A DNA stretch of 64,000 nt from a virus. Of this stretch, positions 1 through 64,000 are shown piece after piece. The DNA lies in the IMG/VR virus record IMGVR_UViG_3300045988_044066; one strand, 5' to 3'. The notes beneath the pieces were generated by a model. That model saw nothing but the letters and a program-made list of their open reading frames with translations. It was not told the origin of the DNA and made no database searches. Numbering within the stretch: the stretch's first letter is position 1; the number at the start of each line of letters is the position of its first letter. The position numbers and the translations under genes are program-made.

Positions 1-333
1 GTCTCCCATACCATCGGAATAGAACTTCAAGTCTTTATAGTCTAAATTAAATATATCCAGTTTAGGGGAAAGTGCTAGCAGTTTATGTAATGTAGTAGCT
101 CTATAGCCAGTAGCCATTTCAAGTACTGCTTTGGCTTTATGAGTAGGAGCACACAACTTAAAGAATCTACAACCTCTAGTACTATCTAGATATTGTACAA
201 ATTCATTCATAACAGCTGTCTTACCTACTCCTGCATAGCCAGTAAGAACTAATATCCTATCTGGACTATCTAAAAACCTAATCATTCTATCTATAGCATA
301 TAGCTGTTCGTCTGACCAAGCTATTGTACTCAT
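1..333 (-). CDS. Dda/RecD-like SF1 DNA helicase, N-terminal part (partial, continues left of window)
   Basis: Hand translation gives MSTIAWSDEQLYAIDRMIRFLDSPDRILVLTGYAGVGKTAVM...FFKLCAPTHKAKAVL (Walker A, motif Ia). ATG at 331-333 overlaps the nrdG stop (ATGA). Confidence 0.6.
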   Translation of the reverse strand, partial: MSTIAWSDEQLYAIDRMIRFLDSPDRILVLTGYAGVGKTAVMNEFVQYLDSTRGCRFFKLCAPTHKAKAVLEMATGYRATTLHKLLALSPKLDIFNLDYKDLKFYSDGMGD

Positions 334-911
334 AGTTCTCTATTCCAAAATCTAAAGGTAATATCCTTTAATTTAGGACCGTCATCAGTCATTATCGTTT
401 TATATAATCTCTGATTGGTATTTGGATTATCAAGTGGTCCACATTCCTCTATGTAAGGTCCTAACTTGATGTAATCGAAATTGTACAAATCAATTTCATC
501 TGCCAATGTAGCTCTACCACTATACCACCCAATCTTTATATCAAGTGGTACTGTTTGCTGCCATTCCATTTCTGTTTCGGCAGGAATGGTTACTTTGGGA
601 AACCTAATTTCCTTATGAATAGTAAACTTATCAGCCGTTTTAGTGGTAGTTAACGTCCTTACTAATCCAGCATAGTGATTAATGAGCTTAGGGTCGTTAT
701 CGCCACCCATAAAGCAAATGGCAGTAATTCCCTTATTCTCATTAATAAGCTTCTCTATTCTAGTAATAGTCAGGACTTCCCCAACGTCTCCTGCCAAGTA
801 AGAGCTATGACAGCCGTTGCAGTGACATGGACAATTGGATATGTTTATGGCTAGTGTAGTCTCGTCAGGAATTTCCCTGAAGACTATATCGAAACCTACA
901 TATTTAAGCAT
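330..911 (-). CDS. nrdG: Anaerobic ribonucleotide reductase activating protein (radical-SAM)
   Basis: CPCHCNGC = C-x3-C-x2-C radical-SAM cluster motif near the N-terminus. Lies immediately downstream of nrdD. Confidence 0.75.
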   Translation of the reverse strand: MLKYVGFDIVFREIPDETTLAINISNCPCHCNGCHSSYLAGDVGEVLTITRIEKLINENKGITAICFMGGDNDPKLINHYAGLVRTLTTTKTADKFTIHKEIRFPKVTIPAETEMEWQQTVPLDIKIGWYSGRATLADEIDLYNFDYIKLGPYIEECGPLDNPNTNQRLYKTIMTDDGPKLKDITFRFWNREL

Positions 912-1383
912 GAGTATAAAATCTTCTACTAGCTTCCTCTTGCCTTGCTTGGCTAAAGTTACTAATACGTTTCAAATAACCAATAACTCTAGTAGCATAA
1001 TCAACGTTCTTACTCCCACATTTTGGACATTCCTTGAGATACCTTTTATCAATATGTCCACAATCATTACAAATAGTATTTGGAATATTAAATGTGAAAT
1101 AATTAGTACCATTGACTGCTGCCACTCTCAACAAGTTACGATACTGTTCCTTACTAAGATGTTCATCGAGATTCATATGCAATGCACTACCTCCGTCTAA
1201 GTATTGTACATATTCCTTGCCATGTAATTTGAACTTGTCAAGTACGGTAAGAGATGTGTCTTCAACAGCATAGAAATAGCTATTATAGCAATCTCTAGGA
1301 ACTACATAACCTGCTTTCCTGTCCCAATTAGCATGTTTAACCCCAAGGTTCTCTGCCCTTCTGTTACGCCTGCTCCCTAGCAT
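904..1383 (-). CDS. nrdD: Anaerobic ribonucleoside-triphosphate reductase NrdD, 3' exon (C-terminal zinc ribbon and glycyl-radical motif). Real exon start is probably <=1363.
   Basis: CNDCGH...CPKCGS zinc ribbon and TRVIGYL glycyl-radical motif. The ORF N-terminus overlaps the HNH ORF stop, so the exon boundary is not determined. Confidence 0.65.
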   Translation of the reverse strand: MLGSRRNRRAENLGVKHANWDRKAGYVVPRDCYNSYFYAVEDTSLTVLDKFKLHGKEYVQYLDGGSALHMNLDEHLSKEQYRNLLRVAAVNGTNYFTFNIPNTICNDCGHIDKRYLKECPKCGSKNVDYATRVIGYLKRISNFSQARQEEASRRFYTHA

Positions 1384-2095
1384 TGGAGCAGTGACCTAGT
1401 AAATGATATAAGTCCTTGTTGGGACCATAATCCCCACATAATTCGAGTTCTTTGGTAAGTCTAGCAATGATGGCGTCTTGTTCATTATCGTAGTTTCCCA
1501 AGTTGATGGTTTGGTAGTTGTGCATTATACGTGCTACCCATTTGCCATTCCTTAACTGGTTAACTCCAATTACTTTACCACCCTTACGTATGTTCTTCAT
1601 GTTATCCTTGTGCTCACACACTCTAAGATTCTCCAATCTATCGTCTAGTTTATCACCATTTATATGGTCAACTACACATTTGATTGAATACTCCCCTTCG
1701 TGTACTCCCATTAAGTATCTATGAAGTAATACCTTCTTACCATTTACGCTTATAGCAGCATACCAAGTATCTCCACCCTGTTTACGAATGTATACTTTAT
1801 ACTGTTTCAGCTCTTCTACCTTATCTAAATTCACTTTAACTCTTGCTGTCTCATTGCCTTCCTTATCATAAGTAATGCATTCAGCATAGTCATCATGTAA
1901 AATGTACTCATTAGGGTCATAGATTGTTCTTGTGGTAATCTTACCCTTATGATACATCTGCATATAGTGTTTCTTGCAGTAAGGTACTCCCTCGAATCTT
2001 GCGAATGCTTCAGCATCACAAGCTGTGCATTTAGTTTCTTTTAGTGAATTGCTTCTCTTCATGTTAGTGTTCCTTCTATTAAAGTTAATACACAA
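1364..2095 (-). CDS. HNH homing endonuclease inside the nrdD intervening sequence
   Basis: HRYLMG...VDHINGDKLDDRLENLRVCEHKDNMKN is an HNH_3-type motif. The ORF sits between the two nrdD halves. Confidence 0.7.
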   Translation of the reverse strand: MCINFNRRNTNMKRSNSLKETKCTACDAEAFARFEGVPYCKKHYMQMYHKGKITTRTIYDPNEYILHDDYAECITYDKEGNETARVKVNLDKVEELKQYKVYIRKQGGDTWYAAISVNGKKVLLHRYLMGVHEGEYSIKCVVDHINGDKLDDRLENLRVCEHKDNMKNIRKGGKVIGVNQLRNGKWVARIMHNYQTINLGNYDNEQDAIIARLTKELELCGDYGPNKDLYHLLGHCSNAREQA

Positions 2096-2224
2096 AGATA
2101 CTACATTTCCACCAATAAAACAAATGTACTAGGTGGGAAATCACTTCAGATTTCCTCTACATGTCACCATGTAGTGCAGACTATCGCACACTCTCAGCAA
2201 TGAGAGTCCCATTCGTTTAGTCGT
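1384..2224 (-). mobile_element. Putative group I intron (with HNH endonuclease ORF) interrupting nrdD; boundaries approximate
   Basis: The NrdD N-terminal 568-aa ORF and the C-terminal glycyl-radical ORF are separated by ~0.85 kb. The 2096-2224 segment is rich in stable hairpins: ACTCTCA/TGAGAGT, CTACATG/CATGTAG, GGAAATC/GATTTCC. Confidence 0.5.
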
Positions 2225-3931
2225 TCAGGCTGCCATTACGCTTGCCCCCTGTTGCCTACGATTCTCACGTAGTGGTTCCAAGTCAATTAGATTGGGTTTA
2301 ACGTGCCCACAAGTTTTAGGCACAAATTCTGTGTTAAACATTAACTCCTTAGTTCTCGCTTTACGATTTTCATCACTGATAGTTTTAAGGATAGATTGCA
2401 TAAACTCTCTATAAGTTGGATTATCATTAACTGGGATTCCTAAGAACTCCGCAGCCTCAATAACTCCATTAACACCTATAGTCAAATACTGCTTCTTCAT
2501 ATCAATGAATCCAGCTGTATATACAGTAAGCAACCCGTCTTTTAAATAGTCTTTAAGCAATTCATTATATGCTGTTTGGAACTTATGAACTTTCTTCACA
2601 TTCTCACGCAAATACTCAATCATATCATACCCATTATTAACTGCATCCTGAACTAACCTATTGATATTTAAGGTCATTACTGACTTACTACCAGTAGCAA
2701 TACCACCAGCTCCAAGAGAATAACTGAATTGATTATCAGTAACCTCATTACGAAGTCTGCAACAGGAAGATAAGGAATCAGGACTATCGGACATATAAGT
2801 AAAGAACGAGTGTCCTTTGCTATACATCTCTGCTGTAAAGTCTGCATACTCTTCATCAACAACATCCTCTCCGTTAGTCAGAAGCGCCATGGTCTCAACA
2901 GGGAATGTAAGAATACACTTAGTACGTTCCTCATTAAACCATTTAGCAAATTTCTTCTGCAACCAACTAAGAGATTCCCATTGAGGTTGTGTACCGTCTG
3001 GGAAATAGAACTCTCCAAAGATACCTTCAAAGTAGTTCTTATCAAAATAACTGATATTCCAGAATACTGATTGGAAGTTACGAGCAGCTGCTGGCTGATT
3101 GATTGAATATACAATCTGCTGGAACTTCTGCTCTAACGTCTTGTCAATATTTCTGTGTTTGTCAACCATTTCCTCTGGACGTTTCCAGTAATCATCACCC
3201 CACTCTTTACGAGCAAAGTAATCAAAGTACATTAGAAACTCTCCAGTTGCTACTGCACCTGCAAATTGAGAACTAATCGCAAATACCAGATTAACGAACA
3301 TGCCACAGAAAGAATCCAGGTTCTTGGGTCTGGCAGACAAACCTCCAATTGGCTGTAACCCCTCCAATAGAAAGGGATACATAGTGATAGCCACGCAGTA
3401 GGGCATAATCGATGTTTCATCATGCTTATAAAGTAAATGTTGTTCCAGCATACGGATATATTCCTTAGCTAGCTCCTCTCCATATAACTCTCTGATTTTA
3501 TCAGTAAGAATTGCACGATTTACCTTAATAACATCACCTTTGAACAATTCTCCATTTAAGGTTACAATGTTCTTCTCGGTAACATTAGCATTAGCATCGT
3601 ATTTACTACCAGTTGCGGCATTCTTGGCTTTAGCATAGTCTTTAATGAATTGTTTCTTTTCATTTAAAGCCCTGCTCTCTGCCCTTTTACGCCTGTACAA
3701 GATGAATGCCTTAGCAACATCATAATAATCACATGCCATAAGAGCTTTCTCTAACTGGTCTTGAAGCTCCTCAACTGAAACTATGTTGTTAATATACAAC
3801 TCATCTTTAATATCCTGAAGAATATCAGAATCAATTGGTTCGTTAACAGCGTTAAATGCCTTAGTAATTGCGGCATCAATCTTATTAACGTCGAAAGGTT
3901 CTACTTTTTTGTCTCTCTTAATTACTAACAT
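2225..3931 (-). CDS. nrdD: Anaerobic ribonucleoside-triphosphate reductase NrdD, 5' exon (ATP-cone plus catalytic barrel). The ORF 3' end runs into the intron.
   Basis: 568 aa starting MLVIKRDKKVEPFDVNKIDAAI (ATP-cone-like). The class III RNR C-terminus is supplied by ORF 904-1383. Confidence 0.75.
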   Translation of the reverse strand: MLVIKRDKKVEPFDVNKIDAAITKAFNAVNEPIDSDILQDIKDELYINNIVSVEELQDQLEKALMACDYYDVAKAFILYRRKRAESRALNEKKQFIKDYAKAKNAATGSKYDANANVTEKNIVTLNGELFKGDVIKVNRAILTDKIRELYGEELAKEYIRMLEQHLLYKHDETSIMPYCVAITMYPFLLEGLQPIGGLSARPKNLDSFCGMFVNLVFAISSQFAGAVATGEFLMYFDYFARKEWGDDYWKRPEEMVDKHRNIDKTLEQKFQQIVYSINQPAAARNFQSVFWNISYFDKNYFEGIFGEFYFPDGTQPQWESLSWLQKKFAKWFNEERTKCILTFPVETMALLTNGEDVVDEEYADFTAEMYSKGHSFFTYMSDSPDSLSSCCRLRNEVTDNQFSYSLGAGGIATGSKSVMTLNINRLVQDAVNNGYDMIEYLRENVKKVHKFQTAYNELLKDYLKDGLLTVYTAGFIDMKKQYLTIGVNGVIEAAEFLGIPVNDNPTYREFMQSILKTISDENRKARTKELMFNTEFVPKTCGHVKPNLIDLEPLRENRRQQGASVMAA

Positions 3932-3934
3932 TAA

Positions 3935-4714
3935 TTAGAAGTTTAATATGTTTCTTAGTAATAGAGTCTTCTCTGCTCTATTCATCAAATCTTTACCCTT
4001 GTCATTACTAATTAGCTGCGTAAATGCATTGTACACAGTAAACATATCCACCTCATTACCCACTCCAATATAATATGAAGAATCTGGGTCCTCAAACATA
4101 GAACTATACGCCTTAGTAACAAGGTCTGTTCCTATCTTGACATCTCCATAACCTACATTATAAACCATATGCATAGCATTTCTTTGCCATTTGCCTAAGT
4201 TTAAACTTACTAAATCGTCTTCAGCTTTCCATGTAGTATTATGAAGATTCTCCAACATCAGCTTTATATCAGAAGTCTGACTTAATAAATACTCTACAGC
4301 TTTATAATTCAAGGCTTCTTCTGGATTAACTGGCTGCATTTGAAGAAATTCTGGGTCAAATACACAGAGATTTGTACATGCTCTGTTAAGTGCCCCTCTA
4401 TAAATCTTGGCTACTGGCTTACGAACATCTAGTCCGTAGACCATGCCAATAACTTCATCATGATTGTCAAAGCTGCAACTCTCTGGCATTACAGCTTGAA
4501 TCAATACACGATTATATGTAATATCATCTGCATTAACATCTCCATCGACTGTCCTAGTGACCTGTTTAGGCAATTCTACTTCAACTATAAAGTCTTTAGT
4601 AAACTTGGACATTCTTTCAATAAAAGGCTCTACATAGGCAGCAGTTGGTAAATATGCTCTCTTACCTATTCTAGTAGCCTTACCATTCATGAGTTGGTCA
4701 ACACTTATTTGCAT
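3935..4714 (-). CDS. hypothetical protein
   Basis: 259-aa ORF, packed tightly with its neighbours. Confidence 0.5.
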   Translation of the reverse strand: MQISVDQLMNGKATRIGKRAYLPTAAYVEPFIERMSKFTKDFIVEVELPKQVTRTVDGDVNADDITYNRVLIQAVMPESCSFDNHDEVIGMVYGLDVRKPVAKIYRGALNRACTNLCVFDPEFLQMQPVNPEEALNYKAVEYLLSQTSDIKLMLENLHNTTWKAEDDLVSLNLGKWQRNAMHMVYNVGYGDVKIGTDLVTKAYSSMFEDPDSSYYIGVGNEVDMFTVYNAFTQLISNDKGKDLMNRAEKTLLLRNILNF

Positions 4715-4718
4715 TTAA

Positions 4719-5468
4719 TTACAAGTAATATATAGTCATTGTTTCTAATAACTTGACTGCTTCCGCAAGCTTAGCTATAATTCTAATAGCTGCTCCATTA
4801 CCTCCTGCCAATATATCAGCAGCAGCTAATTCCTTCATTGTTAACTTTCCATTAGATGCATCATATAACGCCAATGCATTATGTAAGGCATCAGCATTAT
4901 ATATTCTGTCCTTGTTCTTCTTTAAGAGCTCAAGGTACGGGTGTAATATGGAATAGCCTATTGGTTTATAATCTTCTCCATAAAACACTTTCCCATCAAA
5001 CTTTATTATCCTAACCTTTCTATTGGTAAAGGCACTTGAAAACAAACTAACGGACAAATCCAAGTGGTCAGCTGGTCTGAATTTCTCTAATGGAGTTTTA
5101 ACTTTACCTTTAAGGTAATATACCTCATCTTCAGACACTACTATAATACCACCATCTTTACAAAGGAACTCTTCCTTAGAGGATGTTTCATCCTTAGAGA
5201 ATACCTCATCTAGAAGAGAATCAACACGTTGATTTATAGACTTGGCTTCTCCTTTACCAATAATTGGAATCTTTCCGATAGAAGTATCTATAGCTTTAGA
5301 GCAATCAATTTCTATGGTTAAACATTTCCTAAATTCCGATTCGGCTGCCTTCTGCTTAAGTCTTGCTTCCTGTAACAGACTGGTCAGTCTGTCTACTTCT
5401 AGAGTACATTCCTTATACTTGGAAGCAGAATCTATTACATGTTGGGCAAATTCCGGTGTTAAATCCAT
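4719..5468 (-). CDS. hypothetical protein
   Basis: 249-aa ORF. Confidence 0.5.
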   Translation of the reverse strand: MDLTPEFAQHVIDSASKYKECTLEVDRLTSLLQEARLKQKAAESEFRKCLTIEIDCSKAIDTSIGKIPIIGKGEAKSINQRVDSLLDEVFSKDETSSKEEFLCKDGGIIVVSEDEVYYLKGKVKTPLEKFRPADHLDLSVSLFSSAFTNRKVRIIKFDGKVFYGEDYKPIGYSILHPYLELLKKNKDRIYNADALHNALALYDASNGKLTMKELAAADILAGGNGAAIRIIAKLAEAVKLLETMTIYYL

Positions 5469-5478
5469 AAATTATAGT

Positions 5479-7047
5479 TTATTGTAACACGATACGACCA
5501 TCTGTAATGTTCTTTCCATCTACAATACTATAATCACAACATGCAAGTGTATTTCCAAAATTCTTGTGAATCCATTCGGAACTTCCAAATAATGAACCAA
5601 CTGACTTATAGGTAAATCTTCTACCATAAGTAGTGGCTGACTGATGTAAATCTCCTTTTACAAAGACTACATTACCAGTGATGCCCTTATTGTCCAAATA
5701 TTCATTGATGAAATTCTCTGTCTTCACGTCAAGAGTTAATGGTAGATTCTTGAACATGTCTTTATTATCTTTACCATGACACATTACATAGGTAGTTTCA
5801 TTAAGAGTAAACTCTCCTATGAACTTGTCAAATACTTGACATTTAACATCAAACTGTTCTAATACAGCAGCTAATGCTAAGTTAGCAGCATAACCAAAAT
5901 CACCATCATGATTGGACTCGCCAACACAATAATAGTACATATTAGTATGCTTTACATTCTCTATCAGAGATTTAACAAAGCTAGTCATTAACTTAATATA
6001 AGTTTGCAATTGCTCCTTATTACTCATGTTTTGAGCTAGTTCGTGACCACCTCTTGTAGTTTGTCCATTATATCCGTCAAGGGAATCTCCAAGATTACAA
6101 ATGACTATATTCTCAAACCCACCACCAATGTAATAAGCTTCAGTATATACTCTCTTTATAATCATGTCAAATCTCTTCTTCATTTCTTCTTCGTTATAAG
6201 GATTCTGATAAATAGATAGAGGAGACACTGTGGCTCCAGTATGAATATCAGACAACCATATGATTAGGTCTTTGCCGTTAGAAATTGTCGGCATACGTCC
6301 CCAGTCATACAGATTATTGAAGTCTAGCCCTTCTATAAGAGCTTTGCCGTCAGCTATTTTAGCTTTCAGTTCGGCATTCTCCATGGCATACTTCTTAAGT
6401 AGTCGCTCGTTATTCTTGATGCGTTCTGCTTCTATGCCTCTTAGGAAGTCATTCTCCTTCTCCCTTAGTTGCATATCTTTAAGCTCGTCAATAGTATTCT
6501 CCTCAATAACATGAGGAGCAAATGGTGCTGCGGCTTTAGTAATATTGAAGACTTTGAGAATCTTCTTAAACTCCTCTAGAGAATATTCAGGGAAGCTACG
6601 ACTTACTTCTCTTTGTGTTATGGATGAACCATAATAAGAGTAAAGTCTATGAATCATATTCATTTCATCCCTAGTAAGACTACCAGTAAATGGTGCTTTG
6701 TCTCTTAGCGGGATAGTGAATTGATACTTAACAATCTTACCTTCATCATTTCTGACCAATGTAATCTTGCCAGTACTAGTTTCCTCCTCTTCAGAAGATG
6801 TCACTTCTTCCGATTTAGAACGACGTATAATACCTCTCTTGCTAACCTTGTCATACAGACTCATTATCATGTCGTAGGATTCCTTGTCGATACTGCCATC
6901 AGCTATATCTTTGTTTACTACCTGTTTCTTTACCCAGAAGTAATTCTGTGGAAGACCTACTTGTTCTGCATATGCATTTAAACTAATGTTCTGTTTTAAA
7001 ACTTCTTGTAAGTGATTGATTAGCTTGGTAATTGTTGTTTCTCTCAT
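5479..7047 (-). CDS. Calcineurin-like metallophosphoesterase (SbcD/Mre11-type nuclease or protein phosphatase) with ~250-aa N-terminal extension
   Basis: Motifs SDIHTG, GDSLDG, GESNHDG and GDLH. Confidence 0.6.
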   Translation of the reverse strand: MRETTITKLINHLQEVLKQNISLNAYAEQVGLPQNYFWVKKQVVNKDIADGSIDKESYDMIMSLYDKVSKRGIIRRSKSEEVTSSEEEETSTGKITLVRNDEGKIVKYQFTIPLRDKAPFTGSLTRDEMNMIHRLYSYYGSSITQREVSRSFPEYSLEEFKKILKVFNITKAAAPFAPHVIEENTIDELKDMQLREKENDFLRGIEAERIKNNERLLKKYAMENAELKAKIADGKALIEGLDFNNLYDWGRMPTISNGKDLIIWLSDIHTGATVSPLSIYQNPYNEEEMKKRFDMIIKRVYTEAYYIGGGFENIVICNLGDSLDGYNGQTTRGGHELAQNMSNKEQLQTYIKLMTSFVKSLIENVKHTNMYYYCVGESNHDGDFGYAANLALAAVLEQFDVKCQVFDKFIGEFTLNETTYVMCHGKDNKDMFKNLPLTLDVKTENFINEYLDNKGITGNVVFVKGDLHQSATTYGRRFTYKSVGSLFGSSEWIHKNFGNTLACCDYSIVDGKNITDGRIVLQ

Positions 7048-7191
7048 TTCTGAGTTAAAATTAGATAGCCTTTCGGCGCTTATATAAAATCTAATCTCTT
7101 TTAGTTATGCACATCTGAATAAAAAGAAAAGGGACTACCTTATTCACATAAGATAATCCCTTTGATATTTAAAGTCAATAGAAGTTAAATT

Positions 7192-7728
7192 TTATCCTTC
7201 GACCCCAAAGCAGATGTATGTACCCATCTTAGCTGATTTTGACGGAGTGTGTTTTACTTCAAAAGCACCGTCTTCGCCTTCAACTACAGCCTTGATGTAC
7301 TTGCAATAGATATCGCCAGTATAACCTTTCTTAGTGTAAAGTTCCTTAGCGATTTCTTTGGCTTTAGTTTTAGTTTCAAAGTTCAAGAACAATACTTCAC
7401 CAGTTGCAGGATTGATTCCCTGATAGCCAGTTTTGTATTTACGTTTACCTTTCTCGTTCTTGATGTCACGCATAGTATAAGGACGTTCACGAGTATCAGC
7501 AGAACCTGCTTCAAATGTGATAGAACATCCGATGCCAGCAGCAAACTTAGTATGCTTAGCCAGATACTCTGCTTCAAATTCCTTCAAAGCTTTCTCTGAA
7601 ATAGGTTTACCAGCTGTCTTCCATGCCTGAGTTGCATCACGAATTACTTGGAAAGGTGCTTGTGCGATTGCTTCTTGTTTAGTATAACCTTTTACTTCTA
7701 CGTTCTTAAAATTTACTTGGTTTGTCAT
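7192..7728 (-). CDS. hypothetical protein (start moved to the internal ATG giving MTNQVNFKNVEVKGY)
   Basis: The ORF's N-terminal 67 aa read like low-complexity non-coding sequence. ATG at 7726-7728. Confidence 0.45.
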   Translation of the reverse strand: MTNQVNFKNVEVKGYTKQEAIAQAPFQVIRDATQAWKTAGKPISEKALKEFEAEYLAKHTKFAAGIGCSITFEAGSADTRERPYTMRDIKNEKGKRKYKTGYQGINPATGEVLFLNFETKTKAKEIAKELYTKKGYTGDIYCKYIKAVVEGEDGAFEVKHTPSKSAKMGTYICFGVEG

Positions 7729-7947
7729 AATTAATTGGAATTTAAACATTAGTTCATTGTCATATCTCTTTGTTATTGTATTACAAAGGTACTGCTTTAA
7801 TAGTAAACTACCAAACAGTTCTAATGCAAAATAATCTAAATTTAATTCTATTAATCTGACTCTCCTTCGAGAGGAAAGCGTTACAAAGATACTACATTTC
7901 TTGTAACTACACAAGTAAATTGCCAACAATTAGTGAGTTAATAAGAT

Positions 7948-8205
7948 TTAACTATTATCGTTTGGCGGAAAGCAAAATTCATTTTTAGTCATTTGCTTCC
8001 ATGTGTCTCGACTTTCCTCGTAGAACTTGTCCACGATTTTGTCAGAGCGTTTCTCTATTAATCCTGCTGCCCATAACAGCTGGTGGAAACGCATATCGGG
8101 ATGTTTCCTGGCTAATACTTCCAAACTATGAATTATAGCCATGTTATTCAAATATCTGTCATGTACCATAATTAAAATGGTATTTCTGGCGTAGTAGGTT
8201 CCCAA
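7948..8205 (-). CDS. hypothetical protein
   Basis: 85-aa ORF. Confidence 0.35.
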   Translation of the reverse strand: MGTYYARNTILIMVHDRYLNNMAIIHSLEVLARKHPDMRFHQLLWAAGLIEKRSDKIVDKFYEESRDTWKQMTKNEFCFPPNDNS

Positions 8206-8564
8206 GGAAGCTCTTTATCAAGAATTTCATTAATCTTAGCAACCATATCTTTAGCCGATTTTAAATCAAATGTCAAGAACTCGGTAGTGTTTCTCATAAA
8301 ATCATCACATATAACTGCGAGACCTTTAAGAAGACCCTCCGAATTATGACTTTCTTTGCCCTGTCTAATCTTCTGGATTACTTGCCAAGTAGTTGCGTTA
8401 GGAGTTTTGTTCCTAGCTTGCTTAGTAAGAAAGCATATTAGTGATATTAAAGCAAACTTAGTTCCTATATCACAGGCCAGACATCCTAAACTGAAGTACT
8501 GCTTGTAGTATTCCTTCAAATCATTCATAGTAGGCTCATAGTATTCCATCAGCATCGTATCCAT
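8172..8564 (-). CDS. hypothetical protein
   Basis: 130-aa ORF. Confidence 0.4.
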   Translation of the reverse strand: MDTMLMEYYEPTMNDLKEYYKQYFSLGCLACDIGTKFALISLICFLTKQARNKTPNATTWQVIQKIRQGKESHNSEGLLKGLAVICDDFMRNTTEFLTFDLKSAKDMVAKINEILDKELPWEPTTPEIPF

Positions 8565-9573
8565 AAAGCTCGTAATATGCTACACGCCTCAACAACGTAG
8601 TAAATTCAGTAAAACCCGACAACATATGACCATTATTAACAGGAAACACTCCAGACCTAAAATCCGGAACTGTTGATACCACTAACATATTAGCCTTAAG
8701 TGTGGGCTTTGCCTTATATTCATTCTCTATGTACAATTTCAGCATCCACATATACATAGCCATTTGCCTAGCATAGTGATACTTATCAAAACTTTCATGA
8801 AACTTAGTGAGATAATGTCCACTAGTCTTTAAGTCATTGAGAACTAATTCATTCGACTCTGGACTATATGTGAAATTATCCAACTTAGCTTTCAGTTTGA
8901 GAACCTTACTAAGACCATTATGCTCAACAAGCACATCTATTAATAGTACAGACTCATTCTTGGAGATTGGCTTCTCTAATAAATAGTCTGGATTCAATAA
9001 GGATTGTATTTGTGGATTACATTCAACTGATACAATACATTCTCGTAGTTTGTCTCTAGATTTAGCATCAAGATAAATTGGAACCTTGTCTGCAACATAT
9101 TTGCTGCCCCATTCATAGGCTGTACGTTGAGCATAATAGTTCTCGCATTTTATGCGCAGAGCATCCATTTTGTCTTCATCCATTTTACCTTTATAATAGC
9201 TAATCTTGTCAGACGCTACTACTATCTCATCCTTAGTAACAACACCATTAGCTATAAATAAAGGATACAGCTCATCAGCCATGAATCCGGCTTTAGCTGT
9301 TGGTCTATCTACAGACTCTACAAGAATAAAAGACTCTGGTTGCAGTACTAGTTCATGTACTGCCGAACCAAAGTACAGCGAATCGGAGTATCTTCCATCA
9401 GCACCCAGTCCTGCTAAATAAGCTTCTGGGCTACCTCCTTGTTCTGGGTTTATAAGCTTCAATCTAGAATTACTAATGTAATCAGAATAAGCTTCACTGA
9501 AATACTCCTCATCACTTATCTCAAGGAACTTGATAGTTTCAATTAGTGGTGTAATTTTAATGTCTTTAAGCAT
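8536..9573 (-). CDS. PD-(D/E)xK superfamily nuclease (RecB/Cas4-like exonuclease)
   Basis: DLKTSGHY...YARQMAMY resembles nuclease motif III (D-x-K) plus QxxxY. Confidence 0.5.
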   Translation of the reverse strand: MLKDIKITPLIETIKFLEISDEEYFSEAYSDYISNSRLKLINPEQGGSPEAYLAGLGADGRYSDSLYFGSAVHELVLQPESFILVESVDRPTAKAGFMADELYPLFIANGVVTKDEIVVASDKISYYKGKMDEDKMDALRIKCENYYAQRTAYEWGSKYVADKVPIYLDAKSRDKLRECIVSVECNPQIQSLLNPDYLLEKPISKNESVLLIDVLVEHNGLSKVLKLKAKLDNFTYSPESNELVLNDLKTSGHYLTKFHESFDKYHYARQMAMYMWMLKLYIENEYKAKPTLKANMLVVSTVPDFRSGVFPVNNGHMLSGFTEFTTLLRRVAYYELYGYDADGIL

Positions 9574-10069
9574 AACTCCTCATGAATTGATAAGCATCTA
9601 TAATCTCATCTTTACATAAGGAGAATACTTTAAACATAGGAAAGTCAATAGTCCTTTCTGTATGCATTAATAATGCAGGCAGTCCAGAACGTTGACATTT
9701 TAGTACGTTACTTAAAGAATCGTCAATAAAGACATCCACTTTACCTTTAATCATATCAGCCTTATTACCGTGTTGGTAATACATTTGATAGACTGGTCTA
9801 TCTGGGAATCCATTTCGTCTTAGCCATTCTTTAGTCCAAGTTTTATTGTTTACACGTTTAGTGCAATATAATTCCGGAACAAAATCAGGTCTGTTAACTA
9901 CTTTGAGATTTAACCAGAAGTCTCTGTCCTTACTAAGAATACGTTGTACATTCCTAGTAATCATGCTATCTTCAAGCATACGTGGATTACTAGCTGTATC
10001 GAAGTACTCACAGTAAGCACCCCAAAAGTCAGCTAGACAATCGTCAATATCTAAACCTATTCTAAACAT
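9566..10069 (-). CDS. 5'(3')-deoxyribonucleotidase, HAD family (NT5C-like)
   Basis: N-terminus MFRIGLDIDDCLADF matches the NT5C DxDx(V/L)ADF motif. Confidence 0.6.
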   Translation of the reverse strand: MFRIGLDIDDCLADFWGAYCEYFDTASNPRMLEDSMITRNVQRILSKDRDFWLNLKVVNRPDFVPELYCTKRVNNKTWTKEWLRRNGFPDRPVYQMYYQHGNKADMIKGKVDVFIDDSLSNVLKCQRSGLPALLMHTERTIDFPMFKVFSLCKDEIIDAYQFMRSYA

Positions 10070-10088
10070 TCATTGTCATCTTGTACGA

Positions 10089-10310
10089 CTAGAACTCTTC
10101 TATATCGTATATGTCACCAATAATTATCTCTTTGTCTTTAGCCATAGTACCTGCCAGTTCATCATAATCACCTGGAGGGTCTATGTCATAATCTGTAATG
10201 AATAAGTCAATAAACTTATCCTCAGCTTCTGTAAAGCTTCTAGCTCTTACCTTCTCTAGCCATAAATCACCGTCGTCCAGACTATAACAAGGCAGAATAT
10301 AAGTGTTCAT
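10089..10310 (-). CDS. hypothetical protein
   Basis: 73-aa acidic ORF. Confidence 0.4.
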   Translation of the reverse strand: MNTYILPCYSLDDGDLWLEKVRARSFTEAEDKFIDLFITDYDIDPPGDYDELAGTMAKDKEIIIGDIYDIEEF

Positions 10311-10388
10311 CAGCAGATATAATAATTAAATGATTCAAGATTTAGTAAGTCAAGATGTGAATATATCAAATTTGCCATAGGATATTCT

Positions 10389-10420
10389 AATCAAGCATTA
10401 CTAAACAAAGAAGGCCACAG
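10389..10420 (-). terminator. Putative intrinsic terminator after the 10422-10817 gene
   Basis: 8-bp stem aagaaggc/gccttctt with a 16-nt loop. In the minus-strand RNA it is followed by UUUGUUUAG. Confidence 0.3.
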
Positions 10421-10421
10421 A

Positions 10422-10817
10422 TTACTCCGTAGCCTTCTTAATAAGTTCATAAAAGAAATCTTTACTCATCATAACGTATTCTCCGTCAGAGCCCATGTTT
10501 ACTCCCTTGTCAATCTGCTTGTTCCAGATTATTACTAAGGGTCTATCTTTACGACCACATGTTTTGATAATTTCAGCAATAGACGGTGTGTTCTTAGTAC
10601 ATTTACATTGTACGTAACATGGCAATTTGTCCTCGGTTTCAGCTATGTCAATTTTAGCATCGTCCAGATTCTTGGACTCACTACGAGATGACTTTAGGCC
10701 TTTATAACCAAGTCCTATCAATTCCTTAATAATCTTAAGTTCATAATTATTACCTTTACGTTTAGCATATGCACCGTTACGTTTCTTCTTCGGTTTTACT
10801 TCTTCAGTGTTCTCCAT
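10422..10817 (-). CDS. Holliday-junction resolvase-like PD-(D/E)xK nuclease (Hjc/RecU-type)
   Basis: GNNYELKIIKEL..GYKGLKSSRSESKNLDDAKIDIAE...VQCKC follows the Hjc pattern G..E..L..G....RS..S...D(L/I)...E.K. Confidence 0.45.
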   Translation of the reverse strand: MENTEEVKPKKKRNGAYAKRKGNNYELKIIKELIGLGYKGLKSSRSESKNLDDAKIDIAETEDKLPCYVQCKCTKNTPSIAEIIKTCGRKDRPLVIIWNKQIDKGVNMGSDGEYVMMSKDFFYELIKKATE

Positions 10818-11800
10818 GCCCTTTCAATTAAATTAAGTGTCTTCTCTCTACCATATTTAGCATGAAAGTCAGATATATCTTTAGCTCCATAAGACCTAGG
10901 AATGAAGATGCAGTCTATGTTAAACTTCTTTCTTATCTGGTTCATGTTATGAATGCCAGGCAAGTCGTTATCATAGAATACAACTATCTTCTTAAATCTT
11001 TTACTCAACTTCTCGAATTGAGATTCAGTTAAGAATAAATTCTCTGAATTAGGAGCTATTGCAGTAATTCCTAAAGAATATAGACACATAACGTCTTTCA
11101 TACTCTTAGTAACTACTAACAAATCGCCTTCTGCCGGAAGCTGATGTGCTCCCTGTAACATGATAGACTTCCAGTTAGATAGAAACCGTGTAGTTCCTCT
11201 TTCTCTAAATGGAAAGTAGATTCTCCATAACTCAACCCCTTTATCGTTCTTACCACGATAATAGCCAAACATGGGATTCTGTGGACCAGTAGTGGCATAA
11301 TAACTGCCATTTAAATAGACAGCCTTGCAAGAATAGACTCTGAATCTCTTCAGAATCTCCTTAGTAATGCCATATTGTGCCCACCACTGTAGTTCAGATT
11401 CAGTGAACTCTTGTACATCAGCTCTTATAATCGCAGGTCCATCGTCCTTAAATTCAGACTTACTTGCGACTACAGGCTTATTGTTCTTAGGTAACGTTTT
11501 ATGAGTTATATAGCCAAAGTCATTAGCAATTATTTGCAATGCTTTATAATAAGTACAACTATACTTATACATAACCACACTAATAAAATTACCATAGAAC
11601 TGTCCGCTGAAGTCATTGAATATGATGTCTCCAGACGCATTCCTATAAAAGGAACACGTAGGAGAATTATCATTTCTCAACGGAGATTTAAACAACCCTT
11701 TCTTAACTGGGATTCCTAGATAATACTCAAGATAAGTTTCCTGAGTCTGCCTTTCAAGTAAATACTTCTTAGTAATTTTAGGTTCATATTCCAATACCAT
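10796..11800 (-). CDS. DNA primase (zinc-binding N-terminus plus Toprim domain)
   Basis: AEGDLLVVTKS (E-G...D) and FYDNDLPG (DxD) are Toprim motifs. SPLRNDNSPTCSFY resembles a CHC2 zinc finger. Confidence 0.6.
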   Translation of the reverse strand: MVLEYEPKITKKYLLERQTQETYLEYYLGIPVKKGLFKSPLRNDNSPTCSFYRNASGDIIFNDFSGQFYGNFISVVMYKYSCTYYKALQIIANDFGYITHKTLPKNNKPVVASKSEFKDDGPAIIRADVQEFTESELQWWAQYGITKEILKRFRVYSCKAVYLNGSYYATTGPQNPMFGYYRGKNDKGVELWRIYFPFRERGTTRFLSNWKSIMLQGAHQLPAEGDLLVVTKSMKDVMCLYSLGITAIAPNSENLFLTESQFEKLSKRFKKIVVFYDNDLPGIHNMNQIRKKFNIDCIFIPRSYGAKDISDFHAKYGREKTLNLIERAWRTLKK

Positions 11801-11847
11801 ATTATTTCAATGTTTAATGTTTGAACCTCAAATTTACTAATTAATTA

Positions 11848-12531
11848 TTACACTTCAAAGTCAAGGTCTGCGTTATCTGTGGCTGCATCATTAGATGCTG
11901 CAAAATCGTCAGAACTTGTGCCAGGCATGTCAGTAGGGCCGTTACTCTTCTGTTTATTCATCTGACTGATTTCATAGTCAGAGAAGAATACTTTGTCTCC
12001 TAACCAGTTGTTAGAGATATATGCATCACCTGCTTTACTGATATTGACGAAATAAGGCAGACAAGGTTCGCCTTTCTTATTAGCAATCAGCTTCAGATTA
12101 GTATGCTTATTAACTGCATCCTTAGTGATGTCGGCAAATGTCTTTACCAATTTCTCAAACTCTTCCGGAAGGGCAAAAGTTTTAGTTTTAAATGCTTCAT
12201 ATTTCTTAGGAGCAAGTTGTTCTCCAATATGAGCTAACATAAATTTAAACTTCTCAAAGTTGGACGGACTTTCACGTTCAACTCCATTATTAGAGCTTAC
12301 TTGTCTTACATCATCCCCCTCTTTAGGACAGAATACTGTTTCTTCATAAACACCATTCTCATTCTCGAATGAAATTCTCATGGTTTTGTACACTGCGTCA
12401 GGGTCTTTCTTACCCTTAAACTCATTGAATGTTATTCCCTTGAAGATAACATCGTGGATTTCCCATGGTTTCAGTCTTGGTTTAATAGATGATGTACCGT
12501 TCGTGTTTGTTAAGTTGAAATTCATTGACAT
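11848..12531 (-). CDS. putative single-stranded DNA-binding protein (acidic C-terminal tail ...DNADLDFEV)
   Basis: Lies among replication genes. The C-terminal acidic tail ends in an aromatic residue, as in phage SSBs. Confidence 0.4.
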   Translation of the reverse strand: MSMNFNLTNTNGTSSIKPRLKPWEIHDVIFKGITFNEFKGKKDPDAVYKTMRISFENENGVYEETVFCPKEGDDVRQVSSNNGVERESPSNFEKFKFMLAHIGEQLAPKKYEAFKTKTFALPEEFEKLVKTFADITKDAVNKHTNLKLIANKKGEPCLPYFVNISKAGDAYISNNWLGDKVFFSDYEISQMNKQKSNGPTDMPGTSSDDFAASNDAATDNADLDFEV

Positions 12532-12543
12532 AGTTTATAAGTA

Positions 12544-13104
12544 TTAAAGTTCAAAAGTTAATGGGTCAATCTCTTTAGCTGACTCATCTCCAATCTCTGT
12601 GTCTAACGGCAAATCAATGTTGTCGCTTTCATCTTCTAATACCTCTATGTTATCTACTTCAGGCTCTTCCGGCCTTTCAGCATTACCAACTAATACGAAG
12701 AGGTCGTCTTGACCTTTCATCGTAGTTACTGTAAATGTATCTCCATACTGACGTAGCATGTCATTAGCTTTACCTCTACAGCTGACAGACAGACTCTTAG
12801 TAAGTTTGTTTCCACCTTTGGTTCCAAAGGCTTCATCAGTTCCTATAACGGGGAAAGTGATTCCGTCAATTTTCTGATATTTAATACTAAGTCTATCTTC
12901 CCAAGCAACTCCCATTAATTGGGCAGCTGCTTTATTAAGTATGTACTTGTTAGGGTCTAGGGTAATTTGCGGTTCAGATGTTTCTGGAACCTCTTCCTTG
13001 ACTGTTCTAGTCTTTACTTCTTCTTTGACAATTTCCTGCTTTAGAGATTTATACTCTCCAGTAGCTGGGTCAAAGTCCAAAGTTAACAGCATTTTAACTA
13101 TCAT
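12544..13104 (-). CDS. hypothetical protein with acidic C-terminal tail (...EIDPLTFEL)
   Basis: 186-aa ORF. Tail resembles that of the upstream SSB-like protein. Confidence 0.45.
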   Translation of the reverse strand: MIVKMLLTLDFDPATGEYKSLKQEIVKEEVKTRTVKEEVPETSEPQITLDPNKYILNKAAAQLMGVAWEDRLSIKYQKIDGITFPVIGTDEAFGTKGGNKLTKSLSVSCRGKANDMLRQYGDTFTVTTMKGQDDLFVLVGNAERPEEPEVDNIEVLEDESDNIDLPLDTEIGDESAKEIDPLTFEL

Positions 13105-13793
13105 TCTCCGTATTCAAATTTATTGATTGTGTCAATCACCATCTTCATATTAGGTTCAACATATAAATCAGGGAAACATCCTGCGGTACTTCTACAAGTA
13201 TCTGGACCAAGTGACCTTGTTCTGAATTTATAGTCAACCTCTTCATCATTTACAATCTTCTCTGCATACAGCAAATAATTAAACAGTCCATCTATATTAA
13301 CAGACCTATCCAACATCTTTCCAGTAGTAAATAACTTATATTTAGGGTCATAGTCGTTACCGTCATTTACAATATGAGATATGAACACTACAATTAAATC
13401 CTCTCTAAGAGTCATAGCTTTCATTATTAAATCATAATAGTGCTTTGCAAAGTCAATATGCTTATCATATCCTTTCTCCGCACTTCTAGACATCACCTCT
13501 TGTGAAAGAAGATAATTACTATCATCAATTACTAAGACCTTAATCTCCGGCATTTTAACATTAACTACATTCATGATGTTCATCACTTTGGCAAATTCAT
13601 TGCTGAAATACCAATTTCCAACATAGTTCTTGTCTTTGTCCTGAGTTAGTTTCTTGTAATTCTTCCTAAATCCTGGAATTGATAATTGTTTAGGAGTACA
13701 GCTAATGATAAATGTCTCCTTTGGGTTTAAATACTGTAGGGAACTAGACTTACCACTTCCCGAAAATCCTCCAAGTCCTATAATTTGGCTCAT
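13101..13793 (-). CDS. AAA_24/Sak4-like P-loop ATPase (RecA-fold)
   Basis: Walker A GLGGFSGSGKSS and Walker B KVLVIDD. About 230 aa, next to SSB and DnaB genes. Confidence 0.5.
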   Translation of the reverse strand: MSQIIGLGGFSGSGKSSSLQYLNPKETFIISCTPKQLSIPGFRKNYKKLTQDKDKNYVGNWYFSNEFAKVMNIMNVVNVKMPEIKVLVIDDSNYLLSQEVMSRSAEKGYDKHIDFAKHYYDLIMKAMTLREDLIVVFISHIVNDGNDYDPKYKLFTTGKMLDRSVNIDGLFNYLLYAEKIVNDEEVDYKFRTRSLGPDTCRSTAGCFPDLYVEPNMKMVIDTINKFEYGE

Positions 13794-13797
13794 TAAA

Positions 13798-14889
13798 TCA
13801 TAATGTTATGGTTACGCGTAAATCATCTTTCTTAGTTCGTTCTATCTCGACTTCCCTGTCTGGGAAATCAATAATAGTCCAATCTGGATTCTTATACTTG
13901 TCATAATCATTGATTTCAGACGCAGATGGAAGCTCTTTAAAGATACCACACCTACCATAAAATCCTACACCAATGGCTACATCAGACGCACCAAATCTAT
14001 TCTTAAGAACCAATAATGACCTGAAACCATCCTTTAGCTCTTTAATGCAATATCCTCTATATGTAGACAATTTGCTTCTAAATGGATTAAATAATACCAA
14101 TACTACATTGGCATCCTCACTCGGAGAACCACTCTCTTTTAAATCTGACAAATCAGGTTCTTGCAAGCCTTGTTTTAGTCGTTCTGCATTATTAGCATTT
14201 CTATTGAACTGCATAATATTGATTGGAGATATCTTACATTTACTTCTAAATGAGACACCATATGCCGATATGGTATCAATCTCCTCTTTCTTGCTACGAC
14301 CCAACTGTGGTCTCACTAAGCCTAAGTGGTCAGTAATTACTGCGATAATTTGTTTCGGATTATTAAGTTCATAAGTATCTTCATCAACAAAGGTTCCAAA
14401 TTTCTTTAAATCCTCTATGATTAGAGACTTATACTTCTCTGAATTGAGAGTGCCGTCATGTATTATTAATCTGTCCTCTATAGATTCTAGCCATGGAATA
14501 CATTCCTGTACTAACTCATAATCCTCATCAGAGAGTATAGAGTCCTTGCCTCTAGACAATAATTCTTTAAAAGATATTTGTTTACCATAAGTCTCATATA
14601 TATGAAGAGATAGCAATTTAGCAAGTAACTGCTCGGCACTCATCTCCAAAGAGAATATAATAAACTGAACATCCTTATCAGAATCAGAGTCCAGTAGAGC
14701 CTTATATATAAAGGAGTGAAGCACGAAACTAGTCTTACCGTTACCAGTTCCTGCGGCAATCAGGTAATAGGTCTCTTGAGTTAATCCGTCAATTATATGC
14801 TCCAGCTTAGGCATTCCCAGTGATAATCCTTGATTGTCACCTTCTCTACCTCTTTTGATAAGTTCGATTAGTCTGCTAGTATATGTCAT
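13798..14889 (-). CDS. DnaB-family replicative DNA helicase (RecA-like C-terminal domain)
   Basis: GLSLGMPKLEHIIDGLTQETYYLIAAGTGNGKTSF matches the DnaB H1/Walker A region. Confidence 0.7.
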   Translation of the reverse strand: MTYTSRLIELIKRGREGDNQGLSLGMPKLEHIIDGLTQETYYLIAAGTGNGKTSFVLHSFIYKALLDSDSDKDVQFIIFSLEMSAEQLLAKLLSLHIYETYGKQISFKELLSRGKDSILSDEDYELVQECIPWLESIEDRLIIHDGTLNSEKYKSLIIEDLKKFGTFVDEDTYELNNPKQIIAVITDHLGLVRPQLGRSKKEEIDTISAYGVSFRSKCKISPINIMQFNRNANNAERLKQGLQEPDLSDLKESGSPSEDANVVLVLFNPFRSKLSTYRGYCIKELKDGFRSLLVLKNRFGASDVAIGVGFYGRCGIFKELPSASEINDYDKYKNPDWTIIDFPDREVEIERTKKDDLRVTITL

Positions 14890-15509
14890 AGTTCCGTCAT
14901 AGTATCAAACACTAATTCTTCATATGTTCCATCTTTAAACTTCTCGATGCCTTCCCAAGCCTTAGACATTATAAAGTCAGCAATATTGACATTTATCAGA
15001 TTACATTTGTTCTGCTTAGCCCAATTGACTAACTCTATCACCCTTTTATGATTCTCAAGTTTCCACCCTATATTCTTGCCATATCTAAAGAACATATCTT
15101 CCAAAGTGTTAAACTTCTTAGACCAGTTCTTTAAGCTATACTCCCTGCCATTAATAATGACAATATCTGGGTATGCTTCCCAGAACTCTCCTCCCAGGTC
15201 TCCGGAATACTTTCTATAATTCTTAATGAAGTTTTCATTAAAGATTACAGATTCAGGGTCAAACGTCTGACCCTCTGCGGGAATTTTATACTTCTTAGTA
15301 ATGACTCCCTTCGCCTGTAGACTTAATAATACATCTCTAAAGCGGGTTTTAGTTATTGGCATTCCCAGATATCGGATGAGGGAGTCTTTATGTCCCTCTT
15401 CTGGTTGTGCCAAGAATAGCAACTCAATCATTAACAACTCCTCAGCAGTAAGCCTATACTGCTCCATTATTAACAACTGATTCTCTATTGTTAAACTTAA
15501 TTTCTCCAA
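14886..15509 (-). CDS. hypothetical protein (possible replication initiation or helicase-loading factor, by position only)
   Basis: 207-aa ORF, translationally coupled to the dnaB-like gene. Confidence 0.4.
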   Translation of the reverse strand: MEKLSLTIENQLLIMEQYRLTAEELLMIELLFLAQPEEGHKDSLIRYLGMPITKTRFRDVLLSLQAKGVITKKYKIPAEGQTFDPESVIFNENFIKNYRKYSGDLGGEFWEAYPDIVIINGREYSLKNWSKKFNTLEDMFFRYGKNIGWKLENHKRVIELVNWAKQNKCNLINVNIADFIMSKAWEGIEKFKDGTYEELVFDTMTEL

Positions 15510-15562
15510 GCGTATTGATTAATAAGTAAATAACTTACTAATCTATCAGCTGTGATACTTTG

Positions 15563-15787
15563 TTATTCTGATTTCTCAGTGTCCTCAATCACATAAGCTT
15601 CGCCTGCTACTTCGTAAGGAGCTATAAACTCTTTAAAGAGTTCTGTCTGCCTTGTTACCATAGCTTTGACGTCATAGATTCCACCTTCAAATTCAATTTC
15701 ACCGTTTTCGTTGACGCCACTAGCATGAATGATACTATCAAACGTGTTAGTAAGCATCACAAGTTCAAGCAATCTTTCAGTTGTCAT
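15563..15787 (-). CDS. hypothetical protein
   Basis: 74-aa ORF. Confidence 0.35.
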   Translation of the reverse strand: MTTERLLELVMLTNTFDSIIHASGVNENGEIEFEGGIYDVKAMVTRQTELFKEFIAPYEVAGEAYVIEDTEKSE

Positions 15788-15847
15788 GTAATTTTAACCG
15801 TTAAGGATTACAAAGATACGATAATCTTGTTACATTTCAAAACGAAT

Positions 15848-16048
15848 CTACTTAAATTTCAGGCTCGTAATAAGACTCTGCACATCTAGAGGGCTACGCT
15901 CTAAATGCACAGACATCATGCAAATACGATGCTCTGAATGCTTCTCTAACAGCTCTAATAGCTTAACAGCATCAACATCAGTAGATACTGTTGAAGTTCT
16001 ATCAGGCTGCCCTTCAGCACCTATGTTGCAATATAACACTCTAAACAT
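15848..16048 (-). CDS. hypothetical protein
   Basis: 66-aa ORF abutting the helicase gene. Confidence 0.3.
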   Translation of the reverse strand: MFRVLYCNIGAEGQPDRTSTVSTDVDAVKLLELLEKHSEHRICMMSVHLERSPLDVQSLITSLKFK

Positions 16049-17322
16049 TAGAACCTAAATATCATTTTAGTTTCTTTGTTCTTCTTAGGAGTAAATTCTC
16101 GCCCTTCTAGTAGATTTAATAAATCAGAATCGGCTATAGTGATATAATCCTTACTACCAGTACTCTTGCGAAACCATTCTTCTTCAACAGTTCCCTTGAT
16201 TACTAAAGTAAAGACTTCCGCTACTTTATTCTCTGCCTTTCTAATAACTCTACCTATTCTCTGCGTCTTAGACGTAGGACTGGAATCATATCCAAGAATA
16301 ACGGCTACTGACAGTCCTGGTATGTCAGCTCCTTCATCTAACATCTTAGAAGTATTAAGTACTCCCACAGATGCTGATTTAAACTCCTCTAAAGTCATCC
16401 TTCCCTTCTTCTTAGTTTCCTTACTAGATAGTACCTTACCATGCTTGATTTGTTCGGCAATCTTGATTGTCTTACTAAAAGTAATACATTTCTTGTCTTG
16501 CCTATGCTCAAGTATCATATTTGTAAGTTCTATCTTTTTAGGATGTTCATAAATAAACTTCTTCCTTGCCTGTAAAGTCCTATTGAAACCCATAGCATGA
16601 ATTAGAATGGTCTTATTAAGAGCTTTCCATTCATCTGGTTTCTTGTCGAAGTCGGGAAGCATAGTTTTAGCTAGCTCAATTCTCTTCTGCCATTTAGTAG
16701 CACAAGCCATAGCAAGTGTAAAGTCATGACCAAAGAATGCGAAATGCTCATAGAACTCTCTGTTTAACTCATAGTATTTGTCTAGATTGTCTACTTCTAC
16801 CATGACTTTGTATTCTCTGTAAGGAGATAGCCAGCCTCTAGCAGTAGCTTCACTAACATCTACTCTATCAACTACTGGACAATACTTCTTGATATAACTA
16901 TCCTTACCGTCTAGTCGTTCCATAGTTGCAGTTAAACCTAGAATTATTTTATACTTGACTACTTCAAATACCTTTCCAAACAGGTCGGAAGCATATTTAT
17001 GACATTCATCAAGTACTAGCAAATCACATGTCCACTCATGTTTCACAACAGAGTTTATTATTAGTACCTCGTACACCATTGGGACTTGCTGCTCTGTTAA
17101 ATCACTAAGCCATTGTCTCTGTAGTGCATCAGTAGGTACTACTATTATAATTCTTCTACCAGGATTCTTAGCCAAGAATCTTTTCATACACATAATGGCA
17201 GTTCTAGTCTTACCGAAACCGGTACAATAGACTAAAGAACCACGCAACTTATTATCTACCCAACGTTGAACACCAATTGCTTGGCGTTCATCTCTGCTTA
17301 CGTTTCCGAATAAGTCTGCCAC
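16048..17322 (-). CDS. SF2 DEAD/DEAH-box DNA helicase (UvsW-like)
   Basis: Motif I CTGFGKTRTA, motif II LVLDECH, motif III LTATMER, motif VI QRIGRVIR. Confidence 0.65.
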   Translation of the reverse strand: MADLFGNVSRDERQAIGVQRWVDNKLRGSLVYCTGFGKTRTAIMCMKRFLAKNPGRRIIIVVPTDALQRQWLSDLTEQQVPMVYEVLIINSVVKHEWTCDLLVLDECHKYASDLFGKVFEVVKYKIILGLTATMERLDGKDSYIKKYCPVVDRVDVSEATARGWLSPYREYKVMVEVDNLDKYYELNREFYEHFAFFGHDFTLAMACATKWQKRIELAKTMLPDFDKKPDEWKALNKTILIHAMGFNRTLQARKKFIYEHPKKIELTNMILEHRQDKKCITFSKTIKIAEQIKHGKVLSSKETKKKGRMTLEEFKSASVGVLNTSKMLDEGADIPGLSVAVILGYDSSPTSKTQRIGRVIRKAENKVAEVFTLVIKGTVEEEWFRKSTGSKDYITIADSDLLNLLEGREFTPKKNKETKMIFRF

Positions 17323-17475
17323 TTGTTATAGGCTAAGCCCTTAATTAATAACTCATTTGAATCTATTACCTTGAACCCTGTTATTTAATATTAGTAAATT
17401 CTCACAAGTTACGTTAAGCAGCTTATACCTACTACATAGTAATCTGGATTAACTGTGGTCAGCATCCAGAGTACA

Positions 17476-18318
17476 TTATAAAGTATAGCCTTTAGCATCA
17501 CATACTAATTTAATTTGGTTCTTGCGAGTTTCCCACTGAGATATATGGAACTTCACTTCATCTTCCAAAGAATACAAGATTCTATTTCTAAGAACCTTTA
17601 ATTGGTCAGTAGTTAGTTCTGTATACTTCTTACTCTTCAAATTAACCATAGAACGAAGCTGTGAATAGCTAAGTCCTTTAGGAGTAACATAAAGAGGCAT
17701 TGTGGGCTTCAGACCTAGTCTTTCCTTCGCCACTTCAATCTTATCTCTTATCTGACCTGTCTTAGGGTCTTTCTCCACTAAGTCCTTGCTCTCTTGAGCA
17801 GTGAACCATAGACCTTGCTTGAGAATAAATGTAAGAGTAATGTGTTGTTTGTTGAACTTTCCCAGTCTGTCCAAACAACCTTCGCGTACTGTCTCTGTTG
17901 GAATGTCTCCAAACTCTTTAGGACAGCCGCACATAGTTCCTTCAATTGGATACTCTTTCGGGTCTATACCGTCCTTATTAATATCCAAGAAAGAGACTAA
18001 CGCCTCTAGGAACTTAAACCTTGGCATATGCTGCTCCTGTTCTAACCAGCGCAAGAACAATTCTGCGTTACAACGCTGACGCTGGTCTTTAATAATGTCC
18101 AATAGAACATAACGACCAGGATAGTCCTTGTTAGTATTATAGAGCATAGAATCACAATGTGCATAGAAATTACGAAGTTCTTCTTCAGTACAATCAACCA
18201 AGCGTTTCTCCTCTTGTACTAAAGCTCCATTTACTTCTTGCTTACGACCCTTCCAAATGAAAGAGTTGATGTCATTATTCTTTCTATCGATAGCTGATGC
18301 CAATTTCTCTCTGAACAT
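17476..18318 (-). CDS. hypothetical protein
   Basis: 280-aa ORF. Confidence 0.5.
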   Translation of the reverse strand: MFREKLASAIDRKNNDINSFIWKGRKQEVNGALVQEEKRLVDCTEEELRNFYAHCDSMLYNTNKDYPGRYVLLDIIKDQRQRCNAELFLRWLEQEQHMPRFKFLEALVSFLDINKDGIDPKEYPIEGTMCGCPKEFGDIPTETVREGCLDRLGKFNKQHITLTFILKQGLWFTAQESKDLVEKDPKTGQIRDKIEVAKERLGLKPTMPLYVTPKGLSYSQLRSMVNLKSKKYTELTTDQLKVLRNRILYSLEDEVKFHISQWETRKNQIKLVCDAKGYTL

Positions 18319-18374
18319 AGATATATCATATTAATTTTAGATAATGGTCTAATCTCGTTAATTTAGATAATCTT

Positions 18375-18680
18375 TTACAGTATAATCTCACCCTCTGGTG
18401 GTTTCTCATAAACAAAGTCTTCGAAATATATATCGGTATATTTATACTTCTCAAAGGAGTCAGTGATGGGATTATACCATGTGTCTTCCCCTGCATATAC
18501 TTCCTTACATTTCAAATACCCGATGTCACCAACCCTTAAGAATGGACCTTCCCAGTTAGGACATCTGGTACACATTTTATATGTGCCGTTTGACAAATCT
18601 TTGAATGCATAGACTATATAACCACCAGCATCTTCCTTACTAGCTAGTAATTCAACGCGTATGGTATATTGAATCATCAT
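18375..18680 (-). CDS. hypothetical protein
   Basis: 101-aa ORF. Confidence 0.4.
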   Translation of the reverse strand: MMIQYTIRVELLASKEDAGGYIVYAFKDLSNGTYKMCTRCPNWEGPFLRVGDIGYLKCKEVYAGEDTWYNPITDSFEKYKYTDIYFEDFVYEKPPEGEIIL

Positions 18681-18883
18681 TCCGAGCCCACCAGCTCATT
18701 TTGTCGTTTATTAACCCCACCGTCTTTATAATGCACACAACCATACTTGGCGAAATCACAAACACTGTGCTCAATACCTCTGAAACAGGGATATCTAGAA
18801 CAGTCTTTGCAAGTTCTCTCGGGGTATTTGTACTTTACTCCATCTCTGTCCTTATCAAAACTGTCAGATAGTTTGTTCGCCAT
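18677..18883 (-). CDS. hypothetical Cys-rich (zinc-binding?) protein
   Basis: 68 aa with CKDCSRYPC...CDFAKYGC. Confidence 0.4.
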   Translation of the reverse strand: MANKLSDSFDKDRDGVKYKYPERTCKDCSRYPCFRGIEHSVCDFAKYGCVHYKDGGVNKRQNELVGSE

Positions 18884-18912
18884 GTTCCGAATAGTAGTTT
18901 GCCAAGAATTTG

Positions 18913-19326
18913 CTATTTAATCAGTAAGGCTAATAATAAGCCTACACTGATAGCAAATCCTCCTATTGACAATGTAGTTAATCTCTTGTTCTTTTTGTTC
19001 ATCTTAGCTATCTGCTCCTGTTGCTTACTAATAGCTTCATCATACATCTGCATTTGCAATTCTGCTCGTGCTAGTTGTTGAAGTCTTATACTATCAGTTT
19101 TAGCGTAGTTAGCAGTTAGTAACTCATAAGATGCAAGCTGTTTATTAAGTTCAAACCTCTCCAGCTTAAGCTTCTTATGCTCCAGAAATATAAGGTTACT
19201 AGCCTTTAATTGCTGTGGAGTAATCACAACTAAAGAGTCATCTACCAGCTTGGGATACATATTCTGCGAAGAAAGATGCATCAGCGGCAATAGACTGATT
19301 AGTAATATCAATAAGCTCCTTTTCAT
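18913..19326 (-). CDS. membrane protein with N-terminal signal peptide, coiled coil and C-terminal TM helix
   Basis: MKRSLLILLISLLPLMHLSS...LSIGGFAISVGLLLALLIK. Overlaps the upstream ORF by ~89 nt. Confidence 0.4.
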   Translation of the reverse strand: MKRSLLILLISLLPLMHLSSQNMYPKLVDDSLVVITPQQLKASNLIFLEHKKLKLERFELNKQLASYELLTANYAKTDSIRLQQLARAELQMQMYDEAISKQQEQIAKMNKKNKRLTTLSIGGFAISVGLLLALLIK

Positions 19327-19555
19327 ACCAATTATTAATAGTGTCTATCTTACCTTTAGAATTGGTAATGACACTAATTAGACTGTCGTTAGTAATTTCT
19401 AACTTCCTTACTTCCTTATTGAGCGAGTCTATAGCTTGCTCATATTTAGTGTTGTCAGGAATAACTACTGTGTTTCTATCCTTGCAAGCCCATGCTATAC
19501 CAAGGCATATGGCAGCAGCAATCACACCTCCAACGAAAGCATCCTTAAATTTCAT
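19238..19555 (-). CDS. membrane-anchored coiled-coil protein (N-terminal TM)
   Basis: MKFKDAFVGGVIAAAICLGIAWAC... Confidence 0.4.
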   Translation of the reverse strand: MKFKDAFVGGVIAAAICLGIAWACKDRNTVVIPDNTKYEQAIDSLNKEVRKLEITNDSLISVITNSKGKIDTINNWYEKELIDITNQSIAADASFFAEYVSQAGR

Positions 19556-20079
19556 TTCTGAGACTGATAGTAATTATAGATATCATAGATAACATCCACT
19601 CTATCATTCTTAGAAGTTAATAAGGTATCCAAGCATGTACGTTCTTCATCAGATAGTGATGCTTCTAGTTCAACCATTTTACGTCCTTCTTCATAGATAG
19701 CCTTAGCTGTATCATATCCTTTCAGATACTTGCCAGGGCATTGTTTGAAGAATGCTACTTCCTGGTCAAGAAGAGCATTAACTACACCACGGTTAATCAA
19801 TCCGGGGTCAGTACTGTACAGAGCATGATTATGTAGTTTACGAGCCTTACCAAGAGCTATTTGAACTCCCATATTCTCATCAAACTCATCTTCTGGTTGA
19901 CATACAGATACGCCAATAGACAGACATTTATCACTTAAGAGTGCATCTTCATCCCAGTTCTCTGTATCTGGGTCAATTTCAGCACATACTTCTTGTGACA
20001 ATGCAACCATTACGAACTTACGTTCCATGCCAGTAAAATCAACAAAACTGTCAACTCTATACTCAACTCTTTCTTTCAT
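19552..20079 (-). CDS. hypothetical protein
   Basis: 175-aa ORF. Confidence 0.45.
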   Translation of the reverse strand: MKERVEYRVDSFVDFTGMERKFVMVALSQEVCAEIDPDTENWDEDALLSDKCLSIGVSVCQPEDEFDENMGVQIALGKARKLHNHALYSTDPGLINRGVVNALLDQEVAFFKQCPGKYLKGYDTAKAIYEEGRKMVELEASLSDEERTCLDTLLTSKNDRVDVIYDIYNYYQSQK

Positions 20080-20143
20080 AAACTTGTAGATTAAATGTTT
20101 CTAAATGTAATCTCTTTAGATAAGTTAATCTGATTATAGGCAA

Positions 20144-20704
20144 TTACTTGCGACCTAGACCATTATAGAAATCAAGTATTGCATTCTCTTTACGAAGCCA
20201 AGTAGCCTGTTCTTTAGCCATATCAAGAATAGTACGACTAATAGATTCTTCTTCTACTTGCTCTTTAACTAACATACCTTCATCCTCATCCTCTCCATTC
20301 AACCATTGGAATGTAGCCCAATCACTCTCTTTTTGAGCTTGGTCTACAATCTTATTAATACCACGAGTAGTCTCAATCTCCCTATCTACTGTAGCAGCAA
20401 AGGGCATGACTCTATCAGTGATTTCAACATTAATGGCTGGAACGGGCGGATATTGGAATAGAGCATCGTTAGTGGTTAGATATTCAAATATCCAAGAATG
20501 ATGCAAATATTCTTCCCTGGCACGACCTCTCCAGTAAATACCTAGCTTTGGTAATCCCTCTACCTCAAAGTAGTTAGCAAAGGTCATATACAGAGCATGG
20601 TTAGCAAGTTCAGCAGACATTTGTTTTACCAACATCTCAACCATTACAGTTGATAGTGGGCAAACACGTCTAGACTTATCAATCACCTGCTCTGTATACT
20701 TCAT
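20144..20704 (-). CDS. Ferritin-like (FtnA-type) protein; start set at MKYTEQ
   Basis: AREEYLHHSW matches the ferritin E-x-x-H site. INKIVDQAQKESDWATFQWL...EQVEEE resembles E. coli FtnA [30 protein letters not shown]. Confidence 0.6.
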   Translation of the reverse strand: MKYTEQVIDKSRRVCPLSTVMVEMLVKQMSAELANHALYMTFANYFEVEGLPKLGIYWRGRAREEYLHHSWIFEYLTTNDALFQYPPVPAINVEITDRVMPFAATVDREIETTRGINKIVDQAQKESDWATFQWLNGEDEDEGMLVKEQVEEESISRTILDMAKEQATWLRKENAILDFYNGLGRK

Positions 20705-20711
20705 GGTAGGT

Positions 20712-21056
20712 TCAGCGCCTACGGTTTGAACTCCTTCGCTTGTTTTCTCCTGTATTGGATTTCCGTCTTTGTCTAGCATTCTCACGTTCTAACACTTTAA
20801 AATTGTTGTTCATTAAATAATCTAGGGGAGCTGCTAGCCAAGTAATATACTTAGCACATGTAATCTCATCGTCGACTTTAATAAACTGCGATTCTCTTAC
20901 CTTAATAGGCTTATCAGTAGTATAGAACTTAGAACCTACACATTCTACCCTATCCTTCCTAATGAGGTACAGTTGTACTTCATATAGAAAGGAAGGGTAC
21001 GCTGTTAGTTTAACGTCCCCAGAATGGTAGACAGTCGGGGGCGTAGGTTTTGCCAT
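20712..21056 (-). CDS. hypothetical protein (basic C-terminus)
   Basis: 114-aa ORF. Confidence 0.4.
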   Translation of the reverse strand: MAKPTPPTVYHSGDVKLTAYPSFLYEVQLYLIRKDRVECVGSKFYTTDKPIKVRESQFIKVDDEITCAKYITWLAAPLDYLMNNNFKVLERENARQRRKSNTGENKRRSSNRRR

Positions 21057-21468
21057 TCCAAGAATATTTAGTAACCTGGGACTTCTCTGTCTTATATTTA
21101 CTTAATAAGAAAGGGATGTCAGATTGAATACATTTATGGCTAAATGTGTTCTTTGGTATAGGTTTGTTGGTCTTTGGATTCATTTTACCAGTAGTAAAGT
21201 TACCACCCTTTACATACACGACCAGAGTTCCAGGAATAGGAATAGATTTAGCAGGAGCCGGCCATTGATAACTTGGAGCGGGGAATCGTCTATAGCGTTT
21301 CCACAACTTACGTTCTTTAGGAGTTTTACTCCACACACTTGGGTCACGTGGTGTTACAGACGGCTGTCTTAAATGCTCTGCCACCATGAAAGCATCATCG
21401 GTCAAATCCTTGATTCTTAGTCTTTTGAATCTCTCCTCTGGAGTCTCTTTGATAGTTTCCTTCTTCAT
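21010..21468 (-). CDS. hypothetical protein
   Basis: 152-aa ORF. Confidence 0.4.
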   Translation of the reverse strand: MKKETIKETPEERFKRLRIKDLTDDAFMVAEHLRQPSVTPRDPSVWSKTPKERKLWKRYRRFPAPSYQWPAPAKSIPIPGTLVVYVKGGNFTTGKMNPKTNKPIPKNTFSHKCIQSDIPFLLSKYKTEKSQVTKYSWNGKTYAPDCLPFWGR

Positions 21469-21498
21469 TACTGATAAGTTTAATGAGTTAAATATTAG

Positions 21499-21675
21499 TT
21501 ATTTACCACGTTTGGTATAAACTGCCCCACAGACATTACATTTGTAAAGCCTGTTGTCATAATCGAACAGCGTGTGAGTAGTATCCCTACCACACCTTGC
21601 ACAATTCATTAACTTAACAGATTCATACACCTTCTTCGGCTTATGAGGTGCCGTACCTTTCTTACGTGAAGCCAT
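21499..21675 (-). CDS. small zinc-ribbon protein (58 aa, CxxC...CxxC); below the ORF-track size cutoff
   Basis: Hand translation: MASRKKGTAPHKPKKVYESVKLMNCARCGRDTTHTLFDYDNRLYKCNVCGAVYTKRGK. Abuts the upstream gene. Confidence 0.35.
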   Translation of the reverse strand: MASRKKGTAPHKPKKVYESVKLMNCARCGRDTTHTLFDYDNRLYKCNVCGAVYTKRGK

Positions 21676-21678
21676 AGC

Positions 21679-21951
21679 TTAAATTCCTTTAGTTAACTCT
21701 TCTAATCTAGTTACTTCTTGTTTGTAATCTTGAATATATTCTTTCAGAGACATGGCATCTGGGTGTTTACACTCTATTCTGTAATCTGCTATTCTTTGAA
21801 GACATGCAGATATGGGAAGTCCATAACCAATTACTTTAAACTCCTGACGTTCTCCGTCCTTGGATTTAATAGTTTTTAGTACAGATAAGTCCCAGAAGTG
21901 TAAATTGTCACCTACAGATTCCATTCTAAAGTCAGCTTCTTCAATAATCAT
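21679..21951 (-). CDS. hypothetical protein
   Basis: 90-aa ORF. Confidence 0.4.
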   Translation of the reverse strand: MIIEEADFRMESVGDNLHFWDLSVLKTIKSKDGERQEFKVIGYGLPISACLQRIADYRIECKHPDAMSLKEYIQDYKQEVTRLEELTKGI

Positions 21952-21980
21952 ACTTGATTATCCGTAAAGTTAGTATTAGT

Positions 21981-22193
21981 TTAATCTGATTGTTCTTCTA
22001 ATACCTTACCTATTAGCCATAAGTATAAGAATGGTGATATGACTGGACATGTCATCCACCAACCTACATCCTCCTCTACGACTTCCCAGAAGTATTCTTC
22101 ATCCAAGTCGTAGTATGCAAGCATGTAGTTCAGTACAATGTTTAGTAAGTAAGACACACCATACAGTGCGAGCACTATTAATATTACAATCAC
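21981..22193 (-). CDS. small membrane protein
   Basis: Hydrophobic N-terminus MIVILIVLALYGVSYLLNIVL. Confidence 0.35.
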   Translation of the reverse strand: MIVILIVLALYGVSYLLNIVLNYMLAYYDLDEEYFWEVVEEDVGWWMTCPVISPFLYLWLIGKVLEEQSD

Positions 22194-22666
22194 AATTTCT
22201 CTTTCTCTACTCTAAATTGACAACATAGTTTCTGCAACTCGAGTATGACGGGTTCTAAGGTACTAACACCCTTAACCAACACTGCTCGTTGGTCTACCGT
22301 CCTTCTGGCTAAATGGGATTGGACGCTGGAAACAGCATCTTCATATCTCTTCTTAATAAGGTCTCTGTTCTCGAAATACTTGGGAATCTTACCATGTAGA
22401 TATATTAAAGCATCTAGTGCCTTAATAAGTTCCTTATGGCTCATAGAAGTAGATATTCTGTCATAAATAAATACATATCTATCAACTCCGTCTGGAATGA
22501 TATTTATATATTTATCAGTTTCAGTTCCTTCTCTTCCTACATGGTCTGCTAACCTCACAGTAGCAGAGAATCCGTTCAATGTGTAGTACTCCGAATCTCC
22601 CTTATAATTAGTAGAAGTAAATCCCTTCCTCTTTAGCCACGCTTTTAGTTTGCTCAACCCTCTCAT
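22190..22666 (-). CDS. hypothetical protein
   Basis: 158-aa ORF. Confidence 0.45.
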   Translation of the reverse strand: MRGLSKLKAWLKRKGFTSTNYKGDSEYYTLNGFSATVRLADHVGREGTETDKYINIIPDGVDRYVFIYDRISTSMSHKELIKALDALIYLHGKIPKYFENRDLIKKRYEDAVSSVQSHLARRTVDQRAVLVKGVSTLEPVILELQKLCCQFRVEKEKL

Positions 22667-22913
22667 CTTGTTTAATCTTCTTTTCCACCTTTCGAAATAT
22701 CAAGTCTTCGTCAAGTGGACATCTACACTCCATAGTACAGTCACTGGCTTTAAAGTAACAGCCAAAGCACGCGCAACCACTGTCAACGATTTCCACCGGA
22801 CTACCGTTTACAGTGATAAGGTCTCCTGCCTGTAAAATGGGTAGTAATTCATTGTCTTCATATTTAAACCTCTGCATATCTAAAGTTAAAAAAGAAGGGC
22901 CAAACCCAGACAA
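22608..22913 (-). CDS. hypothetical Cys-rich protein
   Basis: GCACFGCYFKASDCTMECRCP. Confidence 0.35.
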   Translation of the reverse strand: MSGFGPSFLTLDMQRFKYEDNELLPILQAGDLITVNGSPVEIVDSGCACFGCYFKASDCTMECRCPLDEDLIFRKVEKKIKQDERVEQTKSVAKEEGIYFY

Positions 22914-23185
22914 TCACTAGAGTAGACCTTACCTCATTAGAAGTAAAGAATAATCTAATAACTAATCTGAATTTGACCCTAAACGGCAGTACGAATATCG
23001 TTCTGCGCGATTAGCACTACATTAAATATAACGTAGCCTAAAGTCCGTTATCATAGATGATAACAATAATACCAAGGATTGGCATTAGGTGTGTTGCTAG
23101 GAGCAACGAAGAAGAGCCTACACCCCCCCCCTAGTGATATTTTGGCTGGAATGTCTATTCCATAACCTATCACCATACATAAGAA

Positions 23186-23554
23186 CTATTCAAAGTAGTC
23201 TGGGAACTTATCTTTTAATATTTCAGATATGTCCACGCCAGTCAGTTCAGCCATAGATAATTCTTCCAACATTGCGTCTTCAGAATCGTCCACACTACCG
23301 TCAGCGCTATCAATAAGATTGAGCAGTAATTGAGCTTTCTCATCAGTCAGCCCGTCTTGCGCCCATTTACTTACTACTTCTGCAAAGAATTCATCGAACT
23401 CATAAGAAGTTTGCTCGTCTTCATCAGCGATTGCATTCTTCTTGGCAAACAGTTCTTTGATGTCTTCATCTGTAATAGTTCCGGCTTTATCATAAGCCGC
23501 GTTCAATGACTCTATAAGAGAGTCTTGTTCATCGAATGTCATTGTTGTTAACAA
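23186..23554 (-). CDS. highly acidic small protein (possible DNA mimic or anti-restriction-like)
   Basis: 122 aa, strongly D/E-rich. Preceded by operator-like palindromes. Confidence 0.45.
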   Translation of the reverse strand: MLTTMTFDEQDSLIESLNAAYDKAGTITDEDIKELFAKKNAIADEDEQTSYEFDEFFAEVVSKWAQDGLTDEKAQLLLNLIDSADGSVDDSEDAMLEELSMAELTGVDISEILKDKFPDYFE

Positions 23555-23570
23555 TTAATGTTAAGAACAT

Positions 23571-23587
23571 GTGAATAGTCTATTCAC
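23571..23587. promoter_or_regulatory. Perfect 8-bp inverted repeat gtgaatag-t-ctattcac immediately upstream of the acidic-protein gene; a ttgttaacaa palindrome at 23544-23553 abuts the start codon
   Basis: Read directly from the sequence. Confidence 0.3.
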
Positions 23588-23707
23588 ACCAACCCTCAAG
23601 GGCTTAAGATAATGTATGGTAATCAAATCACCATTACAGCAGTGGGGACTGCTTAAACAGGCATTTCACTCTCAATTATGCCTGTGGTTATGTTAGAATA
23701 AAGAAAT

Positions 23708-24031
23708 TCACTTCTTCCAGGATATGAATAGATATTCTCCAACTAAGCCAGGATATCCTTCTTTATCAATAACCTTAACGAAGAATCGTTTATCTTCGTA
23801 GTATTTAAGGATTTCATCCTTGGCTTTAGCTACATCGTCATTCAAATCCATGACAAGACTAAAGTAATTGTTCTCGCTCTTAGCCTTAATAAGTTGGTCA
23901 GTAGTATCTAGAAACCTCTTAATTAGAGTTTCTTGTGTCACCACTTCATTGTAAGTGGCAACTGAATATGCCTCGTCCGCATTCATAGATTCACCTTCCA
24001 ACAATTTACCAAAATTAAAGATATTCTTCAT
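23708..24031 (-). CDS. hypothetical protein (start trimmed to the internal ATG so it does not overlap the tRNA)
   Basis: The ORF would otherwise overlap the tRNA-Arg 3' end. Confidence 0.4.
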   Translation of the reverse strand: MKNIFNFGKLLEGESMNADEAYSVATYNEVVTQETLIKRFLDTTDQLIKAKSENNYFSLVMDLNDDVAKAKDEILKYYEDKRFFVKVIDKEGYPGLVGEYLFISWKK

Positions 24032-24051
24032 AATAACTAATAATTGGTTTG

Positions 24052-24125
24052 TGGTCCAGACGAGATTCAAACTCGTGACCTTCCCTTTAGGAGAGGGACG
24101 CTCTATTCTACTGAGCTACTAGACC
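24052..24125 (-). tRNA. tRNA-Arg(CCT)
   Basis: Cloverleaf GGTCTAG/CTGGACC. Anticodon arm TCCCT-CTCCTAA-AGGGA. T-arm ACGAG-TTTGAAT-CTCGT. Confidence 0.7.
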
Positions 24126-24133
24126 CCTTTACG

Positions 24134-24499
24134 TTATACGTTAATACTCCCAGTATGTCTGCCTTTTATTTTAACAGAATTAGCATCGATGTCTCCTTGT
24201 ACATTACCACCAACCTCAATACTGTTAGCTTCTATAGAACCTCCCACATTGCCTTTAACTTTAACACTATTACCATGTACAGTAAATGCGTCTCCGTCAA
24301 TATCACATGTGTTGCAGTTAAGTTCTTTTACATTACCAGTAAAACTGATATGTACACTATCCTTATTCGTTTCAGATATTAATTTACCATTTACGTAAAT
24401 TTTACGCTTGATTTGTGAGATAGTGATATTGTCCTCTTCAATGTTATAGGACTCATTATCAATAAATAACTTATTCATGATTCTTTTTATCCAGTTCAT
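24134..24499 (-). CDS. bactofilin-like beta-helix repeat protein
   Basis: GNSVKVKGNVGGSIEANSIEVGGNVQGDIDANSVKIKG repeats. Confidence 0.45.
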   Translation of the reverse strand: MNWIKRIMNKLFIDNESYNIEEDNITISQIKRKIYVNGKLISETNKDSVHISFTGNVKELNCNTCDIDGDAFTVHGNSVKVKGNVGGSIEANSIEVGGNVQGDIDANSVKIKGRHTGSINV

Positions 24500-25098
24500 C
24501 TTCCTTCGTAATACTTAATCAGTTTATCAAATGCTTCAATCCTAGCATTGTGACCCTTCTCGTCATCGGGAGTCCACCAAAATGCCTTACCATACCTGTC
24601 TTTAGGTGCACCTAAGAACTCTCTATTGAACTCTGGAAACATAGCAACTACATCACGTTCATCGTAGATGTTGATTCCTCTTTCTGTGCCAGCCATAGCA
24701 TGTTCAATGCAGAAACACATTCCCCAGTATTCTGAATGGTCTTCAAACAGCTTCTTAGCTTTTAGTAAGATAGTGTGCTTATTGATTCTTTCTGTGTACC
24801 AATGGATGAGTTTATCGAAGGCTATAAGCCTGTGTTTCTTCTCATCTACGGGCCACCAAAAGACCAGCCTAGCTACTTCTTCTCGTTTGACATTACCTCC
24901 TAGAAACTCTGGGTTAAACTCCGGAATTAATGCCACTAATTCATTATAAGAGGGAGGTATTCCTTCTTTAAACACTCCGTTGAATGCTTGCTTCATATAG
25001 TGGCACATACCACCATTCTTATCACTACCTGGCTTTGTATCTTTATCGTACAAGTCTTTAGCAGTCTTTAATCTTTTAATAATTTCTAAGTTAGTCAT
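24496..25098 (-). CDS. hypothetical protein made of two tandem homologous ~95-aa domains
   Basis: First half: GMCHYM..LIPEFNPEFLGG..FWWPVDEKKHRLIAFDKLIHWY. Second half: GMCFCIEHA..MFPEFNREFLGA..FWWTPDDEKGHNARIEAFDKLIKYY. Confidence 0.5.
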   Translation of the reverse strand: MTNLEIIKRLKTAKDLYDKDTKPGSDKNGGMCHYMKQAFNGVFKEGIPPSYNELVALIPEFNPEFLGGNVKREEVARLVFWWPVDEKKHRLIAFDKLIHWYTERINKHTILLKAKKLFEDHSEYWGMCFCIEHAMAGTERGINIYDERDVVAMFPEFNREFLGAPKDRYGKAFWWTPDDEKGHNARIEAFDKLIKYYEGR

Positions 25099-25118
25099 CT
25101 CTTTCCTTATTAAGTTAG

Positions 25119-25190
25119 TAGTCCCAGGCAGAGTCGAACTGCCATTTCAGGTTCCGTAGACCAGCGTTCTATCCATTGAACTATGGGACC
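25119..25190 (-). tRNA. tRNA-Arg(ACG) (one U-U mismatch in the anticodon stem)
   Basis: Acceptor GGTCCCA/TGGGACT. Loop CTACGGA. T-arm GGCAG-TTCGACT-CTGCC. Confidence 0.6.
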
Positions 25191-25337
25191 ATACAGGAAG
25201 CAATTCCGATTTAACGGCCGCCCTTGCCAGTATCACGTACTGGGCTTTTCACGTGGACGGTCTGTCAGCATAACTCACAGTATTACTTACATGCTTCCTT
25301 TAAAGTTTAGCCTCTTCCAGCGCAAGAGCACTTATAG

Positions 25338-25604
25338 TCACTCTTCGCCATAGTACATCAAGTATAGCACCTGCTGACGCAAACCATATCTACGTGTAAC
25401 CACGTTAGCTTCCGCTCTCATGGAAAGCGCAGCATTGATACTCCTCTTGAGTTTATCGGCATCAAATAGTAAACCAGTCACTCCTACTAATCCATTAGGC
25501 TCATCAGCGCAGATGTAATCTACTGCTTCAAAGAGCTGGGCTTTAGTTTCAGAGCTGTTCACCTTCTGCCATTTCTTTATTTCCTTCTCGAAGTCCATAA
25601 TCAA
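25338..25604 (-). CDS. hypothetical protein
   Basis: 88-aa ORF. Confidence 0.35.
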   Translation of the reverse strand: MIMDFEKEIKKWQKVNSSETKAQLFEAVDYICADEPNGLVGVTGLLFDADKLKRSINAALSMRAEANVVTRRYGLRQQVLYLMYYGEE

Positions 25605-25975
25605 TTAAGTGCTTCAAGTTCTTTAGCTAATTCTTCCAGAGATTTGCCTTCGAGTTCAGCGTCTTGTTTCTTAGCCATAAGGTCAAGAATCTTCTGACGC
25701 TTAGCTTTCTTCTCACTTTCAAGTAGACGGTCTTCCTGTTCTTGCAACTTAACATCAATAATGTGTTTTGCAATATTGAATTTCAGTTCAAGTTCGGTAG
25801 TGTCCTTAGTCCGGGTTTTGATGAAGCTTTCAGTTTTAGACTCTTGCAATTTCTTGTTAAGAGCAATTGCAATATTGTCAAGTTGAATTAAGGGTAAATC
25901 CCACAAGTCTTCAACAGAAAGAACTCCACGTTGCGTGTTAAAACGCAATTTCATTCTAGATGCTTTCTCAAACAT
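25601..25975 (-). CDS. hypothetical coiled-coil protein
   Basis: 124-aa ORF. Confidence 0.4.
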   Translation of the reverse strand: MFEKASRMKLRFNTQRGVLSVEDLWDLPLIQLDNIAIALNKKLQESKTESFIKTRTKDTTELELKFNIAKHIIDVKLQEQEDRLLESEKKAKRQKILDLMAKKQDAELEGKSLEELAKELEALN

Positions 25976-25977
25976 AA

Positions 25978-26916
25978 TTATAGCATTAAATTGTTAATAC
26001 GTTTATATTCTTCAAACACTTTGTCCTCTGATTCTTCTCCCCACATACTGTGAATGAGAATACCATAAGCACAAGGCTGGTACACAATAGGGTCTACTGC
26101 CTTCTTAGTGATTGTAACCTCTGGATTGTTTAATTGACTAGGAGGGCAAGCTACAAATAGCTCATTTCTACCTATCTTAACAGCATCAAAGGAAACTATG
26201 TTAGGGTAGCTAAAAGCCTTTACATCAGCAGGAAGGCCGGGATTCTTGTTAATTATACTAGACAGCCTGAGTGTGCCTTCTGTATCAGGGCCAATAACTA
26301 TGTGATTGTGTGATTCTATGTATTTCTTCAGATTGTTCAACATAGTTTCACTGTCACTGTATCCGTAGTTAATACCTGTAACATAATAATACGCCCCATT
26401 AGCATACTCCAACCCTAAATCAGAGAACATTGGTCCTTCACCATTAAGTTTACGCTTAACTTCTAAGATTTCTCTAATATTACGGTCAGGAATCACTCCA
26501 GTGTACTGTTTTAGTAGACCTTTGACAAGTTTATACTTCTTACAAACATCATCAAATTGTTTAGAACCAACTAGAAGAGTACTCTCTCCGAATACCTCTC
26601 TTGCACGCTTTACGAAACTAAACAAGTTCTTAGCGCGCATGGCATCCAGAGCTATCTGATTATATTCCGATATTTTAGCTTGCAATAACCTAGCATTCTT
26701 TGAACTGCCCAGTCCAGCATCAACCAACGTGTTGTATTCTCTTACTAATGTATCTCTATTAGGAGTATCAACTGATGTCTTGGAAACAGAACGTAGATAT
26801 TCCTCCATACATAAAGCAAGAGCCATAGCTATGTTGGACTGAATAGTCGTCACCGGCACGTCAACCACTTCTGGAGTTATAACTTCAGAATCATTGCGTT
26901 TTAGAAATCTAAACAT
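25978..26916 (-). CDS. paralogous family protein A (unknown function)
   Basis: Shares AGLGxxKNA, (L/W)(F/L)IAAP and a C-terminal DPIV(F/Y)..G(I/V)xI(H/V)SMWGEE motif with 28933-29799 and 34427-35278. Confidence 0.5.
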   Translation of the reverse strand: MFRFLKRNDSEVITPEVVDVPVTTIQSNIAMALALCMEEYLRSVSKTSVDTPNRDTLVREYNTLVDAGLGSSKNARLLQAKISEYNQIALDAMRAKNLFSFVKRAREVFGESTLLVGSKQFDDVCKKYKLVKGLLKQYTGVIPDRNIREILEVKRKLNGEGPMFSDLGLEYANGAYYYVTGINYGYSDSETMLNNLKKYIESHNHIVIGPDTEGTLRLSSIINKNPGLPADVKAFSYPNIVSFDAVKIGRNELFVACPPSQLNNPEVTITKKAVDPIVYQPCAYGILIHSMWGEESEDKVFEEYKRINNLML

Positions 26917-28928
26917 CAGAAATTGACTTTTAAAGTTCTACTAAATGTTCCGTCCACTTTAACAATAACGGAATTACGCATAGTAGATGAGAACCCTAAT
27001 CCACTCAATTGATGTTCTTGGTAAGGAGTCTTCATCTTATCAGCTAGAACCTCAAATACCTTACGGTGAGGAGTTAGCTCACTGTTAAGATATTCGTTAA
27101 AGAATCCACGAACAGGCTCCGGATTCTTGCAATCATCCAACATAAAGAAGTAATGTTTATTGCCAATACCCTGCTCATCCCAATAATTGGGGGACAGCAT
27201 CATCACGTTCACCTTATGGAACTTGTTAGTATCAATATTCCATAGGCTTACTGACGAATGGCTAGTACTGGGTATTAGCTCTCTTATTTGGATGCCTTTA
27301 GATTTACTGTAAGTAATCTCGGCAACCATGACATTCTCTTTATGTTTAACGGGTTTGTCATAGACAAATTGTCGGACTTCTCCATTGTGTTCTATTTCCA
27401 ATGTAAATCCTGTATCAACAGATTCTCTACAATGAAAGTTATTAACATACACAACATACTTACCTTCAAGCATCTTGCGTTCGTTAACCCATATAATGTT
27501 CTCAACGGGTTTGCGAGTTTTGCCATATCCAGCATTTTCATCCACGTCTAGCTTACCACCACTTCTGCCGATTCTGTTGGAGTAATAAATTTCAAGATTA
27601 TTAGGTTCAACGACATGCAAATCCAAGTCATCATAGTTAGACCACGCTAATGAACATCTTAAGAATCCTTCAGTCTGACCACCAGCAGCTCTTACTTTCT
27701 CTTTAATAGAATCAGCTACTCCTCCATTATATGTCCAAGCAAAGTTGTTTGGCCATTTAAACAGATTCTTAGCATCCTTATTAACAGGAGCTGTAAGAGT
27801 TACTAAGTTATTAGACAGCCTACTCTCCATTAACACTTCTATGTTAGTGGCAGTGGGTACCACATTAGCAATGAAATCATCAATGCTAATTTCAGTTAAC
27901 TTGTCAAACTTCTTAGGATTAACTTTAGTGTCTGCGGCCAGTTCCTCGAATATGTTTCCGGCCATTACCTTCTTGGCATCACGGTTAGCGAATATAACAT
28001 TGTTGACTGTTATATCCTCTAAGGCAGCATGTCTACGAGGTAGAGAATCCATAAGACCTAGTTCCTGCACTTTCTTCTGTGCTTCCTCAATCATTCTTTT
28101 AGTAACAATTGACTTAGGTCTTTGATAGTTCTCTGGAGCCATGATACGTTCGTATGCAGTCACACAATCGTCCAATTCAAGTCCTGATGATATATTTACC
28201 AACAATGTACCAATTGCCGTATTACGAATGCGTGCACATCCTACACGATTGAAGTTTGCCCAACACCAGTTGTCTTTCTCTTCATCAGGTAATGAATCAT
28301 AGTATCTTTTATGACCCAGGAATACACTTAAGTCATTTTTAAACTGTTCTCCTCTATATAAAGCATTCTGACCTATTAAGTCCAGAACTGTTTCTATAGA
28401 ATCGATAGTTAATTCCTCCAGTGCACGTTTGAACACTTCCTTAGTTGTGCGTAAAGTCCCCATTACAGCAGATACGGATTCAGTTCCTGTATACACCAAT
28501 TGATTTGGCATATGATAGTAAAGATGATTCCAGGTAATTACTTTAGGACCTTGCAAACTGTCAATATAGGCATTGTTTCTATCAATTCCTAGTTCATAAT
28601 CACGAGTGATAAAAACATCTACAACTGGTTTTGATTTCACTAATGCATCGAGATTTCTAGCTACAGTAGCATAAGGTTCATCCAACTGTAGGTTCTCCCA
28701 CATGGTTACTACTTTATTGTCTTTAATGGCGACAACTCTACCATAATGTCTGATATAATGTTTACAATTGTTGCAATTATGAGACTGTCTCTCTTCCTCC
28801 GGAAAGGAATTAAGGTAACAATCCCATAATGCGTCCTTGTCTACATTAATCAGAAAGAGCATGTCTGCACCAGCAGCTAGTTGATTAAACTGCGCATGGA
28901 CTGCTCTTTTAAACTTGACAAATTCCAT
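26916..28928 (-). CDS. large hypothetical protein (670 aa; N-terminal CxxC...CxxC)
   Basis: Long ORF. No family recognised with confidence. Confidence 0.55.
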   Translation of the reverse strand: MEFVKFKRAVHAQFNQLAAGADMLFLINVDKDALWDCYLNSFPEEERQSHNCNNCKHYIRHYGRVVAIKDNKVVTMWENLQLDEPYATVARNLDALVKSKPVVDVFITRDYELGIDRNNAYIDSLQGPKVITWNHLYYHMPNQLVYTGTESVSAVMGTLRTTKEVFKRALEELTIDSIETVLDLIGQNALYRGEQFKNDLSVFLGHKRYYDSLPDEEKDNWCWANFNRVGCARIRNTAIGTLLVNISSGLELDDCVTAYERIMAPENYQRPKSIVTKRMIEEAQKKVQELGLMDSLPRRHAALEDITVNNVIFANRDAKKVMAGNIFEELAADTKVNPKKFDKLTEISIDDFIANVVPTATNIEVLMESRLSNNLVTLTAPVNKDAKNLFKWPNNFAWTYNGGVADSIKEKVRAAGGQTEGFLRCSLAWSNYDDLDLHVVEPNNLEIYYSNRIGRSGGKLDVDENAGYGKTRKPVENIIWVNERKMLEGKYVVYVNNFHCRESVDTGFTLEIEHNGEVRQFVYDKPVKHKENVMVAEITYSKSKGIQIRELIPSTSHSSVSLWNIDTNKFHKVNVMMLSPNYWDEQGIGNKHYFFMLDDCKNPEPVRGFFNEYLNSELTPHRKVFEVLADKMKTPYQEHQLSGLGFSSTMRNSVIVKVDGTFSRTLKVNF

Positions 28929-28932
28929 AATT

Positions 28933-29799
28933 TTATAAAGGTTTAATATTGTCGAATATATTGTCTTCGGCTTCTACTCCCCATTTAGAGTGAATCATTA
29001 CCCCTATTGGAGTTACTTGAAACACAAATGGGTCATTATTGATAGGAATAAGCTTCCTTTCCGGAACTGTAAACTGCATCGTTTCATTCATTTCTTCAAT
29101 AGGAGCGGCAATGAATAAGTCAGCACTGCTACATTCTTTTGAATCAGCAATGTTCACATCATGTGCCTTGGCTTTATTAAGGATATGAAAGAATGGATAT
29201 GCATTCATTCTAGCCTTATTTCTACTCAAATACATAAGTCCAATATGGGAAGGTTCCTGCCTAATGAAGTACCTTCCAACCGGATAGGACATGCTATCAA
29301 TAGGCATAGGGTGAGTAGCAACTTGCATACCAGTAACATACCGTAAAGGTGAACCGTTTCCGCTATAGTTAACATACTCATTTGCTTCAAGTGCTTGAGC
29401 AGTGGCCATTACCTTAGAGATTTCATCAATGTTCTCGTCAGGCACAGAACCTTTATAAGCTGATAGTCTTCCAACAACTAATCCATACTTAACATTCAGA
29501 TTAATGAAATCCTCCTCCTTAAGTATCAATGAGCCAGGGAAATGTCTTTGCAAAAAGCTATAACATTTTAAGACTTTAAGGTCCTCTTCCGAAGTGATAG
29601 CATCACCTACTTCTTTAGAATTAGTAAATCCTAAAGCTTTCAGTTTGACAGCCTTATCAACTAGTTGATGATTCGGATTCAGACCCTTAATAGTCTTCAT
29701 GTACTCTACAGCCATTAGAGTATAAGCTAATTGCACTTCTTGGGCTGTGAATCTCTTTGTGCCTACAGACGTATCTGTAGAAGGACTAAAATTGTTCAT
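28933..29799 (-). CDS. paralogous family protein B (unknown function)
   Basis: ALGFTNSKEVG, LFIAAPIEEMN and DPFVFQVTPIGVMIHSKWGVEAEDNIFD align with paralogues A and C. Confidence 0.5.
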   Translation of the reverse strand: MNNFSPSTDTSVGTKRFTAQEVQLAYTLMAVEYMKTIKGLNPNHQLVDKAVKLKALGFTNSKEVGDAITSEEDLKVLKCYSFLQRHFPGSLILKEEDFINLNVKYGLVVGRLSAYKGSVPDENIDEISKVMATAQALEANEYVNYSGNGSPLRYVTGMQVATHPMPIDSMSYPVGRYFIRQEPSHIGLMYLSRNKARMNAYPFFHILNKAKAHDVNIADSKECSSADLFIAAPIEEMNETMQFTVPERKLIPINNDPFVFQVTPIGVMIHSKWGVEAEDNIFDNIKPL

Positions 29800-29919
29800 A
29801 ATTACTTTTGTTTAACTGAACCTGGTCTGGTAGTAGCTCTCTTAAATGAATCAGATTGCTTATCCCACCAAGCCTGTCGGTCTTTAAGACGTTGTACTTT
29901 CTTCTTGTATTTCATAGGT

Positions 29920-30393
29920 TTATCCTATTTCGTTACTAGCATTATAAGCAAGCTTGTCGGCTTCCTTATTATGTTCATCACTTGCGTGACCTTTACACCA
30001 CTCAACAGACACTACTTTATGCCTGTTCACAGCCTTATCAAGACGTTCCCACAAATCAGTATTGGCTTTCCTCTTCCACCCTTTAGTAAGAGTTCCTACA
30101 ATATACATAGAATCTGTTACTATTGTAATTTCAGAAGGTTCCTTTATGGATTCCAGGGCAACTATGACAGCCATTTGCTCCATTCGCTGATTGGTGCTGT
30201 TCTTATACATCTTACTGTATTGGAATATCTTCTTGTCATCCTCTAAAATGACAAAGCCTATTCCCCCTTGATTTCTCGCAGGAGAATAGGCACCATCACA
30301 GTATATTCTGTACTTATGCGTCGGCATTAGGATTCTCAACAAAATCCTCATCATCCTCATCTTCTTCGGTTTCGGATATGACATCTTCATCAA
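29920..30393 (-). CDS. Ribonuclease H (RNase HI-like); true start probably at an internal Met
   Basis: IYCDGAY...GGIGFVI, IVTDSMYIVG and WCKGHASDEHNKEADKLA motifs. Confidence 0.65.
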   Translation of the reverse strand: MMKMSYPKPKKMRMMRILLRILMPTHKYRIYCDGAYSPARNQGGIGFVILEDDKKIFQYSKMYKNSTNQRMEQMAVIVALESIKEPSEITIVTDSMYIVGTLTKGWKRKANTDLWERLDKAVNRHKVVSVEWCKGHASDEHNKEADKLAYNASNEIG

Positions 30394-30844
30394 TAAGATG
30401 CTTAACCCACATACCTAAGATAAAGATGACATAGAATTTGTCTTCCTCCTGTTTGTAGTTAACCTTGTCAGAGACTTCATTAACTACATCTAACATTGTG
30501 AACTCCTCTTTAGCCATAGCATCGTCAGCTATAGCAGACATTTCTTCTACATAAGGTCTAGCCTTCTGCATCGCTTCGTCAAAACTCTTTACTAAGGCTA
30601 TGCCTTCATCACCTCTAATTTGCATAGCAACAGATAGAGGTTGTTGCAATTCATTTCTAAAGAAGCCCAAATAGAAAGCCTTCTCTACATCTCCGTTTAC
30701 GAAGTCATTGAAAGATTTAGCTTTCATTACTTCCTCCACTTTGAAATCAATTTCTGATACGTCTCTGATTTTATCCATAATGTTATGATAGCAACCCACC
30801 AATCTTCTCGGCCATGGCTGTTGCTTTGTTAGAAACTGCTTCAA
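30314..30844 (-). CDS. hypothetical protein with acidic C-terminus (real start probably MDKIRD, ~30778)
   Basis: 176-aa ORF. Its N-terminal part reads like a non-coding extension. Confidence 0.4.
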   Translation of the reverse strand: MKQFLTKQQPWPRRLVGCYHNIMDKIRDVSEIDFKVEEVMKAKSFNDFVNGDVEKAFYLGFFRNELQQPLSVAMQIRGDEGIALVKSFDEAMQKARPYVEEMSAIADDAMAKEEFTMLDVVNEVSDKVNYKQEEDKFYVIFILGMWVKHLIDEDVISETEEDEDDEDFVENPNADA

Positions 30845-31034
30845 GGTTTGCAGCTTCAGTTTGTAATTCGATAATCTCTTGTTCTCTAACCTCTTTCTCT
30901 GCTTGAGCTCTAGATGCTACCTCTTTAAGATTGGTAACAGCTTTCTCAAATACATCAATAATCTTAGCTGATTCCTCGGCTAGTGAGGTACTTGTTACTT
31001 TAGCCGGTTCGGCTGATTGTTTCTTTCCAAACAT
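30783..31034 (-). CDS. hypothetical coiled-coil protein
   Basis: 83-aa ORF. Confidence 0.35.
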   Translation of the reverse strand: MFGKKQSAEPAKVTSTSLAEESAKIIDVFEKAVTNLKEVASRAQAEKEVREQEIIELQTEAANLEAVSNKATAMAEKIGGLLS

Positions 31035-31068
31035 CTTATAGGATTAGAATTACAGGGTTCAGGGTGAG

Positions 31069-31151
31069 CGGCTGTCGGGAATCGAACCCAATCTATCACT
31101 TGTGCGCATACTAAAATTAGTGATGTGCCCTCCTTTACACTACAACCGCAT
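31069..31151 (-). pseudogene. tRNA-like element with aberrant anticodon region (possible pseudo-tRNA or insertion-bearing tRNA)
   Basis: Acceptor GCGGTTG/CAGCCGC, D-arm GTGT..GCAC and T-arm TTGGG-TTCGATT-CCCGA all fold well. The anticodon stem ATCACT/AGTGAT encloses an 18-nt loop. Confidence 0.3.
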
Positions 31152-31416
31152 GGAGCAGTGGTTAGAATACTAATAGTCAAACACTGATAGTCATTCCTAA
31201 AGAGGTGTTCTGCAACCACCCCACAGTCAGCGCTAAACTGCACGTCTTATTACATACGCTCAACTCTGCTTTAGTTGTCATCGCTGGACTTTATTTAACC
31301 CAGGTTCCAGCCTGGTCTATACTCGTTTCCTTTTAAGCTTACCACACTTGGAACATACTAGTAAGTATCTGTTACAATCAGTATAGCTAGTTTTTGCTAT
31401 TATAGTCCATTCATGC

Positions 31417-32610
31417 CTACATGCTAGTTTCTCTAGCCATTTCTTGAATAGTTCTTTCATAATCAATTCGTTTTACTAATGGATATAGTTGCCCATAGCC
31501 GTGATTAACTGTTATACACCTAGATGTTATAGACAGACGATAGTGAGCATTGTTAATTTCGTTAGTAAGATACTCCATAGTTACAGGAGTTACTCCGTCA
31601 CTAAATGTAACAGTTATGCCCGCTTCTATATCTTCTACACTCTTAGTAAGAGCATCTAAGCTACTTTGAATTTCTGCATATCTAGGATTAGGAATCTGCT
31701 CCGTCTCTAAATGCATAAAATGCTTAGATGTTTCACCTATATAACCTCCTTTGCTACATGGAATCGGAAGATAAACCCAGTTGTTATCAAACTTAACAGC
31801 TTGTTCATAAGCATGAGTTCCAGGTCTAAAGAGTTGCTGGTACGTATCGACTTTAACTACTTCTCTAGTCCCAGGAAGTCTGCCTTGCTTGCCGTCTAAC
31901 CACCACCTTATATAGTCACGAGCATCACGCACATGATATACTGGCAACTCAACTGGAGTACCATTAACCATACACCAATAATGACCTAGCAACCTCGGTC
32001 TATAAAAGTCAGAGTCTGTTCCATTGGAGTCAGGATTAGAATTGGCAAATTCATAACAGTAATCATAATAGTCTGCTGCTTTATGAGGTTTAGCAATCTT
32101 ACCAAACTTGGGCAAAGCATGATTCCTGTTCTCCTTCCATTGCTTAGTACTAATGTTGTATCGACGACCTCTAGGAGTCTGCTCAACAGATTGTACTAAT
32201 CCATTATCATCAACTCTAAAGAACGCCTGTCTCCACCTATAATCAGTGAAGTAGTCGTCTAGGTATTCAGTTTTGTCAGTATTCTTAATTGGCTTAATCC
32301 ACTCATTCCAGGCTTTGGCTAGCTCTTTATAAGGCTTACCTACATACTTGGCTATGAATTTCACAATCCTAGATTCTTTAACGTATCCATAACCGTGGTC
32401 CCAAGCTATATGACAACTTTTGTCTAATACCTTTCTACCATATCCTCTCTGCGCTGCCACTTCTTTAGATACTCTCAAATTGAAATCAGCATCAAAATCA
32501 GCTAGCGTCACTTTAGTAAGGTGTCTAGGATAGTAGCTTGGATTACGAGTATGCTTGCTTTTACGTTTATACTCTTTCCTATGACCAAGTTTAAGTCTTC
32601 GTTCACTCAT
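31417..32610 (-). CDS. hypothetical protein
   Basis: 397-aa ORF. Confidence 0.5.
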   Translation of the reverse strand: MSERRLKLGHRKEYKRKSKHTRNPSYYPRHLTKVTLADFDADFNLRVSKEVAAQRGYGRKVLDKSCHIAWDHGYGYVKESRIVKFIAKYVGKPYKELAKAWNEWIKPIKNTDKTEYLDDYFTDYRWRQAFFRVDDNGLVQSVEQTPRGRRYNISTKQWKENRNHALPKFGKIAKPHKAADYYDYCYEFANSNPDSNGTDSDFYRPRLLGHYWCMVNGTPVELPVYHVRDARDYIRWWLDGKQGRLPGTREVVKVDTYQQLFRPGTHAYEQAVKFDNNWVYLPIPCSKGGYIGETSKHFMHLETEQIPNPRYAEIQSSLDALTKSVEDIEAGITVTFSDGVTPVTMEYLTNEINNAHYRLSITSRCITVNHGYGQLYPLVKRIDYERTIQEMARETSM

Positions 32611-32611
32611 G

Positions 32612-32896
32612 TTATAGTATTTTAGTTACTTTACCAAATACGGATTTGGTCCACCCATTAATCTTACCATGATTGTTGCCTATAAGAACTCCTCTATCTC
32701 CCTTAGCTTTGACTAAGTGAGTATAGTATCTACCTTTAACTTTGCAGAATACTATATCACCTACCTCTACATCGCTAAGATTTATAGGACTCAAGACATG
32801 CTCTTGGCCAGATTTGATTAGAGGAGTCATAGAGTTTCCCTTCTCTGAGGTTCTGAAGGATTTTCCTTCGGTCAATAGTCTCTCCTTGTAATGCAT
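32612..32896 (-). CDS. S24 (LexA/UmuD/signal-peptidase-like) peptidase-fold protein
   Basis: GNSMTPLIKSGQ...VGDIVFCKV resembles the S24 motif GxSMxPxI..GD.V. Confidence 0.35.
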   Translation of the reverse strand: MHYKERLLTEGKSFRTSEKGNSMTPLIKSGQEHVLSPINLSDVEVGDIVFCKVKGRYYTHLVKAKGDRGVLIGNNHGKINGWTKSVFGKVTKIL

Positions 32897-33266
32897 CGGC
32901 TTTAGACATTAAATATACAAAGTTTAATCTCTCTTCCATGGTAGAGCCATTACTTATCCTTTCAAACAAGGTTAACTCTTGCCCATTCTTGTAGTTATAG
33001 TAAGATATCAACTCATTATATCTGACAGTTTTACTATTCAACGAAGCTATAGTCATTGGATATCTTCTTAGCACTACTCCCCTATATAAATCAACAAGTT
33101 CACCCAATGAGTTGGCAATCTTTAATAACCTAACTACATTGGGTGAACCGTGTTTCTTATACCTAATAGCATAATTCTCCAGAGCAGCATCCCAATCATG
33201 GAACACGTGTTGAGCTTGAGTTAAATCAATCTCAACTATTTTACGCAGGAACTCTTCTATAGTCAT
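32775..33266 (-). CDS. hypothetical protein
   Basis: 163-aa ORF. Confidence 0.45.
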   Translation of the reverse strand: MTIEEFLRKIVEIDLTQAQHVFHDWDAALENYAIRYKKHGSPNVVRLLKIANSLGELVDLYRGVVLRRYPMTIASLNSKTVRYNELISYYNYKNGQELTLFERISNGSTMEERLNFVYLMSKADALQGETIDRRKILQNLREGKLYDSSNQIWPRACLESYKS

Positions 33267-33267
33267 A

Positions 33268-33444
33268 TTAATTAGATATTGTAGGTGATGTTAACTTGTC
33301 AATTAGATTCTTCATTGCTTCTTCACCAGCAGCAAAACCTTCAGAATATCCAATATTATATGCTTTCTCCACTGTATCAGTAACAGCAGTCATAATTTCA
33401 TTTCCTGCAAACTGTTCTTTTAGCTGTTCTAATAGTTCTTTCAT
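33268..33444 (-). CDS. small hypothetical protein (58 aa), below the ORF-track cutoff
   Basis: Hand translation: MKELLEQLKEQFAGNEIMTAVTDTVEKAYNIGYSEGFAAGEEAMKNLIDKLTSPTISN. Confidence 0.25.
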   Translation of the reverse strand: MKELLEQLKEQFAGNEIMTAVTDTVEKAYNIGYSEGFAAGEEAMKNLIDKLTSPTISN

Positions 33445-33469
33445 AAATCCTCCTTCCTTTAATTATTAG

Positions 33470-33555
33470 TAGCTTGAGTGGGATTCGAACCCACACGTCC
33501 ATTTCTGGACACCAGAGCTTAAATCTGGGGCGTCTACCAATTTCGCCATCAAGCC
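33470..33555 (-). tRNA. tRNA-Leu(TAA), class II
   Basis: Acceptor GGCTTGA/TCAAGCT. Anticodon arm CCAGA-TTTAAGC-TCTGG. Long variable arm GTCCAGAAATGGAC. T-arm GTGGG-TTCGAAT-CCCAC. Confidence 0.7.
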
Positions 33556-33561
33556 ATACCC

Positions 33562-33738
33562 TTATACTGACATCATGACCTTGATTGTAACTACAATTAT
33601 CATTCCTATAGTACTTATAGCAGCTATACTTAAGAATATCTTAACCCATTTAAAGTCACAATCCCATATAGTTAGTAACATAGCTATTAATGCAGCCACA
33701 AATGCAATGACTACAGTAATCATTAATGCTGTTTCCAT
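33562..33738 (-). CDS. small hydrophobic membrane protein (58 aa), below the ORF-track cutoff
   Basis: Hand translation: METALMITVVIAFVAALIAMLLTIWDCDFKWVKIFLSIAAISTIGMIIVVTIKVMMSV. Confidence 0.25.
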   Translation of the reverse strand: METALMITVVIAFVAALIAMLLTIWDCDFKWVKIFLSIAAISTIGMIIVVTIKVMMSV

Positions 33739-33789
33739 ATCAATCTCTTACTAAGTCTATCCAATTAATTAGGATATGATACAACCACC

Positions 33790-34185
33790 TCATAATACGT
33801 AATCGCAATAAGTGTCAACAAAATCCTTAGCTTCTTTTAAACCACATTTAGCAGATTCTTTTACATGCTTAACTGCTTGCAGTTTGGAACCAGTCTGTAC
33901 AAACTGTTTCATCTTAAAGAAGTCTTCACATGACAAATCAATTGTATTATTCCAACGCTTCCTGTATGCAAGCATTGCATCACTATACTCTTGAGGATGT
34001 TCTGTCCAGGTAATTTGTTGGTCTAATATAACTGTACAAGTTCCATCAAGTATATCATATTCTCTAGATTCTACGGTGAATTTACCAGCTTCTAACACTA
34101 CTATATCAGTAGGAAATGGAATCATCTCTGATGAGATTGATACTTCCTCTATTGTCTTATCATCTTTTACAAATTTTACAAACAT
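33790..34185 (-). CDS. hypothetical protein (C-terminal CGLKEAKDFV resembles the ribosomal L7/L12 C-terminal motif)
   Basis: 131-aa ORF. Confidence 0.45.
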   Translation of the reverse strand: MFVKFVKDDKTIEEVSISSEMIPFPTDIVVLEAGKFTVESREYDILDGTCTVILDQQITWTEHPQEYSDAMLAYRKRWNNTIDLSCEDFFKMKQFVQTGSKLQAVKHVKESAKCGLKEAKDFVDTYCDYVL

Positions 34186-34210
34186 AATCTTTAAGTATTA
34201 ACTAATAATG

Positions 34211-34284
34211 TGGCGAGAAGGTGACTCGAACACCCAACCTTGATATTATGAGTATCACGCTCTAGCCAGTTGAGCTATCTCGCC
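34211..34284 (-). tRNA. tRNA with CAT anticodon (Met or Ile2/lysidine type)
   Basis: Acceptor GGCGAGA/TCTCGCC. Anticodon arm TGATA-CTCATAA-TATCA. T-arm GGGTG-TTCGAGT-CACCT. Confidence 0.7.
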
Positions 34285-34426
34285 ATTAATAATCCGCCTG
34301 GTAGGGCTGCGAGCTGCCTTACCAATTATTGACGTCAGCTAATCTATGGAATAGCACGTCTGCTAAACTGAAATAGCCCTATAGTCATTTCTACACCTGC
34401 TCACATTTAAGTGGTGGATTACATGT

Positions 34427-35278
34427 TTATCGGTATTTATCGAACATGCTGTCTGATGCTTCTTCTCCCCACATAGACACGATAACAATACCTACTTTGG
34501 TAGCCCTAAATACTATTGGGTCTTCTAACCTTCTTTTACGGTCTTCTTCAGCTTTAGAGAAGATTTCTATGCGAATATTATTCTCCATAGTGTCATAGGG
34601 TGCTGCAATTAGCCAAGCACTATGGTCTAGATATGAGGTGCCAAGATGTAGGTAATCTTCCTCCTTATAACTTCCACCTATAGACCTCATGTACTGATAA
34701 CCACGGTCAATACCTTTGAATACAAATGGGAATCTAGAGAAATACTCAACAAGCCGTTTGGTCATGTCCTTAGACATTCTTGAATCTATTCTCGCAGCTT
34801 CAACCCAACTGACGTAGTTAAGATTTAAAGAGTTCAAAGCGTTAGAAGCCTTTGCTATTTGTGACACATTCTCACTTGGAATGAATCCGCTGAAGGTCGA
34901 TATTGGACCACAATACAAATTGTACTTCTTCAGGATTGCAAAGAAATCCTCGTAAGTTACAACCAGTGCATCAGGATACGATTCTTTAATCCAGGATGTT
35001 ATTTCGTTAACCTTCTTCAGGTCTAATTTCTCTGGACCTAAAGCTGACTTATACTTCTTAGACTCGAGAATAGTCCTAAGGGTATCTGCATTCTTAGTTC
35101 CACCCAGACCTGCTGCTTCCAACTTATCAAGCTCCTCTTTGATTTGCTCGGAATTGTCAAAGTCTTGATTGCCTTCTACGTACTTCTTATAGTACTCCAT
35201 AGATGCTGTTACTAAGGCTAAACGTAACGCATCTGCACTCAATTTCTCCATACTATGATAAATGTTCTTTAATATCAA
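34427..35278 (-). CDS. paralogous family protein C (unknown function)
   Basis: AGLGGTKNADTLR, WLIAAPYDTMEN and DPIVFRATKVGIVIVSMWGEEASDSMFD align with paralogues A and B. Confidence 0.5.
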   Translation of the reverse strand: MILKNIYHSMEKLSADALRLALVTASMEYYKKYVEGNQDFDNSEQIKEELDKLEAAGLGGTKNADTLRTILESKKYKSALGPEKLDLKKVNEITSWIKESYPDALVVTYEDFFAILKKYNLYCGPISTFSGFIPSENVSQIAKASNALNSLNLNYVSWVEAARIDSRMSKDMTKRLVEYFSRFPFVFKGIDRGYQYMRSIGGSYKEEDYLHLGTSYLDHSAWLIAAPYDTMENNIRIEIFSKAEEDRKRRLEDPIVFRATKVGIVIVSMWGEEASDSMFDKYR

Positions 35279-35711
35279 TCATGTATTTTATACCTTCAAT
35301 TATCACACATGCTAGCCCGCCAACGAGCATAATGAAGTATAATGCAACAATTAGTGGTTCCCAACCAGTCCCATAATCACTTCTATTAAGATTAAAGCTA
35401 AGCCTATTAGGCTTGTTATTAATAAAAGCTCTATCATAGGTTGGTTTGTCTACACGTAGTTTAAACTGATTGTCTCTACCGTCAGCTATTAGTGTAAGCT
35501 CATATACAGTATGCATCTGTTGATTAACTGTTTCGGTATAACAGTCCTTAGCAACTACTGTAGTCCACACAGGTTTGTCAATACAGGTTTCTTTAACTAA
35601 GTTAGATTTACATCCTCCTAGTCCTACTAAGCACACCACCAGCCATATTACTATCAAAGTTGCATGTCTGAAAGTGTTAGTTGGCGGTCTCATATCAACA
35701 ATTGTTGGCAT
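35253..35711 (-). CDS. lipoprotein-like protein with C-terminal TM helix (u-spanin-like topology)
   Basis: LVGLGGC lipobox after an N-terminal hydrophobic segment. C-terminal TM WEPLIVALYFIMLVGGLACVII. Confidence 0.4.
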   Translation of the reverse strand: MPTIVDMRPPTNTFRHATLIVIWLVVCLVGLGGCKSNLVKETCIDKPVWTTVVAKDCYTETVNQQMHTVYELTLIADGRDNQFKLRVDKPTYDRAFINNKPNRLSFNLNRSDYGTGWEPLIVALYFIMLVGGLACVIIEGIKYMIDIKEHLS

Positions 35712-35890
35712 CCTCTGTCAGTAATTTAGTTGCTTTATCCATTCCTAACTCGTAAGCTTCAGCAATTAATACTGCTGCGCTTGCTATTGAAAGCTTACCA
35801 CCGTTGTCCTCTGCTACGTTAGCTGCATTTTCAAGCAGCTCACTTAAAGTTTCTACCATAATTAAATACATTTAATAGTTAATAATCTAG

Positions 35891-35972
35891 TAGGGTAGGT
35901 GAGACTCGAACTCACACGCCCGAAGGCACTTGGGCCTAAACCAAGCCTGTCTGCCAATTCCAGCACTACCCC
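35891..35972 (-). tRNA. tRNA-Leu(TAG), class II
   Basis: Acceptor GGGGTAG/CTACCCT. Anticodon arm CTTGG-TTTAGGC-CCAAG. Long variable arm. T-arm GTGAG-TTCGAGT-CTCAC. Confidence 0.65.
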
Positions 35973-35976
35973 ATTG

Positions 35977-36195
35977 TTACTTCATCAAATTGATAAATTC
36001 ATCTTCATGTCCTCTATAGTATCGCTGAAGATATGCAATATACACGGCTTCGTCCTTAACTATTTGAGGGAATTTGGATTCAAATTGTTCTACTTTCTCT
36101 TCTCCTACTATACTTACATGAAAGTCTCTAGGTGTGTTATCCACCTTAGTTGCAGACATTAATAAGACTAATAGGAGTATCAATAAATGTTTCAT
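35977..36195 (-). CDS. small secreted protein (signal peptide)
   Basis: MKHLLILLLVLLMSATKV... Confidence 0.4.
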   Translation of the reverse strand: MKHLLILLLVLLMSATKVDNTPRDFHVSIVGEEKVEQFESKFPQIVKDEAVYIAYLQRYYRGHEDEFINLMK

Positions 36196-36206
36196 TTAGT
36201 TGTTAA

Positions 36207-36230
36207 TAAAAGGAGAGCGAGATTGCTCTC
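36207..36230 (-). terminator. Putative intrinsic terminator after the AAA+ ATPase gene
   Basis: Minus-strand RNA GAGAGC-AAUCUC-GCUCUC followed by CUUUUAUU. Confidence 0.35.
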
Positions 36231-36242
36231 GCCCTCCAAGGT

Positions 36243-37700
36243 TTATTTGTTGTCTTTCTTCTCCGTAGAATAGTCCTTACGGTCGAGTTCCCACTGATAC
36301 TCACACATCTGAGTGATTGCTTCAAGCTTCTCTGTACCCAGAACGAGTTTGAGAGCATTTACCAATCTTTCAGCCGGAGTTTCCACAACAGCTTTCTTGG
36401 ATGCAAGTCCAAGTTGACGTTGATAAGATTCAACGCTAGCTTTGATATGGAACGATGTTACATGGGTTTCTTCCGTAAAGATAAGTTTGGATTTGGTTGA
36501 TTCAACGATTTCAGCCATAAATGCCGGAGCAATTTCAGCTTCTTGAATGTAGTTACATACTTCACTCAAATCATCGTCGATTGTATATCCTTCTTCAGCG
36601 GTGAAGGTAGAACGGATGAATTTCTCCGCAGTTTCAGCGTCCAGACAGTCCATGGTAATCACAGAGCCGATTCTCTTACCTCTTAAGAAGGTAGGTTCAA
36701 TCAATTCAATGTGATTAGTAGTGAACAAGGTGATTACGTTCATGTCTTTGGTATCACCACCGTCCAGAGTATTCAGGATGTCCTGCATAGCAGCATCTCT
36801 GTTACCTCTAGTTACTTGGTCAATATCTTCAACAAATACGACAACACCATGGCCCGAACGGTCAACAACTTTACACATGCGTAGAGTTTCTGCAAGAAGA
36901 GAAGGATTCTTCAAATACACGAATGACCAGCCGTTTGTTACAGCATCTTTAGCCAGCTTAAATGCCAGCAAGGTCTTACCTGTACCATATTTACCTTCCA
37001 GCAAACAACCATACTTCAATGGAATACCTTTAGCCAGACATTTCTCTGGATACAAGATTCTTGAGCGTAGCGGTTGCAATTCAAATTCAGTCTTCTTAGA
37101 AAGAACCATGAATTGTTTCTCAATGCCGGCAAGTGTCATGATAGTAGGTTCAGACAGATTGCTGATTTCCAAAGCCTGGTTTTTGTAGATAGATTCTGAT
37201 GCTAATAGCTCTTTAGTTCTGTCAACAATGTCATCAATTAATGACTGGTATTTGAACTGGCATTGTCCTTTAATAAGGAGCAAATGACGGTCATTGTCAT
37301 AGTTGATGTTGATTTCAGAATCTTCTCCCAATTCTTCAAGGCTAATTTTACCAAACGGAACTTTGGTACGAGAACCGTCTGCCAGAACAACGTCTACGGT
37401 ATCAATGTTGCTGTTTCCAGAAGGACTGTTATCCTCCTTACTAACGGCAGAACCGAAGATTTCATTGATTGCTCTGTTCAACTGATATACACCGTCTGGT
37501 TTCCAACAAAGCAGCGAGTATTTGAAACTTGCCATTTTCTTGGACTGTTTGATTTCACCTTCGATGAATCCCAGAGCATCAGCATACTTCACATTGCTTT
37601 GGAGCACTTCAATCATTCTCTGTTTCTGAGTTTCCTCGTACTTGTTAACTCTCTGCTTAATAGCAGCTGTAGTTCCTTGCGGAATAATGTTCTTTGCCAT
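36243..37700 (-). CDS. AAA+ ATPase (classic AAA domain, FtsH/CDC48-like) with unknown N-terminal domain
   Basis: Walker A GKYGTGKT, Walker B VVVFVEDID, sensor 1 TTNH, arginine finger RGKR. Confidence 0.6.
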   Translation of the reverse strand: MAKNIIPQGTTAAIKQRVNKYEETQKQRMIEVLQSNVKYADALGFIEGEIKQSKKMASFKYSLLCWKPDGVYQLNRAINEIFGSAVSKEDNSPSGNSNIDTVDVVLADGSRTKVPFGKISLEELGEDSEININYDNDRHLLLIKGQCQFKYQSLIDDIVDRTKELLASESIYKNQALEISNLSEPTIMTLAGIEKQFMVLSKKTEFELQPLRSRILYPEKCLAKGIPLKYGCLLEGKYGTGKTLLAFKLAKDAVTNGWSFVYLKNPSLLAETLRMCKVVDRSGHGVVVFVEDIDQVTRGNRDAAMQDILNTLDGGDTKDMNVITLFTTNHIELIEPTFLRGKRIGSVITMDCLDAETAEKFIRSTFTAEEGYTIDDDLSEVCNYIQEAEIAPAFMAEIVESTKSKLIFTEETHVTSFHIKASVESYQRQLGLASKKAVVETPAERLVNALKLVLGTEKLEAITQMCEYQWELDRKDYSTEKKDNK

Positions 37701-37703
37701 TAC

Positions 37704-37976
37704 TTAATTAGGTTTATTAATCTTATTTACTTCTTTAATGATTGCCTCACAATTCTCTCTTGTTGTAGTTAAACAACCAAGTTGAATAATAGAACCGTCT
37801 TGAGTGATAGTCAGGTTCTTCTCTTCGATTGTTTCCCTACACAAACCTCCTCTGATAATTCTTTTAATGAGTGGAAAGGGTAATATAGTATTCTTACAGA
37901 ATATCATATTCTTGCCTTCCACATAAATGACATCGTAGCCGTCAATGCTACCTACTACCTTACTCATTCGATTCAA
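37704..37976 (-). CDS. hypothetical protein
   Basis: 90-aa ORF. Confidence 0.4.
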   Translation of the reverse strand: MNRMSKVVGSIDGYDVIYVEGKNMIFCKNTILPFPLIKRIIRGGLCRETIEEKNLTITQDGSIIQLGCLTTTRENCEAIIKEVNKINKPN

Positions 37977-37988
37977 CTATTAACTGTG

Positions 37989-38062
37989 TGGGCCCGGCCG
38001 GACTTGAACCGACAACCTCCTGATTATGAGTCAGTTTCTCTAACCGATTGAGATACGGGCCC
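37989..38062 (-). tRNA. tRNA with CAT anticodon (second copy; Met/Ile2 type)
   Basis: Acceptor GGGCCCG/CGGGCCC. Loop CTCATAA. T-arm GTCGG-TTCAAGT-CCGGC. Confidence 0.65.
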
Positions 38063-38158
38063 CGAACGCCCATGTTTACTCACAATTAACAGTTCTCAAA
38101 GAGTAGTGTTGTTAGTGACTTCATGATAAATTCTATTTTAAACTGAAATAATTAGTAG

Positions 38159-38230
38159 TTGGGCTACCAGGATTCGAACCTGGGCTACAAGAGCCAAAAC
38201 CTTGTGTGACTACCACTACACCATAGCCCA
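38159..38230 (-). tRNA. tRNA-Gln(TTG)
   Basis: Acceptor TGGGCTA/TAGCCCA. Anticodon arm CAAGG-TTTTGGC-TCTTG. T-arm CCAGG-TTCGAAT-CCTGG. Confidence 0.65.
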
Positions 38231-46887: not shown

Positions 46888-47466
46888 TTATTGCAACTCT
46901 AATCCTTCTTTTAGTGCCCTAGTGTATGCCATTCTAGCAAAGAATAGTTCAGCTACAGCCATAACTACTGGCTCTGCTAACTCTTCGGCTTCTTCAGCTC
47001 TTTCTTCTTTGGGCTTAGATTCTACATATTCCAGTAATTCCAACACAGCTCTATTAGCTTCAACCAGACGACTATAAGCAGTGCGAACTTGTTTATAGTT
47101 CTTATATCGTTCTCGATATGGTCTTATTGCATTCCATGAATATGAAGCAGCCACTATTATTGATATGGCACATAGTACCATAAATCCGAGGGGTTCTCCT
47201 TTAGACCATGCTGAATAGATTTGACACAATACAACACCCAAACATAGATTCTGTCCTATAAAGAGGGACAGTAAGAACCAATAAGCTGAAAATGCCTTCT
47301 TTGCTTCATCAAGTAATGATGCTGACTCTTTTAGCTTCTCTTGTTCAGCTTTTAATGAGTCAATTGACACTTCCATAGCTTCTCCTTCGTCTGAATCTTT
47401 AAGGCGTTCATATTCCTCTTCACTAATCTTGGTTATTTTCAAATCTTCTAATTCTTCTCGATTCAT
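46888..47466 (-). CDS. membrane protein (two TM helices) flanked by acidic coiled-coil segments
   Basis: 192-aa ORF. Confidence 0.45.
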   Translation of the reverse strand: MNREELEDLKITKISEEEYERLKDSDEGEAMEVSIDSLKAEQEKLKESASLLDEAKKAFSAYWFLLSLFIGQNLCLGVVLCQIYSAWSKGEPLGFMVLCAISIIVAASYSWNAIRPYRERYKNYKQVRTAYSRLVEANRAVLELLEYVESKPKEERAEEAEELAEPVVMAVAELFFARMAYTRALKEGLELQ

Positions 47467-47494
47467 TACCTTTCAATTTAAGTTCAACAATCTG

Positions 47495-47569
47495 TGGACC
47501 TGATGAGACTCGAACTCACGACCCTCTGCGTGCAAGGCAGATGCTCTAGCCAATCTGAGCTACAGGCCC
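47495..47569 (-). tRNA. tRNA-Ala(TGC)
   Basis: Acceptor GGGCCTG/CAGGTCC with G3-U70. Anticodon arm TCTGC-CTTGCAC-GCAGA. T-arm GTGAG-TTCGAGT-CTCAT. Confidence 0.7.
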
Positions 47570-47756
47570 ATATTTAGCCACACTATCGTAGGGCTATCAG
47601 CTCCCAACGTCCGACTGATTACGGAAGGTTACCTACCGGTCTGATAACCTATAAAATGCACAATTACTTAGTCATGCCCCAACTGTTCTTGTCAGTCTCC
47701 GACTCCAACCCATAGCATGTTATAGAACTCTACATGCATACCCTCCTCATTGTGCA

Positions 47757-48068
47757 CTATTTTAAACCTATCATTTCAGCAATTTCTTCAAATGAATAAT
47801 TCAGAAATAGTCTATCCATATCTGCATCAGATTTAACCCATTTAGGTCTAGGATATATAAGAGTAGGAGAATGTCCTCTCTCATGTAATCCATACACTAC
47901 TTCCTTCTTACCTTTAATAAGACGAAGGTCAATATGCTCTGACATAGAAGAATAAAATCCTATATTAGAATCCTCTACATATGTAGAACCCTTCTTAGAC
48001 ATTACCTTGCGATAAGGTTTATACCCTTTACTAATTAAATACTCTACGAACCCAATCATGTTAACCAC
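47757..48068 (-). CDS. hypothetical protein
   Basis: 103-aa ORF. Confidence 0.4.
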   Translation of the reverse strand: MVNMIGFVEYLISKGYKPYRKVMSKKGSTYVEDSNIGFYSSMSEHIDLRLIKGKKEVVYGLHERGHSPTLIYPRPKWVKSDADMDRLFLNYSFEEIAEMIGLK

Positions 48069-48074
48069 TATTAG

Positions 48075-48147
<73 letters not shown>

Positions 48148-48217
48148 ATCATCAGAAGGCAAATTGAACTACATGACACAGTAAAAGTGCTGATGCCTTC
48201 TTATATTACCCATTCAG

Positions 48218-48568
48218 TTATTCTAGATTAAGTAATTCTCTTGTCTCTTTCTTAAACTGTCTCCTATTATAGCGTTCTCCTTTACATATAGGACAACTAC
48301 AAGGAGTACTGGTTGTTTTATAGGCAAACGTATATTTAGAATTATATAATTCTGTCCAATGTCTACCTCTTGCCGTTTTATCTGGATTATACCAGTAGGC
48401 AGCGTGGAGTTTAATCCTAGTAATATACTTCTGGTCTTTCTTTAGGTTCCTCCACCTTTTGTTTCTTTGGATTAGTGAATCCTTCAGTTTCTCCGTTCTT
48501 AGTTCTTCCATCGTCTCTACCATTAGTGTTAATAATGTCTTGAGACGGGTTGTAGCCGGTTCCAACAA
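48218..48568 (-). CDS. hypothetical protein (C-terminal CSCPIC zinc motif)
   Basis: 116-aa ORF. Confidence 0.4.
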   Translation of the reverse strand: MLEPATTRLKTLLTLMVETMEELRTEKLKDSLIQRNKRWRNLKKDQKYITRIKLHAAYWYNPDKTARGRHWTELYNSKYTFAYKTTSTPCSCPICKGERYNRRQFKKETRELLNLE

Positions 48569-48617
48569 ACTTCTTCATGTCCAATCCTGTTAAATTAATT
48601 CCTTTCATACGATAATT

Positions 48618-48965
48618 TTACAATCTATTAAATACTGCATGTTCCTTTAACCACTCTTGATAGAGCTTATCATCATAGTTCCCTGAATACTCCCAATGAA
48701 ATCTACTACATTCTATAGTCTTTAGTAAGAACTTCATCACAGACCTTGTATTAGCCTTCTTTGATATAGATGAAATGTAAAACTTCTCTTTATCAAAATC
48801 ATAGTATCCTCGTAATACCACTCGGCGAGAATTTTGCCTATTTAAGTAAATTCTTGCCAACAACTTGGAGTTATTGTCTACATATCGAGTAGGTATGAAT
48901 TTATAAGCCATCTGATTCAGCCAGCAATAAAGTAATACCAACACAATAGGCATTATTAACTGCAT
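48618..48965 (-). CDS. hypothetical protein
   Basis: 115-aa ORF. Confidence 0.4.
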   Translation of the reverse strand: MQLIMPIVLVLLYCWLNQMAYKFIPTRYVDNNSKLLARIYLNRQNSRRVVLRGYYDFDKEKFYISSISKKANTRSVMKFLLKTIECSRFHWEYSGNYDDKLYQEWLKEHAVFNRL

Positions 48966-49224
48966 TCAGCCTCTTCTTGAGTTCCTTCTTAGCCTTTCTG
49001 GGCAACTTTGGGTACTCTGCATATAAATCCTGTTCAGCGGCTCTACTTGCTTCGCTTAATTGCTCAAGTAAAGCATTAACATCTTCTTTAGTTTTGTAAT
49101 CCTTAAGAAGGACTCTAACTAATGTGGGACGTTTTACCATTTCTCGCATTCCAGATTCGTACACTCTACAAATTTGGTTTCTACTTAACGTAGACACTCT
49201 CCTTAATTTCACTTTAAACTTCAT
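48901..49224 (-). CDS. hypothetical protein
   Basis: 107-aa ORF. Confidence 0.4.
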   Translation of the reverse strand: MKFKVKLRRVSTLSRNQICRVYESGMREMVKRPTLVRVLLKDYKTKEDVNALLEQLSEASRAAEQDLYAEYPKLPRKAKKELKKRLNAVNNAYCVGITLLLAESDGL

Positions 49225-49243
49225 AGTACATTCAAATTAGTTG

Positions 49244-49329
49244 AGGAAGCAGAGGGATTCGAACCCCCGGACCCCGAAGGACCTCTGGTTTTCAAGACCA
49301 GTGCAATCGACCAACTCTGCCATACTTCC
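49244..49329 (-). tRNA. tRNA-Ser(TGA), class II
   Basis: Acceptor GGAAGTA/TGCTTCC. Anticodon arm CTGGT-CTTGAAA-ACCAG. Long variable arm. T-arm GGGGG-TTCGAAT-CCCTC. Confidence 0.6.
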
Positions 49330-49339
49330 AATTAATAAG

Positions 49340-49414
49340 CACGCCCTGCACGACTCGAACATGCAACACACCCAGTTTTGGAGACAGGGGCTCTACCGAT
49401 TGAGCTAAGGACGC
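49340..49414 (-). tRNA. tRNA-Trp(CCA) (two G-U pairs in the acceptor stem, one U-U in the anticodon stem)
   Basis: Acceptor GCGTCCT/AGGGCGT. Loop CTCCAAA. T-arm GCATG-TTCGAGT-CGTGC. Confidence 0.5.
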
Positions 49415-49528
49415 ATCAATTTTAGATTGTGGAATCTTTAAAGATATAATACAGTACTACTAGCACTATAGCTCCCACAATGTAAGCACCAAAACTATGC
49501 ATAATCTTATAATTTAATGTTAATAATG

Positions 49529-49603
49529 CGGGAAGGGCGAGACTCGAACTCGCTATCTTCGGCTTAACAGGCCGCAGCTGTATACCACTTAAGCTTCCTT
49601 CCC
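49529..49603 (-). tRNA. tRNA-Asn(GTT) (long D-loop)
   Basis: Acceptor GGGAAGG/CCTTCCC. Loop CTGTTAA. T-arm GCGAG-TTCGAGT-CTCGC. Confidence 0.55.
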
Positions 49604-50027
49604 AAATGTTTAATTGACCTATCCCGATTGCATCGGAGTTAATCCCTATGGTAAGGAACTACTCCTGTTGGATACCACGTGTAGCTATCAGCTGACACTT
49701 TGAAATACCAACGAACTGCTTTCTTAATTAACTTAAATAGTCTCATAATACATCAGTTTTAGTCAATAAATAAATAATCTAGCTTATCACTAAACAGCAA
49801 CCAAAGCAAAATACTAGCAACAACAATACTCCAGTGAATGGATTAAATTGATGTTGAGCTATACAAGCAACTGTTCCTATAACAGAACCAATTACTAACA
49901 ATACTCCAATAATCTTACTCATAAATGTATCTGATTTTAAATTAATAATCTAAATAAACCACTCTATCTTCACAGACTGAGTGGTTAAACTCGTTCTTTG
50001 ACATCATGTACAATCTTAGTACATATG

Positions 50028-50099
50028 TGATTCCGCAGGGACTTGAACCCTGTTCTATAGATTAAAAGTCTATAGCATATCCATACATGCTCCGGAATC
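50028..50099 (-). tRNA. tRNA-Lys(TTT)
   Basis: Acceptor GATTCCG/CGGAATC. D-stem GCAT/ATGC. Anticodon arm ATAGA-CTTTTAA-TCTAT. T-arm CAGGG-TTCAAGT-CCCTG. Confidence 0.7.
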
Positions 50100-50182
50100 A
50101 TCCACAGAAGGCGCGTTATCAAAAACATGTAAACTGTACAATGATTAGTGCTGTACACCTTCTTATGTTTCACTAAATCGAG

Positions 50183-50254
50183 AGTGGGCTGACGGAATCG
50201 AACCGTCCTAACTGGTTTTGCGGACCAGCCCCTAAACCTCTCGGGCAAGCCCAC
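50183..50254 (-). tRNA. tRNA-Cys(GCA)
   Basis: Acceptor GTGGGCT/AGCCCAC. Anticodon arm CTGGT-CCGCAAA-ACCAG. T-arm GACGG-TTCGATT-CCGTC. Confidence 0.65.
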
Positions 50255-50394
50255 ATATCAATACGACTTATGGGCTTAACTATGAAACAGGTTAATCAAA
50301 TCATAAATTAAAAGTTGTTGGGTTGATTGTTGAGTTGATTTGATGACTGTTTAGTGAAACTATATATTATTGTGTTAATTATGGTTCTTATTAA

Positions 50395-50424
50395 AACTAC
50401 TCTATTCTCACGAACTGAGTAGTT
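50395..50424. repeat. Conserved-loop hairpin, copy C: stem aactactc/gagtagtt, loop tattctcacgaact
   Basis: Same loop core TATTCTC(T/A)CGAAC as hairpins at 53443-53470 and 53718-53755, with an unrelated stem sequence. Confidence 0.5.
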
Positions 50425-50479
50425 GTCCATATTTGCTATTATGGGATTATCAGCATCCTCTCTTGGATGCCACGGGGAG

Positions 50480-50515
50480 TATGGGTAGCCAGACTCGAAC
50501 TGGCGACAACTAGGT
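50480..50515 (-). tRNA. tRNA-Pro(TGG) 3' half (A38, anticodon stem 3' strand, variable loop, T-arm, acceptor 3' strand)
   Basis: A-CCTAG-TTGTC-GCCAG-TTCGAGT-CTGGC-TACCCAT-A. Pairs perfectly with the 5' half at 51319-51355. Confidence 0.6.
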
Positions 50516-51318
50516 CTAGGAACTAATGCTTTAGAGATTTGTCCAATCGTTAGAGTTAATAGATTTAATATCTGACATCCTAGTGGGAAGATTGTAACTT
50601 TTACACCATCTTCTAACCGCGTTATCTGATACACCAAAATCTTTACCGATTTGAACGAATGATTTTGTTCTAATTAATTCTTTCAGCTCCTCTTTCGAGG
50701 GCCATTCAGTCTTTCTAGAAGACAATCTATAACACTCTACACACATAATACCGTCCTTAGATACTGGATTGCGGTGACATTTAACACAGATGTGTTCTTT
50801 GTGTGCAATTGTGCTCTCTGTAATACTAGAACTACATTCCTCGGAACAGAAAGAAGTTTTGACCTTATGTCCGAGCATATTCTCTAATAGATAATCTTCT
50901 GCTTTATTGTAAACATTACTGCCATTGGTAGGAGGTTTAAGTCGTAGCGTCTTACTAGTTGAACATTCAGACACCGGAATTAAATATACCTTACCATCGT
51001 AAGCTGTTGCAAAATAATCTATTTGAGACTCATCATATCTCCTACGGACTGTTTCTTTAGTATTAGTAGTCTGCGTAACTGTACTAAAATGAAACGCATC
51101 TAAATCTCTAATTCCATTCTTAATAGGATTACTTGAAGACTTGCATTGAACTCTAAGAAGTTCATCACCCACATCTACTATTATGTCATATCTGGAGTTG
51201 TCTCCATAGGGAATTGAGCAATCAAATCCCATCGACATGAATCCTATAAGACAGGTTAATTCCGTAATATTACCTTTAGATTTTGTATAATCCATATGTT
51301 ATACTCTAAAGTTTAGTT
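50516..51318 (-). mobile_element. ~803-nt insertion (putative group I intron or homing-endonuclease insertion) in the anticodon loop of tRNA-Pro(TGG), between G37 and A38 (ambiguous by 1 nt)
   Basis: Joining the 5' and 3' halves gives a canonical 73-nt cloverleaf. The insertion RNA ends in ...GUUCCUAG (terminal G) and carries ORF 50531-51295 on the same strand. Confidence 0.5.
50531..51295 (-). CDS. endonuclease-like ORF inside the tRNA-Pro insertion (N-terminal PD-(D/E)xK-like motif, CxxC..CxxC zinc ribbon, C-terminal helix-turn-helix)
   Basis: RYDIIVDVGDELLRVQCK (D...E.K motif), HICVKCH...CVECY, and C-terminus ELKELIRTKSFVQIGKDFGVSDNAVRRWCKSY (HTH). Confidence 0.5.
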   Translation of the reverse strand: MDYTKSKGNITELTCLIGFMSMGFDCSIPYGDNSRYDIIVDVGDELLRVQCKSSSNPIKNGIRDLDAFHFSTVTQTTNTKETVRRRYDESQIDYFATAYDGKVYLIPVSECSTSKTLRLKPPTNGSNVYNKAEDYLLENMLGHKVKTSFCSEECSSSITESTIAHKEHICVKCHRNPVSKDGIMCVECYRLSSRKTEWPSKEELKELIRTKSFVQIGKDFGVSDNAVRRWCKSYNLPTRMSDIKSINSNDWTNL

Positions 51319-51355
51319 CCCAAACCTAGCATTCTACCTACTGAATTACACCCAT
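51319..51355 (-). tRNA. tRNA-Pro(TGG) 5' half (acceptor 5' strand, D-arm, anticodon stem 5' strand and loop TTTGGG)
   Basis: ATGGGTG-TA-ATTC-AGTAGGTA-GAAT-G-CTAGG-TTTGGG. Confidence 0.6.
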
Positions 51356-51457
51356 AACTACAGAAGTCTCTTAGTTTAATTAAAATCATAAAATATGAAA
51401 CACTTTCTTTCATGCTGTAAGACTTCTTATTCAAAGCTATTGAAAATTGTTGTATTG

Positions 51458-51530
51458 TGGGTGTACTTGGACTTGAACCAAGGACTTACACGTTATCAGC
51501 GTGTTACTCTACCACCTGAGTTATACACCC
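51458..51530 (-). tRNA. tRNA-Ile(GAT)
   Basis: Acceptor GGGTGTA/TACACCC. Anticodon arm ACACG-CTGATAA-CGTGT. T-arm CTTGG-TTCAAGT-CCAAG. Confidence 0.7.
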
Positions 51531-51632
51531 ATCATCAGAAGACAATAGATTCATTTACTTATGCCAACATACAGGAAATTGCTGTTTGTCTTCTTAGCAT
51601 TCTGAAAATGCAAATGTACAAATGACTGTAGT

Positions 51633-51701
51633 TGCGGTCGGACGATTCGAACGTCGTCTCTGGGTTATGAGCCCAGTAAGCTACCATTGCTCCACCACCG
51701 C
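51633..51701 (-). tRNA. tRNA-Met(CAT), initiator-like (GGG/CCC run in the anticodon stem); short, with one mismatch in the acceptor stem
   Basis: Anticodon arm CTGGG-CTCATAA-CCCAG has G29-C41, G30-C40, G31-C39. T-loop TTCGAAT. Confidence 0.5.
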
Positions 51702-51704
51702 AAG

Positions 51705-51776
51705 TGCCCCATGTTGGACTCGAACCAACGCCATACAAGTTTAGAATTTGCTCTTCTACCACTGAAGTAATGGGGC
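51705..51776 (-). tRNA. amber-suppressor tRNA-Sup(CTA)
   Basis: 72-nt cloverleaf: GCCCCAT-TA-CTTC-AGTGGTA-GAAG-A-GCAAA-TTCTAAA-CTTGT-ATGGC-GTTGG-TTCGAGT-CCAAC-ATGGGGC-A. Anticodon 5'-CUA-3' reads UAG. Confidence 0.6.
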
Positions 51777-51813
51777 GACAGAGGGTTTTACGAGATTACC
51801 CACAACTCATCAA

Positions 51814-52131
51814 CTATTCGATAATTTGATTCCACTGTTCAAGTGTAAGTTCCTTGACTACTATGCCATTTAGTTCAAATGGAGTATATTGGTTTCCATT
51901 CTCTTCTACAAGGATTAACCATTCGTAGCCACGTTGCTTGCTATGAGTTCTAATAATCTCCTTAATGGTTTCGATGCCAAAAGGAGTTAGAATCTTCTGC
52001 CCTTCTCTGTAAAGATACCTCTTGTTGAGGTCTTTTAAATCCTCTAATGTGGTTAAATGAGGATTAGGGTTCTTAGTGATAACTACATGGTCATCTCCTA
52101 CACTAACATAATAATCTCGATTGTATATCAT
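51814..52131 (-). CDS. hypothetical protein
   Basis: 105-aa ORF. Confidence 0.4.
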   Translation of the reverse strand: MIYNRDYYVSVGDDHVVITKNPNPHLTTLEDLKDLNKRYLYREGQKILTPFGIETIKEIIRTHSKQRGYEWLILVEENGNQYTPFELNGIVVKELTLEQWNQIIE

Positions 52132-52430
52132 TCTCTTACTAATTTAAGTTTCTTGAACATGCGACCGTCATCTTGTAATGCGATTGCTGTTAATTGATTG
52201 CCAAGGTCTGGTTCATAGAATGAAGAATAGTCCTTATTAACTAAGTCCAGTCTTACTTTCCATTTGTCCAAGTCAGCATATAAGTAGATTAAGTAGTTAT
52301 TATTCCAATCCTGCTTAGGATGTTCTAATAACCACTGCGCTACTGCATGACCTCCTTGTACACAACCATAAACTGCATCAAGCTTCTGGTCTATCAGCAC
52401 ATACAATCTCTTCATCAGAATATGTATCAA
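52128..52430 (-). CDS. hypothetical protein
   Basis: 100-aa ORF. Confidence 0.4.
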   Translation of the reverse strand: MIHILMKRLYVLIDQKLDAVYGCVQGGHAVAQWLLEHPKQDWNNNYLIYLYADLDKWKVRLDLVNKDYSSFYEPDLGNQLTAIALQDDGRMFKKLKLVRE

Positions 52431-52716
52431 TCAGTGAATCAACTCTTTCTCGGAAATACTTCTCTCCACTATACATCTTAGAATAACCACACCAACCTTG
52501 AGTTTCAAGTGATTTCCATTCTTTGATAACTTTAGCTAGATACTCATTCATAGCTTCTCCGATTAGTTTATGCTTTAATATGTAATAAGCTACATACATT
52601 GCATGTAATCTTCCTCTGTTGTAATAAACTGATGAGCAGTCATTAATATTCTTAGCTGCTTTCTGTGCTTTTACTAAATTCGCGATTTCTTGTTTAAATT
52701 GTTTAATTGTTGCCAT
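52378..52716 (-). CDS. hypothetical protein
   Basis: 112-aa ORF. Confidence 0.4.
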   Translation of the reverse strand: MATIKQFKQEIANLVKAQKAAKNINDCSSVYYNRGRLHAMYVAYYILKHKLIGEAMNEYLAKVIKEWKSLETQGWCGYSKMYSGEKYFRERVDSLIDTYSDEEIVCADRPEA

Positions 52717-52805
52717 GATAGTTAATTGTTAATAAGTTAATAAATAAATTGCCTTAATTAATAATCAACTATCTTATGGTGGCTTGTAAGTAATCTACCG
52801 CATAA

Positions 52806-53102
52806 TCATTTCCCTTTAATTTGTTTACACATGTTAATAAACTCATCATCCGATTCACATATAATCGGATTCGTTTCCTTGAGATACATCTCCAGATAGG
52901 CTTCTTTAGACAAATCGTCCACGTCATCCGGATACACACCATGTACATCATATGACATATGAGAACCCCAGCAACTAAGCCAATCAGCATCCTCAAATGT
53001 AGTACATATACACACACTTAACCCAGCATCCTCTAGTTTCTTACGAAGTTCTGGAGTATTCTTCTTAATAAGACAGTGTTCACTCATGGATTTAATACAC
53101 AT
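52806..53102 (-). CDS. hypothetical protein
   Basis: 98-aa ORF. Confidence 0.4.
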   Translation of the reverse strand: MCIKSMSEHCLIKKNTPELRKKLEDAGLSVCICTTFEDADWLSCWGSHMSYDVHGVYPDDVDDLSKEAYLEMYLKETNPIICESDDEFINMCKQIKGK

Positions 53103-53422
53103 AAACCACCTTTCTCGGAATCTCTAAGCACATACTTAATACCTGGAATACCAGGACCTGATACCTTATAAATGGTTAGTTCGTTAATAAATTCATACTG
53201 CACTCTGTTGATTTTATAATCTCCATTAGTAGCAGCAGACTCATTAATTGATGCTTTACTTGTGGTTGCAAATAATGCCAAGAAGGTAAATACTCCACAT
53301 AATCCACCAATAACACCTGCCTTAAATGATGTCTCTTTCATAATCTCATCTATTATTAATAATGAGCGGGATAACAGAATTGAACTGTCATCTTCAGCTT
53401 GGAAGGCTGTTATAATAACCAT
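53084..53422 (-). CDS. hypothetical protein (C-terminal hydrophobic segment)
   Basis: 112-aa ORF. Confidence 0.4.
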   Translation of the reverse strand: MVIITAFQAEDDSSILLSRSLLIIDEIMKETSFKAGVIGGLCGVFTFLALFATTSKASINESAATNGDYKINRVQYEFINELTIYKVSGPGIPGIKYVLRDSEKGGLCVLNP

Positions 53423-53442
53423 TATACGAATCCCGCAGTTTA

Positions 53443-53470
53443 CTTCTACTATTCTCTCGAACCATAGAAG
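53443..53470. repeat. Conserved-loop hairpin, copy A: stem cttcta/tagaag, loop ctattctctcgaacca
   Basis: Loop core TATTCTCTCGAAC shared with copies B and C. The stem differs. Confidence 0.5.
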
Positions 53471-53523
53471 GGTTTGTCGAGTTTGACCTCAACAGATATT
53501 GTATTTAATTATCGCAGTGTGAG

Positions 53524-53607
53524 TGGGCCCGGGAGGACTCGAACCTCCAGTCCAATTAAGGAGTAGATTTACAGTCTACGCGGCTACCAATTACCGGTTA
53601 CGTGCCC
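53524..53607 (-). tRNA. tRNA-Tyr(GTA), class II
   Basis: Acceptor GGGCACG/CGGGCCC (one A-G mismatch). Anticodon arm GTAGA-CTGTAAA-TCTAC. Long variable arm. T-arm GGAGG-TTCGAGT-CCTCC. Confidence 0.6.
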
Positions 53608-53717
53608 GAATCACACAATCCATATTAACTGTGAATTGTGAGTGCAAAGGTAATGAATCTTTCCCACATGTAAAAGTTAATATGTATTAAATACGATAGA
53701 AGTTTGCTCGGTATTAA

Positions 53718-53755
53718 ACTAAGCTCACATATTCTCTCGAACCGATGAGCTTAGT
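53718..53755. repeat. Conserved-loop hairpin, copy B: 10-bp stem actaagctca/tgagcttagt, loop catattctctcgaaccga
   Basis: Loop core TATTCTCTCGAAC. The stem is unrelated to copies A and C. Confidence 0.5.
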
Positions 53756-53857
53756 AGTTATTCAACAATTGCAGATACTTTAACTCGTAATAATGACTAT
53801 GAGTCGAGATAGAAATGACACTGCATATGTTGAAAGAATCATATTAATAAAATGGTG

Positions 53858-53931
53858 TAGAGATAACCAGATTCGAACTGATGTTCTTCTAAAGATTGAC
53901 TTTAGCTGTTCTACCACTGAACTATATCTCT
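53858..53931 (-). tRNA. tRNA-like gene, anticodon CAA (Leu-type) on a class I scaffold; isotype undetermined
   Basis: Acceptor AGAGATA/TATCTCT. D-arm GTTC-AGTGGTA-GAAC. Anticodon arm CTAAA-GTCAATC-TTTAG. T-arm ATCAG-TTCGAAT-CTGGT. Confidence 0.45.
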
Positions 53932-54094
53932 ATCCAGTCCCTATGGAATCATCCAATAAATTCCCACCTAGTGTTACTAGATATGCACAAAGATTACTAT
54001 ACCAAATATGCGCTCTTCTCCATGCATAATGAAATCTATCTTCTATCCAATCAGAACATTAATTCAACTATTAAATAAACGGTGCGCGAAATAC

Positions 54095-55789
54095 TTAGAC
54101 CTTCACAGGCTTCTTCTGCACGCTTGCATTCTTCTTGACAACATCCTTCTCTAGAATCATCATATTAAGCAACTCTTGATTCATAGCATGCTTAAAGATG
54201 TCTCTAGTGGTTTTAGGTACCTGGAACCTCTTCTCTCCAGTAATAAATGAGGATGTTGAATTATTAAGTCCATTTACTAAGAAGCAATTTGACACTCCTG
54301 GAACCAAAGCCACATTAGGTCTTCCCTTATATGCTAAAGGAACTCTCCAAATGATAACTTTGAATGCTCTTACAAATTCCTTACTGAAATTTGCTTTAAG
54401 CAGTCTTTGCTTAAATTCCACGAATGCTTGGTTGTTCAACTTGGTAAAATATGTATGGTTAGTAATTACCACACAACCTCTAGGGAACTCTCCTTCATCC
54501 ACACCATAATCTTCTTTCATTTTACACAGCATTTCTGCTATATTAATAATAGAAGGATTCTGGCATAATGCTTCTTCTTTGTCAGATTTCCATTTCTCAA
54601 TGACATTCTGACCTTTGAACTTACGTAGAACCATGTTATCTTCTAACACGGCATAGGAGTTTTTGAATATTGTAGGAAGTAATTCAGAATGATATAAAGC
54701 ATATGCTTTACCCAAACTGTAAGCAGATGTTTCGCTATTCTCTATCTCACCATTAGCAGAATGACTTATATCTCTTACTACCAACAACGGAGCTACTCTA
54801 TTGCGTTTAGCATTATCAACAAATACATTGAAACTTGCATTAATAGAAGTTTCCATAAATTCTGGAATCTCTTCGGCAATTTTATCCAATCCGTATGGTT
54901 TGAACAGAGTATGTAGAAATCCGCTATTAGAGGGCTTCTTACGGTTCTTCAACCAGTTCTGATACTTCTCTTTAAGACCTTGATGTTTGAGGAATTTAGA
55001 GCCTACTAGCTGTGCCAGTGCCTTTCCAGTAACAGTGTCAAAATCGATTTCCAAGAATTTCTTTTGACTGATTAACTGCTGCCATTGGGCTGCTTTCCCG
55101 CTATTCTTCATCTTCCTATATTTACGATAGGTTGAATAGTCTCCTTCATCCTTAGGTTTACCATAAAGGCCTTCCGCCAAGAATTTGGCTACTGTATTAC
55201 GTGCTTTTGCCTCATCTGTCTTACATGCAACACTGGAACGAACACGAGGAAGATACTTCTTTACTAAATCACATGTCTGACCGTTGGCAAGACCTGCGAA
55301 TATGACTTTCTTGAAGAAGTCCCAATCCAATCTGTGCTTAAAGCCATGGAGTTGAACATCTAAAGCCATCATAGTAATGAAATCTTTCCAGCATCCAGCT
55401 GCTGCAAAATAAGCAATGTTGGCATGGAATGTGGGTTTGTGATAGATTGCCAACCACAACATTCTCATTATACCTTCATTCTTCAAACCTTCTCCTTGCT
55501 GTGTATCAAGTTGTATAACTCCTTCCGGGGTAATTATTCTACATTTACGAGTTATCATTCTCGTATATGCAGTAAACTTAGTACATAGTAATGGATTAGC
55601 TTTCCATAAAGGATACATATCTTTAGCCACTTGCACGTAGGTACGTGGCTGAAGACATTTCTTAAGATTAACAAACTGGTCTATGAATAACTGATTATTA
55701 TCCACAAACTTAGGTTTATTCTCATCCCGCCTTTGACGTGCGGCATTAGGGTAAGGCCTCCTTGGCCTTTGTGCTCCTTTCATTTCCAT
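54095..55789 (-). CDS. large protein with C-terminal vWA-like domain (MIDAS-like DISHS) and N-terminal alpha-helical region; possible Ro60/TROVE (Rsr)-like RNA-binding protein
   Basis: LLVVRDISHSANGE contains a DxSxS MIDAS-like motif. GEGLKNEGIMRMLWLAIY resembles the Ro60 ...EPMLFALAIA segment. 564 aa, next to a tRNA island. Confidence 0.4.
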   Translation of the reverse strand: MEMKGAQRPRRPYPNAARQRRDENKPKFVDNNQLFIDQFVNLKKCLQPRTYVQVAKDMYPLWKANPLLCTKFTAYTRMITRKCRIITPEGVIQLDTQQGEGLKNEGIMRMLWLAIYHKPTFHANIAYFAAAGCWKDFITMMALDVQLHGFKHRLDWDFFKKVIFAGLANGQTCDLVKKYLPRVRSSVACKTDEAKARNTVAKFLAEGLYGKPKDEGDYSTYRKYRKMKNSGKAAQWQQLISQKKFLEIDFDTVTGKALAQLVGSKFLKHQGLKEKYQNWLKNRKKPSNSGFLHTLFKPYGLDKIAEEIPEFMETSINASFNVFVDNAKRNRVAPLLVVRDISHSANGEIENSETSAYSLGKAYALYHSELLPTIFKNSYAVLEDNMVLRKFKGQNVIEKWKSDKEEALCQNPSIINIAEMLCKMKEDYGVDEGEFPRGCVVITNHTYFTKLNNQAFVEFKQRLLKANFSKEFVRAFKVIIWRVPLAYKGRPNVALVPGVSNCFLVNGLNNSTSSFITGEKRFQVPKTTRDIFKHAMNQELLNMMILEKDVVKKNASVQKKPVKV

Positions 55790-56169
55790 CTCTTTGTTTA
55801 AATTTATTGTTATGAGAGTCTTTCTTTATTCTAAACAATAAACAAGCGGCATTACGGCAATCGGACATACGTTAACCCGCTCGCCACTTACAGACCGTAA
55901 TGCACACTTGACCAGGCAGGAAAGAGGTTTGCTTGGTGACCTATCTGCATGCTGATTATATAATGCAGACCGTGTAGATTCTCTCTTACACAATATCTAT
56001 AGTAGATTTGCACTACTGTTTTCTGATGCTTAATCAGGTGAACTCCTACTGTTCGAATAGATACAGGTTTCAACTCTTTGATATAGCCTTTAAGTCATAG
56101 ACATACTCCGGAATATGTCTACTGGTTCTTCAGACCAAGTTTTGCTACCACTATTCGTCAATAGTGGAT

Positions 56170-56865
56170 TTACGGTATTAGATAGTCCACACGAAGGTCT
56201 ACCGTCTCTTCGTTTGCTTCTAACACCACAGTCGTCGAAAGAATATCAGGATTGTCAGCTGTAGTTATCATACTCACAATATCATGTGGGGATTCTAAGT
56301 ATAAATAACCTCTACCGTCCCAAGCTGGAACATATCCACCTCGTAGAATGTTTCGAGACGGAATAGACTTGTAATAATAGTGTGCTGGCCGGTAGTGAGC
56401 GAATGATACGTTAATAGCTGATTGGTGTGTGCCTATGGTAAAACCACCCAGGACTGTTGCTAGTCTCATCACCTTACTAACATATTTTGAATCGCCTACT
56501 ACATCTAGTCTTATGTTCAAGCCTGGATAGTAGAATTTAGCAACTCTCCTGCTTATATCCTTCAACGTTTGAAGAGATTGAAATTCAGCAACATCAACAT
56601 AGTCTTTCTCCGATTCAGAACTACCGAAGACACAATTGATTGGTATTGGCTGATTAGCTTCAATACATTCTTCCAAAATAGTGATTGCTTCGGACGGAAT
56701 AGCTTCATTACCAAGTCTGATTCTCTTAGTCCCATATAAGATATGAGCTATAATCTGACTAAGTGGTAATGATAGTTTCTCCTTAGCAAAGTTGCTTTCC
56801 AAATCATATAGATATTGGCAAATGTGTGCACTGAATGGCGTGTTCCCTTGTACTGTAAACTTCAT
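56170..56865 (-). CDS. hypothetical protein
   Basis: 231-aa ORF. Confidence 0.5.
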   Translation of the reverse strand: MKFTVQGNTPFSAHICQYLYDLESNFAKEKLSLPLSQIIAHILYGTKRIRLGNEAIPSEAITILEECIEANQPIPINCVFGSSESEKDYVDVAEFQSLQTLKDISRRVAKFYYPGLNIRLDVVGDSKYVSKVMRLATVLGGFTIGTHQSAINVSFAHYRPAHYYYKSIPSRNILRGGYVPAWDGRGYLYLESPHDIVSMITTADNPDILSTTVVLEANEETVDLRVDYLIP

Positions 56866-57359
56866 ACTATCTGTTCAACTGTTATTAATTTAGTGATTCT
56901 ATAACCTCTCGATTTCAGGAATTTGATTGCTTCCATTTCAGCCTGTGTAATAGGAATCAGATGTTTGTCTTCTTCCGCTTCTGTAACAGCTTCCATTTCA
57001 GCTTGTGGCTTAGGTTTAGGAGGTGCTACGTAAGTGCCAGCTTTAATAGCCATTCTCTTAGCATATGCATCTCTCTGTATCTTAGCCATTTCTTTCCTGC
57101 TGATAGTTATCAATTCAATGACTCTAGTCTTATACAAAGGGCCATGTTCTTTCCACATAAATCCTTTAGTATAGATAGCACCGTCAGGTTCAATCACTCC
57201 CTGCTTACGCAAAACAGCCATGAAGTTCTCTGGCCTTGGGAAGCCATTCTTCTTTAAATCCCTGACTACATCTGTAATCTTAAAAGGCCCAGGATTCATT
57301 GCCTTTACCGTGTTAAAAATCCGAACGATGTCATCATCGGATATTGACCTCTTTCCCAT
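56862..57359 (-). CDS. hypothetical protein
   Basis: 165-aa ORF. Confidence 0.45.
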   Translation of the reverse strand: MGKRSISDDDIVRIFNTVKAMNPGPFKITDVVRDLKKNGFPRPENFMAVLRKQGVIEPDGAIYTKGFMWKEHGPLYKTRVIELITISRKEMAKIQRDAYAKRMAIKAGTYVAPPKPKPQAEMEAVTEAEEDKHLIPITQAEMEAIKFLKSRGYRITKLITVEQIV

Positions 57360-57385
57360 AATTTCAATAACTTTTAGTGAAACAA

Positions 57386-57667
57386 TTACTCTTTATATAT
57401 TCTAATTCGAGATTTACGCAGATGTACACGCATTCGTTTAATCTCGGACAGAATCCAATCACGTCTGCATTGATGTAACCATGCAATTACATCTTCGTCA
57501 AATAATAATTCTTGACCACAGTAGTATGTGCCACTGTAGTAAGTATCAAGCTTTGGTCTTAATATGTCATGAGGACTATCAGTAACTATGTATTGATAAT
57601 CCTCACCTCTTATTAATTTCAGCTTCTTTGACTCCTTGCGAAGTTTCTTTAATAACCTTGCTTTCAT
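57386..57667 (-). CDS. hypothetical protein
   Basis: 93-aa ORF. Confidence 0.4.
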   Translation of the reverse strand: MKARLLKKLRKESKKLKLIRGEDYQYIVTDSPHDILRPKLDTYYSGTYYCGQELLFDEDVIAWLHQCRRDWILSEIKRMRVHLRKSRIRIYKE

Positions 57668-58017
57668 TTTAATAGTTCCAATTTAGCTACGTCCTTATCA
57701 TACCATATCCCAATCCAGAAGTTGTCTACAAAGTTCCTATGATTCATGATGGTATAATTAAGCCTTAAGACATCACTAGATATAAGATAGTAATTCTTCC
57801 TATCAGTAGCCTCCAATGTTTCTTTGAGCACTGCGTGCTTGCCAATAATTTGAATATTCCTTGTAATAGCGAATGGTAATGAAATCGCTGCCCCAACTGT
57901 TGCTATTGAGAATACAATCTCAACTGCCACTGCAACTTCTCTTAGGTCTTTAGACCCTACTCGCGAAAGACATACACAAATAAGTAAAACAATCACTGCA
58001 ATAATAAATAATCCCAT
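57664..58017 (-). CDS. hypothetical membrane protein (N-terminal TM)
   Basis: MGLFIIAVIVLLICVCLS... Confidence 0.4.
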   Translation of the reverse strand: MGLFIIAVIVLLICVCLSRVGSKDLREVAVAVEIVFSIATVGAAISLPFAITRNIQIIGKHAVLKETLEATDRKNYYLISSDVLRLNYTIMNHRNFVDNFWIGIWYDKDVAKLELLK

Positions 58018-58034
58018 AAAATTGATATTTAAAC

Positions 58035-58587
58035 GTTAATAATAGTGGACCTAGGCGGAGTCGAACCGCCGTCCAAACAACCCTCATTAATAAGATTACG
58101 TGTGTCTCTATTTTATTACATCAGCTGTTGAGTTCAGCATGTAGGTAGTTTTACTAGTCTTATCTTGGAACCAGGTAATTAGGCTGCAATAGCCAAACCA
58201 GTACACCAAAAGCTAATTTACAAACTACCAAACTTAAAGGTTCAGAAGCTGACGCTTCCAAACCTGGGCTGACCGAAGTCGCTCTTCCACCACTCCATTT
58301 ACGTTGGAGAACGTTTCTATTTGTAACCCATAGATAGGTAGTGGAGATTTCAGCTTTACTAACCTTTGGCTTTCAAGTTAAGTGGGCTGCTCTATACGCT
58401 TCTTCCCACACCTCTTCTGTTTCTAGGTCTCTCCAATTAACCCGACTTAGAGCTAAATTAATAGATAAGCCAGCAGCTTAGGCTGCCATTCTTACTTCAG
58501 TGTTTCCACTTAAATTGCTGTATCATTATTAAAGAGTTGGTACGAACTCTACACGTCTTACTAACTTGTAATCGCCTGTCAAAACCA
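58035..58587 (-). ncRNA. ssrA: tmRNA (ssrA-like); unusually long at ~553 nt; predicted tag ...GNTEVRMAA*
   Basis: 5' end GGGCCUAGAUUUGGUUUUGACAGGCG resembles the consensus GGGGCUGAUUCUGGAUUCGACGGG. 3' end ...UUUGGAC-GGCGG-UUCGACU-CCGCC-UAGGUCC-A. Acceptor GGGCCUA/UAGGUCC. In-frame AUG-GCA-GCC-UAA ends ~120 nt from the 5' end. Confidence 0.55.
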
Positions 58588-58734
58588 AATCTAGGCCCAT
58601 AGAACGGCATGATTATCCTCTCATGCCAGGAGGTCTCTCAAACCTGAACAAAAAAGCTATCAGTATCTTCCTGTGCTACATTGAGTAGCGTACCCATTAC
58701 AGACTTAATAGCCTAGGAGTTATTTTTATTCCAT

Positions 58735-59088
58735 TTAAAATGGTAAGTTCCCTTCATGTTTCATCCAACTATAAACTACAATTTCATAATCTGGGAAATC
58801 GTTGGCAAGTTTAATACAACTGTCAAACGATAACTCTGTTATGCATATAAGAGGGTAATCATTGTCAAGCCATTCTCTAATTACATCCTTATCAGGAATA
58901 TGCTCATCCAATGACCATTTAAGCTCACGTTCAAGTCTTTCACGTATCGTATTTAATTTAATATGGTCATGTGTTCCATATATAACATTTAATATGTAAT
59001 ACAATAAATGGCTATTGAACTTATCAACATCGCTAATAAGAATATGCCTCTTGGCATTCCTTAAAGAATTAACTGCATTCTGATTCAT
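58735..59088 (-). CDS. hypothetical protein
   Basis: 117-aa ORF. Confidence 0.4.
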   Translation of the reverse strand: MNQNAVNSLRNAKRHILISDVDKFNSHLLYYILNVIYGTHDHIKLNTIRERLERELKWSLDEHIPDKDVIREWLDNDYPLICITELSFDSCIKLANDFPDYEIVVYSWMKHEGNLPF

Positions 59089-59170
59089 ACACTTATTAAT
59101 TAAAAGCCCAAGTGTGTTTCACAACATGACTGGGGCAAGCCTAAACTATACAAAACTTTAAAATGATTGG

Positions 59171-59239
59171 GAGAGGATGGGAGATTCGAACTCCCTCCGC
59201 CAGTTCGCAACTAGCCTTCTACCATTGAACTAATCCTCT
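59171..59239 (-). tRNA. tRNA-Arg(GCG)-like (short, 69 nt; 3-nt variable loop)
   Basis: Acceptor AGAGGAT/ATCCTCT. Anticodon arm GCTAG-TTGCGAA-CTGGC. T-arm GGGAG-TTCGAAT-CTCCC. Confidence 0.45.
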
Positions 59240-59249
59240 CTTGGCATTA

Positions 59250-59861
59250 TTAACGCTTCACAGCTTCTTCAAAGTTCTTTACAATCTTCTCTGCCTTCTC
59301 ACGGGAACAGTCAAGCATGTGCATAGTAAGATGAATGCGTTGTTCACGCATCAAATCTTCTATGGCTCCTTCTCTAGCCTTGAGAGCTTTTAATAGCTCT
59401 TCTGGCGTTTCAACACCTTCAACATCAGCACCGATAGCCTTAGATATATCCTTCAGAAACTCAAACAAAGCTTTTTTGCCTTCTTCGACTTTAAATGTAG
59501 AGCCTTGTCTTTGGTCTCTCATTTTCATAAGAATGTCAAAGATTTCACGGGCAGAAGCTTCGTCATCCTCATTCAGAGTGACAGCATGACGTTCATGAGG
59601 TTGAACACGAATAGATTCGTCTTTAACTTCCATAACGAGCAAGTCTTCACCGTCACCACGAACAATGACGATTTCACGGTCTTTCCTTTCGTCATAACCG
59701 CCACCAACAGTGAAGTTCTTGTAAGGAACTTCTTTGCCTTCAGCGGCATCGAGCACATGCCCAAGAATAGTTTCAGCTTCTTCTACGATAGAATCATAGC
59801 ATGGGTCTTTCTTTGGATTGAAATCAATACCAGCTTTCAGGCGTTCTTGTAATTTCTTCAT
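59250..59861 (-). CDS. hypothetical protein
   Basis: 203-aa ORF with locally higher GC. Confidence 0.45.
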   Translation of the reverse strand: MKKLQERLKAGIDFNPKKDPCYDSIVEEAETILGHVLDAAEGKEVPYKNFTVGGGYDERKDREIVIVRGDGEDLLVMEVKDESIRVQPHERHAVTLNEDDEASAREIFDILMKMRDQRQGSTFKVEEGKKALFEFLKDISKAIGADVEGVETPEELLKALKAREGAIEDLMREQRIHLTMHMLDCSREKAEKIVKNFEEAVKR

Positions 59862-59902
59862 TTCCTTCTAAATTTAAAGAGTTTGATTTATTAATTATTT
59901 GA

Positions 59903-60064
59903 TTAGTCTGGTAAGAACCAGACTCCTATGGCCGCAACAATACCTATAGCTCCGACTACATATGTAAAATCGCCAGCTGTAGGCAACATGATATTAATAA
60001 TTACTAATGCTCCAATGGCAGAACTAATTATTATATTGTCTTTCTTATTCTTAGTGAGTTTCAT
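59903..60064 (-). CDS. small membrane protein (53 aa), below the ORF-track cutoff
   Basis: Hand translation: MKLTKNKKDNIIISSAIGALVIINIMLPTAGDFTYVVGAIGIVAAIGVWFLPD. A 7-bp hairpin agtctgg/ccagact sits at its stop. Confidence 0.3.
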   Translation of the reverse strand: MKLTKNKKDNIIISSAIGALVIINIMLPTAGDFTYVVGAIGIVAAIGVWFLPD

Positions 60065-60172
60065 AATTACTAATATTGGTTAAGAGTGACTCCACCGTGA
60101 CATGCCAATCACAGTGAAGTTTCGTCGTAATTTTCAACGACTCATCAGACTCTCTTTTAGACGGAAAGGAGA

Positions 60173-60415
60173 TTATGATATATAATTATCAATAGAATCT
60201 CCAGTTGCTGCCCTAATCTGTTCCCATGGAATGTTCTCTTCTTCGCAAAGCTGTTTGGAGGACTGTATCCACTCCTTGGCGAAGTCTATAAAATCACCGC
60301 ATTCTCTCTTAGCGATTACTATAGCTTCTTTGCAGCTGTAAGCGATGATTCCGGGAAGAAGAGATTTGTCATTGTTAATTGCATGTTTAACTATAGGGCT
60401 GTTCTTTATATCCAT
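60173..60415 (-). CDS. hypothetical protein
   Basis: 80-aa ORF. Confidence 0.4.
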   Translation of the reverse strand: MDIKNSPIVKHAINNDKSLLPGIIAYSCKEAIVIAKRECGDFIDFAKEWIQSSKQLCEEENIPWEQIRAATGDSIDNYIS

Positions 60416-60425
60416 TGTTTAAAGG

Positions 60426-60659
60426 TTAGATTGTTGTTACACTGCTGATAATAGAATAATCGATAATGATTGAAAGCATGCCGTTTAAATCAGATGTCTC
60501 ATAAGGAACCTGATGTTTAGCAATTTGTCTTTCGGCTTGCTGCATCATGGGTTGGTTAGTTCCAAACCCAAGAAGCAACTTACCTTCACGAGAAGTAATA
60601 GATTGATGATTGAGAGTACATGGTATTCTCTGTTTCCTAAATTGTATCTGCGATAACAT
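60426..60659 (-). CDS. hypothetical protein
   Basis: 77-aa ORF. Confidence 0.35.
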   Translation of the reverse strand: MLSQIQFRKQRIPCTLNHQSITSREGKLLLGFGTNQPMMQQAERQIAKHQVPYETSDLNGMLSIIIDYSIISSVTTI

Positions 60660-60661
60660 TG

Positions 60662-61006
60662 TTACTTAGTTAATAAGTTAGCAAATCCTTTCCAGAAGTA
60701 GCGAGGGAAGTGTCCAGTCAGTTGTACATAATTAACTCCTGCTGACACCTTATGTCTAGCTGTAACCTTATGTCCGTCAATGGACATCGTGATTAAGCTG
60801 CCAGAAACTGTCACATCACTATCTGACATATCATACAAATCCCCTAAGTCCTTAATAGGAATCCACTTAGATGTAGTTTCATCTTTGTAGCTATTAAGAC
60901 GAGATTGTAGTTTGGCATCAGAGGGCTGACCAGTTCTCATATCAATAACCTCACCCTCACAATCTGCAAGGATGAAGTTCTGTGTATAGTTAAAGTATAG
61001 TTTCAT
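60662..61006 (-). CDS. hypothetical protein
   Basis: 114-aa ORF. Confidence 0.4.
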   Translation of the reverse strand: MKLYFNYTQNFILADCEGEVIDMRTGQPSDAKLQSRLNSYKDETTSKWIPIKDLGDLYDMSDSDVTVSGSLITMSIDGHKVTARHKVSAGVNYVQLTGHFPRYFWKGFANLLTK

Positions 61007-61542
61007 GTGTACTGAACTTTATATCTTTTAGTTCTTCTAGTTTGTAGATTAATAACATCTACCGAATCAGTACCTGCCTTTACGTAAACCTTACCAGATA
61101 TCTCTTTGATAAAGTCATTCTCTGATTTACCTTCAAAAGTTCCGATAAGGCATAGTGTTACTCCATTGACAAGTACTTTGGTAAATTTATCAACCTGTAT
61201 AGGAGCCAAAGGTATTCCTTCTTCTCTTACATGGTTAAATGCCTTAGTGTAGGCTCTATACCTCGCAAGACGATGTTCATAATTAGCACCTTTAGAGGGA
61301 TAGCTAGCAAGTACTGAAGTATCCTTAATTACCACATACTCTTTACCAGGCAATCCACCTTCATACCATGATTTAGATATTACTTTGATACCGGATTTTA
61401 CTAATAACCATTTGTCTACAGCATCACATAAACGCTCTTTACCACATATCTGTAACAATATGGGTATTAAGTTACGTTTAAGCTCTCTGTATTCCTCTGC
61501 TAATTCATTAGTCATAGATAAGTTGGCAGTTAACCTACTCAC
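61003..61542 (-). CDS. hypothetical protein
   Basis: 179-aa ORF. Confidence 0.45.
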   Translation of the reverse strand: MSRLTANLSMTNELAEEYRELKRNLIPILLQICGKERLCDAVDKWLLVKSGIKVISKSWYEGGLPGKEYVVIKDTSVLASYPSKGANYEHRLARYRAYTKAFNHVREEGIPLAPIQVDKFTKVLVNGVTLCLIGTFEGKSENDFIKEISGKVYVKAGTDSVDVINLQTRRTKRYKVQYT

Positions 61543-61581
61543 TGCCAGGTTTTAAAATATGGAAATCTCACACTCCTTTGG

Positions 61582-62388
61582 TTACTTAAAGATTATTGCA
61601 GACGTGATATTAACGCGGATGTTCTCTTTAGAAGAGATATATTTATTCCACAGGTCAGTCACAACCTTTTGTTTGTCCTGACCACGCACAGACAGCAAAC
61701 GATTACGACCACTCGTATACAACGGAAGTGTGCTTGTAGATACTTTGTTCCAGAAGTCGTCAAGAGTATCTAATTTATGCTTCTTATCAAGAACAAGATA
61801 AGCTGTTACACCACCAATCATAGATGCATGGAGTAATCCTTTAGTGTACTTCTTGTACTTGAGTGCAAGTCCTGTAACCTCATCAAAGGTAGTTTCATAC
61901 TTTCTGTACATGTTCAACAAATCTTGACGAGTCAGACCAGTCCCTCTAAGTCTGTGAAGAGCGCCAGCATCAGCCAAACCTTTCAAGCCCTTGGTCAAAG
62001 CGTAATATTTAGCCACAATGGAAGCTTTCTGGGTAGGATTAGTAATGCCCATGATTCCAAACACATCACCTGCACTTCTTGTTTTACCAGTATCTATGGT
62101 AGTCCAAGTTTCGTGTTTAACACCTTCTATGAGCACAGTTTGAAATGGAACACCTGCCTGTATGCACGCTGCTAGACGATGATAGCCGTTATCAGTAAGA
62201 CCTTTATCATTTATAATGATTGCCTCACCGTTCAAATGCCATTTACCTTCAGACATTTGAATAGCATACTTGTTGATATTGTCTCTAGAAATAGGCCGAT
62301 TGTGCAAATACTTTGACAATAGTACTTCTGCATCTTTCGGTGTGATTTCTACTACACTGAACTTGAGAGATGATTTTAATGTCTTCAT
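61582..62388 (-). CDS. ParB-like nuclease domain protein
   Basis: N-terminus ITPKD..ISRDNINKYAIQMSEGKW..EAIIIN.KG.L.DGYHRLAAC (ParB/Srx-fold motifs). Confidence 0.5.
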   Translation of the reverse strand: MKTLKSSLKFSVVEITPKDAEVLLSKYLHNRPISRDNINKYAIQMSEGKWHLNGEAIIINDKGLTDNGYHRLAACIQAGVPFQTVLIEGVKHETWTTIDTGKTRSAGDVFGIMGITNPTQKASIVAKYYALTKGLKGLADAGALHRLRGTGLTRQDLLNMYRKYETTFDEVTGLALKYKKYTKGLLHASMIGGVTAYLVLDKKHKLDTLDDFWNKVSTSTLPLYTSGRNRLLSVRGQDKQKVVTDLWNKYISSKENIRVNITSAIIFK

Positions 62389-62436
62389 AATTAATCTAAT
62401 GAGTTACCTATACACTCACGAGGTTTTAATCGTTAT

Positions 62437-62691
62437 TTACTTCCAAATAAGTTTAGAGCCTTTGGAACATGCCGCATAAGATTCATCATTAAGTACTACA
62501 TATAATAAATCAAAGTCGTCTTTACTTTCATTAAATGCATCTTCAATGTCCTTCTTATTGTCAGATTCCTTAACTATTGTTTCTTCATCTGGGTCAAAGT
62601 TCTCTCCCACCAAGGTGTACCAGTTTCTTGGTGATTTCTCACAAATTGCATCAATCAGAGCATCTGTGAAATCGTCTTCGATGTAGTCCAT
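62437..62691 (-). CDS. hypothetical acidic protein
   Basis: 84-aa ORF. Confidence 0.4.
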   Translation of the reverse strand: MDYIEDDFTDALIDAICEKSPRNWYTLVGENFDPDEETIVKESDNKKDIEDAFNESKDDFDLLYVVLNDESYAACSKGSKLIWK

Positions 62692-62783
62692 AAATATATA
62701 GTATTATTGTCAACTCGAATAAAAGGTGAGCATGTATATCTATCACAGACCTACATACTCTTAATAATATTCATTTTACACAT

Positions 62784-62981
62784 TCAAACGGTCTGAACTA
62801 CGTACTTTAGTACTTTATATCTCGTCCCACTCCAAGTGGAGATTTGTTCAAGCAAATAATAGCCTACTGCTTCCTCAAACAGAGGATTTGTCAGTTTATA
62901 CATTATACCATTATTTGCATGAATTGCATCGTTCCGATTACGTCCAAATACAGTTCTTAGTTTTGATTTCTTCGCTTTCAT
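62784..62981 (-). CDS. hypothetical protein
   Basis: 65-aa ORF. Confidence 0.3.
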   Translation of the reverse strand: MKAKKSKLRTVFGRNRNDAIHANNGIMYKLTNPLFEEAVGYYLLEQISTWSGTRYKVLKYVVQTV

Positions 62982-63233
62982 TTCACTATTCAGCTAACTA
63001 CATACTAATGAATACATCTGAATAAGCATGATAAAAAGAAAGACACAAATAGACTTTCTAAATGTGCCTTTCAATAAGAAGTACTTTGTTATTCTTTACA
63101 GTAAGCAATAACGTTTACGTTCATTTGGGAGCCGTCTCTTGCGACGCTTTCAAACGTTTCTATCGCCTTTGCGGTTACTTCCGTACCTTGTAAATCTGCA
63201 AGACATTCCGCTATTGTCTTATTTTCAAACATA

Positions 63234-63722
63234 TTGAAAATACATTTGTCTTTGTCCGCTGATAGCAAACAATGGGCGAACGCTCCTGCGGATGCCTTGA
63301 GTGAGTTACGTTATGCGGTAGAGCTTCCGTTGACTCCGGCACCGGAATTTAGCGCCGTATCCGTCGAGCGGATCGAGGACGCTTTTGATGAGGATTTCGT
63401 AGACTATATTTTCTCGGACGGAAGCGCGAGGATCTATGGAGAGGTTACGAACGAGATGCCGTTCGATATGTCTATCGAGATGGTGATCATGGATGAGAAC
63501 AATGTACCGGTAGATATCCAATTCCCGGCACAAGAGGTAAAAGGACAATCTGGAGAGGTTATCTTCGAGATCACGAAGGAGGATATGCCGAAAATGAAGG
63601 ATGCACGTCATATAGACCTAAATTTACATTTAACGGGTAGAGATCAAGGCGAGGCTTTGAAGAAAGGCCAGAAAACGACCTTCAACTTGAAACTTAAGAA
63701 AGAAGGTGGTATCTCCATTTGA
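63234..63722 (+). CDS. hypothetical protein in a GC-richer region (host-like codon usage)
   Basis: Plus-strand 162-aa ORF with GC-rich codons (ccg, gcg, acg, cgg), unlike the rest of the window. Confidence 0.45.
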   Translation: MKIHLSLSADSKQWANAPADALSELRYAVELPLTPAPEFSAVSVERIEDAFDEDFVDYIFSDGSARIYGEVTNEMPFDMSIEMVIMDENNVPVDIQFPAQEVKGQSGEVIFEITKEDMPKMKDARHIDLNLHLTGRDQGEALKKGQKTTFNLKLKKEGGISI

Positions 63723-63776
63723 TCCCAGTACTAACCATTTAAATTACGAAAAAGAAAGATGAATACTATATATAAT

Positions 63777-64000
63777 ATGTATAAGAGAGGTCTGTGTGCT
63801 TTATGTTTATTGACCACTGTGGGAATGTCGGTATCCGCCCAGCAAATACGAACTTCTTACTTCATGCAATCCTCTACGGCACGCACGACAATGAATCCGG
63901 CGTATCGTCCCGAGAGAGGCTATGTCTCCATTCCGGTATTAGGTGCGGTTGGCGCTTCGTATGGTACGAACGGAATAGCTGTGGATAATTTTATTTATCC
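63777..64000 (+). CDS. signal-peptide-bearing protein, 5' partial (continues beyond window); Bacteroidetes-type secreted or outer-membrane protein
   Basis: Hand translation: MYKRGLCALCLLTTVGMSVSAQQIRTSYFMQSSTARTTMNPAYRPERGYVSIPVLGAVGASYG... with no stop before the window end. Confidence 0.4.
   Translation, partial: MYKRGLCALCLLTTVGMSVSAQQIRTSYFMQSSTARTTMNPAYRPERGYVSIPVLGAVGASYGTNGIAVDNFIY

What the first reader, a model, noticed from the sequence alone, without database searches (positions are those of the whole stretch)
50395..53755. Three hairpins with a conserved loop (TATTCTC(T/A)CGAAC) and unrelated, perfectly complementary stems, all next to tRNA genes
Three hairpins share an almost identical 13-nt loop core but have completely different stem sequences:
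- copy C, 50395-50424: stem aactactc/gagtagtt;
- copy A, 53443-53470: stem cttcta/tagaag;
- copy B, 53718-53755: stem actaagctca/tgagcttagt.

Stems that differ in sequence but each pair perfectly are the classic signature of selection on structure. All three lie in non-coding tRNA-island DNA: after the tRNA-Pro 3' half and before tRNA-Cys, and flanking tRNA-Tyr. On the transcribed (minus) strand the loop reads GGUUCG(A/U)GAGAAUA. This resembles a T-loop fused to extra bases. Candidate roles are a processing or termination signal, or a protein-binding site for tRNA-cluster transcripts.
Basis: seen in the sequence. Interest (0 to 1): 0.7.

Follow-up and report, generated by a model that had tools for sequence, protein, structure and literature searches.

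The report
Conserved-cap RNA hairpin of gut phages

Summary
On the transcribed (minus) strand each element folds as a variable stem P1, an N·A mismatch, an invariant G·U wobble, a 3-bp helix P2 (usually UUC/GAA) and a GNGA tetraloop.

They yielded more than 250 different hairpins with unrelated stems, 94-95% pairing, many G·U pairs on one strand only, and covariation in both helices.

The motif is sense-oriented and intergenic. It occurs in at least three unrelated phage types: a large myovirus (this window), Mu-like temperate phages and a crAss-like phage. In bacterial bins it appears almost only in Bacteroidales.

About 20-40% of copies lie 2-13 nt upstream of a tRNA or tRNA-like gene. Of the remaining copies, 61-75% are followed at once by a U-run.

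No Rfam family and no paper I could find describes it. Best reading (confidence about 0.4): a terminator-like boundary hairpin whose invariant cap is a recognition site for an unknown factor. The function is untested.

The parts
53443..53470 (-). Hairpin A. P1 CUUCUAU/GUAGAAG (7 bp, closing U·G). Apical module GGUUC-GAGA-GAAUA at 53450-53463. It ends 6 nt (UAAACU) upstream of the tRNA-Gly 5' end (53436).
   Evidence: 39.2 bits, E = 1.5e-8; -10.7 kcal/mol, z = -4.2. The orthologous copy in L430 has GCGA instead of GAGA with the same stem.
53718..53755 (-). Hairpin B. P1 ACUAAGCUCAU/GUGAGCUUAGU (11 bp), then a C·U mismatch. Apical module GGUUC-GAGA-GAAUA at 53730-53743. It lies 101 nt downstream of tRNA-Leu(CAA) and 110 nt upstream of tRNA-Tyr.
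   Evidence: 27.8 bits, E = 3.2e-5; -17.7 kcal/mol, z = -4.9. The L108 ortholog has A at module position 1.
50395..50424 (-). Hairpin C. P1 AACUACUC/GAGUAGUU (8 bp). Apical module AGUUC-GUGA-GAAUA at 50403-50416. It lies about 40 nt downstream of the tRNA-Pro 3' half and 140 nt upstream of tRNA-Cys.
   Evidence: 40.0 bits, E = 8.8e-9; -12.5 kcal/mol, z = -3.7. The L043 ortholog has C at module position 1.
49957..49986 (-). Hairpin D, new and not in the finding. P1 AACCACUC/GAGUGGUU. Apical module AGUCU-GUGA-AGAUA at 49965-49978. It is a paralogue of C with one compensatory change in P1 and two in P2. It lies 40 nt downstream of tRNA-Lys and 34 nt upstream of the ATG (49922) of a small ORF.
   Evidence: 17.8 bits, E = 0.027; -14.8 kcal/mol, z = -4.1. 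UCU/AGA is the second commonest P2 in the family.

Best explanation
**What it is (shown).** A structured RNA motif read from the strand that carries the genes. From the base upward it has:
- a stem P1 of 5-11 bp of any sequence, closed by C-G or U·G;
- an N·A mismatch;
- an invariant G·U wobble;
- a 3-bp helix P2 (UUC/GAA in most copies, but it covaries);
- a GNGA tetraloop whose second base is free.

Hundreds of independent copies exist in phages and prophage-like DNA of gut and rumen Bacteroidales.

**How it most likely works (inferred).** It is a transcript-boundary hairpin of the intrinsic-terminator or attenuator kind.
- In most copies a U-run follows directly. RNA polymerase would then stop or pause there, and only read-through transcripts would reach the small gene or tRNA placed 2-40 nt downstream.
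- Where the hairpin abuts a tRNA (copy A), RNase P cleavage at the tRNA 5' end would leave it as the 3'-terminal stem-loop of the upstream RNA, with a 2-7 nt tail. Such an end resists 3' exonucleases.

The invariant cap (G·U plus 3 bp plus GNGA) is not needed for a plain terminator. I therefore take it to be the docking surface for a trans-acting factor that sets how the boundary behaves. The motif spans unrelated phage lineages, so that factor is probably a host (Bacteroidales) protein or the transcription complex itself. The factor is unidentified.
For: Structure:
- Stem lengths next to the exact core are bimodal. Chance hits peak at 1-3 pairs and real ones at 7-9.
- There are 114 distinct inner stems. 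94.2% of cells pair, against 65.6% in shuffles and 36-50% when the register is slid. 435 cells are changed on both sides.
- P2 covaries without circularity. 48 of 53 non-UUC/GAA frames form all three pairs; about 5% would by chance (counts).
- Replacing GNGA by GNAA, or G·U by A-U, C-G or U-A, gives 0 hits against 196.
- Reversed-sequence control: 0 hits against 374.
- 16% of stem pairs are G·U, so the opposite strand cannot fold equally well.

Context:
- 116 copies lie between co-directional genes, 15 in divergent leaders, 9 at convergent 3' ends, and only 4 antisense to both neighbours. L186 was checked by hand as a convergent junction followed by UUAUUUUU.
- 61% (set 1) and 75% (independent UCU set) of non-tRNA copies have at least 4 U in the 6 nt after the stem. 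Background is 9%.
- tRNA 5' ends lie 2-13 nt downstream in 20 of 37, 47 of 206 and 24 of 64 cases. No hairpin lies closer than 19 nt to the 3' end of an upstream tRNA.
- Downstream genes are unrelated small proteins, 50 clusters among 69. The element is therefore generic expression punctuation, not a gene-specific regulator.

Spread:
- It occurs in a large myovirus, Mu-like phages next to the S24 repressor and transposase and a crAss-like phage.
- Genuine copies in bacterial bins are almost all in Bacteroidales MAGs.
Against: - The four copies in this window have only 3-4 U spanning the stem end, and a standard terminator scan does not flag them. A has no U-run at all before tRNA-Gly.
- A plain terminator does not explain an invariant G·U and GNGA.
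- Fifteen copies sit in 5' leaders between divergent genes, where there is no upstream RNA to end. Those would have to act as attenuators.
- No factor has been identified, and no transcript-end data exist.
- The sets were gathered by exact-core searches capped at 120 loci, and gene calls were crude (longest ORFs). Percentages are therefore approximate.
- I could not test whether host chromosomal genes use the motif.
Confidence: 0.4

Rival explanations
1. The hairpin itself is the product. A small RNA of roughly 40-80 nt has its 3' end set by the U-run or by RNase P at the adjacent tRNA. Its conserved cap binds and titrates, or is carried by, a host protein. It would act as a decoy or sponge, or as the 3' 'handle' of phage small RNAs whose 5' parts vary.
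For: - The geometry gives a hairpin with a short 3' tail in both contexts.
- In one family a U/G-rich tract, the hairpin and a U-run travel together as a roughly 70-nt cassette placed in front of different genes. That layout resembles the U-rich / hairpin / U-tail modules of bacterial small RNAs (established knowledge).
- The motif seems confined to phage or mobile DNA, as expected for a counter-host device.
- tRNA arrays are highly expressed units.
Against: - No target is known, and there is no conserved 5' region.
- Bacteroidetes lack Hfq and ProQ (established knowledge), so the handle protein would be new.
- Nothing here distinguishes a released RNA from a cis-acting element.
Confidence: 0.15
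2. It is purely a processing and stability element. An endonuclease (RNase E/G, RNase Y, RNase III or a phage enzyme) cuts the AU-rich stretch just 3' of the hairpin. Polycistronic tRNA/mRNA precursors are thereby split, and each upstream piece keeps a protective 3' stem-loop, as at the RNase III sites of T7. No termination is involved.
For: - Copies are intergenic, in sense orientation, 20-40 nt upstream of start codons and 2-7 nt from RNase P sites.
- A U-rich then A-rich sequence follows the stem.
- The window copies are weak terminators.
- Several copies can occur in one array, for example seven in 2.2 kb in L274.
Against: - The helix (12-16 bp including mismatches) is short for RNase III.
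- The distance from the cap to the tRNA 5' end spans 9-13 nt rather than one value, so no ruler is evident (my count).
- The strong U-run is more typical of termination.
- Copies in 5' leaders have nothing upstream to protect.
Confidence: 0.15
3. It is a processive antitermination site, like lambda nut boxB or HK022 put. The cap recruits a factor, or touches RNA polymerase directly, so that the polymerase then ignores downstream terminators and structured tRNAs.
For: - The tetraloop has a GNRA fold, as boxB does.
- In Mu-like phages copies sit right after the operator region and again after the first early gene. That is the same layout as nutL and nutR.
- Copies are promoter-proximal in 15 divergent regions.
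Against: - Most copies look like terminators themselves.
- Copies occur at convergent 3' ends.
- Up to seven occur per array, although one per operon would suffice.
- No boxA-like second conserved element was found.
- N-type systems are lineage-specific, whereas this cap is identical across unrelated phages.
Confidence: 0.12
4. It is a DNA-level element: a promoter (host sigma factor or a phage polymerase, possibly hairpin-type as in phage N4), a recombination or homing site, or a cassette boundary that promotes module shuffling, like the PeSL elements of T4-type phages.
For: - Two indel breakpoints among close relatives fall 19 and 24 nt from hairpins D and B.
- A hairpin-containing cassette recurs in front of different genes.
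- The distance from the hairpin to the tRNA start (2-7 nt) resembles the promoter-to-start geometry of N4 (from memory).
Against: - P2 changes sequence while keeping its pairing. A DNA-binding protein or sigma factor would not tolerate that.
- G·T pairs on the sense strand become A·C mismatches on the template strand.
- No TAnnTTTG box lies at a fixed distance; there is only a broad two-fold enrichment within 25 nt.
- Stems are not conserved, unlike in PeSLs (PMC4122927).
Confidence: 0.05
5. It mimics a tRNA T-arm or the sarcin-ricin loop of 23S rRNA, and so engages tRNA- or ribosome-binding enzymes or toxins.
For: - It shares GGUUCGA with the T-arm consensus.
- It can be lined up position by position with AGUACGAGAGGACC of the sarcin-ricin loop, with 8-10 identities (my comparison from memory).
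Against: - The A58-equivalent and A2660-equivalent position is the free N.
- There is no G53-C61 pair.
- UUC/GAA form Watson-Crick pairs that covary.
- The bulged-G register is excluded. Sliding the pairing by one column drops pairing from 94% to 36-44%.
Confidence: 0.03

Closest known systems
Intrinsic (Rho-independent) terminators and leader attenuators
   Same: A sense-strand intergenic hairpin followed by a U-run in 61-75% of non-tRNA copies. It is found after genes, between genes and in 5' leaders.
   Different: Ordinary terminators have no conserved loop or cap. Here G·U, P2 and GNGA are essentially invariant. Copies that abut tRNAs, and the four copies in this window, have weak or absent U-runs.
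Lambda-type nut boxB hairpins (N protein) and HK022 put RNAs
   Same: A phage RNA hairpin whose apex has a GNRA fold and is read sequence-specifically. It is placed early in operons, next to the immunity region in the Mu-like phages.
   Different: boxB is a pentaloop on a 5-bp stem, has a boxA partner, is not followed by a U-run, occurs once or twice per genome and is lineage-specific.
Repeated intercistronic hairpins of T7 (RNase III sites) and T4 (C(UUCG)G hairpins)
   Same: Many copies per phage lie between genes, share sequence features, and are thought to leave protective 3' stem-loops on processed RNAs.
   Different: The sequence and size differ. The T7 sites are about 20 bp with an internal loop. 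The conserved part of the T4 hairpins is only an extra-stable tetraloop.
Theta (minimal HDV-like) ribozymes next to tRNAs in gut phages (bioRxiv 10.1101/2023.06.13.544163)
   Same: The same niche: small structured RNAs in tRNA arrays of gut Caudoviricetes, in sense orientation, some isolated in non-coding regions.
   Different: Theta ribozymes start within ±5 nt of the tRNA 3' end and form a nested double pseudoknot with a catalytic C. This motif is a plain two-helix hairpin. It is never within 19 nt of a tRNA 3' end and typically lies 2-7 nt before a tRNA 5' end.
PeSL promoter/stem-loop cassettes of T4-type phages (PMC2839356, PMC4122927)
   Same: Repeated regulatory stem-loops flank small accessory ORFs in variable regions. 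Some breakpoints and a recurring cassette are seen here too.
   Different: PeSLs have conserved stems and a sigma-70 early promoter. Here the stems vary, the cap is conserved and no fixed promoter is present.
Iron-responsive element (a conceptual analogue only)
   Same: A conserved apical loop on a short upper helix sits above a stem of free sequence. The same tag is used at different positions in many unrelated transcripts and is read by one protein.
   Different: It is eukaryotic and has a different sequence. No binding protein is known here.

Membership tests
Any Rfam 15 family | Match to a curated covariance model | tested here: not met
   There was no hit on any hairpin at gathering score, at E <= 10 in 3.8 kb or at E <= 10 in 351 nt. 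My own model scores the hairpins at 28-40 bits.
tRNA T-arm / T-loop mimic | 7-nt loop U54-U55-C56-R57-A58 closed by G53-C61 | tested here: not met
   The A58-equivalent is the free N (A 29, U 90, C 29, G 27). The C61-equivalent is G. UUC pairs with GAA and covaries.
Sarcin-ricin loop (bulged-G motif) | Invariant GAGA, a bulged G giving an asymmetric register, and a sheared A·G pair | tested here: not met
   The second loop base is free. The symmetric register pairs 94-95% of cells, against 36-44% when slid by one column. The position of the A·G pair is a covarying Watson-Crick pair.
Intrinsic terminator | A stable hairpin followed directly by a U-run, at the 3' side of a transcription unit | tested here: inconclusive
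   In the family, 61% and 75% of non-tRNA copies have at least 4 U in 6 nt, against 9% background. Nine copies lie at convergent ends. In this window there are only 3-4 U and the scan flags none of them. Actual termination was not measured.
Lambda nut (boxA + boxB) | A boxA sequence a few nt 5' of a 5-bp hairpin with a GNRA-like pentaloop, plus an N-type protein | tested here: not met
   It has a tetraloop, not a pentaloop. No second conserved element was found within 50-70 nt on either side. An N-like protein is not testable with these tools.
Theta / HDV-like ribozyme | A nested double pseudoknot with a catalytic C in J4/2, and a cleavage site at the tRNA 3' end | tested here: not met
   The smallest distance from an upstream tRNA 3' end is 19 nt. 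There is no HDV-family Rfam hit. Hand threading of L004 and L273 spacers found no P1 partner (inference). Self-cleavage is not testable here.
PeSL cassette | A conserved stem sequence plus a sigma-70-type early promoter in one unit | tested here: not met
   There are 114 distinct inner stems. No promoter box lies at a fixed distance. Sigma-70-like sites are not enriched in the window: 62 found against 64 in shuffles.
N4-type hairpin promoter | A template-strand DNA hairpin with a 3-nt loop and conserved stem bases | tested here: not met
   G·T pairs are on the sense strand. The loop module is 14 nt. P2 covaries.
RNase III processing site (T7 type) | About two turns of double-stranded RNA with an internal loop at the cleavage site | tested here: inconclusive
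   The total helix is 12-16 bp including mismatches. That is shorter than the classical sites. Cleavage is not testable here.

The most novel reading that the evidence does not exclude
The invariant cap (G·U, 3 bp, GNGA) is a pan-phage RNA tag read by one so far unknown Bacteroidales factor. This is a phylum without Hfq or ProQ. The tag would then define a regulon-like set of phage early transcripts and tRNA precursors. Alternatively the hairpins, released by termination or by RNase P, are decoy RNAs that neutralise a host RNA-binding defence or RNase. Either reading would be a new RNA-protein axis in gut phage-host biology, not just a terminator variant.
Probability: 0.2. Interest if true: 0.85.

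Novelty: new variant of a known kind. Interest (0 to 1): 0.62.

Why it matters
Gut Bacteroidales phages, crAss-like ones included, are among the most abundant viruses in humans, yet almost nothing is known about how their transcripts are punctuated or controlled. Their hosts use unusual promoters, lack Shine-Dalgarno pairing and lack the classical RNA chaperones.

- A short motif with hundreds of independent, strongly covarying copies and a strictly invariant G·U/GNGA cap gives a clean handle. It can be synthesised, mutated at two defined features and used as bait to find the factor.
- It can be added to annotation pipelines to mark transcript boundaries.
- It offers a host-clade marker for uncultured phage contigs.
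- It adds a second class of tRNA-flanking RNA element in gut phages. Theta ribozymes sit at the tRNA 3' side and this hairpin sits at the 5' side. That bears on how phage tRNA arrays, suppressor tRNAs included, are expressed.

Tried and rejected
- **Rfam** at three sensitivities: nothing on the hairpins.
- **Literature.** Six full-text searches found no description. The theta-ribozyme preprint and the catalogue of 10,006 viral structured RNAs do not mention such a hairpin.
- **A hairpin at the very 5' end of transcripts, behind a Bacteroides promoter.** I saw TAnnTTTG-like boxes by eye. Statistics show no fixed distance, only a broad two-fold excess within 25 nt in T-rich sequence. In the GTGTAC-stem family the upstream conserved tract does not fit the -33/-7 spacing.
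- **The cap as a promoter or sigma site.** Rejected because P2 covaries.
- **T-loop and sarcin-ricin mimicry.** Rejected by the free N and by the pairing register.
- **Resemblance to 16S rRNA helix 12.** I considered this from memory and dropped it. The rRNA helix pairs differently, and I could not test it.
- **HDV-like ribozyme with the hairpin as P4.** No P1/P2 partners were found in the L004 and L273 spacers, and too few nucleotides lie 3' of the hairpin.
- **A ruler from the cap to the tRNA 5' end.** Distances are 9-13 nt, no tighter than the spacer itself.
- **A shared neighbouring protein that could be the factor.** The commonest neighbours are S24 repressors, Mu-type transposase and ATPase, Bro-N/KilA-N proteins and integrases. 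These are lysogeny-module genes, and none is common to all lineages.
- **Named cultured phages carrying the motif.** Bacteroides phage BKO1-TP4 and a Bohxovirus region have none. BLAST cannot find a 15-nt core.
- **The adjacent 564-aa 'RNA-binding protein' ORF.** It has no Pfam or PDB sequence match.

Full report
**1. The observation**

The window has 29 ARAGORN tRNAs, all but one spurious overlap on the minus strand, and nearly all long ORFs are on the minus strand too. The 13-mer TATTCTCWCGAAC occurs exactly three times, always on the same strand. The three extra hits allowed by two mismatches are ordinary chance.

On the minus strand the sequence reads stem-GGUUCG(A/U)GAGAAUA-stem. RNAfold pairs G·U, U-A, U-A and C-G inside the supposed loop and leaves a GAGA or GUGA tetraloop. 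All four copies are more stable on the minus strand, with z-scores of -3.7 to -4.9.

**2. A family, not three copies**

I scanned viral contigs for the exact core four times.

- Next to the core, the length of the directly flanking complementary stem is bimodal. Chance hits peak at 1-3 pairs and real ones at 7-9.
- I collected 175 unique hairpins. An alignment of 114 with distinct inner stems (A1) pairs in 94.2% of cells, against 65.6% in shuffles and 36-50% when the register is slid. 435 cells are changed on both sides.
- 16% of stem pairs are G·U. The opposite strand would carry A·C mismatches at those positions.
- The closing pair is C-G (58) or U·G (50).

A covariance model built from A1 found a fourth copy in the window at 49957-49986. 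Its apical UUC/GAA has become UCU/AGA.

Loosening the pattern showed that UCU/AGA is a large sub-family and that P2 also occurs as UGC/GCA, CCC/GGG, UUU/AAA, CUU/AAG, UCC/GGA and others. In a test that did not require P2 to pair, 48 of 53 non-canonical frames formed all three pairs.

Three features do not vary:
- the G·U wobble below P2 (A-U, C-G or U-A in its place: 0 hits, against 196);
- the G at loop position 3 (GNAA: 0 hits);
- largely, the A opposite position 1.

Reversed sequences give 0 hits against 374. The free N changes even between orthologous copies: window A has GAGA and L430 has GCGA on the same stem.

**3. Where it sits**

With a crude gene call, the hairpins fall as follows:

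| Position | Copies |
|---|---|
| Between co-directional genes | 116 |
| Divergent leaders | 15 |
| Convergent 3' ends | 9 |
| Antisense to both neighbours | 4 |

- *tRNA adjacency.* Twenty of 37 hairpins with a downstream same-strand tRNA lie 2-13 nt (mostly 2-7) before its 5' end. None is closer than 19 nt to the 3' end of an upstream tRNA. A more permissive detector raises the tRNA or tRNA-like cases to 47 of 206 (control 10). It includes odd tRNA-like genes that ARAGORN misses.
- *U-run.* The other copies usually precede an ATG by 20-40 nt. 61% of them have at least 4 U in the 6 nt after the stem, against 9% background.
- *Replication.* The independently gathered UCU/AGA set gives the same picture. 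It has 64 unique hairpins, of which 24 lie 2-11 nt before a tRNA-like gene, and 75% of the rest carry a U-run.
- *Downstream genes.* They are unrelated small proteins.
- *Neighbours.* They are often lysogeny-module genes: S24 repressor, Mu-type transposase and ATPase, Bro-N, integrase. In the Mu-like group one hairpin follows an operator-like palindrome beside the repressor gene, and a second follows the first early gene.

**4. Who carries it**

- The window is a large myovirus-like phage. Its 670-aa ORF has relatives in TsarBomba and Vi1-like phages.
- The L033 group is related to Mu-like Bacteroides and Porphyromonas phages.
- L008 is related to crAss-like Suoliviridae.
- In a scan of one genome per species, about 100 of 120 hits were chance. 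The roughly 15 genuine hairpins were almost all in Prevotella, Parabacteroides, Bacteroides, Muribaculaceae or other Bacteroidales bins from gut or rumen.
- Two annotated phages I checked lack it.

**5. What it is not**

- It matches no Rfam family.
- It is not a T-loop or a sarcin-ricin mimic (free N, pairing register, covarying P2).
- It is not a theta/HDV-like ribozyme (wrong side of the tRNA, no pseudoknot partners).
- It is not a promoter (P2 covaries; no fixed -7 box).
- It is not a PeSL (stems vary).

I found no paper describing it.

**6. Mechanism**

Orientation, intergenic position, the U-run and the convergent-end cases fit an intrinsic-terminator or attenuator type of boundary hairpin. 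The tight spacing before tRNAs means RNase P would leave the hairpin at the 3' end of the upstream RNA.

That account does not explain the invariant cap. I infer that the cap is a recognition surface for a factor common to Bacteroidales hosts. This step is inference only.

Rivals that fit much of the same evidence are a released small RNA or decoy, a pure endonucleolytic processing site, and a nut/put-like antitermination site.

The window's own copies are weak terminators. For these four copies a processing or RNase P-coupled role is at least as likely as termination.

**7. Limits**

- The sets were ascertained by exact cores under a hit cap.
- Many loci are close relatives, although stems were de-duplicated.
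- Gene calls are longest-ORF heuristics.
- Host assignment rests on MAG labels and on the relatives of two lineages.
- No expression data were available.

Noticed in passing
window 50468-51354 (-): tRNA-Pro(UGG) is split right after its anticodon loop by an insertion of about 820 nt. The insertion encodes a PD-(D/E)XK endonuclease (ORF 50531-51295, Pfam PF11645). Close relatives (L043, L108, L069) have an intact tRNA-Pro of a different allele at the same place. No Rfam intron family matches at E <= 1, so this is either an unclassified tRNA intron or a disrupted gene.
   Followed up: partly
window 56060-56167 (-) and ORF 54095-55789 (-): There is a full-length RAGATH-34 RNA (120.9 bits against a gathering score of 60.7). 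It lies directly upstream of a 564-aa ORF whose only match is PHROG 850 'RNA-binding protein'. The ORF has no Pfam or PDB sequence hit. This may be an RNA-protein pair, 340 nt from hairpin B's tRNA cluster.
   Followed up: partly
window 58043-58598 (-): Rfam calls a tmRNA (83.7 bits) that spans 556 nt for a 374-position model, so it carries large insertions or is otherwise unusual. ARAGORN did not call it.
   Followed up: no
window 51704-51776 (-): A tRNA with anticodon CUA (amber-suppressor type, labelled Pyl by ARAGORN) lies 1 nt from a tRNA-Met. This suggests TAG recoding in part of this phage.
   Followed up: no
window 38252-39319 (-): A short (355 aa) adenylosuccinate-synthetase-like ORF matches PF00709. 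PHROG 1211 names the family '2-aminooxy adenylosuccinate synthetase'. Its size and phage context resemble PurZ, the enzyme that makes 2-aminoadenine (Z) DNA.
   Followed up: no
L282 1990-2520; also L278, L295, L241, L243: These loci carry arrays of unusual tRNA-like genes with a clear acceptor stem and T-arm but long internal inserts, which ARAGORN does not call. Each is preceded by a G/U-rich tract, a motif hairpin and a U-run.
   Followed up: partly
L033 6290-6312, L105 530-552, L307, L331, L368, L419, L427, L463: An operator-like palindrome GCTACAAA(T/G)GTAGC lies 3-4 nt upstream of the hairpin in divergent regions next to S24-type repressor genes. Its opposite strand reads as a perfect Bacteroides -7 box, TACATTTG.
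   Followed up: partly
L087, L095, L372, L374, L415, L467, L486 and others: A cassette of about 70 nt, GUGUUUUAUUUUGUGUUUGUG...-hairpin(GUGUAC stem)-UUUUUAAUAA, recurs in front of different tRNA-like genes and after different upstream sequences. This looks like a duplicated or shuffled regulatory cassette.
   Followed up: partly
window 49938 and 53694: Indel or replacement breakpoints between the window and its close relatives fall 19 nt 3' of hairpin D and 24 nt 3' of hairpin B. The 157-nt stretch 49782-49937, which includes the start of the small ORF after hairpin D, is missing in L036, L042 and L430.
   Followed up: partly
window 43715-43818: ARAGORN predicts a tRNA-Arg on the + strand that overlaps a tRNA-Ser on the - strand. 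The + strand call is almost certainly an artefact of the Ser gene's complement.
   Followed up: no

Follow-up and report, generated by a model that had tools for sequence, protein, structure and literature searches.

An endonuclease-encoding insertion in a phage tRNA-Pro gene belongs to a large family of tRNA insertions whose ends pair with the anticodon

The window analysed here, a stretch of 64,000 nucleotides from the IMG/VR virus record IMGVR_UViG_3300045988_044066, carries about 30 tRNA genes that make up a near-complete set, and the sole tRNA-Pro gene among them is interrupted (Table 1). A previous sequence-only reading had described a tRNA-Pro(TGG) gene whose anticodon loop is split by about 0.8 kb of inserted sequence. 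This description is borne out by ARAGORN, which finds a canonical tRNA-Pro(tgg) in the joined halves (51355-51319 and 50515-50480, minus strand) and, given the raw region in intron mode, recovers this tRNA together with an intron of 803 nt. Once the insertion is removed, the product has the canonical cloverleaf and the 7-nt anticodon loop of a bacterial-type tRNA-Pro UGG. Related phages lacking the insertion lead to the same result: three IMG/VR phages (L251-L253), whose flanks are 89-99.5% identical to those of the window, carry an uninterrupted tRNA-Pro at the same Ile-Pro-Cys position. It is identical to the joined halves, which rules out that these are unrelated fragments. When intron mode is not used, ARAGORN reports no tRNA-Pro in the window, and split tRNAs of the Thr class are misnamed Asp or Tyr; as a practical point, bacterial-mode tRNA finders overlook such split genes. 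The window also contains a tmRNA and RAGATH-34, and ROOL and RAGATH-33 occur in the tRNA regions of relatives.

Table 1. Interrupted tRNA-Pro gene, its insertion and the elements of the terminal RNA helix (positions in the 64,000-nt window).
Feature	Position	Strand	Basis
5' exon of tRNA-Pro(UGG), nt 1-36	51320..51355	-	ARAGORN; family-wide 36/37 junction
Anticodon stem, 5' strand, CTAGG	51329-51325	-	
Anticodon, TGG	51322-51320	-	
Insertion, 803 nt, GAACTAAAC...GTTCCTA	50517..51319	-	Intronless alleles; ARAGORN intron mode; family junction rules
Lower helix, 5' strand, GAACTAA; pairs with 50526-50520 (TTAGTTC)	51313..51319	-	Sequence; covariation; folds
Upper helix, 5' strand, CTTTAGAG; pairs with 50536-50529 (CTCTAAAG)	51304..51311	-	Sequence; compensatory changes
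ORF, 254 aa: PD-(D/E)xK endonuclease, CxxC...CxxC zinc ribbon, C-terminal HTH	50531..51295	-	Pfam; PDB; homologues
ORF stop codon, TAA	50533-50531	-	
Upper helix, 3' strand, CTCTAAAG; overlaps last sense codon and stop of the ORF	50529..50536	-	Sequence; covariation; fold
Lower helix, 3' strand (50526-50520), and irregularity	50520..50528	-	Motif conservation
Anti-anticodon, CTA, last 3 nt of insertion; pairs with G36, G35, U34	50517..50519	-	Family pairing
3' exon of tRNA-Pro, nt 37-73, starting G37 A38	50480..50516	-	ARAGORN; intronless alleles; family junction
Anticodon stem, 3' strand, CCTAG	50514-50510	-	

The protein encoded by the insertion matches Pfam PDDEXK_5 (PF11645; E=1.5e-20, 74 bits against a cutoff of 26) and the structure of I-Ssp6803I (PDB 2OST; E=2.8e-7 alone, 2.6e-11 as a profile). 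A YD..D...QxK signature, which has the form of a PD...(D/E/Q)xK core, is invariant in 32 homologues; the four cysteines of CxxC...CxxC are also invariant, and the HTH is matched weakly. These matches uphold the earlier description of a PD-(D/E)xK endonuclease with zinc ribbon and HTH that is related to I-Ssp6803I. Judged by its sequence, the ORF is a homing endonuclease of the I-Ssp6803I type (PDDEXK_5), for which site-specific cleavage and homing are predicted. Homologues number 276 at E<=1e-3, and the exact window protein occurs in 195 blocks of a public assembly collection, including contigs of ~180 kb and at least one from a human-gut metagenome. No close relative was found among deposited phages when the region was compared by megablast with 50,697 phage records.

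The presence/absence polymorphism in near-identical phages indicates that the insertion is mobile. Free-standing homologues are found 11-40 nt from intact tRNA-Pro genes, and one adjoins tRNA-Ile in Pectobacterium phage My1. Because of this polymorphism and the homology to I-Ssp6803I, we infer homing at the DNA level, in which the encoded PD-(D/E)xK enzyme would cut the anticodon region of an uninterrupted tRNA-Pro gene in co-infecting relatives and repair of the cut would copy the element into that gene.

Insertions of this kind, with ends that pair with the anticodon, form a large and undescribed family in phage tRNAs, to which the insertion of the window belongs. Sampled by ORF homology, the family comprises 56 distinct examples in at least 10 tRNA identities. 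Ninety ORFs were placed within cloverleaf tRNAs, also of at least 10 identities, and the insertion follows nucleotide 36 every time. In every locus of the initial set the homologous ORF lies inside tRNA-Pro, and the cultured Enterococcus phage EFP01 carries a family member in tRNA-Asn (ORF EFP01_109). This split tRNA-Asn is unannotated in the EFP01 record. Three rules describe the family: the insertion sits between nucleotides 36 and 37, its last three nucleotides are complementary to the anticodon, and its ends prolong the anticodon stem. The three pairs between anticodon and anti-anticodon are formed in 54, 56 and 55 of the 56 members, over 10 anticodons. Because GA is repeated at both junctions of the window tRNA-Pro, the junction is not placeable from the window alone; it is the family that sets it at 36/37 and not at 37/38, since with this placement the first intron nucleotide is a pyrimidine in 39/56 members and a purine always occupies nucleotide 37 as read from the 3' exon (G in Pro, A in the others; n=56). 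The intron of the window then extends from 51319 to 50517 and ends in A, and the claim that the insertion RNA would end in G came from a junction set one nucleotide off. With the slash marking the 36/37 junction, the spliced tRNA-Pro of the window would read ...CUAGGUUUGG/GACCUAG..., and the spliced tRNA-Asn of EFP01 (KY549443.1, gene at about 105242-105777) would read ...ACUGGCUGUU/AACCAGU....

Together with the anticodon stem, the insertion ends form a continuous helix of ~25 bp that shows strong covariation. In the precursor, the 5 bp of the anticodon stem are followed by pairs 32:38 and 33:37, by the anticodon paired with the last three intron nucleotides and by an intron helix of 7 bp, beyond which come an A.A mismatch (A50527 opposite A51312), a bulged C (C50528) and 8 further bp, with the ORF in the loop. 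The lower helix is present in both the MFE and the centroid folds of the full 876-nt precursor, and relatives show compensatory changes in the upper helix, such as CTTGATT/AATCAAG in L006. The irregularity between the two belongs to a conserved motif, 5'-YAAAY / RCATTR-3', shared by the Pro, Thr, Val and Gly classes; other internal loops are found in the Asn, Lys and short-ORF Pro types. Paired cells amount to 89.2%, versus 59.8% in shuffles (0/500 attain the real figure) and 32-47% with the partner strand slid, and double-sided changes are seen at 21/23 pairs. Because G.U combinations far outnumber A.C ones in the helix (115 versus 17), it is selected on the transcript strand and read at the RNA level. 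Folding z-scores are -6.9 for the precursor and -8.8 for the arm alone, and free-standing homologues, which lack the terminal helix, reach -7 to -13 kcal/mol versus a mean of -28 for the insertions.

Several other origins of the paired ends were considered and set aside. The ratio of G.U to A.C rules out both transposon-type terminal inverted repeats and a cruciform that a resolvase-like enzyme would cut. A target-site duplication would be direct and not an inverted complement, and CTA is not the exact complement of TGG. As a mimic of the DNA target's right half, the intron helix matches at the first two nucleotides alone, in some Pro members only. Finally, reading of the stem by RNase P and RNase Z as an acceptor/T minihelix does not fit a tail that is not RCCA-like and a 3' cut that falls 3 nt past the helix and not 1.

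One explanation is a selfish insertion with no splicing, in which the homed endonuclease gene inactivates tRNA-Pro, the phage uses the tRNA-Pro of its host, and the terminal helix would serve the element itself, for example by acting on how the endonuclease mRNA is processed, stabilised or translated. In favour of this, phages can do without their tRNAs and alleles with no intron are in circulation; the family also shows the free-standing, intact and degenerate copies typical of a homing-endonuclease cycle, and splicing machinery was not found among the scanned ORFs of the window and the selected ORFs of EFP01. However, the last three intron nucleotides are re-tailored to the anticodon across 10 tRNA identities, from which a DNA-level parasite would gain nothing, and the helix, which free-standing homologues neither need nor have, runs on from the anticodon stem to the exact junctions. 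The interrupted gene, moreover, is the only tRNA-Pro of a near-complete set. Copies with a dead ORF also retain their ends, their anti-anticodon and perfect exons, both where a frameshifting deletion of 352 nt has left a 451-nt copy (L170) and where a 104-nt remnant has no ORF at all (L200, precursor at 63-242). Recent homing, and not selection for a spliced tRNA, could also account for these intact exons. An inactivated tRNA, which the sequence-only reading had offered as an alternative, becomes less likely in view of the anticodon-matched RNA helix, and we consider a selfish insertion with no splicing fairly unlikely. Two pattern scans of IMG/VR for further ORF-less mini-introns yielded only chance matches in protein genes, and no circularised intron junction was found in IMG/VR.

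If the tRNA is spliced, a group I intron, proposed earlier on the assumption of a terminal G, would need a core that is compact or overlaps the ORF. Bacterial tRNA-fMet and tRNA-Arg(UCU) have group I introns in which endonucleases of the I-Ssp6803I type reside (PMC13011429), and tRNAs of related phages also contain group I introns (L017 401-805, 41 bits). The covariance models gave no Rfam group I match, RF00028 included, in the window region at E<=10, none in nine related introns at E<=0.1 and none in any PDDEXK_5 intron of 11 loci; because RF00028 also missed two apparent tRNA-Leu(UAA) group I introns (L019 and L036), this negative is weak on its own. The doubt already voiced, that the ORF leaves little room for a P3-P9 core, proves well founded: such a core takes ~200 nt, and the insertion has 38 non-coding nucleotides (23+15), the shortest non-coding intron sequence among relatives is 3+11 nt, and one derivative measures 104 nt in all. 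Nor does the ORF appear to hide an RNA core, as codon identity at identical residues averages 0.59 (0.43 to 0.78 in windows of 12 codons), without any conserved block or synonymous-site constraint. The U before the junction and the terminal G expected of group I introns are not conserved either, nucleotide 36 being T24/G19/C12/A1 across the 56 members (G in the window) and the last intron nucleotide A30/G19/C4/T3 (A in the window). Where a group I intron would have a 5' internal guide sequence forming P1/P10, the end of the 5' exon instead pairs with the intron 3' end and with nucleotides 37-38. A group I intron is therefore extremely improbable. The further suggestion of an unusual compact self-splicing element came closest to what is present, and we saw no evidence of self-splicing.

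Other known intron classes fit no better. The intron starts with GAACU and not GUGYG, has no Rfam group II match and encodes a nuclease, unlike a group II intron, which would have a domain V, a reverse-transcriptase ORF and RNA domains of at least 600 nt. A bulge-helix-bulge (BHB) is contradicted by a helix that is unbroken across the junctions (33:37, 34-36:g-e and i1:d in 54-56/56) and by the junction at 36/37; checked by hand, nucleotides 32-35 do not pair with intron nucleotides -3 to -6. Excision might also be catalysed by RNA, either a new small ribozyme that the terminal helix forms with its conserved internal loop or a phage RNA acting in trans. A conserved non-Watson-Crick motif (YAAAY/RCATTR with its A.A mismatch and bulged C) does lie 7 bp from the junction, and the tRNA regions contain large RNAs of unknown function, namely the RAGATH-34 of the window and the ROOL and RAGATH-33 of relatives. 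We nevertheless regard RNA catalysis of this kind as highly improbable, given that the internal motif varies between subfamilies (Asn, Lys and short-ORF Pro), that the junction nucleotides are not conserved and that no known self-cleaving motif was matched in the window or in the relatives scanned.

Because there is no room for a ribozyme and no signature of group I, group II or BHB introns, we propose a protein endonuclease and a ligase. On balance, we lean towards a homing element that is excised from the pre-tRNA by these proteins and not by a ribozyme, a reading in which the helix is established by covariation and splicing is what we infer. The endonuclease, which may be a host RNase, a phage RNase or the intron-encoded enzyme itself, would cut both strands of the precursor helix, and a host or phage RNA ligase would reseal the anticodon loop to give a working tRNA-Pro. 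No RNA ligase gene was found by Pfam among 30 window ORFs (10 of them also searched with PHROGs), the window covering 64 kb of a ~180-kb genome, nor among the selected ORFs of EFP01. Because of the 36/37 and anti-anticodon rules, each junction falls at a 3' end of the 3-bp duplex between anticodon and anti-anticodon, a pseudo-two-fold geometry with a 3-nt 3' stagger and ~7 bp flanking on either side. The distance from the junctions to the tRNA body is fixed, and that to the internal motif differs by 1 bp in the Gly class. We know of no bacterial or phage endonuclease that cuts double-stranded RNA with a 3-nt 3' stagger.

RNase III-type excision might occur with no religation, the halves being held together as a nicked tRNA or destroyed. 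A continuous, near-perfect helix of ~25 bp (z=-8.8) with an internal irregularity is a plausible substrate, and helix-bounded intervening sequences in rRNA, some with ORFs, are an established bacterial precedent. A tRNA nicked in its anticodon loop, however, should be unfit for decoding; the junctions that would rebuild the tRNA and its 7-nt loop, which are predicted cleavage sites, are 3 nt apart, versus the 2-nt stagger of RNase III, and building a helix alone needs no exact match to the anticodon. We judge excision of this type very unlikely.

A special case of the protein-splicing model would make the intron-encoded PD-(D/E)xK dimer the splicing endonuclease, with an RNA helix that copies the geometry of the DNA target. 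If one strand is cut 3' of the anticodon and the other 3' of the sequence that pairs with it, the 3-nt 3' stagger results, which matches the DNA cleavage pattern that Bonocora and Shub reportedly described for I-Ssp6803I in 2001. The left half of the RNA helix equals the left half of the DNA target in sequence, and it is relative to the tRNA body, and not to the internal motif, that the junctions are fixed (Gly class). The helix architecture is also seen only with PDDEXK_5 ORFs, an association that is biased because loci were sampled by ORF homology. Against this, introns with a dead ORF persist with intact exons and would need the enzyme in trans, in most members the intron half of the helix is unlike the DNA target's right half, and to our knowledge RNA cleavage has never been reported for the PDDEXK_5 family. 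Self-encoded cutting is, in our estimation, unlikely. Equally doubtful is the full pathway in which the endonuclease has two roles, cutting the tRNA gene and its own precursor, and RtcB or Rnl reseals the tRNA; if true, this protein-only phage pathway would parallel, in bacteria, the EndA/RtcB splicing of archaea and would provide bacterial RNA-repair ligases with a natural substrate.

PDDEXK_5 tRNA insertions are widespread and follow simple, testable sequence rules. If they are spliced, they would represent a new intron class and imply that bacteria or phages have an RNA cut-and-ligate activity that has gone unrecognised, with a possible physiological role for bacterial RNA ligases. They would also indicate that a free-standing homing endonuclease can turn into an "intron" with no ribozyme. 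Bacterial and phage introns are thought to be ribozymes of group I or group II, and tRNA introns spliced by proteins are attributed to archaea and eukaryotes.

In a 2014 review, every phage intron then known was in a protein gene (PMC3984707). Introns have been described in the anticodon loops of Lak megaphage tRNAs (Thr, Gly, Phe, Tyr); they match no Rfam class, were left mechanistically unexplained and were termed "enigmatic" (10.1101/356790). The Lak introns are short, with no ORF and a tRNA-like fold, and neither a PDDEXK_5 gene nor the terminal-helix architecture has been described for them. Short tRNA-like insertions of the Lak kind also occur in L011 and L019; by our own reading, the one in L019 (1487-1625) does not follow the 36/37 and anti-anticodon rule. 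Like the free-standing endonucleases of phage tRNA clusters (T4 SegB and those of T5-like phages), the family would target tRNA genes and has members next to them, but the gene of the window lies inside a tRNA and is wrapped in an RNA helix. In the SOS splicing of animal DNA transposons, paired inverted terminal repeats trigger excision, apparently independently of the spliceosome, and the paper treats the ligase RTCB at length, with 106 mentions (PMC12779559). SOS splicing differs from the present family in being eukaryotic, imprecise and on mRNA, with no tie to tRNA structure or PDDEXK_5.

The Synechocystis tRNA-fMet intron, which encodes I-Ssp6803I, shares with our family the Pfam domain PF11645, the location in the anticodon loop and presumably the same logic of homing on anticodon stem-loop DNA. 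The tRNA-fMet and tRNA-Arg(UCU) group I introns, however, have a core of ~200 nt and follow a U, that of tRNA-fMet at 33/34 (PMC13011429). The present family has no core, no conserved U and no terminal G; it is inserted at 36/37 whatever the base, and the anticodon pairs with the intron 3' end. The intervening sequences removed from 23S and 16S rRNA by RNase III are likewise bacterial, helix-bounded, located in a structural RNA, sometimes ORF-bearing and removed by a protein nuclease, a mode of removal that we propose for the present family, but rRNA pieces work unligated whereas the anticodon loop of a tRNA must be resealed, and the stagger is 2 nt there and, between the junctions, 3 nt here. 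Compared with the BHB introns of archaea and eukaryotes, the family has no 3-nt bulges or 4-bp central helix, its junction is at 36/37 and not 37/38, and its hosts are bacteria and phages (as indicated by the tmRNA of the window and the Enterococcus phage), which as far as we know lack EndA. The two nevertheless have in common the lack of a ribozyme, paired intron ends, pairing of the anticodon with the intron, an ORF in the loop, two pseudo-symmetric junctions with a 3' stagger and a likely cut-and-ligate mode of removal, and some BHB introns also carry homing endonucleases.

The two tRNA halves recognised in the window by the sequence-only reading belong to a single gene. When joined they form a tRNA-Pro(UGG) accepted by ARAGORN, and in intron mode the same program recovers this tRNA-Pro from the raw sequence with an 803-nt insertion. 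Three IMG/VR phages whose flanks are 89-99.5% identical to the window carry an uninterrupted tRNA-Pro with the sequence of the joined halves, flanked, as in the window, by tRNA-Ile and tRNA-Cys. Because the halves join, the predicted ORF is confirmed and near-identical phages carry the gene intact, the observation of a split tRNA-Pro is correct. Close relatives are polymorphic for the presence of the insertion, which is mobile among them. No second tRNA-Pro was found among the approximately 30 tRNA genes of the window, which also has a tmRNA and an amber-suppressor tRNA(CUA).

The insertion holds a single ORF, and the endonuclease with zinc ribbon and HTH that had been read from it is upheld by its PDDEXK_5 domain (E=1.5e-20), four invariant cysteines (CxxC...CxxC) and a C-terminal HTH common to the DNA-binding tails of phage HNH endonucleases. 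The protein shares homology with I-Ssp6803I, of solved structure (2OST; E=2.8e-7, or 2.6e-11 with a family profile). At E<=1e-3 it has 276 homologues; 195 blocks of the assembly collection contain the exact window protein, the contigs listed for it reach ~180 kb, and at least one is from a human-gut metagenome.

All homologue loci first fetched (59-76% protein identity) also place the ORF inside tRNA-Pro, with exon sequences different from those of the window. With further loci gathered from IMG/VR, metagenomes and GTDB genomes, 90 ORFs lie inside tRNAs: Pro UGG (31), Thr UGU (26), Val UAC (9-10), Gly UCC (5) and Asn GUU (3), along with Lys UUU, Ser GCU, Gln UUG, an AGU tRNA and a CUA suppressor. 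They come in two formats, ~250 aa (nuclease, zinc ribbon and HTH) in introns of 775-850 nt and ~140 aa (nuclease alone) in introns of 450-490 nt. ORFs of either format fill their insertion, and leaders can be as short as 3 nt. The window phage is distantly related to Bacillus Herelleviridae-type phages, and a cultured case is found in Enterococcus phage EFP01 (Herelleviridae), where a 463-nt insertion encoding the PDDEXK_5 protein EFP01_109 interrupts a tRNA-Asn(GUU) absent from the GenBank annotation. A cultured phage is thus available for RNA-level study of these insertions. In the EFP01 genome (NC_047796.1; loci L266/L267) the tRNAs are without annotation, introns or inteins are abundant, and the annotation splits the terminase large-subunit and DNA polymerase genes into several pieces with HNH endonuclease genes between them.

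In these loci the tRNA halves were positioned solely by canonical cloverleaf numbering, ignoring the intron sequence. The 5' side invariably supplies nucleotides 32-36; the two bases that follow on this side are in many cases pyrimidines and therefore cannot be nucleotide 37. Since the first intron nucleotide is a pyrimidine in 39 of 56 distinct members, and the two bases in front of the anticodon stem's 3' strand are purine-N in every case (GA in Pro, AA in most others), the junction lies between nucleotides 36 and 37 (36|37). A GA repeat masks this placement in the window, where the intron was positioned by homology. In every tRNA class the anticodon is complementary to the last three intron nucleotides, here called the anti-anticodon (Pro, CUA or CUG; Thr, AUA or ACA; Val, GUA; Gly, GGN; Asn, AGC; Lys, AAA; Gln, CAG; CUA suppressor, UAG), the three positions pairing in 54, 56 and 55 of the 56 sequences.

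This duplex forms part of a continuous helix, which runs from the anticodon stem through 32:38 (formed in half of the members), 33:37 (56/56) and the anticodon duplex to i1:d (56/56) and on for ~7 bp, then a conserved irregularity, and a distal 5-8 bp that overlap the ORF stop codon. The irregularity takes the form 5'-YAAAY/RCAUUR-3' in Pro, Thr, Val and Gly tRNAs, where an A.A mismatch is combined with a bulged C; the remaining classes show different non-canonical loops at this place. Across the 56-sequence alignment 89.2% of cells pair, compared with 59.8% in column shuffles (0/500 reach the observed value) and 32-47% when the partners are slid, and double-sided changes occur at 21 of 23 pairs. 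The excess of G.U over A.C (115 vs 17) indicates that selection for the helix acts on the transcribed strand. The 876-nt precursor is predicted to fold into a cloverleaf with this extended arm in both MFE and centroid structures (z=-6.9; arm alone, z=-8.8). Free-standing homologues have no terminal helix.

The proposal that the insertion is a group I intron did not survive. No covariance-model match was obtained at permissive thresholds for the window insertion or for nine relatives. At another position in one of these loci the same scan did pick up a group I intron; RF00028 missed two probable tRNA-Leu(UAA) group I introns, making the model negative weak on its own. The rejection stands because four other points are independent of RF00028: there is no space for a core, the junction bases are wrong (U before the 5' junction in only 24/56 members, G as last intron base in only 19/56), the 5' exon pairs with the intron 3' end and not with a 5' guide sequence, and no synonymous-site constraint was found inside the ORF. 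The group I interpretation is wrong. Group II is ruled out by intron ends, size and ORF, and a bulge-helix-bulge motif by a helix unbroken through both junctions. DNA-level readings (transposon inverted repeats, a cruciform, a target-site duplication) fail to fit the G.U asymmetry or the inexact, inverted anti-anticodon.

Other insertions and RNA elements were observed in the window and in loci from related phages (L-numbers in the table). Two of three probable classical group I introns lie in tRNA-Leu(UAA) at 34/35, have AGACUACA-type cores and were missed by RF00028 at E<=0.1; the third gave a 41-bit match, under the gathering score. Short ORF-less insertions containing a T-arm-like hairpin are similar to the 'enigmatic' introns of Lak phages; the 36|37 and anti-anticodon rule does not hold for them. 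In-frame TAG codons in several homologous endonuclease ORFs (L014, L015, L020, L022, L051), together with the CTA tRNA, suggest TAG-recoded phages. ARAGORN made no tmRNA call at the Rfam match, which may be a tmRNA gene with an insertion or an unusual form. In relatives a DUF2828/DUF7788 protein is encoded at the place of the phrog_850 ORF, and there are weak YrlA (Y RNA-like) matches; taken together with the RAGATH-34 RNA and the ORF of the window, this possibly represents a Ro/Y-RNA-like module within the tRNA array. The HNH_3 ORF near nrdD is probably another homing endonuclease. The HDV-like match recalls the theta ribozymes reported beside phage tRNAs.

Coordinates of features in the window and in related loci
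Feature	Sequence	Position	Strand	Remarks
tRNA-Pro(UGG) halves	window	51355-51319 + 50515-50480	minus	73 nt joined
Intron	window	51319-50517	minus	
Endonuclease ORF, 254 aa	window	51295-50531	minus	23 nt left upstream, 15 nt downstream
tRNA, anticodon CTA	window	51704-51776	minus	amber suppressor; ARAGORN label 'Pyl'
tmRNA match (Rfam)	window	58043-58598	minus	83.7 bits; spans 556 nt vs 374-position model
RAGATH-34 RNA	window	56060-56167	minus	120.9 bits; ~270 nt upstream of 564-aa ORF
564-aa ORF	window	54095-55789	minus	matches phrog_850 'RNA-binding protein'
tRNA-Thr(TGT)	window	41511-41594	minus	84 nt; class II-like long variable arm
tRNA-Val(CAC), doubtful	window	31066-31149	minus	13-nt insertion; ARAGORN intron mode
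tRNA-Arg(TCG)	window	43715-43818	plus	overlaps minus-strand tRNA-Ser(GCT)
HNH_3 endonuclease ORF	window	1364-2095	minus	directly downstream of nrdD
nrdD (anaerobic ribonucleotide reductase)	window	2225-3931	minus	
PDDEXK_5-like ORF, distant	phage My1 (L265; JX195166.1)	1195-1596; 30085-30486		28% identity; ends 7 nt inside annotated tRNA-Ile start
Probable group I introns	L019; L036; L017	201-512; 1223-1659; 401-805		in tRNAs
ORF-less insertions	L019; L011	1487-1625 + 4010-4155; 321-452		57-71 nt, anticodon loops; Rfam scores L019 pair as tRNA (39.5 and 41.2 bits)
HDV-like ribozyme match, weak	L017	3306-3362		31 bits, E=0.059; starts at last base of intron-containing tRNA-Pro
ROOL, RAGATH-33, skipping-rope RNAs	L019; L036; L042	1-192; 1673-1801; 177-246		within or beside tRNA arrays

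Free-standing, intact and degenerate copies make up a classical homing-endonuclease cycle. Free-standing homologues lie 40 nt downstream (L014, L022, L051) or 11 nt upstream (L016) of an intact tRNA-Pro. In Pectobacterium phage My1 another free-standing homologue adjoins tRNA-Ile, within a T5-like tRNA cluster. Many intronic copies are intact. Among degenerate ones, a phage 99.4% identical to the window (L170) has lost 352 nt of the ORF through a frameshifting deletion, with ends and exons unaltered. In L200 all that is left is a 104-nt remnant comprising a 9-codon stub (ATGGAT...TGA), the YAAAY/RCATTR motif and the anti-anticodon, within a tRNA-Pro that is still perfect. These copies show that the RNA 'wrapper' outlasts the endonuclease gene.

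A 2014 review placed all phage introns known by then in protein genes (PMC3984707). The Lak-phage preprint, aware of no prior report of introns in phage tRNAs, assigned its short tRNA introns to no class (10.1101/356790). A 2026 survey of bacterial tRNA introns lists group I only, plus a few group II, with PF11645 endonucleases in group I introns of tRNA-fMet (33/34) and tRNA-Arg(UCU) (PMC13011429), and work on Jug phages lists 80 PDDEXK_5 genes as stand-alone endonucleases (PMC12880540). Full-text literature searches found no description of this architecture; the feature is real, and the element is a member of a widespread class of phage tRNA insertions for which these searches gave no earlier account.

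We infer that the insertion is removed from the precursor because the anti-anticodon is re-tailored to each host tRNA, the helix is confined to the intronic context, ORF-dead copies retain exact ends and exons, and the sole tRNA-Pro of a near-complete phage tRNA set is interrupted. Some form of RNA-level removal quite probably restores the tRNA. The reading with the most support, towards which we lean, is that the insertions are genuine introns that proteins splice out. As there is no ribozyme, the most economical mechanism would be a protein endonuclease that excises the insertion and an RNA ligase that reseals the tRNA. The substrate would be pseudo-two-fold symmetric, the 3-bp anticodon duplex being flanked by ~7 bp of helix on the tRNA side (27-33/37-43) and ~7 bp on the intron side; the scissile bonds would lie at both 3' ends of this duplex, opposed across the minor groove and offset by a 3-nt 3' stagger, as compared with 2 nt for RNase III. 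The junction register is fixed relative to the tRNA body, whereas in the Gly class the spacing to the internal motif varies by 1 bp, which suggests measurement from the tRNA side. The intron-encoded enzyme itself would be an attractive candidate for the RNA cutter, given that I-Ssp6803I reportedly cuts each DNA strand beside the anticodon triplet to leave 3-nt 3' extensions, exactly the geometry of the RNA junctions; however, ORF-dead copies exist, and the intron half of the helix in most members does not mimic the DNA target sequence. For protein splicing by whichever endonuclease, such a substrate would suit a dimeric enzyme, just as the bulge-helix-bulge motif suits EndA.

What the first reader, a model, noticed from the sequence alone, without database searches (positions are those of the whole stretch)
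51705..51776. Amber-suppressor tRNA (anticodon CUA) in the tRNA array
A clean 72-nt cloverleaf with anticodon loop TTCTAAA has anticodon 5'-CUA-3', which reads UAG. One A-C mismatch closes the anticodon stem.

Phage-encoded Sup(CTA) tRNAs are associated with stop-codon reassignment (UAG read as an amino acid) in late genes of some gut phages. ORFs in this window look intact in the standard code, so recoding, if present, would affect genes outside the window, for example structural genes.
Basis: partly seen in the sequence, partly recalled or inferred. Interest (0 to 1): 0.75.

Follow-up and report, generated by a model that had tools for sequence, protein, structure and literature searches.

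The report
Amber-suppressor tRNA in a standard-code phage
The tRNA that reads the UAG stop codon is real and evolutionarily maintained, but this large gut Bacteroides phage shows no UAG recoding in its own genes, a combination already published for this phage group whose purpose is still unknown.

Summary
A 72-nt tRNA gene with anticodon CUA lies at 51705-51776 on the minus strand (ARAGORN; Rfam tRNA 62.7 bits). It sits in an array of 27 credible tRNA genes (28 on the minus strand if the irregular 53857-53931 gene is counted).

The window is the early region of a roughly 185-kb Zeta crAss-like gut phage. I rebuilt essentially the whole genome from contigs that carry the identical tRNA, plus GenBank MT835470.1 (97-99% identical). 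Terminase, portal, major head protein, tail fibres and giant ORFs up to 3,261 aa are all intact in the standard code. No ORF of 300 codons or more has an internal TAG.

The same test clearly detects TAG or TGA recoding in more distant relatives.

The tRNA is nevertheless under selection. Orthologues occupy the same slot in relatives down to 45% neighbour-protein identity, and 13 of 21 stem pairs show compensatory changes.

- Positions 31 and 39 never pair.
- It is not glutamine-like.
- Its closest paralogue is the phage tRNA-Arg(UCU).

A 2025 paper (PMC12386605) already reports Sup-CTA without suppression in this clade. Function is unresolved; host-directed read-through is my best guess.

The parts
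51705..51776 (-). tRNA gene with anticodon CUA (amber-suppressor type). The anticodon is at window 51744-51742. Positions A31 (51747) and C39 (51739) are unpaired. The discriminator is A73 and no CCA is encoded.
   Evidence: ARAGORN, Rfam 62.7 bits, sequence. The sequence is identical in 19 IMG/VR contigs and in 23 of 24 metagenome contigs that cover the slot. Covariation across 6 orthologues is.
51631..51702 (-). tRNA(CAU) one to two bases downstream of the suppressor, probably on the same precursor. It looks like an initiator tRNA: three G-C pairs next to the anticodon loop and a U1-A72 end pair. This neighbour is replaced by other sequence in some relatives.
   Evidence: ARAGORN, Rfam 57.9 bits, sequence. 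Variable 3' neighbours are seen in L003, L007, L008, L012 and others and in the array orders.
51777..51813 (-). Conserved spacer upstream of the tRNA, with the motif GTTGTGGGTAA-C--GTAAAACCCTC. Its role is unknown; it may be a processing or expression signal.
   Evidence: Conserved in the window, L456, L461 and L457.
51814..52131 (-). 105-aa ORF directly upstream of the tRNA. It ends in TAG in the window and in three diverged relatives. The sequence after the TAG is not conserved.
   Evidence: No Pfam family.
24051..59239 (-). Context: the early-region tRNA array. It holds 27 credible tRNA genes (28 on the minus strand counting the irregular tRNA-like gene at 53857-53931), interleaved with small ORFs and homing-endonuclease-type genes. 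A tmRNA (58043-58598) and a RAGATH-34 RNA (56060-56167) also lie within it.

Best explanation
This is a functional, selectively maintained tRNA with anticodon CUA. It is encoded in the early tRNA array of a roughly 185-kb Zeta crAss-like phage, probably of Bacteroides, whose own genome is written entirely in the standard code. It is therefore not the decoder of a recoded late-gene module.

The most likely role is inferred, not shown. Once transcribed with the other phage tRNAs and charged by a host synthetase, it would act in trans as a stop-codon read-through factor on mRNAs that end in UAG. Those are chiefly host mRNAs, so it would perturb host (including defence) protein production, while the phage's heavily expressed late genes in this lineage are immune because none ends in UAG.

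The inserted amino acid is unknown. The tRNA is not glutamine-like, and its body is most similar to the phage's own tRNA-Arg(UCU). With U35 and A73, established E. coli identity rules (from my own knowledge) would favour Lys or Gln charging.

Confidence by step:
- Real tRNA with CUA anticodon: about 0.95.
- No recoding in this genome: about 0.9.
- The host-directed mechanism: about 0.35-0.4, which is the figure given as the confidence value.
For: The tRNA is real and conserved.
- establish the gene and its covariation.
- Orthologues sit in the same slot (after tRNA-Tyr and tRNA-Gly-UCC) in relatives whose neighbouring 564-aa protein is 84, 83, 68 and 45% identical.
- Compensatory changes occur in all four stems.
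- The tertiary pair G19:C56 changes to A19:U56 in L457 and L426.
- The anticodon, A37, A38, C39 and A73 are invariant in the six orthologues (C39 and its mismatch with position 31).

The genome is not recoded.
- Contigs _042445, _036115 and _034415 carry both the identical tRNA and intact giant late genes, TerL and portal.
- MT835470.1 fills the remaining 31 kb with intact major head protein and tail-fibre genes.
- No long ORF has an internal TAG.

The method works. The same TerL-portal block in distant relatives rises from 0.12-0.37 to 0.61-0.96 ORF coverage when TAG is read as sense, or from about 0.5-0.6 to 0.87-1.04 for TGA. In this lineage it is already 0.86-0.95 in the standard code.

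Stop-codon use in this lineage: TAG ends 0 of 49 late genes against 18 of 157 early genes (Fisher p = 0.008).

The same state (Sup-CTA present, no suppression, Bacteroides hosts, polA, 23-29 tRNAs, 164-188 kb) is reported for 'clade 8' Zeta crAss-like phages. That paper argues for an anti-host role (PMC12386605). Yutin et al. 2021 raise the same idea (PMC7886860).
Against: - There is no direct evidence of expression, charging or read-through.
- About 11% of the phage's own early genes end in TAG with no nearby back-up stop: extensions run 1-44 codons, with a median of about 8 as for other stops. An efficient suppressor would therefore also extend phage proteins.
- Absence of late TAG stops is not general. 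L358, from the suppressor-carrying 68% clade, has 2 TAG stops among 11 late-strand ORFs.
- TGA is also depleted in late genes (p = 0.02), so a general TAA preference explains part of the pattern.
- The anticodon stem is weak: 3 Watson-Crick pairs, one G-U and one mismatch. The unmodified RNA does not fold into the cloverleaf as its minimum-energy structure. This may mean low decoding efficiency.
- Some relatives at 42-44% neighbour identity lack the tRNA at this slot (L460, L465).
Confidence: 0.38

Rival explanations
1. One reading: the tRNA decodes TAG as an amino acid in recoded late or structural genes of this genome, outside the window (a code-15-like switch).
For: Relatives in the same phage family are plainly TAG-recoded in the TerL-portal block and carry CUA tRNAs. 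The literature links phage Sup-CTA tRNAs to late-gene recoding.
Against: - All late genes of this lineage are intact in the standard code over essentially the whole genome.
- The recoded relatives use different suppressors: a glutamine-like one plus a second 'type B' form. These sit next to the late module, not in the early array.
Confidence: 0.03
2. Evolutionary by-product: either a first step towards recoding (suppressor acquired, TAG sense codons not yet accumulated) or a leftover from a recoded ancestor, with little present function.
For: - Yutin 2021 and Borges 2021 propose suppressor acquisition before code change.
- Code switches occur at short distances in the Zeta group.
- The tRNA is missing at the slot in some relatives.
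Against: - The tRNA has persisted in lineages diverged to 45% neighbour-protein identity.
- Many compensatory substitutions preserve the cloverleaf and the CUA anticodon. This indicates long-term purifying selection rather than drift.
- No lineage examined that carries this tRNA family has late-gene TAGs (L352, L342 and L358 are standard code). The late region of the 45% relative (L459) was not examined.
- PMC12386605 makes the same argument.
Confidence: 0.15
3. Insurance or compatibility device. The suppressor buffers amber nonsense mutations in a genome with 3-10 kb ORFs. Alternatively, it lets the phage express genes acquired by recombination from TAG-recoded relatives that share its hosts, or interferes with such relatives during co-infection.
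For: - The genome has giant ORFs of 1,014-3,254 aa.
- TAG-recoded relatives with homologous late genes exist in the same samples and collections.
- Borges 2021 discusses rare stop codons as dangerous nonsense targets and sensing of co-infecting phages.
Against: - Selection for mutation buffering is expected to be weak.
- No gene with a TAG inherited from a recoded relative was seen.
- The idea is entirely inferential.
Confidence: 0.15
4. Unconventional decoder. Positions 31 and 39 never pair, so the anticodon loop may be a 9-nt loop (N-U-U-C-U-A-A-A-C) that contains the whole loop of tRNA-Arg(UCU), CUUCUAA. The tRNA might then read a four-base codon such as UAGA (a +1 frameshift), still read AGA, or read UAG only in a special context.
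For: - The 31-39 mismatch (A.C or C.C) is conserved in all 6 orthologues, while the other four stem pairs covary.
- The closest paralogue is tRNA-Arg(UCU), at 0.63-0.70 identity. That lies in the top 0.2-2.7% of inter-isotype pairs.
- Engineered tRNAs with 8-9-nt loops read four- and five-base codons (my own knowledge, not checked here).
Against: - No target exists in the phage. Only 1 of 19 TAG stops is followed by A, and no gene continues in the +1 frame after a TAG without its own start codon.
- A mismatch at 31-39 does not by itself change loop geometry.
- ARAGORN and Rfam both fit a normal 7-nt loop.
Confidence: 0.05
5. Non-decoding role, for example a decoy or substitute substrate for host anticodon nucleases or other tRNA-targeting defences. 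The CUA anticodon would then be incidental.
For: The phage carries a near-complete tRNA set and a tRNA repair and maturation kit: ligase, CCA-adding enzyme, PNKP, and a HAD_SAK_2+YqeY protein. This suggests conflict with tRNA-targeting defences.
Against: - The CUA anticodon, A37 and A38 are invariant across diverged orthologues while the stems change.
- A decoy has no evident need for a stop-codon anticodon.
Confidence: 0.05

Closest known systems
Sup-CTA tRNAs of standard-code 'clade 8' Zeta crAss-like phages (Int J Mol Sci 2025, PMC12386605; Zeta group defined by Yutin et al. 2021, PMC7886860)
   Same: - Human-gut phage of about 164-188 kb with polA, 23-29 tRNAs in an early block and about 36-37% GC.
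- Bacteroides hosts predicted.
- A CTA-anticodon tRNA is present, with no TAG suppression anywhere in the genome.

All of these were found here.
   Different: - I could not compare sequences directly with the named genomes (ct3H02, 3468_61007 and others), because they are not in the searchable collections.
- In the passages I searched, the paper does not describe this tRNA's structure, covariation, the conserved 31-39 mismatch, or its resemblance to tRNA-Arg(UCU).
Glutamine-type amber suppressor tRNAs of TAG-recoded crAss-like and Lak phages (code 15; Ivanova 2014, Yutin 2021, Borges 2021/2022, Peters 2022)
   Same: Phage-encoded, anticodon CUA, anticodon loop ending CUAAA, same broad phage order and habitat.
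   Different: - Those genomes have many in-frame TAGs in late genes; this one has none.
- The suppressors of the recoded Zeta relatives fetched here include a tRNA-Gln-like form (U1-A72, GGTGTAATGGT D-arm; 0.71 identity to the window's tRNA-Gln) and a second 'type B' form. They lie beside the late module.
- This tRNA has G1-C72 and a different body, and lies in the early array.
Laboratory amber suppressors of E. coli (supE, supF, su7), from my own knowledge
   Same: CUA anticodon flanked by U33 and A37-A38, the context known to favour suppression. Charging by a host synthetase would be required.
   Different: - Those arise by single anticodon mutations of cellular tRNAs and keep a paired 31-39.
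- This one is a long-lived phage gene family with a conserved unpaired 31-39 and no single-step parent in the array.
Phage tRNA-Arg(UCU) of the same array (window 48074-48147)
   Same: The closest paralogue of the suppressor family: acceptor GC(C/T)CCA, a similar D-arm, and the T-loop TTTGAAT with the A19:U56 variant shared with L457 and L426. Its loop sequence CUUCUAA is contained in the suppressor's 9-nt stretch.
   Different: - It has anticodon UCU in a normal 7-nt loop closed by C31-G39.
- It has G1.U72.
- It has an extra A in the D-loop, probably A20, the ArgRS identity base. This is my own knowledge and was not tested.

Membership tests
Canonical elongator-type tRNA (Rfam RF00005) | Score above the family's gathering threshold, plus a call by an independent tRNA predictor. 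| tested here: met
   62.7 bits against 29; ARAGORN call.
Canonical elongator-type tRNA (Rfam RF00005) | Cloverleaf helices supported by covariation, and elbow elements (G18G19, T-loop) present. | tested here: met
   13 of 21 pairs have changes on both sides, 95% of cells are paired, and 0 of 500 shuffles reach this. G19:C56 covaries to A19:U56 in two orthologues. The exception is pair 31-39, which never forms.
Suppressor tRNA serving a TAG-recoded phage genome (code-15 type) | Anticodon CUA. | tested here: met
Suppressor tRNA serving a TAG-recoded phage genome (code-15 type) | In-frame TAG codons in genes of the same genome, typically late or lysis genes, that become full length when TAG is read as sense. 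| tested here: not met
   No internal TAG in any ORF of at least 300 codons across about 185 kb. Late genes are intact. Recoded relatives serve as a positive control.
Suppressor tRNA serving a TAG-recoded phage genome (code-15 type) | Glutamine-like tRNA body (U1-A72, tRNA-Gln-like D-arm), as in TAG-to-Gln phages. | tested here: not met
   The tRNA has G1-C72. Its best paralogue is Arg(UCU), not Gln. The Gln-like suppressors of recoded relatives are a different sequence family.
Suppressor tRNA serving a TAG-recoded phage genome (code-15 type) | Accessory code-change genes (release factor 2, dedicated aminoacyl-tRNA synthetase). These are optional in the literature. | tested here: inconclusive
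   None found among about 40 large proteins scanned against Pfam, nor by tblastn with a recalled RF2 fragment. Not all proteins were scanned.
tRNA-Pyl (ARAGORN's label) | Pyl-type architecture: 6-bp anticodon stem, 3-nt variable loop, very small D-loop without G18G19, one base between acceptor and D stems (features from my own knowledge). | tested here: not met
   The sequence shows a 4-5-bp anticodon stem, a 5-nt variable loop, a D-loop AGTGGTA with GG, two bases (TA) at positions 8-9, and a normal TTCGAGT T-loop.
tRNA-Pyl (ARAGORN's label) | Accompanying pylS and pylBCD genes. | tested here: inconclusive
   No such domains in the proteins scanned. The scan was not exhaustive.
[quoted passage not shown] | Genome of about 164-188 kb, polA, 23-29 tRNAs, about 36-37% GC, terminase related to Crassvirales. 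| tested here: met
   - Contigs of 183-187 kb.
- DNA_pol_A.
- 27-28 tRNAs.
- GC 0.36-0.40 in the window.
- Best annotated TerL hits are crAss-like phages at about 30% identity.
- Table 1 of the paper.
[quoted passage not shown] | Sup-CTA present together with absence of stop-codon suppression. | tested here: met
[quoted passage not shown] | Sequence or phylogenetic placement with the named clade-8 genomes; Bacteroides host. | not testable with these tools
   The named genomes are not in the searchable collections. The host was not tested (no CRISPR spacer search). The only hint is that the window is joined to a Bacteroidetes DUF4621 gene at 63260.

The most novel reading that the evidence does not exclude
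The conserved failure of positions 31 and 39 to pair, together with descent from tRNA-Arg(UCU), marks a natural expanded-loop tRNA with the 9-nt loop N-UUCUAAA-C. It would decode something other than a plain in-frame UAG, for example the quadruplet UAGA or context-dependent UAG on host messages. That would make it a phage weapon that causes frameshifting or read-through in host translation rather than a code-change device.
Probability: 0.04. Interest if true: 0.8.

Novelty: already known. Interest (0 to 1): 0.3.

Why it matters
The result is useful as a caution. A clean CUA tRNA in a phage tRNA array does not imply an alternative genetic code. Gene callers should keep table 11 for this abundant gut phage lineage; its proteins appear in thousands of public assemblies.

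The open question, already raised in print, is why standard-code phages keep an amber suppressor for long evolutionary times. Three details found here may help design the experiment that settles it:
- strong covariation with an always-unpaired 31-39;
- a body like tRNA-Arg(UCU) rather than tRNA-Gln;
- placement in the early array, whereas recoded relatives place different suppressors beside the late genes.

If the tRNA proves to be a host-directed read-through factor, it would be a new kind of phage takeover tool. That remains untested.

Tried and rejected
- **Near-identity DNA search of the phage collection** with window 40-60 kb: only a 116-nt hit in the tmRNA region. A protein search with the 670-aa phrog_1735 protein hit only distant phages. 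Neither gave a reference genome. The TerL protein search later found MT835470.1.
- **Apparent TAG junction between two same-frame ORFs** upstream of the glucosaminidase gene (L029-L031, 8149-8583 and 8584-9138). Rejected: the second ORF has its own ATG four codons after the TAG and its own N-terminal motif, and the frames differ in L032.
- **Other TAG 'junctions'** listed are short segments in non-coding frames. TAGs inside long TAG-sense ORFs all lie before the real start or at the real stop.
- **HDV-like or theta ribozymes next to the suppressor** (reported for recoding phages, PMC10879173). None was found at E up to 1 in 49-60 kb with Rfam 15. Whether Rfam 15 holds a theta-ribozyme model was not checked.
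- **Back-up stops after TAG-terminated genes.** They are no closer than after TAA or TGA stops.
- **Programmed read-through of the ORF upstream of the tRNA.** The TAG is conserved, but the extension is not.
- **Quadruplet UAGA or +1 frameshift targets.** None found.
- **Late-gene TAG-stop avoidance as a signature of suppressor activity.** It is significant in this lineage (p = 0.008) but not general, and is confounded by a TAA preference.
- **The metagenome scan** returned only relatives at least 99% identical. Diverged orthologues had to be reached through protein homologues.
- **Linking the 45% relative (L459) to its late region** to learn its code failed; no TerL hit came from that contig.
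- **Minimum-energy folding** does not reproduce the D and anticodon arms. This is common for tRNAs and is outweighed by the covariation evidence.

Full report
**Observation.**
ARAGORN finds 29 tRNA-like genes in the window. Twenty-eight lie on the minus strand between 24051 and 59239. The one plus-strand call (43715-43791) overlaps tRNA-Ser and is probably spurious. One minus-strand call (53857-53931) is irregular, which leaves 27 credible tRNA genes.

One call, at 51704-51776, has anticodon CTA. Rfam's tRNA model matches 51705-51776 on the minus strand at 62.7 bits, E = 3e-11.

The minus strand reads GCCCCAT TA CTTC AGTGGTA GAAG A GCAAA TTCTAAA CTTGT ATGGC GTTGG TTCGAGT CCAAC ATGGGGC A.
- This is a 72-nt class I cloverleaf with anticodon loop UUCUAAA and anticodon CUA.
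- A31 and C39 are mismatched, and G27 and U43 form a wobble pair.
- The discriminator is A73, and no CCA is encoded.

The gene is on the minus strand.

**What the window is.**
All substantial ORFs are on the minus strand and are intact in the standard code. They encode replication and nucleotide-metabolism functions:
- NrdD, a DnaB-like helicase, an SF2 helicase, an SbcCD-like exonuclease and an AAA ATPase;
- a PurZ-like adenylosuccinate synthetase.

The window's proteins occur in thousands of public assemblies, on contigs that cluster at 183-187 kb.

The terminase of the same lineage is most similar, at about 30% identity, to crAss-like phages. The polymerase is family A.

Yutin et al. first defined the Zeta group: 145-192 kb, many introns and tRNAs, and mixed genetic codes.

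**Testing the recoding idea.**
The pattern search found the tRNA in 19 IMG/VR contigs that are 86-99% (mostly 96-99%) identical to the window. I walked the genome through these contigs with eight collection scans.

Contig _042445 carries the identical tRNA (L002). It also carries a 60.7-kb stretch that merges without a single conflict. That stretch contains, on the opposite strand, ORFs of 1,525, 804, 3,254, 2,967, 610 and at least 1,014 aa.

Contigs _036115 and _034415, also carriers, contain:
- TerL (762 aa, phrog_6681) and portal (736 aa, phrog_6547), followed by further late ORFs of 258-589 aa;
- a 1,250-aa glucosaminidase-domain protein on the early-gene strand.

A TerL protein search then found GenBank MT835470.1 (117,447 bp, human faeces, 100% identical TerL). 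It is 97-99% identical to these contigs and closes the remaining 31-kb gap.
- Standard-code ORFs cover 97.8% of that record.
- The gap region holds the major head protein (473 aa, phrog_11589), tail-fibre proteins and large virion proteins, all intact.
- Reading TAG or TGA as sense does not increase coverage.
- Across the window, the composites and this record, no ORF of at least 300 codons contains a TAG, other than upstream of its real start or at its stop.

The late module has 49 genes ending in TAA (43) or TGA (6). None ends in TAG.

**Positive control.**
The same coverage measure was applied to the TerL-portal block of more distant relatives fetched in the same scans.
- L387, L388, L390, L402, L406, L407, L409, L412, L413, L061 and L062 rise from 0.12-0.37 to 0.61-0.96 when TAG is read as sense.
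- L397, L401, L403 and L408 rise from 0.50-0.63 to 0.87-1.04 when TGA is read as sense.
- This lineage and its nearer relatives are already at 0.86-0.95 in the standard code.

The test can therefore see recoding, and this genome does not have it.

**The tRNA is nevertheless maintained.**
A scan anchored on the neighbouring 564-aa protein, not on the tRNA itself, returned 24 metagenome contigs that cover the slot. All carry a CUA tRNA between tRNA-Gly(UCC) and the next gene. In 23 of them it is identical to the window's copy.

Homologues of that protein led to more diverged genomes.
- The CUA tRNA occupies the same slot at 84%, 83%, 68% and 45% neighbour identity (L461, L456, L457, L459).
- A further variant occurs in L426.
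- Two relatives at 42-44% identity (L460, L465) lack it there.

On the alignment of the six orthologues plus one 'type B' suppressor from a recoded relative:
- 95% of cells pair;
- 13 of 21 pairs have changes on both sides;
- no shuffle of 500, and no slid register, comes close to these values.

The elbow pair G19:C56 becomes A19:U56 in two orthologues. The anticodon, A37, A38, C39 and A73 do not vary among the six orthologues. This pattern is that of a working tRNA kept by selection, not of a decaying or newly mutated gene.

**Unusual features.**
Pair 31-39 never forms in the six orthologues (A.C or C.C), while the four pairs below it covary. The anticodon stem is thus effectively 4 bp and the loop potentially 9 nt.

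The tRNA is not glutamine-like. The TAG-recoded relatives carry clearly tRNA-Gln-like CUA tRNAs (U1-A72; 0.71 identity to the window's tRNA-Gln) plus a second 'type B' form. Both lie a few kb upstream of TerL rather than in the early array.

The closest paralogue of the window's suppressor family is the phage's tRNA-Arg(UCU).
- Identity is 0.63-0.70 with the anticodon masked, which lies in the top 0.2-2.7% of 4,050 inter-isotype pairs.
- They share the A19:U56 variant.
- The Arg loop CUUCUAA is contained in the suppressor's CUUCUAAAC (L457, L459).

A one-base slide of the loop could therefore have produced CUA from UCU. This is an inference.

Which amino acid is attached cannot be decided here. 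From established E. coli identity rules (my own knowledge), a CUA anticodon with A73 tends to attract LysRS or GlnRS.

**What it does.**
The phage's own use of TAG gives little guidance.
- TAG ends 10 of 90 genes in the window and 8 of 67 early-strand genes in MT835470.1.
- Downstream back-up stops are no nearer than after other stops.
- The ORF just upstream of the tRNA ends in TAG in four lineages, but what follows is not conserved.
- No TAG-terminated gene continues in the +1 frame, and only one TAG stop is followed by A.

Late genes lack TAG stops in this lineage (0 of 49 against 18 of 157, p = 0.008). However, TGA is also depleted, and a suppressor-carrying relative (L358) has two TAG-terminated late-strand ORFs.

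No release factor or synthetase gene was found among the proteins scanned. The Rfam search found no HDV-like ribozyme beside the tRNA.

Since the phage has no sense TAGs, the remaining targets for a maintained suppressor are UAG stop codons. Those are mainly host stop codons. This is the anti-host or anti-defence idea already voiced by Yutin et al. and by the 2025 Zeta paper. I adopt it as the best explanation at modest confidence.

I list four rivals: an evolutionary by-product, mutation buffering or compatibility with recoded relatives, an unconventional expanded-loop decoder, and a non-decoding role.

**Novelty.**
PMC12386605 reports a CTA suppressor tRNA without suppression for this very clade. 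Yutin et al. 2021 note the mismatch between suppressor presence and recoding in the Zeta group more generally. The finding is therefore already known.

I did not find the following points in those papers. They are minor additions, and they rest on six sequences:
- the covariation analysis;
- the conserved 31-39 mismatch;
- the Arg(UCU)-like body, against the Gln-like suppressors of recoded relatives;
- the different genomic placement.

**Limits.**
- The whole-genome view is a composite of near-identical contigs, not the window's own molecule.
- The last 740 bases of the window are not phage-like at all (see the items noticed in passing).
- Gene calls are simple ORF calls.
- The code of the 45% relative was not established.
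- Isotype models could not be run.

Noticed in passing
window 63260-64000: The window stops matching every related phage contig at 63259. The rest encodes the C-terminal half of a DUF4621 protein (E = 1.7e-111, profile positions 169-329 of 329) and the start of a DUF5723 protein, both on the plus strand. I know both families as Bacteroidetes-specific, which was not checked here. This is either an assembly chimera or a real junction or insertion.
   Followed up: partly
window 58043-58598 (minus strand): Rfam matches a tmRNA at 83.7 bits over 556 nt against a 374-position model, so it probably carries an insertion. ARAGORN did not report it. A phage tmRNA beside an amber suppressor is a notable pairing, because read-through can strand ribosomes at mRNA ends.
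   Followed up: no
window 56060-56167 (minus strand): Strong full-length match to RAGATH-34 RNA (120.9 bits, gathering score 60.7), between the 564-aa DUF7788-like gene and a 231-aa ORF.
   Followed up: no
window 53857-53931 (minus strand); orthologues in L456, L457, L459, L460, L461, L465: The first tRNA of this part of the array is called Leu(CAA), but it has no long variable arm and has T at position 37. Its orthologues carry other anticodon loops: UGA in L456 at 79% body identity, and irregular 6-9-nt loops in L457, L459 and L460. It is an irregular, fast-changing tRNA-like gene.
   Followed up: partly
window 38252-39319 (minus strand): Adenylosuccinate-synthetase-like gene whose best PHROG (phrog_1211) is the PurZ type used for 2-aminoadenine DNA (E = 5e-45). 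It ends in TAG. A homologue is also present in the distant relative L460. Whether these phages make Z-DNA bases was not examined.
   Followed up: no
window 904-3931 (minus strand): nrdD is split into 2225-3931 (568 aa) and 904-1383 (159 aa) by an HNH endonuclease gene (1364-2095). In L021 and L022 the gene is a continuous 688 aa. This is a mobile intron-type insertion, as reported for Zeta phages.
   Followed up: partly
window 50531-51295 (minus strand): A PD-(D/E)XK endonuclease gene lies inside the tRNA array, about 400 bases downstream of the suppressor pair. The segment 50480-51318 is missing from many otherwise 96-99% identical contigs, so it is a mobile insertion.
   Followed up: partly
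L412 44-114 (complement); L402 961-1032 (complement): In TAG-recoded relatives the second ('type B') suppressor has anticodon CUA in L402, L406 and L407, but UUA (ochre) in L412 at 83% body identity. This suggests suppressors switch stop-codon specificity within this family.
   Followed up: partly
L020-L023 and L109/L188 (the 30 kb beyond window position 1): A tRNA and RNA repair and maturation set lies downstream of the window:
- an ATP-dependent ligase (DNA and RNA ligase domains);
- a CCA-adding-type nucleotidyltransferase;
- PNKP;
- a HAD_SAK_2+YqeY protein.

NAPRTase, NAD synthase, Thy1 and PolA are also there.
   Followed up: no
window 43715-43791 (plus strand): ARAGORN's only plus-strand call, tRNA-Arg(TCG), overlaps the minus-strand tRNA-Ser(GCT) at 43730-43818 and has no Rfam match. 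It is probably spurious.
   Followed up: no
L288, L312 and composite A (contig IMGVR_UViG_3300045988_042445, 95-126 kb): The end of the late module is a run of six giant ORFs (at least 1,014, then 610, 2,967, 3,254, 804 and 1,525 aa) with no Pfam or PHROG match for the three tested. In contig _036115 the 3,254-aa ORF is broken into 983, 233 and 2,264 aa by an insertion.
   Followed up: no

Follow-up and report, generated by a model that had tools for sequence, protein, structure and literature searches.

A predicted discontinuous hammerhead ribozyme upstream of a gene for a Ro60-like DUF2828/DUF7788 protein in a phage tRNA island

Two elements probably stand side by side in the phage DNA described here: a gene for a Ro60-like protein of the DUF2828/DUF7788 family and, upstream of it, a discontinuous type I hammerhead ribozyme. 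Both lie in a window of 64,000 nucleotides, the whole of the viral DNA stretch that was analysed (IMG/VR record IMGVR_UViG_3300045988_044066). The gene, which encodes 564 amino acids, is a gut-phage gene inside a phage tRNA/tmRNA island, and the predicted cleavage site of the ribozyme marks the border between a block of ORFs and this island. An earlier reading, made from the letters alone, had pointed to the ORF and to a 380-nt spacer without ORFs upstream of it (55790–56169), and had proposed the latter as a candidate Y RNA locus. ORF and spacer are both present as described, the spacer holding only mechanical ORFs of at most 61 aa. The spacer is conserved as RNA, and a putative hammerhead core explains its conserved nucleotides and helices.

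The spacer contains a full-length match (model positions 1–107 of 107) to the Rfam family RAGATH-34 (RF03103). Its score of 120.9 bits is twice the gathering score of 60.7, and far beyond chance. RAGATH-34 is an orphan family, filed in Rfam as sRNA; it is named in no paper found in the literature searched, and neither the main text nor the examined supplements of a 2017 paper mention it. The two perfect hairpins picked out earlier are real, and correspond to P1 and P4 of this family (Table 1). Most likely, judging by its sequence, RAGATH-34 covers the first two-thirds (5′ side) of a discontinuous type I hammerhead ribozyme. This 5′ part holds the 5′ strand of stem I, CUGANGA, stem II, GAAA and the 5′ strand of stem III; the P2 pseudoknot joins the stem II loop to the 5′ extension. 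An insert, of 125 nt in the window and of 50–245 nt across members, then splits stem III, and only after it come the stem III 3′ strand, C17 and the second strand of stem I. Self-cleavage is predicted between C55938 and A55937, 148 nt before the ATG. The Rfam model ends at GAAACCUguauc and draws CUGANGA as the loop of a hairpin, P3; it includes neither the 3′ partner strand nor the hammerhead reading.

Table 1. Positions of the gene, the parts of the predicted ribozyme and the neighbouring tRNA features in the window
Feature	Position	Strand	Comment
564-aa ORF (DUF2828/DUF7788 family; predicted Ro60-like fold)	54095..55789	(-)	
Whole predicted discontinuous type I hammerhead	55932..56167	(-)	helix P1 to stem I 3′ strand
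RAGATH-34 match, 5′ (‘enzyme’) part	56060..56167	(-)	contains P1
Helix P1 hairpin, ccactatt/aatagtgg	56167-56148	(-)	
P2 pseudoknot 5′ strand, UAGC	56144..56147	(-)	pairs with loop II GCUA, 56084-56087
Stem I 5′ strand, CUUGGU	56134..56139	(-)	
Hammerhead core C3-U4-G5-A6-N7-G8-A9 (CUGAAGA)	56127..56133	(-)	
Insert between A9 and stem II	56098..56126	(-)	
ACCAG	56126-56122	(-)	can pair with stem I 5′ strand, giving Rfam helix P3; competing pairing
P4 hairpin, tagacata/tatgtcta	56121-56098	(-)	
Stem II 5′ strand, GACUU	56092..56096	(-)	pairs with GAGUU, 56072-56076; helix invariant
Core G12-A13-A14-A15.1 (GAAA, 56071-56068), then stem III 5′ strand CCUG	56064..56071	(-)	
tRNA-like cloverleaf in stem III	55993..56063	(-)	7-bp acceptor stem; T loop UGCAAAU
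Two more stem III insert hairpins	55944..55991	(-)	GAGAA-capped, 55991-55972; UCUGCAU...AUGCAGA, 55969-55944
Stem III 3′ strand UAGGU (U16.1 = 55939) and C17 (55938)	55938..55943	(-)	
Stem I 3′ strand, ACCAAG	55932..55937	(-)	
5′ leader of predicted cleaved mRNA	55849..55936	(-)	
Leader hairpin with invariant loop AACCUCUUUCCU	55936-55912	(-)	overlaps stem I 3′ strand
Long covarying leader hairpin, then U-rich tract	55903-55849	(-)	
tRNA-Leu(CAA)	53857-53931	(-)	downstream context, outside ribozyme
tRNA-Tyr	53523-53607	(-)	downstream context, outside ribozyme
tRNA-Gly	53364-53436	(-)	downstream context, outside ribozyme
GNRA-capped hairpins between downstream tRNAs	within 53364..53931	(-)	context
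Conserved-loop hairpins, apex GGUUCGAGAGAAU	53731-53743 and 53451-53463		

Conservation follows the pattern of a hammerhead. Among 21 distinct sequences all core positions are invariant except N7, and every family member has a downstream RAGGUH site followed by the complement of its own stem I strand. The strands themselves differ between relatives, with CUUGGU/ACCAAG, CUGAC/GUCAG, AACAAU/AUUGUU and AUAUAU/AUAUAU as examples. The S-block sites were picked from their sequence context, so that a degree of selection bias may remain; 92.5% of cells hold a pair, compared with 29–43% when the partners are slid. Changes on both sides of a pair occur at six of six positions in stem I and at four of five in the P2 pseudoknot; stem II never varies, and covariation therefore neither supports nor contradicts that helix. 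New types of stem I appear in an independent metagenome set of 39 distinct sequences, along with covariation within stem III at position 15.3-16.3 (C-G, U-A and A-U). In this set N7 can be U, A, G or C, and position 17 is C in 21 cases, U in 12 and A in 5; the lone G belongs to a truncated locus, and G is never found at any credible site. Thirty chance matches in bacterial genomes served as a negative control (30 of the 31 matches in the scan of bacterial genome contigs were due to chance). The best scores of these are 2–7, in the absence of a RAGGUH context, while real members mostly reach 8–12.

Five of the six junctions between core and helices are canonical. The junction between A9 and 10.1 deviates, with 1–86 nt in all members, and G10.1-U11.1 is a wobble pair; insertions in the hammerhead core often lower activity (PMC3088659). 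The Rfam hammerhead models have no match anywhere in the window, and although the inserts would prevent detection, this is still counted against the ribozyme. Together with the very long stem III insert, the obligatory insert after A9 and the G-U pair suit a different and rather unlikely view, namely that RAGATH-34 and its 3′ partner form a hammerhead-derived but catalytically dead RNA, either a stable sRNA (the class given by Rfam) or a non-cleaving, cis-acting 5′ leader. Other conserved hairpins are present in the leader, as is a CU-rich loop that could pair with purine-rich sequences. However, an RNA without catalysis would hardly be expected to keep every catalytic nucleotide strictly conserved in about 60 distinct sequences, to vary freely at N7 alone and to exclude G from position 17.

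The protein encoded downstream is, by its sequence relationships, a member of the DUF2828/DUF7788 family. It falls below the Pfam thresholds itself (DUF2828, E 0.011); homologues at 40–45% identity pass them, with up to 45.6 bits for DUF7788 and 34.9 bits for DUF2828. DUF2828 (PF11443) matches 35 of 36 homologues and DUF7788 (PF25043) 30 of the 36. The best BFVD folds for the window protein are DUF7788/DUF2828 proteins, phage homologues carry the GenBank annotation DUF2828, and the PHROG annotation is ‘RNA-binding protein’. A profile search of 1.8 billion representatives indicates about 2,900 clusters at 50% identity for the family.

The sequence-only reading had seen in this protein the architecture of Ro60/Rsr. 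Structure prediction agrees to the extent that a helical domain is followed by a vWA/MIDAS domain, as in Ro60. The DxSxS MIDAS-like motif of the C-terminal vWA domain is present (D340, S342 and S344); in the motif VVRDISHSANGE, which aligns with the Ro60 MIDAS sequence DVSASM, R339, D340, S342 and S344 are invariant among the 36 homologues. MRMLWLAIY, in which a likeness to the TROVE domain had been noticed, lies in the most conserved N-terminal block, and the weak DUF2828 match (aa 97–146) is found there too. The top Foldseek match is Ro60, over the full length and with a probability of 1.0, but the TM-score is about 0.3 and the pTM only 0.53, so that the domain packing is uncertain. An hhalign comparison with human Ro60 covers the MIDAS region only (56 columns, 41% probability). 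TROVE (PF05731) matches neither the window protein (E≤10) nor any of the 36 homologues (E≤1). Ro60 chains in the PDB were not found by the family profile, and phmmer and hmmsearch against PDB sequences also gave nothing; in the profile search of the 1.8 billion representatives, the best 150 matches are too close to reveal a TROVE link. These data support a resemblance to Ro60, as a predicted fold, and not membership of the TROVE family. The protein may bind tRNA-type RNAs or take part in their quality control.

If the RNA is a hammerhead, it would fold only once the whole stem III insert had been transcribed, and cutting at the predicted site would part the message of the upstream ORF from the Ro60-like message. 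The downstream message would keep a 5′-OH end, which may refold into a terminal hairpin. The local helix P3 would be an alternative to stem I, and this competition may hold back or gate cleavage. A further, unlikely proposal ties ribozyme and protein together; either the hammerhead is gated and coupled to the protein encoded downstream, or that protein binds the excised 5′ fragment as its Y-RNA-like ligand. In the gated version, cleavage would require a factor that recognises tRNA shape, owing to the cloverleaf and to P3, the helix that opposes stem I. RNase P and a modification enzyme are candidates for this factor, as is the Ro60-like protein in the role of an RNA chaperone, and the Ro60-like mRNA would thereby come under feedback control. 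In the ligand version, the 5′ fragment would consist of RAGATH-34 and the tRNA-like domains and end in a 2′,3′-cyclic phosphate. If either version is true, a self-cleaving ribozyme has a protein partner dedicated to it.

RNA of the RAGATH-34 type and the gene are adjacent on the same strand at 33 of 36 viral loci (protein identity of at least 43%) and at 71 of 75 metagenome loci. This adjacency, the Ro60-like fold and the presence of a tRNA-like cloverleaf favour the idea that a Y-RNA/YrlA-like RNA, complete with tRNA-like module, is encoded in the spacer. This RNA would be the bound partner of the Ro60-like protein and would tether it to another factor, as in Rsr–Y RNA–PNPase; YrlA RNAs, which adjoin rsr, have tRNA-like domains (Chen et al. 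2014, PMC4201824). The idea is nevertheless very unlikely to be correct. The Y_RNA and YrlA models of Rfam have no match at E≤10 in 52500–57500 and 55700–56300, or at E≤0.05 in the whole window; the terminal stem between 5′ and 3′ ends is absent; and GACGAAUAG, within the P1 loop, departs from the bacterial Ro60-binding motif GNCGAAN0-1G and is unconserved among relatives. The invariant nucleotides are exactly those of the hammerhead core. Moreover, 10 viral contigs and 13 of 15 minimal-type metagenome loci have the core upstream of unrelated genes, and no RAGATH-34 RNA occurs within 3 kb of protein homologues at 34–43% identity, even with filters off. The candidate Y RNA locus is therefore not borne out, and because the same core precedes unrelated genes, the predicted ribozyme is better regarded as a transcript-processing element than as an obligate Ro60 partner.

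The wider surroundings of the gene are rich in tRNAs. The tRNA-Tyr and the conserved-loop hairpins that had been reported downstream were both found, and what had been called a tRNA-like gene there exists, but is an ordinary tRNA. Bacillus phage Tsamsa and 20 of 27 distant viral loci have kept the tRNA neighbourhood; at the Tsamsa and Lbo-JY46 loci neither a ribozyme nor a Y RNA was detected. RNA repair genes (RtcB, ligase or kinase) were not found among 20 of the larger proteins of the window.

The cloverleaf upstream of the gene had been overlooked in the sequence-only reading. That a tRNA-like module lies beside the gene, as suggested there, is literally true, but this module is a variable insert in stem III of the predicted ribozyme; it is shortened or missing in close relatives (L013, L016, L032, L041 and L065). 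It is scarcely credible that the cloverleaf is a working tRNA gene, with the ribozyme halves there to process the tRNA. The Rfam tRNA model does match, with 42.6 bits here and 52.1 bits for the counterpart in L019, the acceptor stem has 7 bp, and distant relatives have real tRNAs at the same position upstream of the gene. Against this, ARAGORN makes no tRNA call, the T loop has G at position 55, and the anticodon would be AAG (Leu), yet the long variable arm is missing. Relatives have anticodon arms of differing length or a deletion in their place, and disrupted acceptor pairing is seen in L036 and L042. The predicted cleavage site lies 55 nt past the 3′ end of the cloverleaf.

Several other interpretations of the spacer RNA were dropped, namely CUGANGA as the anticodon-like loop of hairpin P3, a C/D-box or k-turn, a T-box-like or RBS-sequestering leader, a hammerhead that uses the first GAAA (CACGAAA), which leaves no space for two stems, and a repeated promoter-proximal element, the element being single-copy in the window.

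For RAGATH-34, an orphan family with no assigned function, the sequence comparisons suggest a mechanism, hammerhead self-cleavage. If this is true, natural hammerheads tolerate a multi-helix insert of 50–245 nt in stem III, and even a hairpin at a core junction. Covariance-model searches miss such ribozymes because of these large inserts, and phage genomes may thus hide more of them. The purpose of bacterial and phage ribozymes is still unresolved (PMC6765202); the present locus offers a concrete case, with a defined predicted cleavage site upstream of a gene. For DUF2828/DUF7788 proteins, which span phages and giant viruses, a working hypothesis is that they are Ro60-like, bind RNA and are tied to the tRNA sets that their viruses encode.

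Among known systems, Ro60/Rsr with Y RNA or YrlA (PMC4201824), including the Ro60 of phage phiLo (PMC12135203), shares with the window a protein of helical and vWA/MIDAS domains (predicted here), an adjacent structured RNA with a tRNA-like module, and occurrence in phages. Unlike these, the window protein has no TROVE signature, its RNA is a predicted ribozyme without Y RNA features, and RNA and protein of this type are not strictly coupled. Gp247 of phage Tsamsa, an ‘RNA-binding protein’, belongs to the same DUF2828/DUF7788 family by HMM and fold and also directly follows a phage tRNA array, but neither hammerhead nor RAGATH-34 was found in the 612-nt gap there. From such family members in large phages and giant viruses the window protein stands apart by its sub-threshold Pfam scores.

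The closest likenesses of the RNA are to known hammerheads. In the discontinuous ribozyme of mammalian Clec2 3′ UTRs, too, a long mRNA insert parts enzyme and substrate strands; that ribozyme is of type III, with 150–1500 nt inserted in helix I (Martick et al. 2008; reviewed in PMC6155905), whereas the phage-borne ribozyme predicted here is of type I and has its insert in stem III. The type I hammerheads of phages and prophages (PMC3088659) differ from it in the stem III insert (which here includes the cloverleaf), in the nucleotides between A9 and stem II and in the G-U at 10.1-11.1, and the Rfam hammerhead models do not detect the window sequence. Both share the order CUGANGA, GAAA and cleavage site, an open stem I, and a pseudoknot from the stem I side to loop II. 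Perreault and co-workers described stem I/II pseudoknots in 2011, together with a part played in the cleavage of long phage transcripts (PMC3088659), and the intergenic position between phage genes, common to those hammerheads and the one predicted here, is consistent with the cutting of polycistronic transcripts.

The 380-nt spacer (55790-56169) upstream of the gene for the 564-aa protein contains only short mechanical ORFs, and the two hairpins named in the sequence-only reading (56167-56148 and 56121-56098) are real. The Y RNA locus proposed there gives way to a probable discontinuous hammerhead ribozyme: Rfam searches of the spacer region returned neither Y RNA nor YrlA, but did match the orphan family RAGATH-34 at 56060-56167 (-) (RF03103; 120.9 bits, threshold 60.7). 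The RNA is a putative self-cleaving type I hammerhead with a long stem III insert, and self-cleavage is proposed as the mechanism of RAGATH-34. No paper naming this family was found in the literature searched, and its hammerhead nature may have been noted elsewhere.

Elements of the putative hammerhead ribozyme in the window
Element	Position	Strand	Remark
P1	56167-56148	(-)	
P2 5' strand	56147-56144	(-)	
Stem I 5' strand CUUGGU	56139-56134	(-)	
Core CUGAAGA	56133-56127	(-)	
Insert after A9: ACCAG plus P4	56126-56098	(-)	
Stem II	56096-56092 with 56076-56072	(-)	
P2 3' strand	56087-56084	(-)	
Core GAAA	56071-56068	(-)	
Stem III	56068-56064 with 55943-55939	(-)	
tRNA-like cloverleaf	56063-55993	(-)	Rfam tRNA 42.6 bits; immediately 3' of RAGATH-34
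GAGAA-capped hairpin	55991-55972	(-)	
Second insert hairpin	55969-55944	(-)	
C17	55938	(-)	
Stem I 3' strand ACCAAG	55937-55932	(-)	

The assignment is based on strand complementarity together with CUGANGA, GAAA, A15.1-U16.1, C15.2-G16.2 and H17; the block order C-G-S defines type I (PMC10085705). Across subfamilies, the 5-7 nt preceding CUGANGA are always complementary to those following a downstream RAGGUH: CUUGGU/ACCAAG in the window, and CUUGGU/AUCAAG, AUGGU/ACCAU, CUGAC/GUCAG, AACAAU/AUUGUU or AUAUAU/AUAUAU elsewhere. Cleavage is predicted between 55938 and 55937, which places the cut 148 nt upstream of the start codon (ATG at 55789). At the head of the predicted 3' product, the stem I 3' strand is taken up again in a hairpin (55936-55912) whose loop, AACCUCUUUCCU, is invariant; next come a second hairpin that covaries (55903-55849) and a U-rich tract.

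When 21 distinct sequences are aligned on anchors, 92.5% of cells are paired, versus 29-43% with slid partners. Pairs change on both sides in stem I (6/6) and in P2 (4/5), the pseudoknot that joins loop II to a 5' extension. No change is seen in stem II, which thus lacks covariation, or in the first four pairs of stem III. An independent metagenome scan (117 loci, 39 distinct sequences) added the stem I types ACACAU/AUGUGU, ACCGAU/AUCGGU, AAUACU/AGUAUU and AAUAAU/AUUAUU. In this set, 15.3-16.3 covaries (C-G, U-A, A-U), N7 is U in 28, A in 5, G in 3 and C in 3, and N17 is C in 21, U in 12 and A in 5, with a single G in a truncated locus. Thirty chance matches in bacterial genomes reached best scores of 2-7 and lacked the RAGGUH context, and MFE folds of the shortest natural members recovered both P2 and a stem III that contains two hairpins as inserts. 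The 3' sites were selected by conserved context, to which a blind covariance model would be a cleaner alternative; the slid-partner and chance-match controls and the independent set argue against an artefact of this selection.

Two features are atypical for a hammerhead, namely the insert that all members carry between A9 and stem II and a G-U pair at 10.1-11.1; core insertions often lower hammerhead activity (PMC3088659). In the Rfam helix P3 (UUGGU...ACCAG), the first bases of this insert pair with the 5' strand of stem I; the helix covaries between the two main clades, and so competes with stem I. In minimal-type members, the 1-3 nt after A9 can likewise pair with the last bases of the stem I strand. 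Judging from few independent lineages, this competition could act as a kinetic gate. The tRNA-like insert varies within the ribozyme family: it is a full cloverleaf (the window; L019, 52.1 bits), a minihelix (L041) or replaced by a plain hairpin (L013, L016, L032), and in L036 and L042 the acceptor pairing is disrupted. In distant relatives its position is taken by real tRNAs, so it may derive from a tRNA that was captured in stem III and has decayed.

The predicted ORF (54095-55789, minus strand) is present and its DxSxS motif is genuine, with R339, D340, S342 and S344 invariant across 36 homologues. Its suggested Ro60 identity stands at the level of fold only; the protein is a member of DUF2828/DUF7788, not of TROVE. 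Pfam gave a single, sub-threshold match (DUF2828, E 0.011) and PHROGs gave phrog_850 'RNA-binding protein' (E 1.4e-11); among 601 homologues retrieved, those of 40-45% identity have above-threshold DUF2828 and DUF7788 and a faint vWA_Ro60 signal. Pfam TROVE matched neither the protein nor any of the 36 homologues, a PDB search with the family profile found no Ro60 sequence, and hhalign aligned human Ro60 with the family in the MIDAS segment alone (41% probability). For the AlphaFold model (pLDDT 78.9, pTM 0.53), the best Foldseek match is Ro60 over its full length (E 1.2e-5, probability 1.0, TM about 0.3). The nearest viral models are DUF7788/DUF2828 proteins from phages and giant viruses, with a mycobacteriophage-type 'Ro-like RNA binding protein' at rank 16 among viral fold matches. 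The model suggests that the protein at least folds like Ro60, and possibly works like it.

Gene and spacer RNA lie within a tRNA island, and the gene is followed by tRNA-Leu(CAA), tRNA-Tyr and tRNA-Gly. In Bacillus phage Tsamsa, gp247 (DUF2828, 'RNA-binding protein') directly follows a 19-tRNA array; tRNAs lie within 3 kb of the gene in 20 of 27 distant viral loci, often with a real tRNA 100-600 nt upstream. This neighbourhood suggests a role tied to virus-encoded tRNAs. The 612-nt non-coding gap between the Tsamsa array and gp247 (L202, 2332-2943) has no Rfam match; it contains a near-consensus sigma-70 promoter (TTGACA-17-TATAAT, about 2364-2392) followed by some 530 GC-richer nucleotides, and could be a novel leader or ncRNA. 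In Leptolyngbya phage Lbo-JY46 (L201, 5587-5866), three repeated short hairpins just downstream of a 35%-identical homologue weakly match Dicty_Class_I_RNA (best 39.3 bits, threshold 41.5).

Among 36 loci with a protein at least 43% identical, a covariance model of RAGATH-34 built in this analysis detected the element in 33, at 250-550 nt ahead of the gene; even with filters off, it gave no hit beside 12 more distant homologues or at locus L046. A pattern scan of viral contigs detected a related core in 10 more contigs, with unrelated downstream genes and no gene of the protein's family in the locus; these relatives have a common 3' block, GAGAAAAUC hairpin ... UUAAAAGGUCAUUGUU, 50-245 nt downstream of the core. 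With RAGATH-34 type defined by a post-A9 insert of at least 19 nt, the protein gene lies at most 1.2 kb downstream in 71/75 such loci, versus 2/15 for minimal-type ribozymes. The close association is therefore a trait of a single phage lineage and fits inherited synteny. Hammerhead products bear a 2',3'-cyclic phosphate and a 5'-OH, the ends that RtcB ligase joins. These shared ends, and the location of RtcB beside rsr in bacteria (PMC7824862), make a functional tie between ribozyme and protein attractive as speculation. Taken as wholes, the ribozyme family and the protein family (the latter with about 2,875 clusters at 50% identity) are independent of each other. The RNA is therefore read here as a transcript-processing element that sits where an ORF block meets the Ro60-like/tRNA block, a role suggested for phage hammerheads (PMC3088659; PMC6765202).

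The window is a portion of a large phage genome, with near-identical or related loci in IMG/VR contigs and in human-gut metagenome contigs of about 175-190 kb. It encodes replication and nucleotide-metabolism genes, 29 tRNA genes (-) and a tmRNA. The latter (58043-58598 (-); RF00023, 83.7 bits; 556 nt against a 374-position model) has no ARAGORN call; in many related loci it is conserved ahead of the Ro60-like gene. A CUA suppressor tRNA in the island (51704-51776 (-), labelled Pyl by ARAGORN) raises the possibility that UAG is recoded in part of the genome, and an adenylosuccinate-synthetase-like gene (38252-39319 (-); phrog_1211, PurZ-type, E 5e-45) may mark a genome with 2-aminoadenine (Z). 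A further Rfam tRNA match (31067-31149 (-), 38.5 bits) has no ARAGORN call; at 43715-43818, calls for tRNA-Arg(+) and tRNA-Ser(-) overlap, the former probably spurious. Long minus-strand hairpins with the common apex (G)GUUCG(A/U)GAGAAU, a GNRA-type cap, occur at 53731-53743 and 53451-53463, upstream of tRNA-Tyr and tRNA-Gly (one stops 7 nt before tRNA-Gly), and at 50404-50416, upstream of tRNA-Cys (50182-50254). All six window copies of GAGAGAAU are on the transcribed strand, one capping a hairpin within the stem III insert.

Weak matches to other self-cleaving ribozymes were also seen in related loci. In L088, about 700 nt ahead of a minimal-type hammerhead-family member, there is a weak twister-P1 match at 10203-10289 (40.3 bits against a gathering score of 67.2), in keeping with the known clustering of such ribozymes. 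The window has nothing comparable to an HDV-like ribozyme at E<=0.05. In the related phages L018 (7015-7078) and L019 (7394-7457), sub-threshold HDV-F-prausnitzii-like matches (37-38 bits against a gathering score of 44) are flanked by tRNA genes and recall the theta ribozymes described adjoining tRNAs in gut phages (PMC10879173).
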